Below, in pieces: positions 1 to 64,000 of a stretch of 64,000 bases of DNA. The DNA comes from Anaeramoeba ignava BMAN (lineage: Eukaryota; Protista; Anaeramoebae). Positions within the stretch are counted from its first letter, which is position 1, and each line of letters begins with the position of its first letter. The stretch lies in NCBI GenBank assembly GCA_028826165.1, contig JAPDFW010000113.1:62001-126000 (forward strand). Direction: 5' to 3'. The notes beneath the pieces were generated by a model. It saw only the letters and a list, made by a program, of their open reading frames with translations, was not told the DNA's origin and did no database searches. A program made the position numbers and the translations under genes.

Positions 1-74
1 TTTAATTTTAATTTTAATAATTTTAAATGAATTTTAATTTTTGTTTGGTAAAAAATATGAAAAACAAAAAATAC

Positions 75-455
75 CTTAAAATGAACAAAACCGTATCCAA
101 GATTGTTTCCTGTGTTTCTATCTTTTTTAATATCAATTTTTTCAAGTTCACCAAATTTAGAAAAGATATTTTTAAGTTCAGTCTAAAAATAAAAATAAAA
201 ATAATTAAATTTAGTTTTTGTTTTTAAAATTTAATTTAATGTTTAAATAGATAAAAATGTAGATTTACATCAGTGACATTTCGAGAAAGATCACCAACAA
301 AAAGACAACGATCTTCTGGCATTTCTATTTTTACAAAAACAATTGAAATTGAAATTTAAATTTAATTTGTTAATTTGTTTATTTGTTAATTTGTTAATGT
401 TTTATGTTTTTTTTTTGGTTTATTTATTATTAAATTTACCTTGTGATTCTGACAT
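75..455 (-). CDS. RRM (RNA recognition motif) protein, 5' exons only; gene continues past the left edge of the window
   Basis: Manual splice: exons 455-440, 324-269 and 182-75 with GT-AG introns give MSESQEMPEDRCLFVGDLSRNVTDTELKNIFSKFGELEKIDIKKDRNTGNNLGYGFVHFK. This contains RNP2 (LFVGDL) and RNP1 (LGYGFVHF). Confidence 0.85.
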
Positions 456-791
456 TTTTTTTGAATTCATTTTTTTTTATATTTTTGTTTGTTTTATATA
501 AAAAAAAAAATTTTTTTTGTTTTTGTTTTTTTATTTTATTTTTTTTTTTTGGAAAGAATAAAAAAGAAAAAAATAAAAAGGAAAAAAATGAAAAAAAGAA
601 AAAGAAAAAAAAAATAAAATTTTTAATTAAAAAATCGTTATTTTTCTCAATTTAAAAAAATTTTTCTTTTTTTTTAATTTAATTTTATTTTTTCTCCTTT
701 TTATTTTTTTCATTTTTCATTTTTCCCTTTTTTTTTAATTAATTAAATTTTTAATAAAGATTTTTAATCAAAATTTTAATCAAAAAAAAAT

Positions 792-3700
792 ATGCCAAAA
801 CATAAAATAATTTCTACAGTTCCTTATTCTTCCAAAAAAAATTGTTTTATTATTGGATTTAATGATTTTAAAATGTTTGAAATTGAAGAAAATAATGTAA
901 GAAAAAATTTATACCAAAAAATAAAAAAAAGTAAATAATAAATAAATAATAAATCAATAATAAAATTTTTTCCAAATTAAATTTTAAAATAAATTCAAAA
1001 TAGATTTTTTTAAGAGATCAAACAAAAATTGATATAAATAATTGGAAAGTAAAAAATAAATAAAAAATAAAAAATAAAACGAAAAATCAAAAAAACATAC
1101 TTTTATATCAAACAAATCCTGGAATGTTAAAAAGACTTTTGATACCAAACAGAAATAAAAAAATATTTATACTAGTGTTTTGCATGGAATCCAAACAATC
1201 AATCTCAACAACTTAGTGTTGGATTAAAAGATGGAAAAGGGATAATCTTTGATACTTTTCCTTTCTTTCCAGTGATGGAACTTAATCATGCTTTACATGC
1301 TAATTCTGTTTGTGAAACAATTTCATGGAATTCTATAAATTCCAATTTGATATTGACAGGTTTTAATAAGTCTAAAAATGGATCTTCAGCATTGATTTGG
1401 AACACAACAAAATTTACAGAAAACAGCATCAAAAACAAGAATGATCTCTCACAAATATCTGTATCACAAGTTCCTTCTATGAAGGATTCAAGCGCAGATA
1501 TACAAACACAAACAACCAATAATTTTATAGGAGCAAAATATTTATTAATTGATGAAACAACAATATTTCGTGAAAAAACAAATAGAAACACAATTACAAT
1601 TACTGAACCTTTTCTAAAATTATCAACAAAAGATCCTACCTCAAGCTCTTCTTGGGTTCCTGGTAGTGATAATTCTATTTTGATTGGTTCCAAAAATCGA
1701 GTTGTCAGATTTTTCGATCTTAGATCTGGTGTTAATCAAGTTAATTCTTTAAATGCTCATTCAAAAAGTGTTGTTTCAATTGATTTTGACCCTTTTAATA
1801 TCTCACGTTTTGCTACTTATTCTCATGATGGAAATGCAAAAATTTGGGATTTAAGAGATATTTCTCAACCAATATCCTTATTTTCAACAATTATTTTCTT
1901 TTTGGGAAATTTCTAAATCTAAATCTAAATCTAAATCAAAATCAAAATCAAAATCAAAATCAAAATCAAAATCAAAATCAAAATCAAAATCTAAATCTAA
2001 ATCTAAATCTAAATCTAAATCAATTTCTAAATCAAAATCAAAATCAAAATCAATATCTAAATCAATTTCTAAATCAAAATCAAAATCAAAATCAATTTCT
2101 AAATCAAAATCAAAATCAAAATCAAAATCAAAATCAATTTCTAAATCTAAATCAATTTCTAAATCAATTTTTAAATCAATTTCTAAATCAATTTCTAAAT
2201 CAAAATCTAAATCAAAATCAAAATCAATTTCTAAATCAATTTCTAAATCAATTTTTAAATCAATTTCTAAATCAATTTCTAAATCAATATCAAAATCAAA
2301 ATCAATTTCTGAATCAATTTCTAAATCAATTTCTAAAAAATTTCTAAATCAAAAATCAATTTTAAAAATCAATTTTTTAAATCAATTTTTAAATCAATTT
2401 TTAAATCAATTTTTAAATCAAAATCTAACTAAATCTAAATCTAAATCTAAATCAATTTTTAAATCAATTTCTAAATCAATTTCTAAATCAATATCAAAAT
2501 CAAAATCAATTTCTGAATCAATTTCTAAATCAATTTCTAAATCAATTTCTAAATCAAAATCAATTTTTAAATCTAAATCAATTTCTAAATCAATTTTTAA
2601 ATCAATTTTTAAATCAATTTTTAAATCAATTTCTAAATCAAAATCTAAATCAAAATCTAAATCAAAATCAAAATCAATTTCTAAATCAAAATCAAAATCA
2701 AAATCAATTTCTAAATCAATTTCTAAATCAAAATCAAAATCAAAATCAATATCTAAATCAAAATCAATTTCTAAATCTAAATCAAAATCAAAATCAAAAT
2801 CAATTTTTAAATCAATTTCTAAATCAATTTCTAAATCAAAATCAATTTCTAAATCAAAATCTAAATCAAAATCTAAATCACTTTCTAAAAAATCAAAAAA
2901 TAAATCAAAATCAAAAATCAAAATCAAAATCATTTTCTAAATCAAAATCAATTTCAAAATCAAAATCAATTTCAAAATCAAAATCAAAATCAATTTCTAA
3001 ATCAATTTCTAAATCAAAATCAAAATCAAAATCAAAATCAAAATCAATATCAAAATCAAAATCAAAATCAAAATCAAAATCAAAATCAAAATCAAAATCA
3101 AAATCAAAATCAAAATCAAAATCAAAATCAAAATCAAAATCAAAATCAAAATCAAAATCAAAATCAAAAAAAATTTCAAAATCAAAATCAATTTCAAAAT
3201 CAAAATCAATTTCAAAATCAAAATCAATTTCAAAATCAAAATCAAAATCAATTTCTAAATCAATTTCTAAATCAATTTCTAAATCAATTTTAATTTCTAA
3301 ATCAATATCAAAATCAATATCAATATCAATTTCTAAATCTAAATCAATTTTAATTTCTAAATCAATTTCAAATTCAAATTCAAATCAATTTTTATTTAAA
3401 TTTTAATTCCTTGATAAATATAATATCTACATTTTTGAATTAGCTCCATTTCAAAAACAAATACAAAAACTTAAATGGTCTCCAACAAAAAGAGGACTTT
3501 TAGGAATTTTATGTAAAAATTCCAATATAATACAAACATGGAATTTAGAAAGTTATTCATCTAGAACAGAAGGACCATCAATATACAAAACAATTATTCT
3601 TGATACTCCTTTTAAAAGTAGAATTATTAATCAAAATTAAAATCAAAACTAAAATTTAAAATCAAATTAAATTCAAAATTAAAATTAAAATTAAAATTCA

Positions 3701-6072
3701 AATTAAAATTAAAATTAAAATTAAAATTAAAATTAAATTTAAATTCTCTCAGATTCATTTTCACAAGAATCATTATGCTCTTTCGATTGGATTGAAAATC
3801 AATCAAAACCTTGTTTGTTATCAATAACAGGATCAAATCTAATTCAAATTAAACCAATTCGGAATGTGATTCTTCCAAAATTTACAAATCATCCAAAAAT
3901 ACTTTTTACAGGAGATAATGCAATATTTAAAGAAAAAATATCACGTTCTCCATTTCCTCTTGAAATGCAAAAACCTTATTATGATATTTCCGAACTTATA
4001 AAAAAAAGAGCAAAAAATGGATATTCACTTGATATTTCAAAAAATATTTCAATTTTTTCCAAAAATTCAAAATCAGAAAATGAAGACTTATATTCTATTT
4101 GGAAATTTATAAGAAAATTAAATAAAACCAATAGTGAAATTCTTTCTTTAGGAGTAACAAAAATATTAACAAATCAAAAAGAAAATTCAAGTAATTGAAA
4201 AAATTAATCAATTTTTGGAATGAAAAAAATTTCTTTTCTTTTTTTCTTTAAAAAACAATATTTAAATCATAATTTATTTTTGTTTTTAGCTCAATTAACT
4301 AAATATCATGGAGATATTCAAATTCCTCAATTCGAAAGCAAAGAAAGAAAAGAAATTTTTCATTTTTGTGGATGGGAAAATTATAAAGAATGGAAAATGA
4401 GCAAATCAAAAACAATTGAAAGAATTATTGCAATTGCAATATTTAATTTTGATTTTGATTTTGCAATATCATTATTACAATCATTTGAAAAAGAAGAGAA
4501 AAATTCAAATCAAAAAAATTCAAATCAAAAATTTAAATCAAAAATTCAAATCAAAATGAAAATAATCAGACAGAAGAAGAAAATGAATATTCACTTCCAT
4601 ATTCTTTACTTTCATTAGCACTTTCAGGTGTTGAAGAAAAAGAAACAGAAAGATGGAAAGAAACTTGTCAAAATTTGGTTCCACTTTTTAAAAATCCATA
4701 TTTAAAAGTGGGATTTTCTTTTTTATCACAAGATTGGGATAATTGCCAAACAATTTCATATAATAGACAACTATTAATACAAGATAGAGTTGCATTTTCA
4801 TGCGCATTTCTTGATGATACAACACTTTTGGAAATTGTAAATTATTATGAAAAATTATATATGGAAACTGGTGAATTACTTGGACTTTTTTTTACAGGAA
4901 TTAATAGTTATAAAGCAATTTATTTAATAAGAAAATACGTCAACAAAACAAATGATATTCAAACTGCAATTCTTATATTAATTAATTTATTACCAACAAT
5001 TGTTAATACTCAAATAACTAACATCGATCCAAAAATTTCCGTTCAAGCTCTTTTACTTTCAAGAAATTGGTTGAAAACTTACCGTTCTCTTTTGGATCAA
5101 CTTGGATTATGGGAACAACGTGCTTTGTTTGATATTCAACTTAATTCCTTTTTAAATTTAAATAATATTACATGGCTGTCAAACAAAATGAGAAAAACAA
5201 TTGATGATAATTTTTCAGAAATTATTTGTATGTTTTGTAAATCAAAAATTCGCATTTCAGATGATGCTGAATTTTGTCCTAATTGTGGGAAATCTTTACC
5301 AAAATGTTATGTTTGTTCAAAAAGGATTGATTTTGGAAAATTACATCAACATCAAAATAAAAATCAAATTCAAATTGAAAATCAAATTCAAAATCAAAAT
5401 CAAAATCAAAATCAAAATGAAAATGAAAATCAAAATCAAAATCAAAATAAAATTCAAATTCAAAATCAAAATCAAAATCAAAATGAAAATCAAAATGAAA
5501 ATCAAATTGAAAATCAAATTGAAAATCAAATTCAAATTCAAAATCAAAATCAAAATCAAAATCAAATTAAAAATCAAAATCAAATTCAAATTCAAATTGA
5601 AAATCAAAATCAAAATCAAATTCAAATTCAAATTCAAAATCAAAATCAAAATCAAAATCAAATTCAAAATCAAAATCAAAATCAAAATCAAATTGAAAAT
5701 CAAAATCAAAATCAAAATCTAAATCAAAATCAAAATCAAAATCAAAATCAAAATCAAAATCAAAATCAAAATCAAAATCAAAATCAAATTAAAAATCAAA
5801 TTCAAATTCAAATTGAAAATCAAAATCAAAATCAAATTAAAAATCAAAATCAAATTAAAAATCAAATTCAAAATCAAAATCAAAATCAAAATCAAAATTT
5901 AATTGAAATTGATAATGATTCAGATTCTCATACTCTTTGTTGGTGTCAAAAATGTTTTCATGTTGCTCATCTTTCTTGTGCTGCTAAATGGTTTAAATCT
6001 CATTCAGAATGTGGTGTTTATCGTTGTCATTGTCATTGTTGGGAAATGACAACTAAAAAAAGGATTTTTTAA
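792..6072 (+). CDS. MIOS: GATOR2 complex subunit MIOS/Sea4 (WD40 + alpha-solenoid + C-terminal zinc finger/RING), multi-exon
   Basis: WD40 repeats (VRFFDLR, AKIWDLR, LKWSPTKRGLL), KKRAKNGYSLD, NPYLKVGFSFLS, DRVAFSCAFLDD, YVNKTNDIQTA, YRSLLDQLGLWEQRALFDI, CPNCGKSLPKCYVC and WCQKCFHVAHLSCAAKWFKSHSECGVYRCHCHC all match the Mio architecture. There is an apparent frameshift at ~4520-4550 in an A-rich repeat. Confidence 0.88.
1872..3430 (+). other. U12-type (minor) AT-AC spliceosomal intron in MIOS
   Basis: Donor ATATCCTT at 1872, branch TTCCTTGAT at 3407-3415, terminal AC at 3429-3430. Removal joins WDLRDISQP|IFELAPFQKQIQKLKWSP in frame. No GT donor is available near the exon end. Confidence 0.88.
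1912..3390. repeat. AAATCA / AAATCAATTTCT micro-minisatellite filling the AT-AC intron
   Basis: Direct inspection of 6-bp and 12-bp periodic repeats. Confidence 0.95.
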
Positions 6073-6266
6073 AAAGAGGATCTTTTCAAATTAATTTAAA
6101 AATTAAATAAAATAATAAAAGGGGGCAAATTATATTTAAATTAAATTTTTTTTATTTATTTTTCAATTTTTTTTTTTTCATTTTTTTCCTTTTTATTTTT
6201 TTTCTTCTTTTATTTTCTTCTTTATTTTTAAAATAAAAAAAAAATTTAATTTTTATTATAATTTAA

Positions 6267-9130
6267 ATGGCACTTGGAACACAAAAACGTAAAAAAAAAT
6301 AATAAAAAATAATAAAAAATAATAAAAAATAAAAGGAAAAAAATTTTAATTAAAAAAATTTATTTTTGATTATTTTTATATTTTATAGAGTAATTTATTT
6401 AGTTTATTCAAAATATTTCTCTTTTAGATTTTTTTATTTTTTAACCATTTTTTTTTCCTTTTTGCTTTTTTTTAATTAAACAAGACTTCTTATTTTTTCT
6501 TTTGCACTTGCAGTTGGAATTTGTAAGTTTATTTAGAACTGAACTATTTTAAAAATTAACGAAAATCCAATTCAAATTAAATACAAATTATTTATTAAAT
6601 TAATTATTAAATTAATTATAAAATTATTTATAAAATTATTTATAAAATTAATTATAAAATTATTTATAAAATTAATTATAAAATTATTTATAAAATTAAT
6701 TATAAAATTATTTATAAAATTATTTATAAAATTATTTATAAAATTAAATATAAAATTATTTATAAAATTATTTATAAAATTATTTATAAAATTATTTATA
6801 AAATTATTTATAAAATTATTTATAAAATTATTTATAAAATTATTTATAAAATTATTTATAAAATTATTTATAAAATTATTTATAAAATTAAATATAAAAT
6901 TAATTATTTATAAAATTATTTATAAAATTATTTATAAAATTAATTATTAAATTATTTATAAAATTAATTATTAAATTATTTATAAAATTAATTAAATTAT
7001 TTATAAAAATTATTTATAAAATTATTTATAAAATTATTTATAAAATTATTTATAAAATTATTTATAAAATTATTTATAAAATTATTTATAAAATTAAATA
7101 AAATTATTTATAAAATTATTTATAAAATTATTTATAAAATTATTTATAAAATTATTTATAAAATTATTTATAAAATTAATTATAAAATTAAATATAAAAT
7201 TATTTATAAAATTAAATATAAAATTATTTATAAAATTAAATATAAAATTATTTATAAAATTATTTATAAAATTATTTATAAAATTAATTATAAAATTAAA
7301 TATAAAATTATTTATAAAAATTATTTATAAAATTATTTATTAAATTAATTATAAAATTAATTATAAAATTAAATATAAAATTATTTATAAAATTATTTAT
7401 AAAATTATTTATAAAATTATTTATAAAATTATTTATAAAATTATTTATAAAATTAATTATAAAATTATTTATAAAATTAATTATAAAATTATTTATCAAA
7501 TTATTTATAAAATTATTTATAAAATTATTTATAAAATTATTTATAAAATTATTTATAAAATTAATTATAAAATTATTTATAAAATTATAAAATTATATAT
7601 AAAATTATTTATAAAATTATTTATAAAAATTATTTATAAAATTATTTATAAAATTATTTATAAAATTATTTATTAAATTAAATATAAAATTATTTATAAA
7701 ATTATATATAAAATTATTTATAAAATTATTTATAAAATTATTTATAAAATTATTTATAAAATTATTTATAAAATTATTTATAAAATTATTTATAAAATTA
7801 TTTATAAAATTATTTATAAAATTATTTATAAAATTATTTATAAAATTATTTATAAAATTAATTATAAAATTAAATATAAAATTATTTATAAAATTATTTA
7901 TAAAATTATTTATAAAATTAAATATAAAATTATTTATAAAATTATTTATAAAATTATTTATAAAATTATTTATAAAATTATTTATAAAATTAAATATAAA
8001 ATTATTTATAAAATTATTTATAAAATTATTTATAAAATTAAATATAAAATTATTTATAAAATTATTTATAAAATTATTTATAAAATTATTTATAAAATTA
8101 TTTATAAAATTATTAATAAAATTATTTATAAAATTATTTATAAAATTATTTATAAAATTATTTATAAAATTATTTATAAAATTATTTATAAAATTAAATA
8201 TAAAATTATTTATAAAATTAAATATAAAATTATTTATAAAATTATTTATAAAATTATTTATAAAATTTCTTTTTGAAATTGTTTTTATTTAGTATTAAAT
8301 ATAGTTGCATGCGCTGTTTATCATGAATGGATTTTACTTGTTGTTATTTTGTTTTATTTCTTTACAGCGCTTCCAAACATTCTTTGTGGATCTACTTCAG
8401 AAGATTTTCTTGCAGATTCACCATCAAAGTAAATTTAAAATTTAATAATAATTTTATTTAATAATTTTATTTAATAATTTTATTTAATAATTTTATAAAT
8501 GAAATAGTTTGGAATTGATTGCAAATTTCTTTACAGGAATTTTAAGCGTTTCAGGATTTGGTAAATTTATATTATATTAATTTAATTATTTTAATTATTT
8601 ATATTATATTAATTATTTTAATTATTTAAATTATATTAATTATTTTAATTATTTAAATTATATTAATTATTTAAATTATATTAATTATTTTAATTATTTT
8701 AATTATATTAATTGTTTTAATTATTTTAATTATTTTAATTATTTTAATTATTTTAATTATTTTAATTATATTAATTATTTTAATTATTTTAATTATTTAA
8801 ATTATATTAATTATATTAATTATTTTAATTATTTTAATTATTTTAATTATTTAAATTATTTTAATTATTTTAATTATTTATATTATATTAATTATTTTAA
8901 TTATTTTAATTATTTTAATTATATTAATTATTTTAATTATATTAATTATTTAAATTATTTTAATTATTTTCTTTGTTAAAAAAAAATAATCAGCATTGCC
9001 ACTTGTTCTAGCACATACGGGAGCAGTGAAAATAGAAGCTGCAATTTTATCTCTTTGTGGAGGAATTGTTGTCGCAGTTACAGTTATTTTTGCATTGAAA
9101 AGGATTGTTGGAAAAAAACCAGATTTTTAA
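6267..9130 (+). CDS. VPS55: Vps55 / OB-RGRP (endospanin) family small multi-pass membrane protein, multi-exon
   Basis: Spliced product MALGTQK.LLIFSFALAVGILLNIVACAVYHEWILLVVILFYFFTALPNILC...ANFFTGILSVSGFALPLVLAHTGAVKIEAAILSLCGG...KPDF*. FFTG..VSGFALP.VLAH is the Vps55 signature. Confidence 0.88.
6585..8267. repeat. 12-bp minisatellite (TTTATAAAATTA)n in a Vps55 intron
   Basis: About 1.7 kb of near-pure A/T 12-mer tandem repeat. Confidence 0.95.
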
Positions 9131-9329
9131 CAAATTGATTTCTTCTTTTTAATTCAAAAACAAAACACAATTTTTTCTTCTTTTTTTTAATTCAATCAAA
9201 TTTTTTTTTTCTTTTGATTAATTTTCAAAATTTTCAGTTTTCAAAGTTTCTTTTTTTTTGGAAATATAATCTTCAGTCAGAAGCATTAAAATATCAAAAT
9301 CTCTCTTTATTTCAAATTAAATTTTTTTC

Positions 9330-10100
9330 ATTTTGATTTTCAAATTGATTTTCAATTTATTTGAATTTGAATTTGATTTTGAATTTGAATTTGAATTTGA
9401 ATTTGAATTTTAATTTTGATTTTGATTTTGATTTTGATTTTGATTTTGATTTTGATTTTGAATTTAATTTTGATTTTGATTTTGATTTTGATTTTGATTT
9501 TGATTTTCAAGTTGATTTTAATTTGAATTTGATTTTGATTTTGATTTTGATTTTGATTTTGATTTTGAAAAACCAGATTTTTAATTTTAAATTGATTTTT
9601 GATTTTCTTTTGATTTCAAAATTTTGATTTTGAAAACACAATTTTGATTTTGATTTTTATTTTCATTTCAAATTTTTCTTTTGATTTTCATTTTTTCAAA
9701 ATTTTCATTTTTTTCAAAGATTTCTTTTTGAATTATAATTTTCATTTTGATTTTAAAATTTTGAATTTGATTTTGATTTCAAATTAAATTTTTCATTTTG
9801 ATTTTGATTTTGATTTTGATTTTGATTTTGATTTTGAATTTGATTTTCATTTGAATTTGATTTTGAATTTGATTTTGATTTTGATTTTGATTTTCAATTT
9901 GATTTTGATTTTCAATTTGATTTTGATTTTGATTTTGATTTTGATTTTGAATTTAATTTTGATTTTGATTTTGAATTTGATTTTCATTTTGATTTTGATT
10001 TTGAATTTAATTTTGATTTTGATTTTCATTTTCAATTTGATTTTGATTTTGATTTTGATTTTGATTTTGAATTTGAATTTTGATTTTGATTTTGAATTTG
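9330..10100. repeat. (GATTTT)n microsatellite between convergent genes
   Basis: Direct inspection. Confidence 0.9.
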
Positions 10101-10108
10101 GTTTTTTT

Positions 10109-11926
10109 TCAATTTAATTTTTCAGTATTCCAAAAAGTAAAATTAATTGATGAAATAAATAAATTCTTCCAAATAAATTTTTGAATCAAAGATCCAAAAC
10201 AAGCTTCTATTAAAAACGCATAAAATTTTCTAAATAAACTTTGTTGATTAAAAAATTTTTTCCAAATTTTTGATTGAGAAATAAAAATAATTGAAGCATT
10301 TGAAGTATTTTCTTTGCAAATCTGAAGAAATTCTTTGAAACAAAAAGTATTTCCATCAGGAAGTATCCAATCACCTGATTTTTGGTTGCAATTTCCTGAA
10401 AATACAACAAGATAAACAGCAATTTCTTTGGAGAAAAAATTTTTGAAATTAAAAATTAAATCATCTTTGGAATAATTTTTTCCGTGAAAATAATAAATTT
10501 GAAAAGGAAAATTCTGTAATTCCTTTTTTAAAGAAAAACAATAATCTCGAAATTGTCTTTTTTTAAATGATTTGCGAATTGCCACTTGAGAATCTTCTTG
10601 TTTTTTCGAATCAATAAATATTGCTCTTGAAAATGAAGGAAGAATTTGTAGAGTTGAAGTTGCAATTATGAAAATAACAAGATTGCTAAGAAAAGAAAGA
10701 ATATTTATCAATTGGATAAATTCATGATCCAAAAAAAACCGAATCCAAATTTTCTTATTTTCTTGAGAAATGAAATTTGATTCAAATGGAATTTGTTTTG
10801 AAATTAAAAGTCTTTCCAAAATTATCAAAATCATTGTTTCCAAGCAATTTATTGCAATAGAAGTGCAAAAATACCGACATTTCAAAATGATATTAATTAA
10901 GATTTTCCGTTCATTTTTCGCAAGTGTTTTTTCTTGGTTTTCAATCAAAAGAGTTGATGAAATGAAAGGTTTTGATAATGAAATGAAAGCGAGCATTTTG
11001 TTAATATTTGAATACTGTCTAAAAACCATATAAATCCTCAAATAGCAAATTATATTTTTCAAATGGAATAAAAATATTGAAATTGTTGACATGATCAGAA
11101 TAACGGAAAAAATTTTGATAAAAAAAAGTGCTCTTGAATTTCTTCCAAATAAAAATTCAAATGAAATTTTCTTCCAATTTTGTTTTGCCAAAAATTCAAG
11201 AGGAAAAGCAACAAATTTAATTGCCAAAATTTGAGTAAATAAAACTACTATTGTTTGCAAAAGCAAAAATAAATAAAAAATTGAGAAAATTAATTTTAAG
11301 ATTGAAATCCCATCAATTGAAACAAATTGGATTAAAACTTGGAATTGAATAAAAGAAAATATTAAAAAGAAGATGAAGGTCTTTTGTTTGTTTTTTTTAA
11401 AGAAGCAAAAATATAAAAATGAGAAGAAAAAAAAATTTTTTTTTTGGGAATTTTTTTCTTGTTTTACAAAAATATAAGAAATTTTGTTTTTAATTTCAAG
11501 TTGTAAAATATCGTTAATTAAAAAAGCAAGAAAAAGAAGATCTGTATTTAATGATTTAAGTTGAATCCAATGAGGAAAGTAAATGGAATTAAAAGAGAAA
11601 TTTAAAAGAATAATTTGTAAAAAAATTTTAGGGAAAAAATCGGAATTTTTTGAAAATAATTTGAAGATTAAAAATAAAATTTGGAAGAATAAAATGAGAA
11701 CGAAAATGAACATGAAAAAAGAGTTTTTAATATAAATTAGAGTTAAAAATAAAGGCCATAAATCATATGGAGTTGATAATAAAGTTTTTTTTTGAGGATT
11801 TGATAAAAATAAGAAGAAAGAAAGAAGAAACCAAATTATAGAAATTATTGGTTGAGTTTGAGTAAAAGAAGATAAAGAAAAAACTTGGAATAATAAAGTA
11901 AATTTTAAATCTAAATTAACTTTCAT
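10109..11926 (-). CDS. TMEM168-like multi-pass membrane protein
   Basis: Many hydrophobic segments followed by a soluble C-terminal domain YLVVFSGNCNQKSGDWILPDGNTFCFKEFLQ...IIFISQSKIW, resembling the TMEM168 C-terminus (recalled motif Y.LYYSGH...GEW.L.GG). ATG at 11926. Probable in-frame 87-nt GT-AG intron at 11381-11467. Confidence 0.6.
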   Translation of the reverse strand: MKVNLDLKFTLLFQVFSLSSFTQTQPIISIIWFLLSFFLFLSNPQKKTLLSTPYDLWPLFLTLIYIKNSFFMFIFVLILFFQILFLIFKLFSKNSDFFPKIFLQIILLNFSFNSIYFPHWIQLKSLNTDLLFLAFLINDILQLEIKNKISYIFVKQEKNSQKKNFFFFSFLYFCFFKKNKQKTFIFFLIFSFIQFQVLIQFVSIDGISILKLIFSIFYLFLLLQTIVVLFTQILAIKFVAFPLEFLAKQNWKKISFEFLFGRNSRALFFIKIFSVILIMSTISIFLFHLKNIICYLRIYMVFRQYSNINKMLAFISLSKPFISSTLLIENQEKTLAKNERKILINIILKCRYFCTSIAINCLETMILIILERLLISKQIPFESNFISQENKKIWIRFFLDHEFIQLINILSFLSNLVIFIIATSTLQILPSFSRAIFIDSKKQEDSQVAIRKSFKKRQFRDYCFSLKKELQNFPFQIYYFHGKNYSKDDLIFNFKNFFSKEIAVYLVVFSGNCNQKSGDWILPDGNTFCFKEFLQICKENTSNASIIFISQSKIWKKFFNQQSLFRKFYAFLIEACFGSLIQKFIWKNLFISSINFTFWNTEKLN

Positions 11927-12044
11927 GATTTTCAATTAAATAAAATGAAAAAAAATGAAAAAAGAAAAAATGAAAAAAAAATTTTTCATTTTTTCTCTTT
12001 TAAAAATAAAAATAATAAAAATAATAAATATATAAAAATTTTAA

Positions 12045-14680
12045 ATGTCTTTTACTCGAAGAATTTCATCAAGAAAATCAAAATTTAAACAAAGAATTGA
12101 ACTTGGAACACAAAAAGATAAACGATTTGATATTTCAGTTCAAATTAGTAAAGCAAAAAAAGATAAAATATTATCTTCAAAAAGAGAAGAAATGGAACAA
12201 AGGAAATATTTTCAAAAATCACAATTATTATATGAAGAAAAAATATTTGCAGATGTTAGTTTTTCTTTTTTAAATAAAACAATAAAACAATAAAACAATA
12301 AAACAATAAAACAATAAAACAATAAAACAATAAAACAATAAAACAATAAAACAATAAAACAATAAAAAAAAGCAATAAAACAATAAAAAAAAAACGTTAA
12401 AAAAAATTTAAATTAAAAATTTAAATTATATATTTTTTTAGCTTCAAAATCTTTCTTCAATTATTAAAGATCTTGAAAATGGTGATCCATATAGACAATT
12501 TAAAGCATTAGGAAGAGTAAGAAGAATGCTTTCATTAACTTTATTTAAACCTCCAGTTGCAGAAATTTTTCAATCTCAAGCTCTTTCAGTTATTTTAGGA
12601 TTTTTAAAATCAAATCAAAAATATTATCAAGTACTTTTTTTTATAAGAATCAAAATTATTTTATTTTCTTATTTTTTTTTATAATAAAAAACAGTTTGAA
12701 GCAATTGGATGTATTATGTATATATTAAGAAATGGTGAAAATTTAGCTCCTCAATTAGTTCATTTAGGAGTTATTGATGATTTATGTCAAATTGCAATGC
12801 AAAGAAATAATGATAATAATTTTGAAAATGCTCGTGAAGTAAATTCATTTATAAAATTCATTTATAGAATCAAAATATAAATCAAAATTAAAATTAAAAT
12901 TAAAATCAAAATTAAAATCAAAATTAAAATCAAAATCAAAATTAAAATTAAAATTAAAATTAAAATTAAAATCAAAATTAAAATCAAAATTAAAATTAAA
13001 ATTAAAATCAAAATTAAAATTAAAATTAAAATTAAAATTAAAATTAAAATTAAAATTAAAATTAAAATTAAAATTAAAATTAAAATTAAAATTAAAATTA
13101 AAATTAAAATTAAAATTAAAATTAAAATTAAAATTAAAATTAAAATTAAAATTAAAATCAAAAATAAAATTAAAATTAAAAATATAAATTAAAATATAAA
13201 TTAAAATTTAAATATAAATTAAAATCAAAAAAATAAAAAGGCACTTCAAGCTTTAGAAATTTTTGCACAACAAAATATTGAAATAAGAGATTTTTTAATA
13301 AATAAAGAAGTTATTCCTATTGTTTTAGATTTTGTTGACAGATCAAAACATTATTATTTATTATCAGTTATTGCAGCTTTATGTCAAGGAAATCCAACAC
13401 CAAAACATCAAACAATTGATAGTTTTCTCAAATTAATTCCTGATTTAATTGCTTTAAATATTGATACTGCAACTCAAAAAATACTTACTTCTTTATGTTA
13501 TCTTGCAACTGGAGATTATGAAACTCGTTTAAAATTGGAAGAACTTCCTATTGTAGAACAATTAAGGGGTTTTTTATCGTAAAAATCCAAATTAAAATTA
13601 GAATTCATTTATAAAATTAAAATTAAAATTAAAATATAAATTAAAATTAAAATATAAATTAAAAATTAAAATTAAAATTAAAATTAAAATTAAAATTAAA
13701 ATTAAAATTAAAAATTAAAATTAAAATTAAAATAAAAATTAAAATTAAAATTAAAATTAAATTAAAAATTAAAATTAAAATTAAAATTAAAAATTAAAAT
13801 TAAAATTAAAATTAAAATTAAAATTAAAATTAAAATTAAAATTAAAATTAAAATTAAAATTAAAATTAAAATTAAAATTAAAATTAAAATTAAAATTATA
13901 ATTAAAATTAATATTAAAATTAAAATTAAAATTAAAATTAAAATTAAAATTAGAATTCATTTATAAAAATTAAAATTATAATTAAAATTAAAATTAAAAA
14001 TTAAAATTAAAATTAAAATTCATTTATAAAATTAAAATTAAAAATTAATATTAAAATTAATTTATAAAATAAATAGTTCAGATAATTTTTTAATTAAAAC
14101 AAGAGCATTAAGATATTTATCAGATATGATTTCTGAAAATACTCAAATGACATATGAATTACTAAATCTAGGATTAATTGAAGTTCTACAAGAAATTTTA
14201 CATTCACAAGTGGAAGAAGAAGAAGAATTTTCAAGTATAATTCTTTTAAAACTGACAACAATTCCAAAAATACAAGAAGAAAATATAATTTTTGAGTTAG
14301 TTATTTGTTGTTTGGATTCTTGGTTTTTTAATGTGAAAAAAAATGGATTGCTTGCTGCTCAAAATTTAATCAATTTTCCTAACTTTCTACTTCGTATTAT
14401 TGATTTGGGTAGTTTAAAAGTTTTGAGTGGATCACTTAGTGAAAAAGATCCTCAATCTATTTCAATTATTGTTCAACTTATTCTTTCTATTTTGAAAATT
14501 TCTGAAGAATTACAAAATGTTGATGAATTGAAAAAATTTTTTGATTTATTTGAAGAAGCTCAAGTTTTTGATCAAATACAAAAAATTCTATTATCAACAA
14601 ATGAAGAAATAAAAAAGATTTGTCAGGAAATTTTAGATTTATTACTTAAAATTGAAGATTTTTTAGGACAAAATTTGTAA
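12045..14680 (+). CDS. Divergent importin-alpha-like ARM-repeat protein, 5 exons
   Basis: N-terminal IBB-like segment (RKSKFK...RFDISVQISKAKKDKILSSKR), then RVRRMLSLTLFKPPV, QFEA and LCQGNPTP. Exons approx. 12045-12254, 12442-12630, 12695-12838, 13241-13578 and 14077-14680, all GT-AG. Confidence 0.75.
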
Positions 14681-14986
14681 GGAAGATTTACTTATTTTAT
14701 TTTACTTTATTTTTATCAAAAAAAAAAAAAAAAAAATGGGAAAGAAAAATAAAACGAATTTTAATTAAATTTAATTCAATTTTAGTTTGAATTTTAGTTT
14801 GAAATTTTAATTAAATTTTGTTCCACTTTTTTAATTTTATTTTTAATAGAAATTTTAATTAATTTTGTTCCACTTTTTTAATTTTGAAATTTTGTTCCAC
14901 TTTTTTAATTTTGAAATTTTGAATTTTAATTTAATTTTGTTTGAAATTTTGAATTTTAATTTGAATTGAATTTGTTAAAATTCAAT

Positions 14987-15019
<33 letters not shown>

Positions 15020-15052
15020 AAGAATCAAAAATCAAAAATCAAAAATCAAAAA

Positions 15053-18000
15053 TCATTTGCGAGAATTCTTTGATTTATCTTTTCCCTTTTGTTTTTGTTG
15101 AGTAGAAACAATAGCATTAAACCATTCATCAGTTAAACCATTTGAATCAGAAGAAATAAAATACTCACGATATTCAACAGTAATTTTAAAGCAATATTTC
15201 TTTTTAAAATTAGAAAGAATTTCCACACCACCATCCTTAAGGGGAATAACACCACAAAGATTAGCGGATTTCTGGGATTTAAAATAGTAGAGACAATCAT
15301 CATTTTTAAGAACAAACCAACGTTTTCTCCAACCGCCTTTAAGACCACTTCCACCATATTCCTTTAAGAAACCTGACTTGAGAACTTTTTGTGGATCAAA
15401 TATCGATTCGGAACGCAGTTTTTTGTCCTGATGAGCTTGCTTAGATGTGTCTCCTTGAAGCAGATCTTTGATGAATTGCAGAATATTTGATCCAATGTTT
15501 TCGGGAATTGAATTCAAAGTATTTATGAATATTTTCAGTAAATAAGGTGGTGTGTCAATATCAAACCGATGCTTGTCAAAAATGAGTCTGACAAGAATTT
15601 CATTTGAAGAATCATCGCAATGAACAACGAGGAGCAAAGGATATCTGAGGGAGTCGTGTATCGAGACATTCTCAAAATTGAGCCCTGCTTTTTCGGTGTT
15701 TATTGAAAAAACATAATTATTTTCGCCAAGATCACGAACCGGGACAATAGAGTCTTTGGGGTAGTTTTCAACAAGCACAACACCGCCATCAAAGAGGTCT
15801 TGAGTCTCCTGCAACCCGCACCATTTGCGGATTTGGGATATTGTTGTGTTTGCAAAGTAGGAAGTTTTAACAATTCCAAGTTGGATCTGTTCAAGATGCT
15901 TGAGAATGCTTTGTTCCTTGATTAACGCGACCCTGAAAGGCAAAGCTCGCGAATAGTATCCGATTGTTTGTTCTATTCCTGGACCCAATATTGGCGGGCG
16001 ACCTGAGATATATGTTCCAAAACACAATGTGGGAGACTTGGAACGCAGTGCGAGTGCAATTGCCCATGAAAAATGAAAAATTGTTGATAAAATAATTTGG
16101 TTTGATTCTGCAACTTGTTTCAATTTTTGGAATTTCGAGGCTTCCACCCGCATGGAAAGCTCGTGGAAAGATACAGCATTCAAATGGAACTGTCCAGTGA
16201 TTTCGCGTGATTCGGTTTCGATTTGTGTATTGTCTTCAACGGTTTGTCCTGTTTCTCCAAAAGGAGTTGATCTTTTTTTTGTAATTGGAATTGAAAAGTC
16301 AACATCGCCAAAAATATGCTTGAAAAACCTTTTGGCTTCAACAATTTTCGTTGAATTTTCCCATTCAAGATATTTCAGATAGATTTCTGTTGGGTTTTTT
16401 ATTAAATTGCTTGGGAACGAGGGCGAATTTTTTTTGAAAATTGGATCATCTTGTTCGGAAAAGAAAAAATCGGTTTCAATCTCATTTTTAGAATCAGAAT
16501 CTTTCTTGCTATTGGCCTGTTCATTGGAATGAGATTTCGAATCAGGAGTGTATATTGATTGGATATAATCCTTTGAAACAACACCCTCATCTGGAGTCGC
16601 AATACTTGCTTTTCCGCTGGCAACCATGTTTGTGTACAATGCGAAGACTTCATTGATTATAATTGGAAGAGACCAAGAATCGAACATGAACGGCTCAAAA
16701 GAAAAAACCAAGAGATATTCGCCGCGTCCGTCTACATTAACGAGAATGAACCTATAAAGTGGAGGAGAGGCAAAACGAAATGTTTTTTGGCGATCCTCTT
16801 TTAAAAGTGTTGCTTTTAAATTGAATCTTTGTGCAGCATCGTATTTTTCCCAGCTAATCTCCTTCCAACTCAGCTCAACAGACTTTCTGACAATCTGCAA
16901 AATGGAGAAGTTTTCATCGTCGTCGTCGTAATCATCGTCTAAAGAGGACGAATTTTTGGTGAAATAGGACCGCATGATCGGATGTCGTGAGATCATCATT
17001 TCTAATGAATTTTTAAACAAATCCACATCGAATTTGCGCGCGTGGAATGAGAGCACAAGTTGCTTGCAAATATGCTGTTTGACGATTTGTTTTTTGCGGT
17101 GGAAAAATTGGATAATTTCATGCTGACCTCGAATCGGGAGAATTATATCTTGAATTTTTTCATCTTCAGAAAATAACGATTGAAAAACTGATGTTTTTGA
17201 ACTGAATGATAACGGAAAATTAATTGGATCAGTAAGCTCATCCTGTTTCAGAAACTCCTTGTACATTTTGGAAAGGATCTTGAGCGCATTTGTTGCCAAA
17301 GAGCGAATATCTTGTGAATTATGCGCTTTGTGATTGAATTGGAATTTAAAATGCAAAGCGCCTTTGTGAATGTAAGTGACAACTTCAATCAAATGTGGTC
17401 TTCCCTGTTGCGCGGGATATAGATCGCCGAAGACGGAGTTGTCAATAACAGGCCAATGGCTGACTTCTCCCAATGATAGGTTGTTCATATCGATATCGCC
17501 GAGAAATGCGAAGCTGAGCTCGGATTTTTTCAGTGGCTCAAGGATATTTTTGAAATCATTTGGAATATTATTCAGAAGCTGGTCGACATCGGAAACATCC
17601 TTTTTTGGAGGTGTGGGTTGTGCAGCAAGCGGTGTTGATTGTGATGGATTTTGTGGAGGTGTTTGTGGTGCGGATGTGGACGAATTCGGTAAAGTGAAAA
17701 TCGAATTGAGTCCATCCTTGTCTTCCTGCTTGGATTTTGATTTGGTTAAAGATTGGAATTTGCTGTGTTTTGTTTGTGTGCTTTGCGCTTCATTAGCCTG
17801 GTTTGCAAGTGCGATGCTTCTTGCTTTTTCTTTTTCAACAATCAAATTTTCCACAAATCCAGTATAAAGAAGTGAGTTTAATTGATTCAAAAACCGCAAT
17901 GATTCGTAAACTTGTTGCTTCACAACAGAAAGCGCTTTCTTCTTATCGGCAGTCACTCCTGGAGCGGTAAAGGAGAGAAGAAGAGGAACAAGTAATTCTT

Positions 18001-21000
18001 GCCAGCCGAGGATTTTTGAGTAGTTGTTGTTGAATATTGTTGAGCTTGTTTTTCTCTGCGAAAGAAAGAGATGAAAAAATTGATGGACAGATCCTGTCCA
18101 TTTATTCAAGGCAAGGGAAATTGCAGTCAAAACAATCGAGATTAACTCTTTCGGTTGATTTCTGCATATCCGCTTGAAAAGATCGTTGGTGATTTTGGAA
18201 TTGACAGCGAGCACTAAGCTTGACTTGTATTCTTGGAGATTTGCTGTCCATTGTTGACCTTCTCTTGGAAGATATTTGACAACATTTTGATCCGACACTT
18301 TCTTGGCGATTTTTTGCCAAAACAAATACGCCTCTTTTGTGGGCTCTTCAGAATACTGCTCAGCAATCCAACTGAAGTGAGACATGAGCTTCTCTTGCGA
18401 ATCCAATTTTGGATCGCGAATATTTTTTTGATAAGCATCGTCGAGTTTTTGAATGAAAAGTTTCATGGATTCAAGATCAATAACGAGATGATGGGATGAA
18501 ATCACGAGATATCGTTGATCATCAAGATCCTTAAAGGCAACAAATCTTGCAAGTGGGCCGTTTGCAATGTCAAAGCTTTTTTGCAATTGCGAACACATTT
18601 GTGGCATTGTTGGTGTGTTCGGAGTCACTTCAACGTATGCGAAAGAAAGCTTGATCTCCGGATTCACTTTCAATTTGTGTTTGAGTTTGTTTTCTGAAAA
18701 ACACATTTTGAAACACTCGTTTTGATCGTATATAAAATTGAGTGATTTCTCGAGCGTTGGAATATCAACATCCGTTTTAAGTTTAATAACAGATATAATA
18801 TTGTATTGATTTGGCTGGAAAAAATTCTGTTCCAAAAACCACGCTTGGATTGGCGAAAGTGGGCATTCGTTTTCTTGATAAAAATCAGGTGATTCAATTC
18901 GTTTTAAGCCTTGAAACGAAACAACTGAAAAATCGAAAATATTCGAGCGATTTTTCAAAACAAACGCTGCAAGATCAGACACCACGGGATACTGGAAAAG
19001 AGCTTGGTAACTGAATTTCACTCCCGCTCGCATCGCTTTGGAAACTATTCTCATCGCATCAATAGAATTCCCCCCGAGAATAAAGAAATTGTCATTTATA
19101 CTAACACGTTCGTATTTCAGAACAGTTGCATAAGTTTGGCACAAAAATTCTTCAACATCGTTTGTTGGCTTCATGTATTTTCTGTCTGGTTCGTTGTTGA
19201 AATTCTTCTCAATTTCATGTGTTGTGCGGATCTTGTTTCGATCCATTTTTCCGTTTTGATTGACTGGGAAATTTTCAAGAATTGAGAAGGAATCAGGAAT
19301 CCAAGTTGATGGTAAATATTCCTTCATGAAAACAGACATTTCCGTTGAAGAAGGCGGCACCTCAGTATTCGGCGCAATGCATGCAATGATTCTGCGTAGG
19401 AATTGCTTTTGGGGATCTCGAATAATTGTGATAATTTCGGAAATTTTTGGATGATTTTGCAGGATTGTCTCGACAGCCCACACATTGACTCGCTCGTCCT
19501 GGATATACAGCGAGTTTATTTCCTTTTCTCGATATCCCAGATGCTCGAGCTCGCCTGAAGGCAGAAGACATCCAGTCTCTCCTGTTCTGAACATAAGCCC
19601 GCCAGAAGGAGAACTCACAAATAGTGAATCAGTGATTTCTTGATTTTGATAATATCCATTGCACATTGCTTCTCCACACACAAAAATAGTCCCTTTGGCT
19701 CCAGAAGGAACTGGTCTGTAGTGATCATCCAGGATGAAAATCTCCGAGTCGGCAAATGATTTTCCAATAGGCGCCGCATTTGTAGTACTTCTATCTATCG
19801 CGTGAAGCAATTCATTTGATTTTATTTTTGAATCATATAGTTTTATTAATGAAACTATCGATGAATTTTCAGGAATTCCTGAACAATATATTAATTCATT
19901 CGGTTTTTTTTCTAATTGAAGAAATGCATCTAATAAATCGTATTCTATTGGATCTCCATACACAATTACTTGCTCAAATCCTTCAAATGGCCACGCCACT
20001 TGTTGATTTAATTCCAATATTTCTTGCTGTGAATTTTCGACATTTTTTCCCAAATTTTGATTTTCATTTGATTTTAATTCGAAAAATTTTGATTCACCAT
20101 CACTTGATAAATCCGATTTATTCCCTTCGTTGAAATCCTCCTCATGAAACTCGAAATCAACTGAACTATCCGAATCATCTTCATCAAAATCATTCTTTTT
20201 AGGTTTTTTGACTTGGTTTTTCTCTTTTGATTTTTTTGGATCATTTGAAATTTGTTTTTCGCTTTTTTTCTCAATCTCATCCTCATTTTCTGTTTCATTA
20301 AGAAATGTTTCAATTTGTGGGAGATTATAAAGTTCCTCATTCAAAATTCTTCTGAAAGAGAACGTAGTAATAACAATAAATTTCATATCCAGAATTTTTG
20401 CAACGACTGGGAATTTATTACTAAGAACAAATTTTTTAGAAGTTATCGCGAGTTTTCCTCCATTTAGAAGTGTTCCCCACAATTCAATAATGCCTCTTTC
20501 CGAAGAGAGAGGTGAATAATGTGCCACTGCGTCTGTCATTTTGAAGTGTTCTTTGCAAGCAAGTGATTTATTGATGATATTTGAATGTGCGATTTGAATT
20601 CCAAGTGGTGTTCCTTCATCAGAAAATGTCACTAAAATGCATGCATTATCACTGCCTTTTGTTGTTTTGGTAGCTTTTGGTATTCCTTGTGTTTTGTGGT
20701 CTTGTTTTTTGTGTATATTGTCTATTATTTCTTCAGTTAAACACATTATTTTTAACGAGTGATTTTCAATATCATTTTCAATTCCTGAAAAAATATCATT
20801 TGTTTTTTGGCCTGTAAAAAGTAAATTAATCCCGAATTGTTTGACCAATTTGCTTGTTAGTATTTTACTAAGTCGAGGATCAAGGGGAACATAAACACAA
20901 CCTTTATAAATATAAATATTTAAAATAAATTTAAATATAAATATAAATATAAATAAAAATTTAAATTATAATATTTTTTTCTTTTACCAAGTTTCAAAAT

Positions 21001-23247
21001 TGCAAGTATCGCAATAGTTGAAGGAATAGAACATAGAATAGATATCGCAATCAATGATCCAGGCTTCACATTTAATTCTTCCTTCATGTATTTTGCAAAA
21101 GAAGTCGATTTCATATCCAGTGATTCATATGTCATTTTTTTATTTAAAGTTCGAATTGCAATTGAATGTTTTTTCTTTTGAACAATTTTTTGGAAGAATT
21201 GAAGAATGTTTTTCTTAACTGATTTTTGCTTTTTTGAATGTTCTGATAACTGGAATTGTTTATTCCATTCTTGAATAATTTTTTCATTTTCAAAACGCGT
21301 TAAAAGAGGAAAAGAATGAATTGAAATATCTTCTTGAGAAGAAACTAATTTGTCAAGAATTGTTGTGAAATGAGTAGTAAAAAGAGAAATGAAAGAATCG
21401 CTGAATCGCGAAGTGTTGAAAATGATTCTGTTATGAAACATAATCTTAGTCTCAATATCAATCTTTTTTGAATACTCTTCGTCAATCATCAAAACAATTA
21501 AATCAAATGTTTCAAGTATTTTATATTCATATTTATTTTTGACTTCCTTTTTCATTGTTGATGATAATCTTCCAACTCGATTCCTTACATTTTCATCCAG
21601 TTTTTCCCGTTCAACTTCTGCGCTATTTTGAATATTTAGTTCAAATGATTGATTCAAAACATATTTTTTCTTTTCAAATTTTTCCACTATATTTGATGAA
21701 TCAAAAACAAATAAAATTCTTGATGGATTTTTTTTGTTGAAATTGTCAAGTAGTTTTGAATATAATGTGTCTTTATATGGTTTTAATTCTTGTATTTTTT
21801 CTGATACATTTTGGAGATATTCTTGGAATGTTTCAAATTCAGAAATATTTGAATTGAAAAAAACTGGATTTATTGGTATTTTTTTGTTTTCTGTGTTTTG
21901 TGGGATTTTGTCCATCATAATTGATACTGAAATGTTATCTGATGAAACAAAATGAGAAAGAAGGAAAGTGAATGAACTCAGAAAGAAATCAAATTTGGTG
22001 TTATTTGGGAAAGATTTGGAAATTAAATTGTATTTTTGGAATACAAAGCAATCTGATGAATTGAGTGGAGTTGAATCTTTTTCATTTTTTTCGTTTCCAA
22101 AGAAGGATAATTGTTGAGTTTTCTTAAGTTCATCGTTCCAGAATATTGTACTTTATAAATTTTAATTTATTTATAATTTAATTTAATTTAATTTTTAATT
22201 TATAATTTAATTTTTAATTTAATTTATAATTTAATTTATAATTTTAATTTTTTATAATTTAATTTATAATTTTTTATTTATAATTTATAAATTTTAATTT
22301 ATAATTTTTAATTTATAATTTTTATTTATAATTTTATTTTATTTTATTTATATTTTTATTTTATTTATAATTTAATTTTATAATAATTTAATTTTATAAT
22401 TTTATTTTATTTATAATTTTATTTATAATTTTATTTTATTTATAATTTTATTTTATAATTTTATTTATAATTTTATTTATAATTTTATTTATATTTTTAT
22501 TTATATTTTTATAATTTTATAATTTTATTTTAATTTTTTTAATTTATAATTTAAATTTTATTTAATTTAATTTATATTTTATTTATAATTTTATTTATTT
22601 ATTTATAATTTTATTTTATTTTTTATTTATAATTTTATTTATAATTTTATTTTATATTTTATATTTTTTATTTTATAATTTTATTTTATATTTTAATTTT
22701 ATAATTTTAATTTATAATTTTAATTTTATTTTAATTTAATTTTTAATTATAATTTTATTTATAATTTAATTTATAATTTTAATTTATAATTTTTAATTTA
22801 TATTTTATTTTAATTTTAATTTATAATTTTAATTTATATTTTAATAATTTAATTTATAATTTATTTATATTTTAATTTTATTTATACCTTATTTATTTAT
22901 AATTTTTTAAATTTTATAATTTAATTTATAATTTTATTTTTATTTATAATTTTATTTTATATTTTTTTAATTTATATATTTTAATTTATAATTTAATTTT
23001 ATAATTTTATTTATTTTAATTTTATAATTTAATTTATAATTTTATTTATAATTTTTATAATTTTAATTTATAATTTAATTTATAATCAATTTTATTTAAT
23101 TTTATTTATATTTTATTTATTTTATTTATATTTTTTATTTATATTTTGATTTAGATTAATTTCTTTTTTGCCATTTATTGTAATATTAATTTATTTATTG
23201 AAATAAGAAATTGCTTTTTTTTTTTATAAAATATAAAATTACTCCAT
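15053..23247 (-). CDS. NRPS-like multidomain protein: partial C, adenylation, PCP, epimerization, condensation, PH domain (~2338 aa)
   Basis: Exons 23247-23243, 22150-20988 and 20901-15053 join in frame. Motifs: A1 MTYESLD, A2 LKLGCVYVPLDP (created by the splice), PIGKS, FRTGE, A10 NQNGKMDR; PCP DNFFILGGNSI; E-type LSPIQAWF, HHLVID, FAFLGDID; C-type FGTYISGRP, TIGYYSRALPFRV; PH KSGFLKEYGG...WRKRWFVLK...YFISSDS...EWFNAI. Confidence 0.9.
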
Positions 23248-23431
23248 TTAAAATTAAACAATTTTGAAAAGAATTTAACTATTTTTCCCTTTTTAGTATT
23301 TATGTAATTTGTTTTATTTTATTTTTTTTAAAAATATTTAAAAAAGAAAAGAAAAGAAAAAAATGAAAAAAAAAAATTTAATTCATTTTTTTCTTTTTTC
23401 TTCTTTTTTTTTTCTTAATTTGAATTAAAAA

Positions 23432-26400
23432 ATGCAAAATGAACAAATTTATTGGAAATTTTTATGTTTTCGAATTTCCAAAATTCCACTTGAAGAATCA
23501 CCATATATAAGTCCATGGAGACAATGGAAAAAATATAAAAGAATTCCTTTCAAATTCATATTACATATTTTTATTACAATACTTATTACTTATCAAGTTT
23601 AAAATTCAATTAAAAAATTCAATTAAAAATTCAATTAAAAAATTCAATTAAAATTTCAATTAAAAATTCAATTAAAATTCAATTAAAAAATTCAATTAAA
23701 AAAGGTTATTTTAATTACAAAATATCAAATACCTTATTTAAAACAAACTCAAGTATTTCTTTCTGGTGCTTTTTTACCGGATTCTGAAAGTTATCTTCCT
23801 GCAATGGATGGTTTTATTCACAAAGAAATATTTACAAATCAAGATTTTATTGATACTTTGAAAAGTGTTACTCAAACATATTATGGATTCTCAAATGATT
23901 CAATTGGTTTATTTGAGTAAATTAAATATTCAAATTAATTAATATTTAAATTAATAAATATTTAAATTAATTAATATTCAAATAAATAATATTTAAATCA
24001 ATTAATATTCAAAATAATATTTAAATTAATAAATATTCAAATCAATTAATATTTAAATTAATAAATATTTAAATTAATTAATATTTAAATTAATAAATAT
24101 TTAAATCAATTAATATTCAAATTAATTAATATTTAAATCAATAAATATCCAAATTAATTAATATTTAAATCAATAAATATTCAAATTAATTAATATTTAA
24201 ATTAATAAATATCCAAATTAATAAATATTTAAATTAATAAATCCAAATTAATTAATATTTAAAATAATATTTAAATTAATAAATATCCAAATTAATAAAT
24301 ATTTAAATCAATAAATATTTAAATCAATAAATATTTAAATTTAATAAATATTCAAATTAATAAATATTCAAATTAATAAATATTTAAATTAATTAATATT
24401 TAAAAATAATATTTAAATCAATAAATATCCAAATTAATTAATATTTAAAATATTTAAATTAATTAATAATAAATATTTAAATTAATTAATATTCAAATAA
24501 ATAAATATTTAAATAATATTTAAATCAATTAATATTCAAATTAATATTTAAATTAATTAATATTTAAAATAAATAAATATTTAAATTCAAGTTATAACAT
24601 TAATGAAGATAATCAAATTGAAGCACCAATTTTTACAATTGAAGAATTTACAAAAACTTCATTTGATGAAATAAAAATTGATCCTCAAAAAATTAATTAT
24701 GAAACAGATTTTGGTAAATAAATATTTTCAAAAGAAAGAAAAGAAGGATTTAAAAAAAAAATTGATTTAAAATTTATTCCAAAATATTTTTTCTAAATTT
24801 AGTTTCTTATCCACTTACTTTAAAACAACCATGTGGACCTTTTACAAATTTATCAAATGATGAAGTACAAAATTTATTTGCAAAATTTAGAACAGCTCAA
24901 ATCAGTTTTTCATTATTAAATTTATTTGTTTCAGAAATTGTTCAATGTGTTCAATGGAATGTTCTTGTAAATTTCTTTTTTTGATTCAATTGATTCCAAT
25001 TAATTTTTAAGAAACAAAACAACTGAATTTTTTTTTCATTTGAAAAATTATTTTAAAACAACAAAAAAAGATGTCTTTTAGTTTTGTTAGAAGAGGTGGA
25101 CGTTTATTATCAACAATTGATTTTTCTGTTACTTCTTGTGGAAATCAAGGTATTAAAATTAATATATTTTAAATATTTTAAATATTTTAAATATTTTCCA
25201 AAAATTTTTAAATATTTGATTCAATTAATTTTTTTAAAAAAAACAAAAAAGGAATTGGATTAAGTGATTTACTTCATACTGGCGAATTTTTTTCTGCATT
25301 TTTCTTGATTATTTTTTCATTTTTTAGCATGATAACTTCTATTAGACTTCTTTCTCAACAATATACACTTTATAAAGTTTATATCAATTAAATATTTAAA
25401 TTGAATATTTAAATTGAATTTTTAAATTAATTATTTATTTGTATTAGAATTTATCACAAAAAAAAGAAGAAACAAAACAAGTACAACGTCTTTTTAAATC
25501 AACAACTCAATTTAAAATAGCTTTTTTTGATTTTTGGCATGTTACAGCATTAATTGGTTCTGTTATTACAATTTTTGCTGAAGCTTTTTATATTTATAAT
25601 CAAGCACAAGGATTAAATCAAACACAAAATTTTTTTGCATTAATTTTTGCATTAGCTTCACTTTTTTCATGGGCTAATTTATCTGGGTAAAACAAAACAA
25701 ATTAAATTAAATTAAATCAAATATTTAAATTAAATTAAATTAAATTAAATTAAATTAAATCAAATCAAATTAAATCAAATTAAATTAAATCAAATTAAAT
25801 CAAATATTAAAATCAAATTAAATTAAATCAAATCAAATTAAATCAAATTAAATCAAATTAAATTAAATTAAATTAAATTAAATTAAATCAAATTAAATTA
25901 AATAAATTAAATTAAATTAAATTAAATCAAAATTTTTAAAAACAAAAAATTAAATTAAATCAAATCAACAAATTAAATTTAAATTAAATCAAATTTAAAT
26001 TAAATATTTAAATTAAATCAAAAATTAAATTAAATATTTAAATTTAAATCAAATTAAATCAAATTAAATTAAATCAAATTAAATCAAATTAAATTAAATC
26101 AAATTAAATTAAACAAAAAGAAAAATTAAATTAAATTAAATTAAATTAAAATAATTAAATCAAATTAAATTAAATTCAAATTAAATTAAATAAAAATTAA
26201 ATTCACAAATCAAATTAAATTAAATCAAATTAAATCAAATTAAAATCAAAAATTAAATTAAATCAAATCAAATTAAATCAAATTAAATTAAATTAAATCA
26301 AATTAAATTAAATTAAATTAAATTAAATTAAATTAAATTAAATTAAAATTAAATTAAATTAAATTAAATTAAATTAAATCTTAAAACAAAAATAAATTAA

Positions 26401-28691
26401 ATTAAATCAAAATCAAATTAAATTAAATATTTAAATTAAATCAAATTAAATTAAATATTTAAATTAAATTAAATTAAATTAAATTAAATTAAATTAAATT
26501 AAATTAAATAATATTTAAATTAAATCAAATTAAATTAAATCAAATTAAATTAAAATTAAATTAAATCAAATTAAATTAAATTAAATTAAATCAAATTAAA
26601 TTAAATTAAATTAAATTAAATCAAATTCAATTAAATTAAATTAAATTAAATTAAAATTAAATTAAATCAAATTAAATTAAATCAAATATTAAAATTAAAT
26701 TAAATCAAATTAAATTAAATTAAATTAAATCAAATTCAAATACAAAAAATTAAATTAAATCAAATTAAATATTTAAATTAAATTAAATCAAATTAAATTA
26801 AATCAAATCAAATTAAATCAAATTAAATTAAATTAAATCAAAATTAAATTAAATATTTAAATTAAATTAAATTAAATCAAATTAAATTAAATTAAATTAA
26901 ATTAAATCAAATTAAATTAAATTAAATTAAATTAAATTAAATTAAATTCAGTTATTTCCAATGGCACAAAAAATTTTATCTATTAATACTTACTTTAAGA
27001 AAAGCAATACCAAATTTACTTCGATTTTTAGCTGGAACATTTCCTTTATTCATTGGATATGCTTGTAAAAATTAATAATCAATTTCTAAATAATAATATT
27101 AAAAAGAAAAAGGAATTATTTTGGAAGATTAATTTGACTAAAAAGAACTAATTGGAATAATTTTCAAAATAAAATATATAAATATTTTAGATATGGGAAC
27201 TCTTTATTTTGGAAATTATTGTGAATATTTTGCTACAATTGATCAAGCTTGTGTTACTTTATTTGCAGTTTTAAATGGTGATGTTGTTAGAGATACTTTT
27301 AATTATCTTTATAGAAAAAATCATGGACTTGCAATATTTGCTCGAATTTATATGTATACTTTTACTTGTTTATTCATTTATGCGTAAGTATTTATTTTAA
27401 TATTTATTTTAATATTTATTTTAATATTTATTTTAATATTTATTTTAATATTTATTTTAATATTTATTTAAATTTATTTTAATTTTTATTTCAATTTTTA
27501 TTTTAATTTTTATTTCAATTTTTATTTCAATTTTTATTTTTAATATTTATTTTTATTCCACTTTTATTCCAATTTTATTTTAATTTTTATTTATTTTAAT
27601 TTATTTTAATATTTATTTTAATATTTATTTTAATATTTATTTTAATATTTATTTTAATATTTATTTTAATATTTATTTTAATATTTATTTTAATATTTAT
27701 TTTTAATTTTTTATTTATTTTTAATATTTATTTTAATATTTATTTTAATATTTATTTTAATATTTATTTTAATATTTATTTTAATATTTATTTTAATATT
27801 TATTTTAATTTTTATTTTAATTTTAATTTTATTTATTTTTATTTTTTAATATTTATTTTTTTATTTCAATTTTTTTAATATTTATTTTAATATTTATTTT
27901 TAATTTTATTTTTATTTTTAATATTTATTCCAAATTTTTATTCCAATATTTATTTTAATATTTATTTTTAATATTTATTTTTAATATTTATTTTAATATT
28001 TATTTTAATATTTATTTTAATTTATTTTAATATTTATTTTAATATTTATTTTAATATTTATTTTAATATTTATTTTAATTTATTTTAATATTTATTTTAA
28101 TATTTATTTTAATTTTTATTCCACTTTTTATTCCACTTTTTATTCCATTCCAATATTTATTTTAATATTTATTTTAATATTTATTTTAATATTTATTTTA
28201 ATATTTATTTTAATATTTATTTCAATATTTATTTTAATATTTATTTTAATATTTATTCCACTTTTTATTCCACTTTTTATTTCACTTTTTATTCCAATAT
28301 TTATTTTAATATTTATTTAAAAAGTTGGTTGAAATTATTTATCACACTTGTTGAATGTGCTTATTCTGCAGTTAAAGAAGCTCAAAAACCAGCTCATCTT
28401 GTTCAAAGAAAAACAATTAAAAAATTAGCATCAAGTGCAAATTTTGGAATTTCTTTCCCACAATCAGAATCTATGGTAACACCATTAACAACACCAGGAC
28501 TTTCAGAAAAATCAAAAGATCAAGAAGAAACACAAACTTCTTTAGATACTTTTTCATTTGATGAAAATGTAATTGAAATTTTATTTAATCCAAATTTTTA
28601 TTTCAAATTTTTATTTCAAATTTTATTTATTTAGGTTTTTGTTGATACTGATGGTGAACTTTCAAATGATGATGATCAAAAATCACAATAA
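23432..28691 (+). CDS. MCOLN: Mucolipin (TRPML) cation channel, multi-exon
   Basis: N-terminal SPWRQWKKYKRIPFKFILHI, GYFQWHKKFYLLILTLRKAIPNLLRF, pore LFAVLNGDVVRDTF, and S6 RIYMYTFTCLFIYAWLKLFITLVECAY. GT-AG introns throughout. Confidence 0.9.
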
Positions 28692-28827
28692 TTTCTTGAA
28701 TTTTTTCTTTTTAAAATAAATGAATTTTTTGATAAAAAAAAACAAGAAAAAAATCAATTTTTTAATTTTGATTTTGATTTTGATTTCAATTTTGATTTTG
28801 ATTTTGATTTTGAATTTGATTTAAATT

Positions 28828-29838
28828 TTAATTTTGATTTTGATTTAAATTTTCATTTTGATTTCGATTTAAATTTTCATTTTGATTTTGATTTTCATTT
28901 AAATTTTCTTGTGAATCTTCTTGTAAATTTTCTTGTAAATTTTCTTGTAAATTTTCTTGTAAATTTTCTTGTAAATTTTCATTTAAATTTTCATTTAAAT
29001 TTTCTTGTAAATTTTCTTGTAAATTTTCTTGTAAATTTTCATTTAAATTTTCTTGTAAATTTTCATTTAAATTTTCTTGTAAATTTTCTTGTAAATTTTC
29101 TTGTAAATTTTCTTGTAAATTAAGATATTTTTCATATAAAAAAAGAGCACAAAGAGTTTTTCCATCAGAAGTTTCTTTCCAAACATCATTTAATTTAAGA
29201 ACACGAATGGAAATAAATTCACCTTCATGATGCAAACCAGTATTTTTTCCATTTAATTGAAGAATAGAAGAAGTAGGAAGAAAATGTTGATAAAGAAACA
29301 AACGAATAAAACCAGAACAAAGATCACAAGAAGGAATAATTCCTTTAAATTTTGATGAATAAAACAAAGAAGTGAGATCAACAAGATCACTTGTTTGAAC
29401 AATTAAACCAGTTTCTTCTTGCATTTCTCTAACAGCAACACTTTTGAATTGATTGGATGATTCAATTAATCCAGCAGGAATTTCAATAAATGATTCCAAA
29501 CCAATTGGTACTCTTGGTTGACTAGTTAAAATTACATATTTATCTTTTTCATCATAAAGAATAACTAAAATTGCTACTGCTCCTCCTCCTCCAAATACTG
29601 TTGTTTCTGTTGTTTCTCCAGTTTTTTTCATTTTTGTTGTTGATTTAAATTTTAAAAATCCAATTCTTGATCCAAAAAAATCAACTGATTCAATAACAAT
29701 TTTTTCAAGTTGAATTATTTCTGATTTTTGTATTTGTTTTATCCATTCAATAAAAAATTCACATTTTTTTAATTCTTCTATATCAATTTTAGTTGTTGAA
29801 TTTATTGGAATAACTTGATTTTGAACAATAATTTCCAT
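28828..29838 (-). CDS. Nudix hydrolase 14-like (ADP-sugar pyrophosphatase) with a (LQEN)n tail
   Basis: VDFFGSRIGFLKF, GGAVAIL, QPRVPIG..FIEIPAG, Nudix box AVREMQEETGL, TGLHHEGEFI and DGKTLCALFLY. Confidence 0.88.
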   Translation of the reverse strand: MEIIVQNQVIPINSTTKIDIEELKKCEFFIEWIKQIQKSEIIQLEKIVIESVDFFGSRIGFLKFKSTTKMKKTGETTETTVFGGGGAVAILVILYDEKDKYVILTSQPRVPIGLESFIEIPAGLIESSNQFKSVAVREMQEETGLIVQTSDLVDLTSLFYSSKFKGIIPSCDLCSGFIRLFLYQHFLPTSSILQLNGKNTGLHHEGEFISIRVLKLNDVWKETSDGKTLCALFLYEKYLNLQENLQENLQENLQENLNENLQENLNENLQENLQENLQENLNENLNENLQENLQENLQENLQENLQEDSQENLNENQNQNENLNRNQNENLNQNQN

Positions 29839-30075
29839 ATAAAAAAAAAATTTAAGAAGAAAAAATTGAGAAAAAAAAAATGAAAAAAAAAATTGAGAAA
29901 AAAAAATTTGTTTTAAATTGTTATTTAATTGAAGAAAAAAAAAAGCAAAACTTCATCCACAATCAAATTCCATTAAATTTCCAGATTTGTTTTCCATAAC
30001 AAACAGAAATTAAATGAAAAAAAATAAGAAGAATTGCTTGAGAAAAAGAAAGAAAAAAGTGAAAAAAAAAAAATT

Positions 30076-33000
30076 TCAATTCTTTTTAAATTGATCCATT
30101 TCTTTTGAATCAAATCCATCCAAAGCTTTTAATTGAAGATCAACCATTTTATCATTTTTTGGAGATGATTTTTGTTGTTGTTGTTGTTGTTGTAGTTGAA
30201 AATTTCGCAAAAATTCTTTTAAATCACGTGATTCAATTGAATGTTTTTTTGATAATTCATTTTTAATTTGTTCATGTAAAAATTTCATTCTTCTTTCTTC
30301 TTCTTGGAAAAAATTATCAAGAGTTATGAATTCGTCCTTTTGATTCTTTTCCAAATCTTGCAAAACGGAATCAACAGATTTTTGGATTGATTTGATTTTT
30401 TGTTCTTGTTTCAAAGAATTTGGCAATAATTTTTTATCGTTTCCATTTTTAGGATCTTGAGATTCAAGAAATTTTTGTTCATCCTGAATGTTAAGTGGAT
30501 TTTGATCATAAAATGAACTAAGATTTGGTGTATTTTTTTTGGCGAGAAGAAATTTGATAAATTCTTGAGTATTCAAAGATTTCCCAGAAAAATTCTTAAA
30601 TTCTTCTGAAACGGTTCTTCTTGGGAAAAATTTATTCGAATCATAAAAATGTGATTCTGTTGTGATTCCATTTAAATCAATATTTGGAATGTTATTTTTA
30701 TTAGGGTTCAAGTTTTCATTTGGATTGAAGTTTGCTCCGATAAAATTCGAATGTGAATATTCTTGAGGTTGATATTTTTTTTGATTTTGATTTTGATTTT
30801 GATTTTGGTTTTGATTTTGATTTTGATTTTGATTTTGATTTTCAATTTGATTTTCATTTTGTTTTTCATTTTGTTTTTGTTTTTGTTTTTCATAAAAATA
30901 TCGATTTTCAGAATTCATTCGATACGATTCAGTCTCACCATCATCACTATTTGATTCCGAATCATCCGTTAAATCTTGTTCAACATCTTGTTCTCCATCT
31001 GGTTCTGATGAAACGTCTGATTCATGCTCTAATTCATAATTTTGGATCAAATCTTTTAATGGATCAAATTTGGATGATTTTTGTCCTAAAATTGTGTCAA
31101 TTAAATCATTTGGTTCTGAATATTGAAGAACTAAATCGCTCTTTAAAAGTTGGTTTTTTCGTTCTTGTTCTTTCAGGAATCGCTGCTTCTTTTCGTTTTC
31201 TTTTTTTTGTCTTTTTTCGTTTTCTTTTCTTTCTCGTTCTTTTCTTTGCTCATATTTTTTTTGTTGTTCAAGCGTTCTTAGTTTTTCTTTTGTGTGATTG
31301 GATTGCTTTTTTTGTAGTTGTTCATCTTGACTTAATTCTTTTTTTAGTTCGCTTTCTTTTTGTTGTTTTGGTTGTTGTTGTTTTTTGATTGAGTTAACTA
31401 ATTAAAAAAAAAAAGGTGAAAAAAAAACTGTCAAAAAAAAATATTTTTTGCGAACTTTTTAAAAAAAAAATTATTTTTTTACCCATTTTTTGTATGTTTG
31501 TTGAGATTTCTTTAGGATCATAATTTGGAATTTGAAGTTCTTCTATCATTTCTTTAGCAACAAGATCAGGTGAATCATTTTGAATATCAAATTCAAATTC
31601 CACTTCATATGGACTATCATTAACAAAAACTTTTAATTTCAAAGAAACTTTTTGACTAACATTATTAATTGAATCAATCAATGAAACTTCACTTAATGCT
31701 TTTGAAAGAGAATTTTTGTGATCATTTTGTAAAATATTCTTTTCAATTTGATTTTGATTTTCTATTTGATTTTCTATTTTATTTTCTATTTGATTTTCTA
31801 TTTGATTTTGATTTTGATTTTGATTTTGATTTTCTATTTGATTTTGATTTTGATTTTGATTTTGATTTTGATTTTGATTTTGATTTTGATTTTGATTTTG
31901 ATTTTGATTTTGATTTTGATTTTCAATTTGATTTTCAATTTGATTTTCAATTTGATTTTGATTTTCAATTTGATTTTCTTGATTATTTTCTTGATTATTT
32001 TCACTTGTTGTTTCATTTGTATCTGATTCTTGTGAATTTTGAGATGAATTTTGAGATGAACTTTGTTTTGGTTGCTGTTGAAGTACTTGAGTAAGAAATG
32101 GATCGTCAGCAAGTTCTTTAGCTGTTGGTCTTTGCTCAATAAGAGAAATACATCTTTTTATAAAATTTGCTGCAAGTGTGTTTTTTAATCTTGATAATGA
32201 TGGTGGAGGTAATTTCTTTTTTACATTTTTAATTTTGAATTTTTAAATTGATTTTAAATTGATTTTGATTTTAAATTGATTTTTTACAAATAATATTTTT
32301 TTAAGTATTTGAGCTCTATTTTCACATTCATAATATGGAGGTTTTGTTTGTATCATTTCTAGAACACACATTCCAAGAGCATAAATATCTATTTTTTCTG
32401 AACATTTATTATCATATAATTCAGGTGACATAAATTCAGGAGTTGCTATTTTGTTTTTGATTTTTTGTTTGGAAATTGATTTAAATTGATTTAAAAATTG
32501 ATTTAGAAATTGATTTAAAAATTGATTTAAAAATTGATTTAAAAATTGATTTAAAAATTGATTTAAAAATTAATTTAAAAATTGATTTAAAAATTGATTT
32601 AAAAATTGATTTAAAAATTGATTTAAAATTGATTTAGAAATTGATTTAAAATTGATTTAAAAATTGATTTAAAAATTAATTTAAAAATTGATTTAAAAAT
32701 TGATTTAGAAATTGATTTAAAAATTGATTTAAAAATTGATTTAAAAATTAATTTAAAAATTGATTTAAAAATTGATTTAAAAATTGATTTAAAAATTGAT
32801 TTAAAAATTGATTTAAAAATTGATTTAAAAATTAATTGATTTAAAAATTGATTTAAAAATTGATTTAAAAATTGATTTAAAAATTGATTTAAAATTGATT
32901 TAAAAATTGATTTAAAATTGATTTAAAAAATTGATTTAAAAATTGATTTAAAATTGATTTAAAAATTGATTTAAAAATTAAAATTGATAGAAATTGATTT

Positions 33001-34070
33001 AAAAATTGATTTAAAAATTGATTAATTTAAAAATTGATTTAAAAATTGATTTAAAAATTGATTTAAAAATTGATTTAAAAAAATTGATTTAAAAATTGAT
33101 TTAAAAAGATTTAAAAAATTTAAAATTGATTGATTTAAAAATTGATTTTTTAGAAATTGATTTAAAATTGATTTAAAAATTGATTTAAAATTGATTTAAA
33201 AATTGATTTAAAAATTGATTTAAAATTGATTTAAAAATTGATTTAAAAATTGATTTAGAAATTGATTTAAAAATTGATTTAAAAATTGATTTAGAAATTG
33301 ATTTAAAAATTGATTTAAAAATTGATTTAAAAATTGATTTAAAAATTGATTTAAAAATTGATTTAAAAATTGATTTAAAAATTGATTTAAAAATTGAATT
33401 AAAAATTGATTTAAAAATTAATAAACCAATATAATCTTGAGGATGCATTGCTGATAAACCAAGATCACCAATTTTAACAGAGCCATCAGCACCATTAACA
33501 AAAATATGATTAGTAGTCAAATGCATGAAAACAACAGGAGAAGGAAGTTGATGTAAAAAAGCCAAAGCTTCTAAAATTTGTTGAGTCCATTTTTGAATAA
33601 CTCGAAAATCTAAAGTTTTTGCTCTTTTTATATACTTCCTAAGTGTACCTGATTGCATGAATTCTGTTATAAAAACAAGCACCTTTTTCTGTTCATCGTA
33701 CCAACAATCAAAAAGATGTACTATTCTTTTGTGTTGAATTGATTTCATTGAATTTGCTCTTTTTATTAATTTTTTCGCTTTTTTTCGTGTTAGTTTATCC
33801 CTCTTCACTTGTTTCCATGCAACTTCAATACCTTCTTCCTGATCGAGCGCATAATATATTGTTATTTGGTCTGTTTTATAAAGTATTTTTGAGTACTAAC
33901 ATAAAAAGAAGGAATTAATCAAGAAAGAAAGAGAATTTATTTTTTTTAATTGATTTTTTTAATTGATTTTTTTAAATTGATTTTTTTTAATTTGGTTTTG
34001 TTGTCTTTCATACTCTAATGTATTTCCCGTTTGTTTCTACTTTATGAACTGAATCTTTATTATGATTCAT
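30076..34070 (-). CDS. WNK/NRBP-family kinase-like protein (probable pseudokinase) with a CCT/OSR1_C-like domain
   Basis: GKYIRY, ALDQEEGIEVAW, FITEFMQSGTLRKY, IFVNGADGSVKIGDLGL, TPEFMSPELY, DIYALGMCVLEM, PYYECEN and VEFEFDIQNDSPDLVAKEMIEEL. Five exons. Confidence 0.85.
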
Positions 34071-34535
34071 CGTTTATTTTTTTTATTTTTTAATTTGCTT
34101 ATTTTCTTATTGTTTTATTTTTTATTTTTTTATTATTATTTTTTATAAAAGGAAAAATCAAAAAAAAACCAAAAAGAAATCTTATTCGAAAAATTGTTTT
34201 TTTTTTTGGTTTTTGTGTGTGTTTTTTAAAAAGTAAAAAGAAAATGAAAGAAAAAGAAAATGAGAAAAAAAAGATAAAAAAAGATTTAAAAAAAAAAGAA
34301 AAAGAAAATGAAAAAGAAAAATGAAGAAAAAAAAAAATTAAAAAAAAAAAATTTTTTAATTTGAGTTTATTTTGTTCTTTATTTGAAATTGAAAAGTAAA
34401 AAAAAAGTAAATTTTGTTGTTTTTGTTTTTGTTTTTGCTTTCTAAAAGTGGAAAAAAAAATGATCGTCTTTTTTTATCTTTTTTTTTTTTAAATTGAGTT
34501 ATTGAAAAATTTCAAAATTTAATCCTTTGATTTCT

Positions 34536-37519
34536 TTAAATAATGGAACCAGCATTACTTGCAATTTTTGGCCATATTTCAGCACATTCTTTTGCAACTG
34601 GTCCATTAATTGCTGAACCTTTCATTTCTCCTTTTGTTGTAACAATAACTCCTGCATTATCTTCAAAAAATATAAAAAGTCCTTCTCTTCTTCTCCAAGC
34701 TTTTCTTTGTCGAATAACAACAGCAGGATGAACTTAATTTTATTTAAATTTTAATTTTAAATTTTATAAATGAATTTTAATTTAAATTTTATAAATGAAT
34801 TTTAATTTTAATTTTAATTTTAATTTTAATTTTATAAATGAATTTTAATTTAAATTTTAATTTTAAATTTAATTTTAATATTAATTTTGGTAAGATCTTC
34901 AAAATCCTAATTTAGGAGATTTTGCCTAATTTTAAATTGAATAAGAAAAAAATAAGAAAAACACAATAAAAAAATCTAATTCAAAAAATCCTAATTTCTC
35001 CTAATATTTTTTTTTTGACACCATTTTCCCATTGAGTCCTTAAGAAAAAACTCCTAATTTTTTTCAATAAGAAATTAGGAATTTTTGAATATTTTTTTTT
35101 CAACAAATTTTTTTTTAACATGAAAAATTTTACAAAAATAATAACAAAATTAGGAATTCCTAATTTTCGGAATTTTCAAGATGATAATTTCTTTTATTTT
35201 GATTTTTGATAATAAAATGCGATTTTTTCAATTATCACATGTTTGGTGTCTTTGAAAGAAAACTTACCTGACAACTTTTTTAGAATTTTCCTTAAGTCGG
35301 GAAGATTATATTTCCAAATTTCTTGTGGTTGGGCTTTCTTCATAATATTGTTCAAATCAAGAGGATCTAAATTTTTCTTTTGAGAAATTCTGGGTTTGGA
35401 TTAATGATTTTTTTTTGAAGAGAATTGCGTTTTTTTGATAGTGATAATCCAAAAATTCAATTCCTCTTTTTGAATGATTTTTCATCAAAAAAAGAATAAA
35501 AAATTTTTTTTAGTTTTTATTTTGCTGATTAGAAGTATGAGAAGAGTTGATCAAGTTTATGTCAACTTAGTAGTTTTTTTCTGCAAAATAGACAAATTTA
35601 TGAAAAAGATTCAGTAAAAAAAATAGTTTTCTTGTTTAGTTTTGTAGTCTCAGGAATGGGTTTGGGGAATTTATTCCATGAAAAAAAGAATTTAGGAAAA
35701 ATTAGGATTTCTTGTTTCAAAATTTTCGATTGTCATTGTCATTTTCAAAATAAATCAATAAAAAATTAGGCAAAAAACCCTAAATTAGGCAAAATCTCCT
35801 AAATTAGGATTTTGAAGATCTTACCTTAATTTTAATTTTAAATTTAATTTTAATTTTAATATTAATTTTAATTTTGATTTTAATTTTAATTTTAAATTTT
35901 GATTTTAATTTTAATTTTAATTTTAATTTTAATTTTGATTTTAATTTAATTTTAATTTTGATTTTAAATTTAATTTTAATTTTAATTTAAATTTTATAAA
36001 TGAATTTTAATTTTAATTTTAATTTTAATTTTATAAATGAATTTTAATTTTAATTTTAATTTTAATTTTATAAATGAATTTTAATTTTAATTTTAATTTT
36101 AATTTTAATTTTAATTTTAATTTTAATTTTAATTTTAATTTTAATTTAAATTTTAATTTTAAATTTAATTTTAATTTTAATTTTAATTTTAATTTTAATT
36201 TTAATTATAATTTTAATTTTAATTTTAATATTAATTTTAATATTAATTTTATAAATGAATTTTAATTTTAATTTTAATTTTAATTTTAATTTTAATTTTA
36301 ATTTTAATTTTAATTTTAATTTTAATATTATTTAAACTGTTAAAAAATTACCTTTTTTTCTTAATTCAGGTTTTCCTTTTTTAACAGTTGCGAGAACCAT
36401 ATCTCCAACTGATGCTGAAGGTAATCTATTTAATCTACCTTTAACACCTTTAACTGAAATAATATAAAGATTTTTTGCACCTGTATTATCTGCACAATTA
36501 ATAATTGCATTAGAAGGAAGTGCTCTTGTAATTTTATATTTATTTCCTGAATTTAATTTTAATTTAGATTTTAATTTTAATTTTGATTTTAATTTTAATT
36601 TTGATTTTAATTTTAATATTGATTTTAATTTGAATTTGATTTTAATTTTAAATTTTCATTTTAATTTTAATTTTGATTTTAATTTTAATTTTAATTTTAA
36701 TTTTGAATTTTGATTTTGATTTTGATTTTAATTTATTTTTATTTTGATTTTGATTTTGATTTTGATTTTGATTTTGATTTTAATTTTAATTTTAATTTTA
36801 ATTTTGATTTTAATTTTAATTTTAATTTTAATTTTAATTTTGATTTTAATTTTTATTATTTTGATTTTAATATTGATTTTAATTTGAATTTTAATTTTGA
36901 TTTTAATTTTGATTTTAATTTTAATTTTGATTTTGATTTTAATTTTGATTTTCATTTTAATTTTGATTTTAATTTTGATTTTGATTTTGATTTTGATTTT
37001 GATTTTGATTTTAATTTTAATTTTGATTTTAATTTTAATTTTGATTTTGATTTTGATTTTAATTTTGATTTTGATTTTGATTTTGATTTTAATTTTAATT
37101 TTAATTTTAATTATAATTTTTAATTTTGATTTTGATTTTGATTTTGATTTTAATTTTAATTTTGATTTTTATTTTGATTTTAATTTTAATTTTAATTTTA
37201 ATTTTGATTTTGATTTTAATTTTGATTTTGATTTTGATTTTGATTTTAATTTTGATTTTAATTTTAATTTTAATTTTAATTTTAATTTTAATTTTAATTT
37301 TTATTTTGATTTTAATTTTAATTTTAATTTTAATTTTAATTTTAATTTTAATTTTAATTTTGATTTTGATTTTGATTTTGATTTTGATTTTGATTTTAAT
37401 TTTAATTTTGATTTTGATTTTAATTTTGATTTTAATTTTAATTTTGATTTTAATTTTGATTTTAAATAGAATTGTTTATAATATTTACCTGTTGCTCCAC
37501 CTCTACCTCTTTTTGACAT
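34536..37519 (-). CDS. RPL23: 60S ribosomal protein L23 (uL14), 3 exons
   Basis: [11 protein letters not shown]|[64 protein letters not shown]|[15 protein letters not shown]...FEDNAGVIV...[32 protein letters not shown]. Confidence 0.97.
34889..35825. mobile_element. Non-autonomous DNA transposon (MITE-like, Merlin-like termini) in RPL23 intron 2
   Basis: Perfect 44-bp terminal inverted repeats GGTAAGATCTTCAAAATCCTAATTTAGGAGATTTTGCCTAATTT at 34889-34932 and 35782-35825. Flanked by 8-bp TTAATTTT on both sides. Interrupts a (TTTTAA)n tract. No transposase ORF. Confidence 0.85.
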
Positions 37520-37825
37520 GAGCTATAATAAAAATAAAAATAAAAATAAAAATAAAAATAGAAATAGAAATAGAAATTTAAAAAGTTAATTATTTTATTT
37601 TTAATTTTATTAATTTTATTTAATTACAAAATTTATAAAGAAATTGAAAAAGAAAAAAATGAAAAAAAATGAAAAAAAAAATTTTTTTTTTTAATTAAAG
37701 TTTTTTTATTATTTTTTATTTTGCCCAAATTAATAAAAAAAAAAAATAATTAAAAAAAATTTTTTTTCATATAAATTCTTATAGCTAATTTTTAATATTA
37801 TCTTTATTTATTTTTATTTTTATTT

Positions 37826-40800
37826 TTATTTTTTTATATTTTCAAAAGATTTCCATAAATTTTTTGGATAACGAACAAATCCAAATTCAAAAATATAAGT
37901 TCCATATAAAAATTTGCATTTGTTAACTAAAGAAAGAGAATTAAAAGGATTAGAACTTTTACGAACAAATTTTTCTTTTTCTATTCCTCTTTTCGGATTT
38001 TTGATAAGTTTATTAAAATCTGTTTCAATAAATCCATTTATAAACCCATTATCATTTTCATTTTGATTTTCAATTTGATTTCGATTTTGATTTAGATTTA
38101 GATTTTGATTTTGATTTATATTTTGATTTTGATTTTGATTTTCATTTTGATTTTGATTTTGATTTTGATTTTGATTTTGATTTTGATTTTGATTTTGATT
38201 TTGATTTTGATTTTGATTTTGATTTATATTTTCATTTTGATTTTGATTTTGATTTTGATTTTCAATTTGAATTTTATTTTCATTTTGATTTTGATTTTGA
38301 TTTTGATTTTGATTTTGATTTTGATTTTGATTTTTATTTTCATTTTGATTTTCATTTTGATTTTCATTTTTATTTTGATTTTGATTTTCAATTTGATTTT
38401 GATTTTGATTTTGATTTTCATTTTCATTTTCATTTTCATTTTGATTTTGATTTTGATTTTGATTTTTATTTTGATTTTGATTTTCATTTTGATTTTGATT
38501 TTGATTTTGATTTTGATTTTCATTTTGATTTTTAATTTCAATTTCATTTTGATTTTGATTTTGATTTTGATTTTGATTTTCATTTTGATTTTGATTTTTA
38601 TTTTGATTTTGATTTTGATTTTGATTTTCATTTTTAATTTGATTTTGATTTTTATTTTGATTTTGATTTTTATTTTGATTTTCATTTTCATTTTGATTTT
38701 GATTTTGATTTTTATTTTGATTTTGATTTTGATTTTGATTTTGATTTAGATTTTCATTTTGATTTTGATTTTGATTTTCAATTTGATTTTGATTTTGATT
38801 TTCAATTTGATTTTGATTTTCATTTTCATTTTCATTTTGATTTTGATTTTCATTTTGATTTTCAATTTGATTTTGATTTTCAATTTCATTTTGATTTTGA
38901 TTTTGATTTTGATTTTCAATTTCATTTTTAATTTGATTTTGATTTTCAATTTCATTTTTAATTTCATTTTCATTTTCATTTTCATTTTCATTTTTATTTT
39001 CAATTTTATTTTTATTTTCAATTTTATTTTCATTTTCATTTTCATTTTTAATTTCAATTTTATTTGTATTTGCTTCTTCTTTATCTAAATCAAATCCAAA
39101 TTGTAAGCAAGAAAGATAAAACAAATAAGCACTATCAACTTGTTGCAAATCCATTAAACATTGAAAAACTTTATAAAAATAACCAATCATTAAATAAAGT
39201 TCGATAGCTTTTTGATAATTTTTTTTTGTAATTAAATGATTAGCATAATTTTCAAAAAATTTTCGACTTTTCTCAAAAGATAAATGATATTTTGCAATTT
39301 GACAAGAATAGTTCCATTTATGAACATTTTGGAGTAATTCACAAGCATATTCATATAAACCAACAGAACATAAAAGTTCAGCACCATCAAAATAATTATT
39401 ATTTTCAATTAAATTTGTGCCAATAATTTTGATTGTTTGAATATATGCTTCTTTTGATATTTGAACTGAAAATGTTGTTGCAAAAAGCATATTTCTGAAA
39501 AAATTTGGATCATTAACTGGTGTTTTCATAAGTATTTCTAATCCCTTTTCTCGCTCATTTATTAGACTATAATTTTTTACAATCTCTCGGAAATGTGGAT
39601 TTCCATTTTCAAGAATTTTTGAATGAATGTTGGCTGTTTGAAGTTTTTCTCTAGTTAAAATTTCTTGATTTTGAAATAATCCCAAATTTGAAGATAATTG
39701 GAATTTGTGTTCTTGTTTTGAATGAGAAAAATAATCATCTTGAATAAAATTTTCATCTTCATTTTTAATTTCAATTTCATTTTTAATTTCATTTTCAATT
39801 TCATTTTCAATTTCAATTTCATTTTCATTTTGATTTAAATTTTGATTTAAATTTTGATTTGAAAAATGTTGAAGAAAACGAAGAACTAATTTCCAAAATC
39901 TTTCTTCTTTTGAATCTCCAAATATTATTGAAGTGGCAATACATAATTCAGGAAAATTTTGACAATTTTCAATTTGTTTCTTTTTTTTCCTGGAAAAGGA
40001 ATCAATTAATTTAATCAAATTCATTTCATCCAAATTATCACTATCTCTTAAAAGGAAGAATTCATTTTGATTAAAATTTGTTGGTTGTTTATCATAAATT
40101 TTAAGTCCATGTTGAAAAGCAACTTTTAGTTGAGAAAATAATTTTGGAGAAAGTAAATATGGATTTTCTGTTGGAATTGGAGGATTCTCAGAATTAATAA
40201 TTTTGTTTAAAATTGCTAATTTTTTATTTAAAATTCTTAAACATCCATCACTACACACTATTTTTAAAATTAAAAAAAAAAGAAAAAGAAAATGTTTTAA
40301 ATTTTTAACTGAAATTTTCAAATTGAATTTAAATTTTATACAAGCAATAAGTGAATGATCTGAAATCCAATCGATATATTCAATTTTATAATTCAAATCC
40401 AATTTGGAATTATTTAAATATGTTTTTTTCAATAATGTTAAATCAGCAATCATTAATCCTCCATCATTAAATAAAATTAAAAATTTTAAAGATTGTTCAT
40501 TTGGTGATAATTGAATTTGCTTAATTTTATTTGATCCAACAGAAAAGTTGGTTTTTTTTGGTTCTGGATAATTTATAACACAAAATAATTGACCTGAATC
40601 ATTCCCAAATATTAAAAGACTTTTAATAAAAAAAGATTAATATTAAAAAATTTTTATCCAATTTTTGTTTTTGTTTAAATTACGAATTATTTTGAGCTAT
40701 ACAACTCAATTTAGTCATTGGTTTTAAAAATTGAATTGCATTTAAAGTTGAAATCATTCGATCTTTAATTTCCATCATAATTCCAATTGCTATCAAAAAA

Positions 40801-43507
40801 TAAATAATAAATAATAAAAAATAAAAAATAAATAATAAATAATAAATAATAAATAATAAATAATAAATAATAAATAAATAAAACAAACTTTCTGTTTGAG
40901 AAATGTAAATAAATGCTTCTATAGAAGGATCTGCATTTCCAATCCAAATTAAATCAACAATTTCCTTTTTATAAATTGAATCAAATTTATCTGAAAAAAA
41001 AAGATCCCAAATTTCAGGTGATCTTAATTTTATTTTGATTTATAAATGGGAAAAAAAATAAAAAAAATAAAAATCCAATTTAAAATGTTTGATGTGTTTT
41101 TTTTTTGTAATTTAAATAAATAGTTACGATTTATGATAAATAATTGCTAAATAACGTTTTGTTGGTGATAAACGAATTTTTGAAATATAATCATTATCTA
41201 ATAAATTCAGTTTAATTGCAGATAAATCTCCACTTCGAATATCAAGAAAAAATATTTGGTTTCTGTAAAAATTTTGTTCTCTAAAAAAAACAAATTTTTT
41301 AATTAAAAAAAAAAATCGGATAAAAATTTTTCTTTTAAAAAATTAATTGGATTTACAATGAATAACCAAAACAAATAAGAATATTATCAGAAATCCATTC
41401 CAATCCTTCAATAGGTGTTTTCATAATATGAAATGATGATATAATTAATGAATGTTTTAAACTAAAAATCTATTTGAAATTGAAAAAGAAAATTGTTGTT
41501 TTTTTTTGTTTTTAAATTTGGAAATGAAAATGAAAAAATGTTTAAAATTAACTTGAATAGTTCCATTTTGTGTTCCAATAGCAATTAAATCACGATTAAA
41601 TTGTGAAACTCGAATTAATTTTCTTGACAGATCAACCAATTCAAATAAACCAGATAACACAAAATTATATTGATATTCTTGATTTGTAACAAATTTCTTT
41701 TTTGATTTAAAAGTCCATTTCCAACTAAAATTAACCAAAAAAAAAATCAAATTAAATGAACAAAATTTCAATTTTGCTTTTTTTGGATTAAAAAATGTAA
41801 CTACATTTGATTATCAGCAATAAATAAAAATTTTGATGATTCAAAAGGAGAAGCAACTAATTTTGAAAGAATTAATTGTTCTTTTTTTTTAATGATTCGA
41901 ACCATTTCACTTAATGTCACCATTTGATAAAAAACTTCATCATGATCAATACATTGGATCCAAACACTGAGACTTGCATCTTCATGTAAACAAAACAAGT
42001 AGTTCTTTGCTCTTGTCAGAACTAATTGAATAAAGGACGGTTTTGTTTGATCCAAAATTATTTTTGAAATGACTTTTGTAATTCGTAAATCCGTTATACA
42101 AATTTCTCTTTGAAAAACTGAATAAACTATTTTTTTGTTATATGGATCAAAGAGTACTTGTTTTATGGGAAAATCTTTTTTGACTTGGTTTTGATTTTCT
42201 TGTGCCAAATAATTATTTGTTATTGTGTGATCTTGATCAATCGTTTTTTGGAATTTTTCTGGTTTTTCTTGAATTTTTCGAACTTGAATAATTTTCAAAT
42301 AAAAAAAAATATCAAAATAATCAGTTTATTTTCTTTTTTTCTTTTTTCTTTTTTCTTTGTTTTTTTTTTTCATTTTACTTTTTGTAATGAAAAGCAATCC
42401 AGATTCTGAAATGACTATCATTGTATATGGAGGTGAATGAGTTATTTCAAAAAATAAATATTGATTTTTCAATTCAGTTTTTTTCCCAAAATTAGTGTTC
42501 CAAATTTCAACAATTTCTGGTTTAGATGGAGTTATATCGACAAACCACAATGTAATTGTTGAATTATTTTGTAATGTTAAAAAATAATATGGTTCAGTTT
42601 CAAGCCATTTGATTTGCAAAATGGTTCTTCGAAATTTTCGTGTTTTATTTTCGGGATTTTTTGCTATTATTTTTCCCAATATTGGTTCCCAAATAATTAA
42701 TTGTCCTGAAATATCTACTGATGCAAGAAGGATATTATGAGAATTTTCTATATTTTTCAGATCTAAAGTTGGAGACCTTTTCAAATTGATTTTTAATTTT
42801 TGATTTTAATTTTGATATAAATTTTAATTTTAATTTTAATTTTAATTTTAATTTTAATTTTAATTTTAATTTTAATTTTAATATTGATTTTAATTTTAAT
42901 TTTAATTTTAATTTTAATTTTAATATTGATTTTAATTTTAATTTTAATATTGATTTTAATTTTAATTTTGATTTTAATTTTAATTTTTGATATTGATTTT
43001 AATTTTAATTTTAATTTTAATTTTAATTTTAATTTTAATTTTAATTTTTTTTTAATATTAATTTTAATTTTGATATTGATTTTGAATTTTAATTTTAATT
43101 TTAATTTTAATTTTAATTTTAATTTTAATTTTAATTTTAATTTTTAATTTTAATTTTAATTTTAATTTCAATTTTAATTTTAATTTTTGATATTGATTTT
43201 AATTTTAATTTTAATTTTAATTTTAATTTTAAAAGAAAAAATAATTTTTAATTTTAATTTTAATCAAAAGAACATCAGAATCATGTCCTTGAAGAACTTG
43301 TATTATAGAAATATTATTTGGATTAATAATAACAATTACTGAATGAGATCCAAAAGCAATCATTCCTTGAGAACCCCAATTAATTGCATCTATTTTATTA
43401 AATTTTTTAATTGTAAATTTTTTTTTTGTTTTGAATTTATTTTATTTTTTACTTGTATTTGTTTCTAAAATTGTTCCAGAAATAATTGGTTGAATTAAAG
43501 AATTCAT
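37826..43507 (-). CDS. WDR11: WD repeat-containing protein 11 homolog, multi-exon, with a long NQ insert near the C-terminus
   Basis: N-terminal ISGTILETN.NAINWGSQGMIAFGSHSVIVII...IQVLQGH, LLASVDISGQLIIW, LFCLHEDASLSVW, IAIGTQNGTIQ, CSDGCLR, FGDSKEERFW and GAELLCSVG. One junction (~43275 to 42776) is not resolvable from this sequence. Confidence 0.82.
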
Positions 43508-43601
43508 TTAAAAATTGTTTTAATAAAAATTCAATAAAAAAAAACAAACAAAACAAAAAAAATAGGAAAAATGAAAAAAATGAAAAAAATGAAAAAATGA
43601 A

Positions 43602-44010
43602 AATGTATTTAATTTAATATTTAATTTATAAATTAATTTAAAAATATAATTTAATATTTAATTTTATTATTAAAATAATAATTTAATGTTTTAGATTTAA
43701 ATATTTTATTATTTAAATATTTAACATATAAATATAAAAAATGAGAATGTATTTAATTTAATATTCAATTTATAAATTAATTTAAAAATATAATTTAATA
43801 TTTAATTTTATTATTAAAATAATAATTTAATGTTTTAGATTTAAATATTTTATTATTTAAATATTTAACATATAAATATAAAAATAAGAATAGATTTAAT
43901 TTAATATTTAATTTATAAATTAATTTAAAAATATAATTTAATATTTAATTCCATTATTAAAATAATAATTTATTGTTTTAGATTTAAATATTTTATTATT
44001 TAAAAATATT
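43602..44010 (+). repeat. ~144-bp AT-rich tandem repeat, about 2.8 copies, upstream of the BTB-TLDc gene
   Basis: Unit ...AATGTATTTAATTTAATATTTAATTTATAAATT...TGTTTTAGATTTAAATATTTTATTATTTAAA starts at ~43602, ~43746 and ~43889. Confidence 0.85.
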
Positions 44011-44406
44011 TTGAAAATTGATTTTTTGAAATTAAAATTTTTATCTTTTTTTGAATTAAAATTGAATTAATATTTTTAATTTAAAAATATTTTTAAAATT
44101 TAAATTTATTAATAGGTTTAATTTTTTAAATTCAAAAATTAAATTAAAAATTAAATTAAAAATAATTTTCCTTTTTTTAATAAAAAATTAATAAAAATAA
44201 TAATAATTTATTAATAAATTAATTTAAAATAATAAATTAAAAAAGAAAAATTAAATTAATTATTAATTTAAATTTATTCTCATTTTTATATTTTTATTTA
44301 TTTCAAAATCATTATTAATTTTTTATTCATTTTTTATTTAAATTTTTTTTCATTTTTTTTCATTTTTTTTTAAAACAAAAACAAAAACAAAAAGCAAAAA
44401 CACAAA

Positions 44407-47400
44407 ATGGATAATAATAATCAAAATGAAAATGCAAATCAAAATCAAAATCAAAATGAAAATGAAAAATTTAGAAAAAAAAGTAACAAAAAATTTAATT
44501 AAAGATTATTCAAACCTTTTAAATGGAAATTCATTTAAAGATTTTTCAATTTTTGTTGAGAAAGAATCAAATCCTTTTGAAATTAAAGTTCATAAATCAA
44601 TTTTATCTTCAAGATCTCCTTTTTTTAATGAATCATTAAGGCAAGAATCTCTTTCTATTTCTTTAAATCAATTTAATAAAAAAGAAATGGAATCAATTTT
44701 GAGTTATATTTATTATGGAAATATTTCTTTTGAGAATCAAGAAAATCTTATTCAATTATTGGAAATTTCAATTTATTTTAAATTAAATTTATTGAAAGAA
44801 ATTATTCAAAAAAAAATTTTAAATTCAATTAATTATTCAAATTTTTTCCAATTTTTATTCCAAAATCGAAATTTAAATTCAAATGAAATTGAAATAAAAT
44901 GTTTTGAATTAATAAATCAAAATTTTTCCCAAATTCAAAATAATGAGAATTTATTCAATTTAACTAAAGAAGAAATTATCAAATTTATTCAATTTAAACA
45001 AGAAAAAAAAGAAATTTTTCAATTTGATTTTTTTCAATTTTTGGATAATTGGATTGAAAAAGAAATAAAAATTAAAAGGAAAAAGAAAAAGAAAAGGAAA
45101 GAAAGAAAAAGAAAAAGAAAAAGAAAAAGAAATTGAAAAGGAAATTGGAATTGAAAAGAAAAGATTATTTCATTCTTTTTTTTCATTATTTGATAAAGAT
45201 TCAATTTCAAAACAAGATTTTGATAAGTTAAAACAATTTGATATTTTTCTTCCAAATTCTTTTTTAATTGATATTGAAAGAACTATTTTTGAAATTCAAG
45301 ATCAAGAAAATCAAACAAGAATCAAAGAAAAAGATAAGAAAATTAAAAGAAGAGATAAAAGAATCAAAGAAAAAGATAAAAAAATCAAGTCATTTGAATC
45401 TGAAACTCAAAATTTGAAAAATGAAAATGAAAAGAAAGAAAAAGAAGTTGAAGATAAAAACAAAGAGATTGAAAAAATGAAACCTGTTTTTGATAAATAT
45501 CAAGAACAATATCAACAATATTTAGAATATGAATTGAAAAAGAAATTAGAAGAAATCAAAAAGAATTTCCCACAATTTTCAAATTCAAAAATAATTCAAG
45601 ATATTGAATATGTTAAGAAATTACAAGAATGGATAAATGATAATAAATTCTTTTCTAAAATAAAAAAAGGATTTTCAGCAAAAAAAGATGGATTTGATTC
45701 TCAAAAATTGCATTCAAAATGTGATAATAAAGGAAAAACATTAGTTATTATCAAAACAAAAGATAATTTTATTTTTGGAGGTTTTACTCAAGTTGGATTT
45801 ACAAATGATAAATCAAAATGGAGTGAAAAAGATACAAAATATGATTGGGGATTTATTCCAGATTCAAATGCATTTATTTTTTCATTAAGAAATGATAAAG
45901 GAGATAGAAAACCAGAGAAGTTTACAATTAAACAAGGAGAAGAAAAATATGCAATTTTTTATCATTTAAATTATGGTCCAACTTTTGGTGGAAGTAAATA
46001 TAAATAATTTATATTTAATAAATATTTATTATTAATATAATTAAAATTAAATTAATAAATAATCCAAAATATTAATATAATAAATAATAATATTATTTCA
46101 ATTTAAAATAAAATAAATTTTAAATTAAATTATTATTAATTATTATTAAAATTAATTATTTATTTTTATTAAAATAGAACGTAAATAATTTATATTTAAT
46201 AAATATTTATTATTATAATTAAAATTAAATTAATAAATAATCCAAAATATTAATATAATAAATAATATTATTATTTATTTAAAATTTAAAATAAAATTAA
46301 TTATTAATTATTATTAATTATTATAAAATTAATTATTTATCTTTATTAAAATAGTTGGTAAATAATATATATTTAACAAATATTTATTATTATTATTAAA
46401 AATTAAAATTAATAAATAATTCAAAATATTAATATAATAAATAATATTATTATTTTAAATTTAAAAATAAAATTAATTTTAAAATTAAATTATTTATTAA
46501 TTATTAAATTAAAATTAATTATTTATCTTTATTAAAATAGGTGGTAAATAATTTTATATTTAATAAATATTTATTATTATAATTAAAATTAAATTAATAA
46601 ATAATCAAAAATATTAATATAATAAATAATATTATTATTTCAATTTAAAATAAAATTAATTTTAAATTAAATTATTATTAATTATTATTAAAATTAATTA
46701 TTTATTTTTATTAAAAATAGAACGTAAATAATTTATATTTAATAAATATTTATTATTATAATTAAAATTAAATTTAAAATGAAAATAATCCAAAAATATT
46801 AATATAATAAATAATATTATTATTTAAATTTAAAATAAAATTAATTTTAAATTAAATTATTATTAAATATTATTAAAATTAATTATTTATCTTTATTAAA
46901 ATAGTTGGTAAATAATTTATATTTAACAAATATTTATTATTTATAATTAAAAATTAAATTAATAAATAATCTAAAATATTAATATAATAAATAATATTAT
47001 TATTTAAAATTTAAAATAAAATTAATTTTAAATTAAATTATTTATTAATTATTATTAAAATTAATTATTTATTTTTATTAAAATATTATTTTGTAAAATA
47101 ATTTATATTTTAACAATTATTTATTATTATAATTAAAATTAAATTAATAAATAATCCAGAAAATATTAATATAATAAATAATATTATTATTTCAATTTAA
47201 AATAAAAATTAATTTTAAAATTAAAATTATTATTAATTATTATTAAAATTTAATTATTTATTTTTATTAAAATAGATTGTAAATAATTTATATTTAATAA
47301 ATAATTATTATTATAATTAAAATTAAAATTAATAAATAATCAAAAATATTAATATAATAAATAATATTATTATTTAAATTTAAAATAAAATTAATTTTAA

Positions 47401-47803
47401 ATTAAATTATTATTAATTATTATTAAAATTAATTATTTATATTTATTAAAATAGCTTGTAAATAATTTATATTTAATAAATAATTATTATTATAATTAAA
47501 TTTAAATTAATAAATAATCAAAAATATTAATATAATAAATAATATTATTATTTCAATTTAAAATAAAAATTAATTTTAAATTAAATTATTATTAATTATT
47601 ATTAAAATTAATTATTTATCTTTATTAAAATATTTATAGTTGATATTAGTCTATATTCTAGTTTACAATCTGGTTATTCAAATTTTGGTCAAAGTTATAA
47701 TCTACCTAATGGAATTAAAGAAGAAACAGATGAAGTTCAAAGTTATTTAGCTGGTTCTTGGAATAAATGGGAAGTTGATGAACTTGAATCTTATTTCATT
47801 TAA
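44407..47803 (+). CDS. BTB/POZ + coiled-coil + TLDc domain protein (two frameshifts in A-runs: assembly error or pseudogene)
   Basis: BTB: KDFSIFV...IKVHKSILSSRSPFF...ILSYIYYG. TLDc: FSAKKDGFDSQKLHSKCDNKGKTLVIIKTKDNFIFGGFT, AFIFSLRN, GPTFGG. Last exon 47640-47803 DISL...SYLAGSWNKWEVDELESYFI*. Frameshifts near 44465 and 45070-45130. Confidence 0.82.
45994..47639 (+). repeat. Tandem array of nine ~180-bp GT-AG intron units separated by variable 3-nt spacers (putative microexons)
   Basis: Units start GTAAATA at 45994, 46181, 46358, 46544, 46724, 46908, 47093 (variant GTAAAATA), 47279 and 47458; most end TTATTAAAATAG. Spacers are AAC, TTG, GTG, AAC, TTG, (degenerate), ATT and CTT. Confidence 0.9.
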
Positions 47804-48100
47804 AAACTTTTTTTCATTTTTTTTTTCAAAATTTAATTCAATTTTAATTTAATTTTCAATCAAATTAAATTCTTTAAATCAATAAATAAGAAACAAATCT
47901 AATTTTAAACAATTTAATTTTAATTTAAAAATATTATTAAAAAGAAGATTAAATTGAAAAAAAGAAAAATTGAAAATATATAAAAATTGAAAATATAAAT
48001 TAATTATTATTAATTGTAAAATATTTTATAAAATATAAAATAGGAAAAAAATCAATTATAATTTATTATTAAAAAATTATTTAATAAAGAAATAAATTGA

Positions 48101-48244
48101 AAATATATTTTAAATAATAAAATATTTAAATATAAAACAATAAATTATTATTTTAATAATAAAATTAAATATTAAATTATATTTTTAAATTAATTTATAA
48201 ATTGAATATTAAATTAAACTTATTCTCATTTCTTATATTTATTT
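48101..48244 (-). repeat. Inverted copy of the 43602-44010 repeat unit
   Basis: The reverse complement reads ATGAGAATAAGTTTAATTTAATATTCAATTTATAAATTAATTTAAAAATATAATTTAATATTTAATTTTATTATTAAAATAATAATTTATTGTTTTATATTTAAATATTTTATTATTTAAAATAT, nearly identical to the upstream units. Confidence 0.85.
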
Positions 48245-48530
48245 AAATGAAAATGGAAAAGATTTTATAATTGAAAGAAAAGAAAAACAATATAAATTTC
48301 CAAAATTAATATTAATAATGAGAAGTGAATTATATCGAGGAATCTTTTTATCTTTAACAGAAGATATTTCCAATAAGTGAATTAAGTAATAAATCATTTC
48401 AAATATTTAAATATTGGATTTATTCAAATCAAATTAAAGATGAAATTGAAATTACACAAGAAATTATTAATGAAATTCAAATTGGAATTGATTATTTTCA
48501 ATTAAATCAAACAAATCCAAATTTATTTAA
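48245..48530 (+). pseudogene. 5'-truncated BTB-domain gene remnant
   Basis: Translates as NENGKDFIIERKEKQYKFPKLILIMRSELYRGIFLSLTEDISNK, then a frame break, then ELSNKSFQIFKYWIYSNQIKDEIEITQEIINEIQIGIDYFQLNQTNPNLF. This is a BTB pattern with no start and an internal disruption. Confidence 0.7.
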
Positions 48531-48747
48531 AATTGAAATAATTCTCCAAAATAAAAAATAAAAAAGAAAAAGAAATTTTTTTCATTTTTCTCATTTTTTA
48601 ATTAAAAAAAATTTGATCATTTTTCTCATTTAAATTAAAAAACAAAAAGTAAGAAAAATAAAATTTGAAATAAACAACACAAAAAAACATAAAATTATTT
48701 TAATTATTTTAACTTTATTTTTATTTAAATAAATTCAAATAGCCAAA

Positions 48748-51458
48748 ATGAAATTAATTCTTTTCTTTTCCTTTTTCTTAATTATTAATATTTTCTTAAT
48801 TCAATCAAACCAAAATCATCAACAACCAATATCAACATTAATATCAAAAATATTAACAGAAACACAAACAACAAGATATTATTCTTCTTTCGATGAAGCT
48901 TGGATTTGGAATTTATTAGATCAATTTTCAGGTTCAGGATATTTTGGAAGTTCTGTTTCAATTTATAAAGAGGTTCTTGTTATTGGATATTATGATGGAA
49001 AAACAGCATATGTTTACAGATATAATGGAACAAATTTTGAACTTGAACAAACTTTGAATGAACCTTCAGCTCCAAATTTTGGATATTCTGTTTCAGTTTA
49101 TGAAGATGTTATTGTTATTGGAGCTTATTATCCAAAAAAAGCATTTATTTACAGATATAATGGAACAATTTGGAATCTTGAACAAACTTTGAATCAATCA
49201 GCTACATATTTTGGATGTAGTGTTTCAATTTATGAGAATGTTACTGTTATTGGAGCTGATGGTGCAAATCAAGCATTTATTTACAGATATAATGGAACAA
49301 TTTGGAATCTTGAACAAACTTTTAATGAATCAGTTCAATCTTTTGGAGAAAGTGTTTCAATTTATGAGAATGTTACTGTTATTGGAGGTGATATAGCAAA
49401 TCAAGCATATGTTTACAGATATAATGGAACATTTTGGAATCTTGAACAAATTTTGAATGAATCAGTTCAATATTTTGGATGGAGTGTTTCAATTTATGAA
49501 GATGTTATTGTTATTGGAACTTACGATTCAATTCAAGTATATGTTTACAGATATAATGGAGCAAATTTTGAACTTGAACAAACTTTGAGTGTATCAACTG
49601 CAGCTTTCGGATATTCTGTTTCAATTTATGAGAATGTTATTGTTATTGGCGCTTATAAATCAAAAAAAGCATATGTTTACAGATATAATGGAACATTTTG
49701 GAATCAAGAACAAACATTGAATGAATCAGCTTTATATTTTGGTTATTCTGTTTCAAATTATGGGAATTTTACTGCTATAGGAAATAATGGTGCAAAGAAA
49801 GTATTTGTTTATGAAGCAAATTTAATTCCTCAAGTTAATATTGTTAATTGTTCTTCTTTGTTTTCATCATTTGATTGTTATTGGGATGAAATTCAAATTC
49901 CAAATTTGGTTTATCAAATCAATTATGGATATGATTGGATTGATATTGATTCTCCAATTCTTGAAGATGGGAATGTTTATTATCAACAATTTAATTCTTC
50001 AATTTATGATAATATTACAGGAAATGAATATTATTCAATTCAAATTCAAGCTTGCGATAATGAAACATCAATGAAATGTGGTGAATCTTCTTCTTTGGTT
50101 AATTTAACAACAAAAATTGATTCTGTAAAAGATTTTCAATTATCAAATCCTTCAAATTATTCAATTAATGTTACATGGAATTATCCAAATGTGCAGATCA
50201 ATGGAGGAATTGCTCATCTTAATCATTATAATCTTTCTTATTTAAATCAATCTCAACCTGATTTAATATCTTTCATTTCAGTTGATAATTCTTCACTTGA
50301 TTATTTTTGAATAATTTAGAATGTGGAAATGATTATAATATTTCAATTTGTGGATGTAGAACGCAAGAATGTGAAGGAGAAGATAAAGGAGAAATTGTTG
50401 AATCATCAATTTCATTAATATTTGGAGAAGTTACAGATTTTTCATGTTCAATTTCAAATTCAATCGATCTTAATTGTAATTGGAATCAACCAATTAATTG
50501 TTCAATTCCATTTTATTATAATTTAACTTATCAATCAATTTATCAAAATGATTCAGGAAATTATCAACCAACATTATCAAATCAACAATTTACAGTTCAA
50601 TTTCCAAATCAAGAATATCAAATCAATGTATCAGCATGCAATTCAAATGGAAAATGTGGATATATTTCAACAATTTCAATTACAACTGATAATTTAACTT
50701 CTCCAATAATTTATGAAACAATTTCCAAAATTGAAGAAATTGAATTTAATTTCACAAAATTAACAAATGCAAACAATTATTCAATTTCACTTGATAATGA
50801 AACAAATTGGGAAAAATTCACATCTCTTGATTTAAGTGGAAATGAAATAATTGGAACCATAAGTGAAATATCAGGAAATATTGAATATAATATTTCAATT
50901 CGAGGATGTGTTGATTTAAATTGTGAAACACCATATTTAGGATTACCTAGTTTAATTAATTCAACAAAAGCTAAATTAGGAAATATTACTTCATTAAATT
51001 GTAATTCATTAATTAATGGATTTGTTTGTAGTTGGGATTCATTAAATTTATCAAGTGGATTAAAAGGATATTCATTTACTTACAATTCAATTTCAATTTG
51101 TTTATCAACTTTAACAACAAATTATTCAATTTCAGGATTAAATGGAGGAGAATATTATGAAATTTCAATTTATTCATCAGCTGATTTAAATTGTTCATTT
51201 AATGAATATTCAGGAATTAATTCAACAACATCAATTACAACATTATCAACAAATGAATCTAATGATAATTCAAAAACAACAGCAATAACTTTAGGAATAA
51301 TTATTCCTATTATTGTTATTTCAGCTATTATTATTGGAATTATTTTATACAAAAAGAAAAAATCAAAATCAAATTCAAAATCAAACTCAAAATCAAAATC
51401 AAAATCAAAATCAAAAAACAAAGAAGAAAAAGAACTTCATAATGATTTGGATATTTAA
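48748..51458 (+). CDS. Type I membrane protein: signal peptide, 7-blade FG-GAP-like beta-propeller, FN3-like stalk, TM, basic tail (paralog A; 1-nt frameshift at ~50305)
   Basis: Seven ~44-aa FGxSVSIYExVxVIGA...YRYNG repeats, FN3-like W/Y patterns, and TM AITLGIIIPIIVISAIIIGIILY. ORFs 48748-50310 and 50307-51458 together align to paralog B; the T-run has 5 T here versus 6 T in B. Confidence 0.85.
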
Positions 51459-51788
51459 TTCCAATTCAATTTTAAATTCCAAATTTCCATTTCAAATTCA
51501 TTTTTCTTTTTTCTTTCTAAAAATTCAAAATAACAATAATAAAAAATTAAAAATTCAAAATTAATTTTTAATAATATTTAGTCATTTTTCTTTCTTTTTC
51601 TTTTCAATTCAAAAAAAAATTTTTGTTTTCTCACTTTTTTAATTAAAAAAAATTTAATCATTTTTTTTCTTTTTAATTTCAACAAGCAAAAGTAAGAAAA
51701 ATAAAATTTGAAATAAACAACACACAAACATAAACTTATTTTAATTATTTTAACTTTATTTTTATTTAAATAAATCCAAATAGCCAAA

Positions 51789-54488
51789 ATGAAATTAATT
51801 CTTTTCTTTTCCTTTTTCTTAATTATTAATATTTTCTTAATTCAATCAAATCAAAATCAACAACAACCAATATCAACATTAATATCAAAAATATTAACAG
51901 AAACACAAACAACAAGATATTATTCTTCTTTCGATGAAGCTTGGATTTGGAATTTATTAGATCAATTTTCAGGTTCAGGAAATTTTGGATGGAGTGTTTC
52001 AATTTATAAAGAGGTTCTTGTTATTGGAGATTATGATGGAAGAAAAGCATATGTTTACAGATATAATGGAGCAAATTTTGAACTTGAACAAACTTTGAAT
52101 GGACCAACTTCAATATTTGGATGGGATGCTTCAGTTTATGAAGATGTTATTGTTATTAGCGATTCTTATTCAAAAAGAGCATATATTTACAGATATAATG
52201 TAACAATTTGGAATCTTGAACAAACTTTGAGTGATTCAGCTTCAAATTTTGGATGTAGTGTTTCAATTTATGAGAATGTTACTGTTATTGGAGCTGATAG
52301 TGCAAATCAAGCATTTATTTACAGATATAATGGATCATTTTGGAATCTTGAACAAACATTGAGTGATTCAGCTTCATCTTTTGGATGTAGTGTTTCAATT
52401 TATGAGAATGTTACTGTTATTGGAGCTAGTGGTGCAAATCAAGCATTTATTTACAGATATAATGGAGCAATTTGGAATCTTGAACAAACATTGAGTGATT
52501 CAGCTTCATCTTTTGGAAAAAGTGTTTCAATTTATGAAGATGTTACTGTTATTGGGGCTAGTGGTGAAAATCAAGCATTTATTTACAGATATAATGGAAC
52601 ATTTTGGAATGAAGAACAAATTTTGAGTGTATCAGCTTCAGATTTTGGAGAAAGTGTTTCAATTTATGAGAATGTTATTATTATTGGCGCTTATGGTGCA
52701 AATCAAGCATTTATTTACAGATATAATGGAACATTTTGGAATCAAGAAAAAACATTGAATCAATCAGCTTCATATTTTGGTTATTCTGTTTCAAATTATG
52801 GGAATTTTACTGCTATTGGAGCTTATAATGCAAGGAGAGTATTTGTTTATGAAGTTAGTTTCATTTCTCAAGTTAATATTGTTAATTGTTCTTCTTTGTT
52901 TTCATCATTTGATTGTTATTGGGATGAAATTCAAATTCCAAATTTGGTTTATCAAATCAATTATGGATATGATTGGATTGATATTGATTCTCCAATTCTT
53001 GAAGATGGAAATGTTTATTATCAATTATTTAATTCTTCATTTTATGATAATATTACAGGAAATGAATATTATTCAATTCAAATTCAAGCTTGCGATAATG
53101 CATCAATGAAATGTGGTGAATCTTCTTCTTTGGTTAATTTAACAACAAAAATTGATTCTGTAAAAGATTTTCAATTATTCAATCCTACAAATTATTCAAT
53201 TAATGTTACATGGAATTATCCAAATGTGCAGATCAATGGAGGAATTGCTCATCTTAATCATTATAATCTTTCTTATTTAAATCAATCTCAACCTAATTTA
53301 ATATCTTTCATTTCAGTTGATAATTCTTCACTTGATTATTTTTTGAATAATTTAGAATGTGGAAATGATTATAATATTTCAATTTGTGGATGTAGAACGC
53401 AAGAATGTGAAGGAGAAGATAAAGGAGAAATTGTTGAATCATCAATTTCATTAATATTTGGAGAAGTTACAGATTTTTCATGTTCAATTTCAAATTCAAT
53501 AGATCTTAATTGTAATTGGAATCAACCAATTAATTGTTCAATTCCATTTTATTATAATTTGACTTATCAATCTATTTATCAAAATGATTCTGGAAATTAT
53601 CAACCAACATTATCAAATCAACAATTAACAGTTCAATTTCCAAATCAAGAGTATCAAATCAATGTATCAGCATGTAATTCAAATGATAAATGTGGAGATA
53701 TTTCAACAATTTCAATTACAACTGATAATTTAACTTCTCCAACAATTTATGAAACAATTTCCAAAATTGAAGAAATTGAATTTAATTTCACAAAATTAAC
53801 AAATGCAAACAATTATTCAATTTCACTTGATAATGAAACAAATTGGGAAAAATTCACATCTCTTGATTTAAGTGGAAATGAAATAATTGGAACCATAAGT
53901 GGAATATCAGGAAATATTGAATATAATATTTCAATTCGAGGATGTGTAGATTTAAATTGTGAAATACCATATTTAGGATTACCTAGTTTAATTAATTCAA
54001 CAAAAGCTAAATTAGGAAATATTACTTCATTAAATTGTAATTCATTAATTAATGGATTTGTTTGTAGTTGGAATTCATTAAATTTATCAAGTGGATTAAA
54101 AGGATATTCATTTACTTACAATTCAATTTCAATTTGTTTATCAACTTCAACAACAAATTATTCAGTTTCAGGATTAAATGGAGGAGAATATTATGAAATT
54201 TCAATTTATTCATCAGCTGATTTAAATTGTTCATTTAATGAATATTCAGGAATTAATTCAACAACATCAATTACAACATTATCAACAAATGAATCTAATG
54301 ATAATTCAAAAACAACAGCAATAACTTTAGGAATAATTATTCCTATTATTGTTATTTCAGCTATTATTATTGGAATTATTTTATACAAAAAGAAAAAATC
54401 AAAATCAAAATCAAATTCGAAATCAAAATCAAAATCAAAATCAAAAAACAAAGAAGAAAAAGAACTTCATAATGATTTGGATATTTAA
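51789..54488 (+). CDS. Type I membrane FG-GAP propeller/FN3 protein (paralog B, intact 899 aa)
   Basis: Single intact ORF with the same architecture as paralog A. Part of a ~3.04-kb tandem duplication that includes the flanks. Confidence 0.9.
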   Translation: MKLILFFSFFLIINIFLIQSNQNQQQPISTLISKILTETQTTRYYSSFDEAWIWNLLDQFSGSGNFGWSVSIYKEVLVIGDYDGRKAYVYRYNGANFELEQTLNGPTSIFGWDASVYEDVIVISDSYSKRAYIYRYNVTIWNLEQTLSDSASNFGCSVSIYENVTVIGADSANQAFIYRYNGSFWNLEQTLSDSASSFGCSVSIYENVTVIGASGANQAFIYRYNGAIWNLEQTLSDSASSFGKSVSIYEDVTVIGASGENQAFIYRYNGTFWNEEQILSVSASDFGESVSIYENVIIIGAYGANQAFIYRYNGTFWNQEKTLNQSASYFGYSVSNYGNFTAIGAYNARRVFVYEVSFISQVNIVNCSSLFSSFDCYWDEIQIPNLVYQINYGYDWIDIDSPILEDGNVYYQLFNSSFYDNITGNEYYSIQIQACDNASMKCGESSSLVNLTTKIDSVKDFQLFNPTNYSINVTWNYPNVQINGGIAHLNHYNLSYLNQSQPNLISFISVDNSSLDYFLNNLECGNDYNISICGCRTQECEGEDKGEIVESSISLIFGEVTDFSCSISNSIDLNCNWNQPINCSIPFYYNLTYQSIYQNDSGNYQPTLSNQQLTVQFPNQEYQINVSACNSNDKCGDISTISITTDNLTSPTIYETISKIEEIEFNFTKLTNANNYSISLDNETNWEKFTSLDLSGNEIIGTISGISGNIEYNISIRGCVDLNCEIPYLGLPSLINSTKAKLGNITSLNCNSLINGFVCSWNSLNLSSGLKGYSFTYNSISICLSTSTTNYSVSGLNGGEYYEISIYSSADLNCSFNEYSGINSTTSITTLSTNESNDNSKTTAITLGIIIPIIVISAIIIGIILYKKKKSKSKSNSKSKSKSKSKNKEEKELHNDLDI

Positions 54489-54617
54489 TTCCAATTCAAT
54501 TTTAAATTCCAAATTTCCATTTCAAATTCATTTTTCTTTTTTCTTTCTAAAAATTCAAAATAACAATAATAAAAAATTCAAAATTCAAAATTCAAAATTC
54601 AAAATTCAAAATTAAAT

Positions 54618-55211
54618 TTAAACATCAAATAAAAAATCTTTTATTGTTGATTTTTTTTTAGAAGGATTTGTTTGAGATTTTTGAATTATTTGAGAAATTT
54701 TTTTTTTCTTTTGAGATAATAAATTCTTTTTCCTTTTTAAAACAGCTTGATTTATTGACACTTTTTTTCTTCTTTTCATTTTAGAATTTTGTTTTTTTTG
54801 ATTTTTAAGAATTTTTTCTTGATGGAATTGGGAACTTTTTGAAGCACCAATAACAGTGAAATTATTACAAATTTTACAATGAAAAACAACTTTATTTTTT
54901 GATTTAATTTTTGATTTAATTTTTGATTTAAAATTTTGATTTTGAAAAGATTCTTCTTGAGCAATAAAATGAGCATTTTTTAGGATATTTTCTGTTAATT
55001 TCTTGTTTGGAATTAAAGATTTTGAACAATTATAACCAGGAATAAAAATTGAGTTACAAAAATTACAATAAAGTGTTTGAATTTCAAAAGGAATTTGAAT
55101 ATTTTCAATTTGAGATTTCTCTCTAAATTCTTGAATATACCATCTTGACATAGATTCATCTATTTCTATTGATTTTTTAGCAAGATCTAAAAGAAAAGAA
55201 CAATTTAACAT
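54618..55211 (-). CDS. RNase P subunit Rpp21/Rpr2 (Snm1 family)
   Basis: FLLDLA...MSRWY, YCNFCNSIFIPGYNC, VVFHCKICNN (two CxxC pairs), and a basic C-terminus. Confidence 0.8.
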   Translation of the reverse strand: MLNCSFLLDLAKKSIEIDESMSRWYIQEFREKSQIENIQIPFEIQTLYCNFCNSIFIPGYNCSKSLIPNKKLTENILKNAHFIAQEESFQNQNFKSKIKSKIKSKNKVVFHCKICNNFTVIGASKSSQFHQEKILKNQKKQNSKMKRRKKVSINQAVLKRKKNLLSQKKKKISQIIQKSQTNPSKKKSTIKDFLFDV

Positions 55212-55296
55212 TTTTTTTTTAATTGAAAAAAAATAAAAAAAATTTTTTTCATTTTTTCTTTCTTTTTTTTCCTATTTTTTTTTTATTCAAATAAAA

Positions 55297-58200
55297 ATGC
55301 AATTTTCTGAACAAATTTTTAATGAAAATGAAAAGGGTAATGAAAAGGATAATGAAAATGATAATGAAAATGAAATTAAAAATTTACTCAATTTAACACT
55401 TGGAAAGAAATTTACAAATCCAAATGAAATACAAATTGAAGCTCAAAGAAAAGTAAATTTAAAATTTAAAATTTAATAAAAAAAAATATAATTGAAAAAA
55501 TTTTTTCTTATTTTTGCTTTTTATTTGTTTTTAATTTTAAAAAGGCTTTTAATATTTGGATTCAAAAAAATCTTCCAAATAAAATAACATTTAATGATAT
55601 TTTTAATGATTTTGAAAATGGTCTTAATATTTTTTATTTATTAGAACATTTAAGTGGAAGAAAGTAAAAAAAAAATCAATTTAAAAAATCAATTTAAAAC
55701 AATTTAAAAAACAATTTAAAACAATTTAAAAATCAATTTAAAACAATTTAAAACAATTTAAAAATCAATTTAAAAACAATTCAAAACAATTTAAAACAAT
55801 TTAAAAATCAATTTAAAAACAATTTTAAAATCAATTTAAAAATCAATTTAAAAATTCAATTCAAAACAATTTAAAACAATTTAAAAAACAATTTAAAAAT
55901 TCAATTCAAAAATCAATTTAAAATCAATTTAAAAATCAATTTAAAAATTCAATTCAAAAATCAATTCAAAACAATTTAAAACAATTTTAAAATCAATTTA
56001 AAACAATTTAAAAATCAATTTAAAAAACAAATTTAAAATCAATTTAAAAAATCAATTTAAAAAACAATTTAAAAAACAATTCAAAACAATTCAAAAATCA
56101 ATTTTAAAATCAATTTAAAAACAATTTAAAAAATCAATTTAAAACAATTTAAAACAATTCAAAAAAACAATTTTAAAAATCAATTTAAAACAATTTAAAA
56201 CAATTTAAAATCAATTTAAAATCAATTTTAAAAACAATTCAAAACAATTCAAAACAATTTTAAAAAATCAATTTAAAAATTCAATTTAAAACAATTTAAA
56301 AAAATTAAATTAAAAAATTCAATTTAAAACAATTTAAAATCAATTCAAAAAAACAATTTAAAAAACAATTTAAAACAATTTAAAAACAATTTAAAACAAT
56401 TTAAAAAACAATTTAAAATCAATTTAAAACAATTTTAAAACAATTTAAAATCAATTTAAAAACAATTTAAAAATCAATTTGAAACAATTTTAAAACAATT
56501 TAAAATCAATTTAAAAACAATTTTAAAAAAATTAATTTAAAACAATTTAAAACAATTTAAAAAAATCAATTTAAAAAAATTTAGAGGGAAAATTCCTTTT
56601 AAAAAACCTCGAAATAAGGATGAAAAAATTGAAAATATTAAAGCAGGAATTGAATTTGCAAATCATATTGGAATTTCACTAAATATGATACCTGAAGATA
56701 TTTTTGAAAAAGAAATTCCTAAAATTTTGGAAATGTGTTGGCAAATCTTAATGTTTTTTCATTTACAAGAAATTCCAAAACATACTCATTATCAACCTGA
56801 TGAAATTTTATTAGCTTTTTGTCAAATTTCAACTGAAGAAGTTGAAAGCAAATTAGATATTAGAATTGACAATTTTTCTGAAAGGTATTTTTTTTAGAGA
56901 TCAATTTAAATTCAGATTCAAAATTCAAAATCAAAATTAAAATCAAAATCAAAATCAAAATTTAAAATCAAAATCAAAATCAAAATTTAAAATCAAAATC
57001 AAAATTAAAATGAAATTCAAATTCAAAATTAAAATCAAAATCAAAATCAAAATCAAAATCAAAATTTAAAATCAAAATCAAAATCAAAATTTAAAATCAA
57101 AATCAAAATCAAAATCAAAATTTAAAATCAAAATCAAAATCAAAAAATGAAATTAAAATTAATTCAAATTCAAATTAAAATTCAAATAGTTTTTATGATG
57201 GAAAAGCTTTTTGTGCAATTATTAAGCATTATAAACCAGATTTAATTGATAATGAAATTTTTCAAGATGTATAAATCAAACAAAAAAATATCCAAAAATA
57301 AATTTTTCAATTTATTCATTTAAAAAATCTTTTCATTTAATTTCCTAAAAAAAAAGGCTAAAAAAAAGAGAGTAATAAAACATGCATTTCAAGCAGCAGA
57401 ATTTATTGGAATTCCACAAACAATTGATATTGAAGATATTTTAACTGAAAATTTAGATGAAGTTGTTTTAATGATTTATATATCATCTCTTTATTTTAAA
57501 TTTGTGAATCAAGAAGTTGTAAATTATCAATATTTAATATTCAATTTAATTCAATTCAACTTAATTTAATTCAATATTCAATTCAATCCAATTTAATTCG
57601 ATATTCAATTTAATATTAAATTCAAAATTCAATATTCAATTTAATTTAATTCAATATTTAATTCAATATTCAATTCAATTCAATATTTAATTCAATTCAA
57701 TTTAATATTTAATTCAAGCAATTTAATTTAATTCAATTTAATTCAATATTTTAATATTCAATATTTAATTCAATATTTAATTCAATATTTAATATTTAAT
57801 ATTTAATTCAATTCAATATTCAATTCAAATTCAATTCAATTCAATTCAATCAATATTCAATTTAATATTTAATTTAATTCAATTTAATTTAATTCAATAT
57901 TTAATTCAATTCAATATTTAATATTTTAATTCAATTCAATTCAATATTTAATATTTAAATTTCAATTCAATATTTAATTTAATTTAATTCAATTTAATTC
58001 AATATTCAATTTAATATTCAATATTATTTAATTTAATATTTTAATTCAATTCAATATTCAATTCAATATTTAATATTCAATTTAATTTCCAATATTCAAT
58101 ATTCAATAATATTCGATTCAATTTAATTCAATATTCAATTCAATATTCAATTTAATATTCAATTCAATATTCAATTCAATTCAATTCAATTCAATTCAAT

Positions 58201-61200
58201 TCAAATTTAATTTTTTTAATTCATTCAATTTAATTCAATTCAATTCAATATTCAATTCAATATTTTAATTTAATTTATTTTAATTTTAATATTCAATTTA
58301 ATATTTTAATATTTAAATTCAAATTCAATATTTTATTCAATTCAATTTTCAATTCAATTTAATTTAATTCAATTCAATATTTCATTCAATATTTCAATTC
58401 AATTTAATTCAATATTCAATTTTTAATTTCAATTCAATTCAATTTAATTTAATTTAATTCAATATTCAATTCAATATTCGAATTTCAATATTCAATTCAA
58501 TTATTCAATTCAATTCAATTTCAATTCATTTCAATATTTAATATTTTTATTCAATATTCATTATTTAATATTCAATTTCAATTCAATATTTCAATTTAAT
58601 TCAATATTCAATTCAATTTTATTCAACCAATATTCAATTCAATATTCAATTTAATTCAATTCAATATTCAATTTAATTCAATTTAATATTTAATTCAATA
58701 TTTATTCAATATTTAATTCAATATTCAATTCAATTCATTTCAATATTCAATTCAATTCAAATTTAATTTAATTTTAATTTAATTTAATTCAATATTTTCA
58801 ATATTTAATTCAATATTCAATTTAATTCCAATATTTAATTCGATATTTAATTTAATAATTTAATTCAATTCAATATTCAAATATTCAATATTTAATTCAA
58901 TTTTAATTCAATTCAATTCAATTTAATTTTTTTAATTTAATTTAATTCAATTCAATTTAATATTTTAATTTAATATGATTAATATTCACCCAATATTCAA
59001 TTCAATAATTTATTTAATTCAATTTATTCAAATTTTCAATTCAATATTTAATATTCAAATATAATTCAATATTCAATTTAATTTTAATTCAATTCAATTT
59101 CAATATTTAATATTTTAATTATTTATTCAATATTTCAATTTAATTTTCAATATTCAATTTAATTCAATTTAATATTTCAATTTTCAATTTAATTTCAATA
59201 TTCAACCAATATTCAATTCAATTCAATATTTAATTTAATTCAATATTCAATTCAATATTCAATTCAATATTCAATTTAATTCAATTCAATTCATTCAATT
59301 CAATATTCAATTTTAATTCAATTCAATTCAATTTATTAATTCAATATTCAATTCAATATTCAATTTAAATTCAATATTTAATTCAATTCAATTTAATTCA
59401 ATTTAATATTCAATATTCAATATTCAATTCAATATTCAATTTAATATTTAATATTTAATTTAATTCAATATTCAATTCAATATTCAATTCAATATTCAAT
59501 ATTTAATTCAATATTCAATTCAATATTCAATTTAATTCAATTTAATTTAATTCAATATTCAATTCAATATTTAATTCAATTTAATTTAATTCAATTCAAT
59601 TTAATTTAATATTCAATATTTAATTTAATTTAATTCAATTCAATATTCAATATTTAATTGTAGATCCAAAAAATTGCAGAAAAACTTTCACCTACAAATA
59701 AAAGTTTACCAAACCCACGATTATTTCCATTAAAAGTTAAAAGACTCTCAAGAACAAAATCATTCAACACATCATTCGTATTAAGTTCACAAGCAAATTT
59801 AATCAATCCAAAAATACGCGATATTTCAAAACAATTAGAAAGTCAATATGAAGAAAAAATACTTGAATTAAAAAAAATGATGAATGCATATGAAAACGAG
59901 AAACAGATGCTGAAAGAGCAAATGAAATCAGAAGAGAAAATCCAGAAGAAACAAATCAACGCGGAAGAGATGAAGGAAATTAACAGCAAAAAAGCAGAAA
60001 TTAGCGAACTAAAAATTGAAAATCAGCATATTCGGCAGGAAATTCTCAAAAAACAAGAGGAAATTGATAAGGAAAACCAAGAGTATCAACGCCGTAAAAC
60101 GGAGCTTGAACAAACGCACAAGGAAAGAGAGGATGAGCTGCTTTCAATCAAACAATCACATGATAACGAATTGGAAAATATGCAAAAACAATTTGAAATA
60201 AGAAAACAAGAACTCGTTATGGAGCAACAAATGCTTGAGAACTTGGTTGCCCAGCTCGAAAAGGAACTGAACCAAGAAGAAAAACAATCGGAACAAATCA
60301 AGAAAAAGCAAATATTGAAGCAAACTTTCCAACAAAAAGAACAGCAAAAGAAAAAACTTGAACAAGAAATTCAACAGCAAAACGAACGCAATCGTGCATT
60401 TGATTCCAAGAACAAAGAAGATCAGGAGAAACTGGAACGATTGCGCCGCAACAAGGAGATACAAGAAATATCGCTGAAAAATATAAAAAAACAATATGAA
60501 GAATTAACTGTCGAAATTAATCAAATCAAAGAATCAAATCAGATAAAAATGCAGCAGTTGAACAACAAGATTGAAGACAAGGAAAACGAGCTCAGAGTTC
60601 TTGTCTTCATTTCTGGAAATCCCGAACTTGGCGGTTATGAGAAAATTCCAGAAAACCACAAACAAGAAAAATCATACTTTTTGCAAATGTCGCAAACAAT
60701 AGAAAATTTAGAGTCGCAGATCAACAAACTCGATGAGAAGAAGGTGGACAATGCAGAACTGCAGAAACAACTGGATGAGATTACGCAGAAAACAAATCAC
60801 TACCGCAAACATGAAAACGAGCAAGAGCTTAATCTTAAAAATATGAATGATCAAATTCAACAAGATTTGGATCAATTATCAAATCACAGAAAAGATCTCC
60901 AGCAAAAAATCATGCAGAAAACAAAAACAATCAAAACCGCCGAGCGCAAAATCGAGCATCTCAGACAAAGCACTTATGGCGAAGAGCTGCGCAATAGAAT
61001 GCTTAAGCAAGAAATTGAGGAAATTGAGCAACAAAAGCGCAATCTCAAAAATGAGTCTGAATTTGAGATGAAAAATTTGAACATGAAATTGGAAAAAATA
61101 GCAGAGGAAGAAAAAGCACTCCAACAGAAAAACATTGAGTATCAAAAAAGTGTTGAAGATCTTCCGAATCAATTGTCTGAATCGCTGAAGAAATTGCGAG

Positions 61201-61982
61201 GATTTGTTGAGAAGGCACAAAAAGTGGAAAATTCAAAACTTTCCAAAAAACAAAAATTACAATTTATTAAAGAAAATCAAGAAATCTTTCAGTTCTCACA
61301 AGGATATGAAAAACAGAAGCAGGAAATCAAGCAAATCACGTCTCAATACGATGATAATTCCAAGCAATTGAATATTTGTTTAGGAATGATAACACAAATC
61401 AATCAAGAAATTTCTGAACTTCAAAAACACATTTTGGAACAAAAAAAACTATTAGAAAATGAAATTGCAAGTTATAAACAGCTCAAGCGTGAATACCAGA
61501 CTTTTCTTAGCCAGAATTCAATTTTTTTTGGAGATGTTTTTGAACAAACAAAATCTCATTTACTTTCCAAATTAGATCGCAAACAGAAAAAATTACAACA
61601 GATTAAATACCAACTCAATTTGAGAAGATTTCAACGGAAATTAAAGAAAAAATATTTTTACAGGCAAAAATTAACTGATAAACTTGATGAGATCAGAAAA
61701 AGTTCTCAAATGTCTTTACAACGTTCTGAATCGTTTCAATTTGCTCTTCGCGCAAAGGAATTGACTAAATCTTTAAGAGAATTGACCCAAGAAAGAATTA
61801 GTGTTCAACAAAAACTTATTGCTCTTGAAGAAAAACGTGATTTTTTACTTCAATTAAAACCAATTTATAAACTTTTTTCTGCTCGTTCAGTTCAAATTGG
61901 TGTTCAAGCTCAAAAAGTTGAACAAGATAAATTAATTTTTCAAAGTGAAATTGATCGATTGAATAATTTTCTTTTGTTTTGA
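55297..61982 (+). CDS. Tandem calponin-homology (actin-binding) domain + long coiled-coil protein, 6 exons
   Basis: CH1 QRKAFNIWIQKNL...DFENG...LLEHLSG...IENIKAGIEF...PEDI. CH2 IDNFSESFYDGKAFCAIIKHYKPDLI...AFQAAEFIGIPQTIDIEDI...DEVVLMIYISSLY. Last exon 59663-61982 is heptad coiled coil. Confidence 0.85.
57530..59655. repeat. (AATTC)/(AATATTC) degenerate microsatellite in the last intron of the CH gene
   Basis: About 2.1 kb of 5-bp and 7-bp periodic repeats. Confidence 0.9.
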
Positions 61983-62221
61983 TTTTTTTTTTAATCAAAA
62001 AAAAATTTATTTTATTTTCAAAATTTTCATTTTTTTTTTACATTTTTAAAAAAAAATTTATTATGGTTTTGATAAATAAAATGGAATTAAAAAAGATTTT
62101 CCAAATCAATTTTTATATTCCATTTTAATAAAATTTAATTTTAAAAAACCAAAATTAAATAATCCGTGTCCAATAGAGAAAGAAAATGAAATAACTTTCT
62201 TTCTTTTTTATCCGCGGAGAT

Positions 62222-64000
62222 AACAATAAAATAATAAATATAAATTAAATTATAATTTAAAATTAAATTTCTTTATTTTTTTATTTATTAAAAATTTAAT
62301 TAAAAATTAAATCAATTTTATATTTATTTTTAAATATATTTTATTAATATTTTAAACATAAAATTAATAATAAAATAATAAATATAAATTAATTTATAAT
62401 TTAAAATTAAATTTCTTTATTTTTTTTATTTTCAAAATTTTAATTAAAATTTAAATCAATTTTATATTTATTTTTAAGTATATTTTATTTATATTTTAAA
62501 CATAAAATTAATAATAAAATAATAAATATAAATTAATTTATAATTTAAAATTAAATTTCTTTATTTTTTTATTTATTAAAAATTTAATTAAAAATTAAAT
62601 CAATTTTATATTTATTTTTAAATATATTTTATTTATATTTTAAATATATAAATTAATAATAAAATAATGAATATAAATTAAATTTATAATTTCAAAATTA
62701 AATTTCTTTTATTTTTTTTATTTATTAAAAATTTAATTAAAAAATTTAAATTAATTTTTATATTTATTTTTAAGTATATTTTATTAATATTTTAAAACAT
62801 AAAATTAATAATAAAATAATAAATATAAATTAAATTATAATTTCAAAATTAAATTTCTTTTATTTTTTATTTATTAAAAATTTAATTAATTTAAAATTAA
62901 TTTTATATTTATTTTTAAATATAATTTTATTTATATTTTAAACATAAAAATAATAATAAAATAATAAATATAAATTAAATTATAATTTAAAATTAAATTT
63001 CTTTATTTTTTTATTTATTAAAAATTTAATTAAAAATTTAGATTAATTTTATATTTATTTTTAAATATATTTTATTTATATTTTTAAACATAAAAATAAT
63101 AATAAAATAATAAATATAAATTAAATTATAATTCAAAATTAAATTTCTTTATTTTTTTATTTATTAAAAATTTAATTAAAAATTTAAATCAATTTTATAT
63201 ATTTTTAAATATATTTTATTTATATTTTAAACATAAAATAAATAATAAAATAATAAATATAAATTAATTTATAATTTAAAATTAAATTTCTTTATTTTTT
63301 TATTTATTAAAAATTTAATTTAAAATTTAAATCAATTTTATATTTATTTTTAAATATATTTTATTTATATTTTAAATATAAAATTAATAATAAAATAATA
63401 AATATAAATTAATTTATAATTTAAAATTAAATTTCTTTTTATTTCTTTTATTTATTAAAAATTTAATTAAAAATTTAAATCAATTTTATATTTATTTTTA
63501 AATATATTTTATTTATATTTTAAACATAAAATTAATAATAAAATAATAAATATAAATTAATTTATAATTTAAAAATTAAATTTCTTTATTTTTTTATTTA
63601 TTAAAAATTTAATTAAAATTTAAATCAATTTTATATTTATTTTTAAATATATTTTATTTATATTTTAAACATAAAAATTAATAATAAAATAATAAATATA
63701 AATTAATTTATAATTTAAAATTAAATTTCTTTTATTTTTTTTATTTATTAAAAATTTAATTAAAATTTAAATCAATTTTATATTTATTTTTAAATATATT
63801 TTATTTATATTTTAAACATATAATTAATAATAAAATAATAAATATAAATTAAATTATAATTTAAAATTAAATTTCTTTATTTCTTTTATTTATTAAAAAT
63901 TTAATTAAAATTTAAATCAATTTTATATTTATTTTTAAGTATATTTTATTAATATTTTAAATATAAAATTAATAATAAAATAATAAATATAAATTAATTT
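62222..64000. repeat. ~145-bp AT-rich satellite, about 12 copies, running off the window end
   Basis: The landmark AAATTTCTTT recurs with its C at 62271, 62415, 62559, 62706, 62857, 63001 and onward (period 144-151). Confidence 0.93.

What the first reader, a model, noticed from the sequence alone, without database searches (positions are those of the whole stretch)
15053..23247. Bacterial-type NRPS module with degenerate catalytic sites fused to a eukaryotic PH domain
Seen: a 2338-aa protein with half-C, A, T, E, C and PH domains and two spliceosomal introns, one splitting motif A2. It is therefore an integrated eukaryotic gene. Compared with consensus NRPS motifs, the A3 P-loop (YTSGTTGxPKG) has become VTFSDEGTPLG, A7 TGD has become TGE, A8 GRxD has become GYRE, and an acidic ~110-aa insert splits the A domain. 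The last C domain has FEPFMFDSWS in place of HHxxxDGWS. In contrast, the carrier serine (GGNSI, codon 19064-19066), the A10 lysine and the E-domain HHLVID are kept. A PH domain sits where a thioesterase or reductase release domain is expected. Inference: an NRPS fragment, probably laterally acquired, has been repurposed as a membrane-targeted scaffold, sensor or trans-acting epimerase/carrier instead of a peptide synthetase. I do not know this architecture from characterised proteins.
Basis: partly seen in the sequence, partly recalled or inferred. Interest (0 to 1): 0.82.

Follow-up and report, generated by a model that had tools for sequence, protein, structure and literature searches.

The report
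Dead NRPS module fused to PH domain
In the anaerobic amoeba Anaeramoeba ignava, a bacterial-type peptide-synthetase module has lost nearly all its catalytic residues and gained a PH domain, yet it is expressed and kept by selection as one of six such genes, so it is probably a repurposed non-enzyme, although the genome paper counts it as a natural-product synthetase.

Summary
Window 15053-23247 (minus strand) is one expressed Anaeramoeba ignava gene. It equals GenBank KAJ5068805.1: 2338 aa, three exons, two introns. The domain order is half condensation (C) domain, adenylation (A), carrier (T), epimerase-like (E), C, then PH.

Two more appear: the E domain lacks its EGHGRE glutamate, and this copy's PH domain has Glu at the usual beta1 lysine.

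The gene is one of six PH-ended paralogues on six contigs.
- All six have lost the A3 P-loop, A7 Asp, A8 and the terminal-C HH motif.
- All six start in the middle of a C domain.
- Two lost the carrier serine, and five lost the second E-domain histidine.

Selection still acts. dN/dS against the 71%-identical paralogue is 0.14 overall and 0.05 in T. Every copy keeps more than 2000 codons across at most two long open frames. Four have transcript-derived proteins.

A profile of terminal C plus PH, run against 1.84 billion proteins, matched in full only A. ignava entries.

The genome paper's antiSMASH table lists this exact gene as an "NRPS" region and does not mention the PH domain. I found no paper describing such a fusion.

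Most likely this is a non-catalytic, NRPS-derived scaffold or sensor. Membrane targeting is inferred, not shown. The scan's first readers also noted paralogues on other DNA.

The parts
23243..23247 (-). Coding part of exon 1: ATGGA (Met plus two bases of Asp), followed by the donor GTAATT.
   Evidence: Equals the start of KAJ5068805.1. ATGGA|GTAA also lies upstream of paralogues C101 and C115. The transcript-derived protein P0165 of paralogue C68 starts MD|. No RNA data were available for this copy.
22151..23242 (-). Intron 1, 1092 nt, mostly a degenerate AT-rich minisatellite.
   Evidence: Sequence read. Tandem Repeats Finder gives period 12-13 and about 75 copies (run on 22230-23242 only). 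The homologous intron in C101 is under 100 nt.
20988..22150 (-). Exon 2: remnant of a C domain (C-terminal subdomain only), the C-A linker, and A-domain motifs A1 and A2 (first part).
   Evidence: Paralogue alignment. Profile A2 against PDB matches C domains of McyB, TycB and BacC. AlphaFold model and Foldseek matches are all C-type domains. Pfam AMP-binding begins near 21195.
20902..20987 (-). Intron 2, 86 nt, GT...AG, inside motif A2.
   Evidence: Sequence read. The transcript-derived P0001 reads LKLGCVYVPLDP across it. The intron is shared with C101 and absent from C68, C115 and C8.
19238..21195 (-). Degenerate adenylation domain, interrupted by intron 2 and by the acidic insert. A3 at 20600-20632, A7 at 19577-19591, A8 at 19487-19537, A10 Lys at 19247-19249.
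   Evidence: Pfam AMP-binding scores 59 bits here and 387 bits in the canonical A. ignava NRPS. TIGR01733 scores 152 bits against a cut-off of 317. Alignment to LgrA. Coordinates.
20009..20293 (-). Acidic, low-complexity insert between A4 and A5.
   Evidence: Present only in this copy and C101. Selection is relaxed, dN/dS 0.65.
18959..19147 (-). Carrier (T) domain. The GGNSI serine codon TCT is at 19064-19066.
   Evidence: Pfam PP-binding 38.8 bits. Coordinates. It has the lowest dN/dS in the gene, 0.046.
17129..18901 (-). Epimerase-type C-family domain. HHLVID lies within 18467-18496 and FLSQRK replaces EGHGRE within 18050-18073. A Pro/Gln-rich insert lies near 17606-17671.
   Evidence: The best PDB sequence matches are the TycA, GrsA and TycB3 E domains. 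Coordinates.
15479..17128 (-). Terminal condensation domain with FEPFMFDSWS in place of HHxxxDGWS (16670-16699), split by a disordered insert.
   Evidence: PDB sequence matches are the McyB, BacC and TycB C domains. The model matches the SrfA-C C domain at TM 0.72-0.74 normalised to the target. The motif is lost in all six paralogues.
15101..15382 (-). PH domain. The WRKRWF basic motif is at 15314-15331.
   Evidence: Pfam PH 65.2 bits against a cut-off of 25.1. Closest solved PH domains are PLEKHA6/5, myosin X, cytohesin/GRP1, DAPP1 and TAPP1. It is the best conserved module of the family, 47% mean identity.
15053..20901 (-). Exon 3 with the stop codon. The open frame is uninterrupted from A2 through the PH domain.
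   Evidence: ORF list. Its translation equals the C-terminal 1948 aa of KAJ5068805.1.

Best explanation
This gene is one member of a six-gene Anaeramoeba ignava family. The family descends from a single fragment of a bacterial NRPS assembly line: the back half of a C domain, then A, T, E and the next module's C domain. That fragment acquired a eukaryotic PH domain at its C-terminus and introns.

Shown here:
- The family as a whole has lost the residues needed for adenylation, epimerisation and peptide-bond formation.
- It has no release domain.
- It has no complete catalytic C domain.
- Its folds, very long open frames and expression are nevertheless kept by purifying selection.

Inferred: the protein no longer makes a peptide. 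It works as a large non-catalytic scaffold or ligand sensor. The old A, T, E and C folds would act as binding surfaces or pockets. The PH domain, the best conserved module, would couple the protein to a membrane phosphoinositide or to a partner protein.

In this copy and its sister C101, the carrier serine and the A10 lysine survive, so some residual carrier role cannot be excluded.
For: One gene and one transcript:
- The 1931-codon frame runs through C and PH without a stop.
- Transcript-derived proteins carrying NRPS and PH domains together exist for this copy, C68 and C115. The C101 transcript contig is chimeric with this gene over its PH end.

Family-wide loss of catalytic motifs in six paralogues:
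- A3, A7 Asp and A8 are lost in 6 of 6.
- The terminal-C HH motif is lost in 6 of 6 (FEPF/FESF/YSPV).
- The N-terminal C domain is truncated in at least 5 of 6; C101 was left out of that profile.
- The carrier Ser is lost in 2 of 6.
- The second E-domain His is lost in 5 of 6.
- The EGHGRE Glu is lost in this copy and C101.

Family thresholds: TIGR01733 scores 152 bits against a cut-off of 317. A canonical NRPS in the same genome scores 514.

Selection: dN/dS against C101 is 0.14 overall, 0.046 in T, 0.067 in E, 0.10 in the C-terminal half of A and 0.125 in C.

Folds: the predicted C fold is retained.

Single origin: the family forms one clade (SH-aLRT 100) on a stem of about 3 substitutions per site.

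PH domain: it is the most conserved module, and its beta2 motif WRKRWF/WKKRWF keeps W, K, R, W and F in every copy.
Against: - No biochemical or localisation data exist.
- This copy is the least degenerate of the six. It keeps the A10 Lys, the carrier Ser and the E-domain HH.
- The T domain is the most constrained part.
- One Sfp-type phosphopantetheinyl transferase gene exists in the genome. Some carrier-based chemistry therefore remains possible.
- The A7 change, Asp to Glu, is conservative.
- The PH pocket of this copy has Glu at the canonical beta1 Lys position, which weakens the membrane-targeting step.
- dS between the two closest copies is 1.3, near saturation, so the dN/dS values are approximate.
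Confidence: 0.58

Rival explanations
1. It is a working, if unusual, NRPS that makes a small peptide or amino-acid derivative. This is what the antiSMASH 'NRPS' call in the genome paper implies.
For: - antiSMASH Region 69.1 (57,053-105,247) equals this gene plus or minus 20 kb.
- All NRPS domain folds are detectable.
- The A10 Lys, the carrier Ser and one HH motif are kept.
- An Sfp-type transferase is present in the genome.
- Purifying selection is strong.
Against: - The A3 P-loop carries Asp-Glu where Thr-Thr is expected, and A8 is unrecognisable.
- TIGR01733 scores less than half its cut-off.
- There is no complete catalytic C domain. The first is a half domain and the last lacks HH.
- There is no TE or R release domain.
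- The same losses, and more, occur in all five paralogues.
Confidence: 0.1
2. It is a trans-acting carrier or epimerase partner. The T domain would be phosphopantetheinylated and loaded by another enzyme, for example the canonical C-A-T-C-A-T-R NRPS on contigs C47 and C99. The PH domain would place this chemistry at a membrane.
For: - The carrier Ser is kept in 4 of 6 copies.
- T has the lowest dN/dS.
- HH is kept in this copy's E domain.
- A canonical NRPS and one transferase exist in the genome.
Against: - The E-domain glutamate (EGHGRE) is missing here.
- The sister copy has HR in place of HH, yet the E domain evolves at dN/dS 0.07. The constraint is therefore not on catalysis.
- Two paralogues have no carrier serine.
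- No docking elements were found.
- The canonical NRPS has its own T domains.
Confidence: 0.17
3. It is a decaying remnant of a lateral transfer with no function, or an assembly or contamination artefact.
For: - Catalytic motifs are eroded.
- Low-complexity inserts evolve almost neutrally (dN/dS 0.65).
- One transcript contig, P0001, differs from the genome by one base in an A-run.
Against: - Six loci on six contigs each keep more than 2000 codons, in one or two long open frames, in a genome of about 20% GC where stop codons are frequent.
- dN/dS is 0.14.
- Transcript-derived proteins exist for four copies.
- Introns, eukaryotic neighbours and the PH fusion exclude bacterial contamination.
Confidence: 0.03

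Closest known systems
Bacterial multimodular NRPSs with an A-T-E module followed by a D-donor-accepting C domain (tyrocidine TycA/TycB, gramicidin S GrsA, linear gramicidin LgrA, microcystin McyB)
   Same: Same domain folds in the same order. These are the best sequence matches in the PDB and in protein databases, at 22-30% identity.
   Different: Here A3, A7, A8, the E-domain Glu and the terminal-C HH are lost. The first C domain is a half domain. There is no release domain. The gene has a PH domain and spliceosomal introns and sits in a eukaryotic chromosome.
X-domain of glycopeptide antibiotic NRPSs (teicoplanin, PDB 4tx2/4tx3)
   Same: It is a C/E-type domain that has lost catalysis and serves as a protein-recruitment platform (my own knowledge of that system). 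It appears among the structural matches of the terminal C model.
   Different: The X-domain is a single dead domain inside an otherwise active bacterial assembly line. Here the whole module looks dead, and it stands alone with a PH domain in a eukaryote.
Eukaryotic NRPS-like proteins (Drosophila Ebony, fungal Lys2, animal AASDH)
   Same: They have an A-T core of bacterial NRPS type, kept as a single nuclear gene in a eukaryote (my own knowledge).
   Different: To my knowledge, Ebony and Lys2 are active adenylating enzymes. None has E, C or PH domains. This family's A domains fail the adenylation-domain threshold.
PH-domain lipid sensors and transfer proteins (PLEKHA family, cytohesin/GRP1, CERT)
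   Same: The PH domain is closest in sequence to PLEKHA6/5, myosin X PH2 and cytohesin/GRP1. A PH domain is attached to a large module with internal tunnels or pockets.
   Different: The partner module is NRPS-derived, not a GEF, START or ORD domain. This copy has Glu at the beta1 Lys position that contacts phosphoinositide in GRP1.
Canonical NRPS of the same genome (C-A-T-C-A-T-R, contigs C47 and C99)
   Same: Same genome, also AT-rich and split into several open frames. Also listed as an antiSMASH NRPS region.
   Different: Its motifs are intact (A3 GTSGKPKG; TIGR01733 514 bits). It ends in a reductase release domain and has no PH domain. It is not sister to the PH family in the tree.

Membership tests
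Functional NRPS module | A-domain nucleotide-binding motifs: A3 P-loop, A7 Y(R/K)TGD, A8 GRxD...RG.RIE | tested here: not met
   A3 is VTFSDEGTPLG, A7 is FRTGE, A8 is GYREKEINSLYIQDERV, by alignment to LgrA and to the canonical A. ignava A domain.
Functional NRPS module | Curated adenylation-domain model TIGR01733 at or above its cut-off | tested here: not met
   152.1 bits against a cut-off of 317.4. The canonical NRPS of the same genome scores 514.3.
Functional NRPS module | A10 catalytic lysine and carrier-domain serine | tested here: met
   NGKMDR Lys at 19247-19249 and GGNSI Ser at 19064-19066. Whether the serine is modified cannot be tested here.
Functional NRPS module | At least one C domain with HHxxxDG for peptide-bond formation | tested here: not met
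   The N-terminal C is only the C-terminal subdomain. The terminal C has FEPFMFDSWS.
Functional NRPS module | Release domain (TE, R or a catalytic terminal C) | tested here: not met
   Pfam finds only a PH domain after the last C domain.
NRPS epimerisation domain | E-type sequence and the catalytic His (HHxxxD) plus Glu (EGHGRE) pair | tested here: not met
   The best PDB matches are the TycA, GrsA and TycB3 E domains, and HHLVID is present. EGHGRE aligns to FLSQRK, so the Glu is missing. Five paralogues lack the second His.
ANL (AMP-binding) superfamily fold | Pfam PF00501 above its gathering score | tested here: met
   59.2 bits against 29.9 for exon 3. The exon 2 part adds 24-27 bits.
PH domain | Pfam PF00169 above its gathering score and a PH-like predicted fold | tested here: met
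   65.2 bits against 25.1. The model shows a run of beta strands followed by a C-terminal helix, as in a PH fold.
Phosphoinositide-binding PH domain | Basic beta1 Lys and beta2 (R/K)-x-R pocket residues | tested here: inconclusive
   The beta2 motif WRKRWF is present. Its W, K, R, W and F are invariant in the family; C115 reads WKKRWF. The beta1 Lys aligned to PLEKHA6 is Glu in this copy and Lys in four paralogues. Lipid binding cannot be tested here.
Pseudoenzyme | Homologous to an enzyme family, lacking catalytic residues, yet expressed and under purifying selection | tested here: met
   Motif losses. dN/dS 0.14. Transcript-derived proteins. Absence of activity itself cannot be tested here.

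The most novel reading that the evidence does not exclude
The six proteins are a lineage-specific family of receptors built from a dead NRPS module. The former A and C pockets would bind bacterial amino-acid-derived or peptidyl metabolites. The PH domain would couple that recognition to phosphoinositide-marked membranes such as the phagosome or the symbiosome. This would give Anaeramoeba a way to sense or sort its bacterial partners.
Probability: 0.12. Interest if true: 0.9.

Novelty: new variant of a known kind. Interest (0 to 1): 0.68.

Why it matters
NRPS modules are known almost entirely as enzymes. A whole module that is catalytically eroded, kept by selection, multiplied to six copies and fused to a PH domain would be a rare case of a eukaryote turning a laterally acquired biosynthetic machine into a non-enzymatic protein.

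It also has a practical consequence. The Anaeramoeba genome paper lists seven antiSMASH "NRPS" regions in A. ignava and suggests their products may shape symbiont colonisation. Five of those seven regions are this degenerate PH family. The other two are 98.4%-identical copies of one canonical gene. The real peptide-making capacity of A. ignava is therefore probably much smaller than that table suggests.

Tried and rejected
- RNA reads. Only one public run holds this stretch, kind unknown, kept as contigs. So I have no read-level check of intron 1, the transcript start or the A-run. TRF was run on 22230-23242 and ARAGORN up to 22150. One local script regex scanned the upstream stretch, including those places, for ATGGA|GTA.
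- Database control. I searched the neighbouring WDR11 ORF to check whether A. flamelloides proteins are in the database. It returned nothing, not even itself. Absence of the family from other Anaeramoeba species is therefore not established.
- Donor lineage. A tree of the A(C-terminal half)-T-E segment with 45 bacterial segments puts the family on a very long stem with no resolved sister.
- Genome paper supplements. They hold none of the locus tags or accessions I searched (this gene, C68, C115) and no mention of a PH domain.
- Literature. Searches for NRPS together with pleckstrin or PH domain found nothing relevant.
- Spliced model. Wherever a spliced protein was needed I used the public proteins P0001 and P0167 by reference, or searched the exons separately.
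- tRNA scan of 13000-22150: none found.
Full report
**What is there.** The window is very AT-rich: about 20% GC overall and down to 4% between genes. On the minus strand, an uninterrupted frame of 1931 codons (15053-20848) is preceded by a 332-codon frame (20920-21918). Pfam finds AMP-binding, AMP-binding_C, PP-binding, Condensation (three stretches, 230 bits) and a C-terminal PH domain (65 bits against a cut-off of 25).

**Organism.** The organism is Anaeramoeba ignava. The region is 100% identical to the EukProt transcript-derived protein P0001. It belongs to the same 90% cluster as GenBank KAJ5068805.1 (P0167, 2338 aa, "hypothetical protein M0811_12226"). Earlier notes of this scan had named the organism. 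I confirmed it independently.

**Gene model.**
- Intron 2 (20987-20902, 86 nt, GT-AG) splits motif A2. P0001 reads LKLGCVYVPLDP across it.
- Intron 1 (23242-22151) follows a coding start of only five bases, ATGGA. It is mostly an AT-rich minisatellite.
Three observations support it:
  - The 78 codons upstream of the first in-frame Met align with the N-termini of the paralogues.
  - A transcript-derived protein of paralogue C68 starts MD|LQITSYW, although the genomic frame there has no Met.
  - The same ATGGA|GTAA lies upstream of C101, with an intron under 100 nt, and of C115.
- P0001 is out of frame with the genome upstream of an A-run near 21189-21194, because the transcript contig has one extra A. 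The genome version keeps the conserved N-terminal frame open, so I take it as correct.

**Domains and motifs.**
- The N-terminal ~300 aa are the C-terminal subdomain of a condensation domain. A profile of five paralogues hits the McyB, TycB and BacC C domains at positions after the catalytic motif (E=1.9e-8). The structural matches of an AlphaFold model are all C-type domains, although the model's confidence is modest (pLDDT 58.6).
The acidic insert, the retained A10 Lys and the GGNSI serine at 19064-19066 are also confirmed.
- The first full C-type domain is closest to E domains (TycA 2xhg, GrsA 5isw, TycB3 6ta8). It keeps HHLVID, but EGHGRE aligns to FLSQRK, so the second catalytic residue known from GrsA is absent.
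- The last C domain is closest to the McyB, BacC and TycB C domains and has FEPFMFDSWS in place of HHxxxDGWS. Its predicted fold matches the SrfA-C C domain at TM 0.72-0.74, normalised to the target.
- The PH domain is closest to PLEKHA6/5, myosin X PH2, cytohesin/GRP1, DAPP1 and TAPP1. It keeps WRKRWF. At the position of the beta1 lysine this copy has Glu (LKEYGG), where the sister copy has LRKHGG.

**It is a family.** A six-frame search of the genome finds six PH-ended paralogues on contigs C114 (this gene), C101 (71% identical), C68, C115, C8 and C59. It also finds a canonical NRPS on C47 and C99. Across the six PH-ended copies:

| Feature | State in the six paralogues |
|---|---|
| A3 P-loop, A7 Asp, A8 | lost in all six |
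| Terminal-C HH | lost in all six (FEPF, FESF or YSPV) |
| N-terminal C domain | all six begin in the middle of it |
| A10 Lys | clearly kept only here and in C101 |
| Carrier Ser | lost in C115 (GGNEI) and C8 (GGNHL) |
| Second E-domain His | kept only here (C101 HR; C68 and C115 HN; C8 and C59 HK) |

No copy has both E-domain catalytic residues in register. TIGR01733, NCBI's adenylation-domain model, scores 152 bits here against a cut-off of 317. The canonical C47 gene scores 514.

**Selection and expression.**
- Against C101, dN/dS is 0.14 overall. By region it is 0.046 (T), 0.067 (E), 0.10 (C-terminal half of A), 0.125 (C), 0.26 (PH) and 0.65 (acidic insert). dS is about 1.3, so the ratios are approximate.
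- All six keep more than 2000 codons, in one or two long open frames, in a genome where stop codons are common.
- Transcript-derived proteins exist for four copies.
- Across the divergent copies, PH is the best conserved module (47% mean identity), followed by T (40%). E is the least conserved (25%).
- In a tree of the A(C-terminal half)-T-E segment, the family is one clade (SH-aLRT 100) on a stem of about 3 substitutions per site. It lies apart from 45 bacterial segments and from the canonical A. ignava NRPS. No donor can be named.
- The shared ATGGA mini-exon shows that at least one intron predates the duplications.

**Is the architecture known elsewhere?**
- A profile of terminal C plus PH was run against 1.84 billion representative proteins. 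Only three matches spanned the whole profile. Two are A. ignava proteins (the C68 and C115 copies); the third, P0002, is a chimeric A. ignava transcript contig joining C101 to this gene's own end, so its full-profile match is not independent. Everything else was a large bacterial NRPS matching the C domain alone.
- Word-based searches found PF00169 together with NRPS domains only in A. ignava.
- Caveats: two paralogues (C8, C59) are themselves missing from that library. My control for the presence of A. flamelloides proteins failed. "Only in A. ignava" therefore means "in what these databases hold".
- Literature searches found no description of an NRPS-PH fusion.

**What the genome paper says.** PMC11550330 mentions "several non-ribosomal peptide synthases" and lists antiSMASH regions.
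- Region 69.1 (57,053-105,247) is exactly this gene (contig C114 77,053-85,247) plus or minus 20 kb.
- Regions 7.1, 27.1, 57.1 and 105.1 are C115, C68, C101 and C8.
- Regions 55.1 and 140.1 are the two canonical copies, which are 98.4% identical.
- The locus is thus already flagged as an NRPS, but its PH domain and its degeneracy are not mentioned.

**How it most likely works.**
- Shown: it is a transcribed nuclear gene; its catalytic residues are lost across the family; purifying selection acts on it; the predicted folds are retained; the PH domain is conserved.
- Inferred: the protein is a pseudoenzyme. It would be a large scaffold or ligand sensor whose PH domain ties it to a phosphoinositide-marked membrane or to a partner protein. 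The glycopeptide X-domain, a dead C-type domain used to recruit P450 enzymes, is a precedent for part of this idea and appears among the structural matches.
- I put this reading at about 0.58.
- A residual carrier or trans role scores about 0.17. In its favour: Ser and Lys are kept here and in C101, T is highly constrained, and one Sfp-type transferase exists on C113.
- A truly active synthetase scores about 0.10.
- Junk or artefact scores about 0.03.
- The rest is unassigned.

**Limits.**
- No biochemical data and no read-level RNA data were available.
Spliced proteins were taken from public entries by reference.

Noticed in passing
L018 (G000:C47:1-10000) and L019 (G000:C99:1500-11499): A canonical-looking NRPS, C-A-T-C-A-T-reductase, with intact motifs (A3 GTSGKPKG; TIGR01733 514 bits). 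It occurs twice at contig ends, 98.4% identical over 8.2 kb. The two may be haplotigs or a recent duplicate. It is probably the only real NRPS of this genome.
   Followed up: partly
window 15056-20848 compared with neighbouring genes; L013-L017: GC3 of the PH-NRPS family is 0.22-0.46. It is 0.04-0.18 in five of six neighbouring genes and 0.15 in the canonical NRPS. Within each paralogue, GC3 is lower in the PH part and in the first 300 codons. The cause is unknown. Candidates are incomplete amelioration, codon selection or a position effect.
   Followed up: partly
window 22230-23169: Intron 1 is almost entirely a degenerate AT-only minisatellite (period 12-13, about 75 copies). The homologous intron in the 71%-identical paralogue C101 is under 100 nt.
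   Followed up: partly
window about 21189-21194: The EukProt transcript protein P0001 implies one more A in this A-run than the genome has. That shifts its predicted start into another frame. Either the transcript contig or the long-read assembly has a homopolymer error.
   Followed up: partly
P0002 (EukProt a347219_194.p1): This transcript-derived protein is a chimera. Residues 1-1200 equal paralogue C101 and residues 1201-1597 equal this gene. It is most likely an assembly artefact between paralogues.
   Followed up: yes
L022/L013 (G000:C101 about 208300-208600): In paralogue C101 the N-terminal exon (frame ending near 208299) and the next frame (starting near 208319) are not in one frame. 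This suggests an extra small intron or a frameshift that this gene lacks.
   Followed up: no
L020:1186-1986 (G000:C113): The only match to the 4'-phosphopantetheinyl transferase family in the genome. It is a 266-aa Sfp/AASDHPPT-type ORF with the WSLKESFIKADGKG motif.
   Followed up: partly
window 4675-6072, 28828-29838, 37826-40453, 48748-54488: The neighbours are ordinary eukaryotic genes: MIOS, a NUDIX hydrolase, WDR11, and two FG-GAP/fibronectin-III repeat proteins. Other first-reader notes on this window concern a U12 intron in MIOS and an intron array in a TLDc gene.
   Followed up: no

Follow-up and report, generated by a model that had tools for sequence, protein, structure and literature searches.

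Introduction

Arthropod Dscam1 produces alternative binding loops from one gene by means of tandemly duplicated exon–intron units, whose exons (~100–300 nt) are strictly mutually exclusive through RNA docking sites. OXR1, NCOA7, TBC1D24 and mEAK7, which share the TLDc fold, are single-copy V-ATPase binders. The micro-exon genes (MEGs) of Schistosoma encode secreted, largely disordered proteins from exons mostly of 15 bp (6–81) separated by long unrelated introns, and their variation is attributed to alternative splicing (PMC10526429). In the HNWD repeats of Podospora, diversifying selection acts on a few positions of the binding surface, and the repeats evolve in concert (PMC1805685). Exons of 1–3 nt can be spliced, as precedents from plants and animals attest, among them the 1-nt exon of APC11; such microexons are routinely missed by annotation (PMC4674806, PMC8831610).

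Here, we describe an array of 3-nt candidate exons in a BTB–TLDc gene of Anaeramoeba ignava that combines MEG-like frame-preserving micro-exons with concerted evolution of the HNWD type, yet belongs to neither group. Like the MEGs (PMC10526429), it contains runs of very short frame-preserving exons, with lengths in multiples of three, in a duplicated and diversifying family; unlike them, it has exons of 3 nt throughout, homogenised copies of one intron and codons split in phase 1, and it occupies a single loop of a folded cytosolic domain. MEG membership was rejected, since a MEG protein is encoded mostly by 10–20 micro-exons and secreted with a signal peptide, whereas this protein is not secreted and is built mainly of two long exons rather than of micro-exons. 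With the HNWD/NWD WD40 repeats (PMC1805685) it shares homogenisation within and between loci, hypervariable positions and variable copy number. The Podospora repeat codes for 42 residues, whereas in A. ignava what is homogenised is an intron and what varies is a single codon, so that splicing would add a second level. An HNWD-type assignment was likewise discarded, the unit being an intron plus 3 nt in a BTB–TLDc gene and not a coding WD40 repeat in an NLR. No docking sites of the Dscam1 kind were seen in the arrays. Whereas plant and animal microexons are isolated and conserved, those of A. ignava are hypervariable and stand in arrays of up to dozens, and in contrast to the TLDc proteins named above the A. 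ignava TLDc domain is fused to BTB, is present in more than 150 copies and is hypervariable in one region. A search of the literature outside subscription journals found no description of such arrays, and the genome papers of A. ignava, A. pumila and the ciliates do not mention them.

Gene and array structure

The window, by which we mean the whole 64-kb stretch of DNA analysed, contains a BTB–TLDc paralog of A. ignava on the forward strand at 44407–47803 (GenBank model P0018). Its two long exons code for about 580 residues, with an N/Q-rich N-terminus followed by the BTB domain. Exon 1 matches PF00651 (1.6e-13) and PF07534 (5.5e-17), and its BACK match is weak. Alignment with the intronless paralog L059 placed two frame breaks in simple repeats of exon 1 of this copy (~44459 and 45057–45130), which reflect either long-read errors or decay. 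The features of the gene are as follows.

44407–45993, +, exon 1: BTB(+BACK), coiled coil and first two thirds of TLDc; ends with GPTFGG plus one base, phase 1
45994–46177, +, intron 1: 184 nt; first-donor variant distinctive for the family
46178–46180, +, microexon AAC, exact AG-NNN-GT
46181–46354, +, intron 2: 174 nt
46355–46357, +, microexon TTG, exact AG-NNN-GT
46358–46540, +, intron 3: 183 nt
46541–46543, +, microexon GTG, exact AG-NNN-GT
46544–46720, +, intron 4: 177 nt
46721–46723, +, microexon AAC, exact AG-NNN-GT
46724–46904, +, intron 5: 181 nt
46905–46907, +, microexon TTG, exact AG-NNN-GT
46908–47275, +, units 6 and 7: 182 + 3 + 183 nt; junction 47090–47092 (TTT) without acceptor AG
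47276–47278, +, microexon ATT, exact AG-NNN-GT
47279–47454, +, intron 8: 176 nt; 851 genome matches
47455–47457, +, microexon CTT, exact AG-NNN-GT
47458–47639, +, last intron: 182 nt; terminal acceptor distinctive for the family
47640–47803, +, last exon: opens with the two bases that finish the split codon and continues from DISL to the stop codon; encodes the C-terminal third of TLDc

The original prediction had divided the region between GPTFGG and DISL into nine intron-shaped units of 177–187 nt, joined by seven exact AG-NNN-GT junctions with the triplets AAC, TTG, GTG, AAC, TTG, ATT and CTT and an eighth (about 47085–47092) lacking AG, all introns being in phase 1. The introns measure 174–184 nt without the triplet, and the triplet of the eighth junction is TTT. 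Lengths, positions and phase proved to be correct, as did the translations KLGELDSF with every triplet included and I with every triplet skipped. Because the acceptor AG between them is lost, units 6 and 7 probably act as one intron. The introns are 97% A+T, with 0.07% G outside the splice dinucleotides, and the 64-kb window holds no further AG-NNN-GT junctions of this kind. It had also been proposed that no subset of triplets creates a stop owing to the order of the spacers. The first part stands, in that none of the 128 ordered subsets (112 distinct peptides) contains a stop; spacer order is weak as the cause (within-array shuffle, P ~0.11–0.13), and the main guard is instead T at the wobble position.

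Elsewhere in the window, a 144-nt three-copy repeat (43592–44004) lies upstream of the BTB–TLDc gene, and two tandem paralogs (48748–54488, +) encode a secreted FG-GAP propeller and fibronectin type III membrane protein, the first of which is interrupted near 50307 by a frame break. NRPS-like ORFs (AMP-binding, PP-binding, Condensation) with a PH domain at the end occupy 15053–21918 (−) in a stretch of 36–39% G+C and are a candidate for lateral transfer. A NUDIX hydrolase (28828–29838, −) and a WDR11 TPR-domain gene (37826–40453, −) are ordinary. Long A/T minisatellites with 5–12-nt periods (6585–8267, 12868–14060, 22152–23169, 25699–26948 and 32473–33419) are probably intronic or intergenic.

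Distribution in the A. ignava genome

The A. ignava assembly (42.8 Mb, 147 contigs) was made with Nanopore, Racon, Nanopolish and Pilon (PMC11550330). It contains at least 150 paralogs of exon 1, one locus among the paralogs being identical to a GenBank protein of A. ignava, and the array layout is present in dozens of genes. Sixty loci were examined with 1.5-kb flanks, so that the array lengths found there are lower bounds. The 29 closest other loci comprise 25 with an intron at the same phase-1 site and four that are intronless; 24 of the 25 hold at least one microexon, and up to 28 intact junctions occur in the loci examined. A genome search for the AG-NNN-GT junction, as the original prediction had suggested, returned 379 exact junctions compared with one in a reversed control. 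The same flanks enclose 2 nt seven times, 4 nt 15 times and 0 or 1 nt never, and 379 of ~410 junctions are 3 nt long. We rejected constant length as proof in itself, as ~6% of junctions carry a 1-nt indel, which is like the level of indels between units. Broken junctions and 2- or 4-nt spacers occur and are tolerated, although the odd-length spacers may instead be nanopore errors.

The GenBank models of all matched array genes have a single intron from first donor to last acceptor, which says little because any pipeline would treat 3-nt exons in this way. Protein database searches found no transcript-derived junction proteins from A. ignava or rumen ciliates, and a tree of the TLDc parts of exon 1 was too poorly resolved to speak for or against a single origin of the arrays. 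In two loci, L043 and L051, the last exon opens with an additional ATT or GTT that immediately follows an acceptor of the internal type; this could be a microexon fused to the last exon through precise intron loss, a fossil of inclusion, or could have arisen by recombination with an intronless paralog.

Intron 8 matches 851 places in the genome, with 95–98% identity among the 150 matches listed. A near-identical unit is thus found genome-wide, yet in all 29 loci examined it stands in tandem at one homologous site; the arrays are not clearly Introners. Divergence among paralogs is 2.7% for the intron unit and 11% for the adjoining coding exon (shuffled control 25%), which implies either exchange of units among loci or strong constraint. 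In a cluster on contig C1 the units have shrunk to 53–160 nt through internal deletions, with the last 25 nt kept in 97–100% and the donor in every unit parsed, a pattern that indicates selection on the splice signals. The triplets are flanked by AG and GT and by intron-like bodies of viable length (minimum unit 53 nt). Two young C1 neighbours, whose exons are 1.9% apart and whose introns are in register, differ in three of 16 triplets, and GGG and ATG are swapped between units 2 and 6, either by patch conversion or by a polishing mix-up. Reshuffling of the array at the DNA level, which had been proposed from the recurrence of AAC and TTG in the window, is well supported. Since the last exon of array genes always starts with N-T-G, the array would most simply have originated by tandem duplication of an intron together with the 3 nt at the start of that exon. 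One unit that was folded forms only an A/U-rich hairpin (no shuffle control), with no distinct docking or selector element. Recursive splice sites, in which AG is followed directly by GT, were also sought; among the seven matches of a search for spacers of 0–2 nt none was of 0 or 1 nt, and recursive splicing was ruled out given the absence of zero-length exons.

Coding signature of the triplets

Within arrays, intron bodies differ at 1.4–1.9% of sites, whereas spacer positions 1 and 3 differ in 61–66% of unit pairs; even for units whose introns are only 0.4% apart the figure is 65%. Position 2, which is the wobble base in phase 1, differs in 9–16% of pairs. Among 208 spacers, all four bases are found at positions 1 and 3, while position 2 is T in 180 (87%), G in 23, A in five and never C; the two outer positions together contain C 40 times (P 8e-8, for units that are not independent). 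A change from T to C at position 2 would always be silent and was never found, whereas T to G was found and opens Trp, Lys, Glu and Met. Genome-wide, the middle base is other than T in 72 of 379 junctions, 52 of these having G. The share of G is 0.07% in the intron body compared with 41% at spacer position 3. The triplet set is NNK-like, with stops rare, and the codons reachable from the arrays are led by Tyr (23%), Asp (20%), Asn (9%), Val (8%) and Phe (7%).

Array site in the TLDc domain

Both the BTB/POZ and the TLDc domain score above the Pfam cut-off, and the TLDc fold is supported by a structure model built from a natural intronless paralog (P0001, pLDDT 89), the exons being searched separately. 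The model matches the TLDc structures of NCOA7, Skywalker, OXR2, mEAK7 and Oxr1 (Foldseek E 3e-8 to 3e-5). Mapping the insertion onto it bore out the expected position, the array site falling in a loop between two strands (model residues 138–146) that aligns with the glycine-rich IGGGEG of Skywalker. In a comparison of 146 paralogs, variability within the domain is greatest in this loop and at alternate residues of the strands on either side of it, between an invariant G-P-x-F-G and D; loop length ranges over 1–10 residues (mode 3), with a richness in G, N, S and Y. Such a pattern is suggestive of a diversifying binding surface. From the BTB–BACK architecture, the protein may bind Cullin3 and recruit substrates, and domain architecture and variation pattern together hint at variable-target recognition for Cullin3-dependent ubiquitination.

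A second array family and arrays in rumen ciliates

A generic search in A/T context gave 1263 3-nt and 358 4-nt junctions, the reversed control being uninformative at such looseness. A second family with a different acceptor context was recovered with 220 junctions (control 0). Its units are ~72–107 nt long and number up to roughly 47–60 per array, in arrays such as the following.

C1, 409307–412861
C57, 593648–597556
C87, 271575–275697
C137, 610785–615042

These triplets read as whole sense codons, with A or T as third base in 98 of the 100 listed and no stop; the constrained base therefore moves with the presumed frame, the phase having been deduced from the triplets themselves. Each array has its own residue theme, for instance hydrophobic on C87 and K/D/S/P on C57. 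A search with an ankyrin family did not identify the host of this second family.

The exact A. ignava unit junction is absent from metagenomes. A looser pattern of two tandem junctions matched 49 metagenomic loci, and 47 of them were dismissed as ordinary minisatellites. L100 and L098 are contigs of 14% G+C in which a kinase + B-box gene is followed by 3-nt exons between introns of 20–30 nt. L100, L110 and L112 end in CCCCAAT, the telomere of rumen ciliates (bioRxiv 2022.01.05.474053). Homologues number 39, and most of the called ORFs end at or just past the first intron. L100, L110, L112, L113–L115 and L116 each have a 1-nt exon and, after it, exons of one codon that together read C-x-x-C-x-Y-Q/E-F-W-K-G; the three genes that are complete continue with 22–27 variable middle units and then with I-C-x-D-x-x-x-C-PK-C-G. 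The zinc-ribbon arrays lie at the following positions, with the same layout in L112 and L114–L116.

L100, 1761–3112
L110, 1536–3012
L113, 2993–4325

The C-terminal zinc ribbon is distributed over ~45–50 consecutive exons of 1–6 nt between introns of 20–30 nt. Two zinc knuckles conserved at one codon per exon can be accounted for only by splicing that retains long runs of 3-nt exons. The middles contain 17 broken junctions and the flanks one (P 2e-5), and the middle units therefore look dispensable. As neither the introns nor the host genes nor the lineages are related to those of the Anaeramoeba arrays, the likeness is one of convergence in layout. L098, whose contig is without a telomere, has a related kinase + B-box gene with a different 3-nt array (1574–2622); its triplets include TAA and TGA in phase 0 and are open in phase 2, the phase of the first donor.

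Functional interpretation

Frame-tracking variation, recurrence across the family, retention of splice signals in shrunken units and the independent ciliate case together uphold two parts of the original proposal, that the variable TLDc loop is encoded by microexons and that arrays are reshuffled at the DNA level; it is highly probable that the triplets are coding. We favour, with modest confidence, the fuller reading in which the array consists of functional single-codon exons whose variable subsets in transcripts diversify a surface loop of BTB (Cullin3-adaptor-type) TLDc proteins. The sequence itself establishes the layout, its spread through the family, the coding signature, the position in the loop and change at the DNA level, whereas microexon splicing, choice of subsets and a role in target recognition are what we infer here from the DNA. 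Each A/T-rich unit would be recognised singly by intron definition and removed in turn, sequential splicing joining the 3-nt exons. Near-identical acceptors and donors would compete, so that some donors may pair with a later acceptor and microexons be skipped. Each one kept would add a residue and, in phase 1, alter its neighbour, and T (or G) at the wobble base would keep nearly all combinations free of stops. The cloned introns may serve as recombination handles, unequal crossover changing copy number and patch gene conversion moving triplets within and between genes, with selection maintaining diversity at spacer positions 1 and 3; the role in target recognition might be immune-like or one of quality control.

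Subset splicing is favoured because joining all of 15–28 or more units exceeds every natural paralog loop, because some junctions are broken and at least one pair of neighbours forms a stop (AAT then AAC on C35, if all units are joined) and because any two neighbours are protected by the wobble rule. Loop length, broken junctions and the stop-forming pair count against a reading that we regard as less probable but still deserving of weight, namely that all microexons are constitutively included and diversity is generated at the DNA level only, with the introns as 60–180-bp homology handles (HNWD/PRDM9-like, at one-codon resolution): such inclusion would give loops of 16–30 residues, absent among ~150 paralog models, and second-family arrays run to about 47–60 units. 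Subset splicing is weakened by the GenBank models, which join first donor to last acceptor in all matched array genes. Other points speak for constitutive inclusion. Intron definition normally favours the nearest acceptor; stops arise in none of 208 adjacent pairs (2.7 expected after cross-array shuffling, P 0.035) against six of 1343 arbitrary ordered pairs, counts that are not independent as the units are related by duplication; and the ciliate middles are similar in length, which is compatible with full inclusion, as the ciliate flanks must be. Complete arrays are open in frame throughout, the young C1 paralogs have exchanged GGG and ATG, and the loop of the gene in the window would then have nine residues, inside the natural range. 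Selection of one microexon, or of a fixed small number, per transcript in the mutually exclusive manner of Dscam seems improbable to us. It would produce loops of 2–3 residues, which is the family mode, the themed residue sets of the second family resemble a library for a single position, and direct joining to exon 1 creates a stop for two of 208 spacers; but no docking or selector structure was seen, there is no evident block to joining two microexons, and the repertoires would be highly redundant, with 8–9 distinct outcomes per 15–28 units.

We think it distinctly unlikely that the triplets never enter mRNA, either because a single long intron contains the array as a satellite or because removal is stepwise, in a recursive-type manner. 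A/T satellites are abundant in the genome, first donor and last acceptor are distinct and conserved, and skipping every triplet yields a valid short loop in agreement with the GenBank annotation; confinement of variation to non-synonymous bases, the way in which it follows the frame in different families, G/C-rich triplets in a G-free unit and the spelling of zinc knuckles in ciliates would all go unexplained. An artefact of assembly or polishing is very improbable, even though nanopore reads and Pilon were applied to repeats, many indels separate the units and exon 1 of the window copy has two frame breaks, the last of which also weakens our preferred reading. Errors would not strike two fixed positions across hundreds of units, the same layout occurs where other projects have assembled other organisms (L100, L110–L116), and polishing could scramble only the assignment of triplets to units.

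A broader form of the preferred reading, on which we are evenly divided, is that Anaeramoeba, with at least two unit families, and the rumen ciliates have converged on a codon-resolution library generator in which stochastic single-codon exons build CDR3-like loops. These loops would be rich in Tyr, Asp, Asn and Phe, would be kept free of stops by an NNK-like wobble rule and would belong to intracellular binders tied to ubiquitin-ligase adaptors or kinases.

Even if all microexons are always included, which is the most conservative reading compatible with the data, each such gene has 3-nt exons in unbroken runs of tens, which are missed by current exon-recognition models and by all annotation pipelines, and the deposited A. 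ignava gene models drop them. If inclusion is variable, a 28-unit gene could yield more than 12,000 distinct loops from five-exon subsets alone, and a single-celled eukaryote would possess anticipatory receptor diversification, assembled one codon at a time. If true, this would bear on adaptive-like recognition of symbionts, viruses or effectors in protists.
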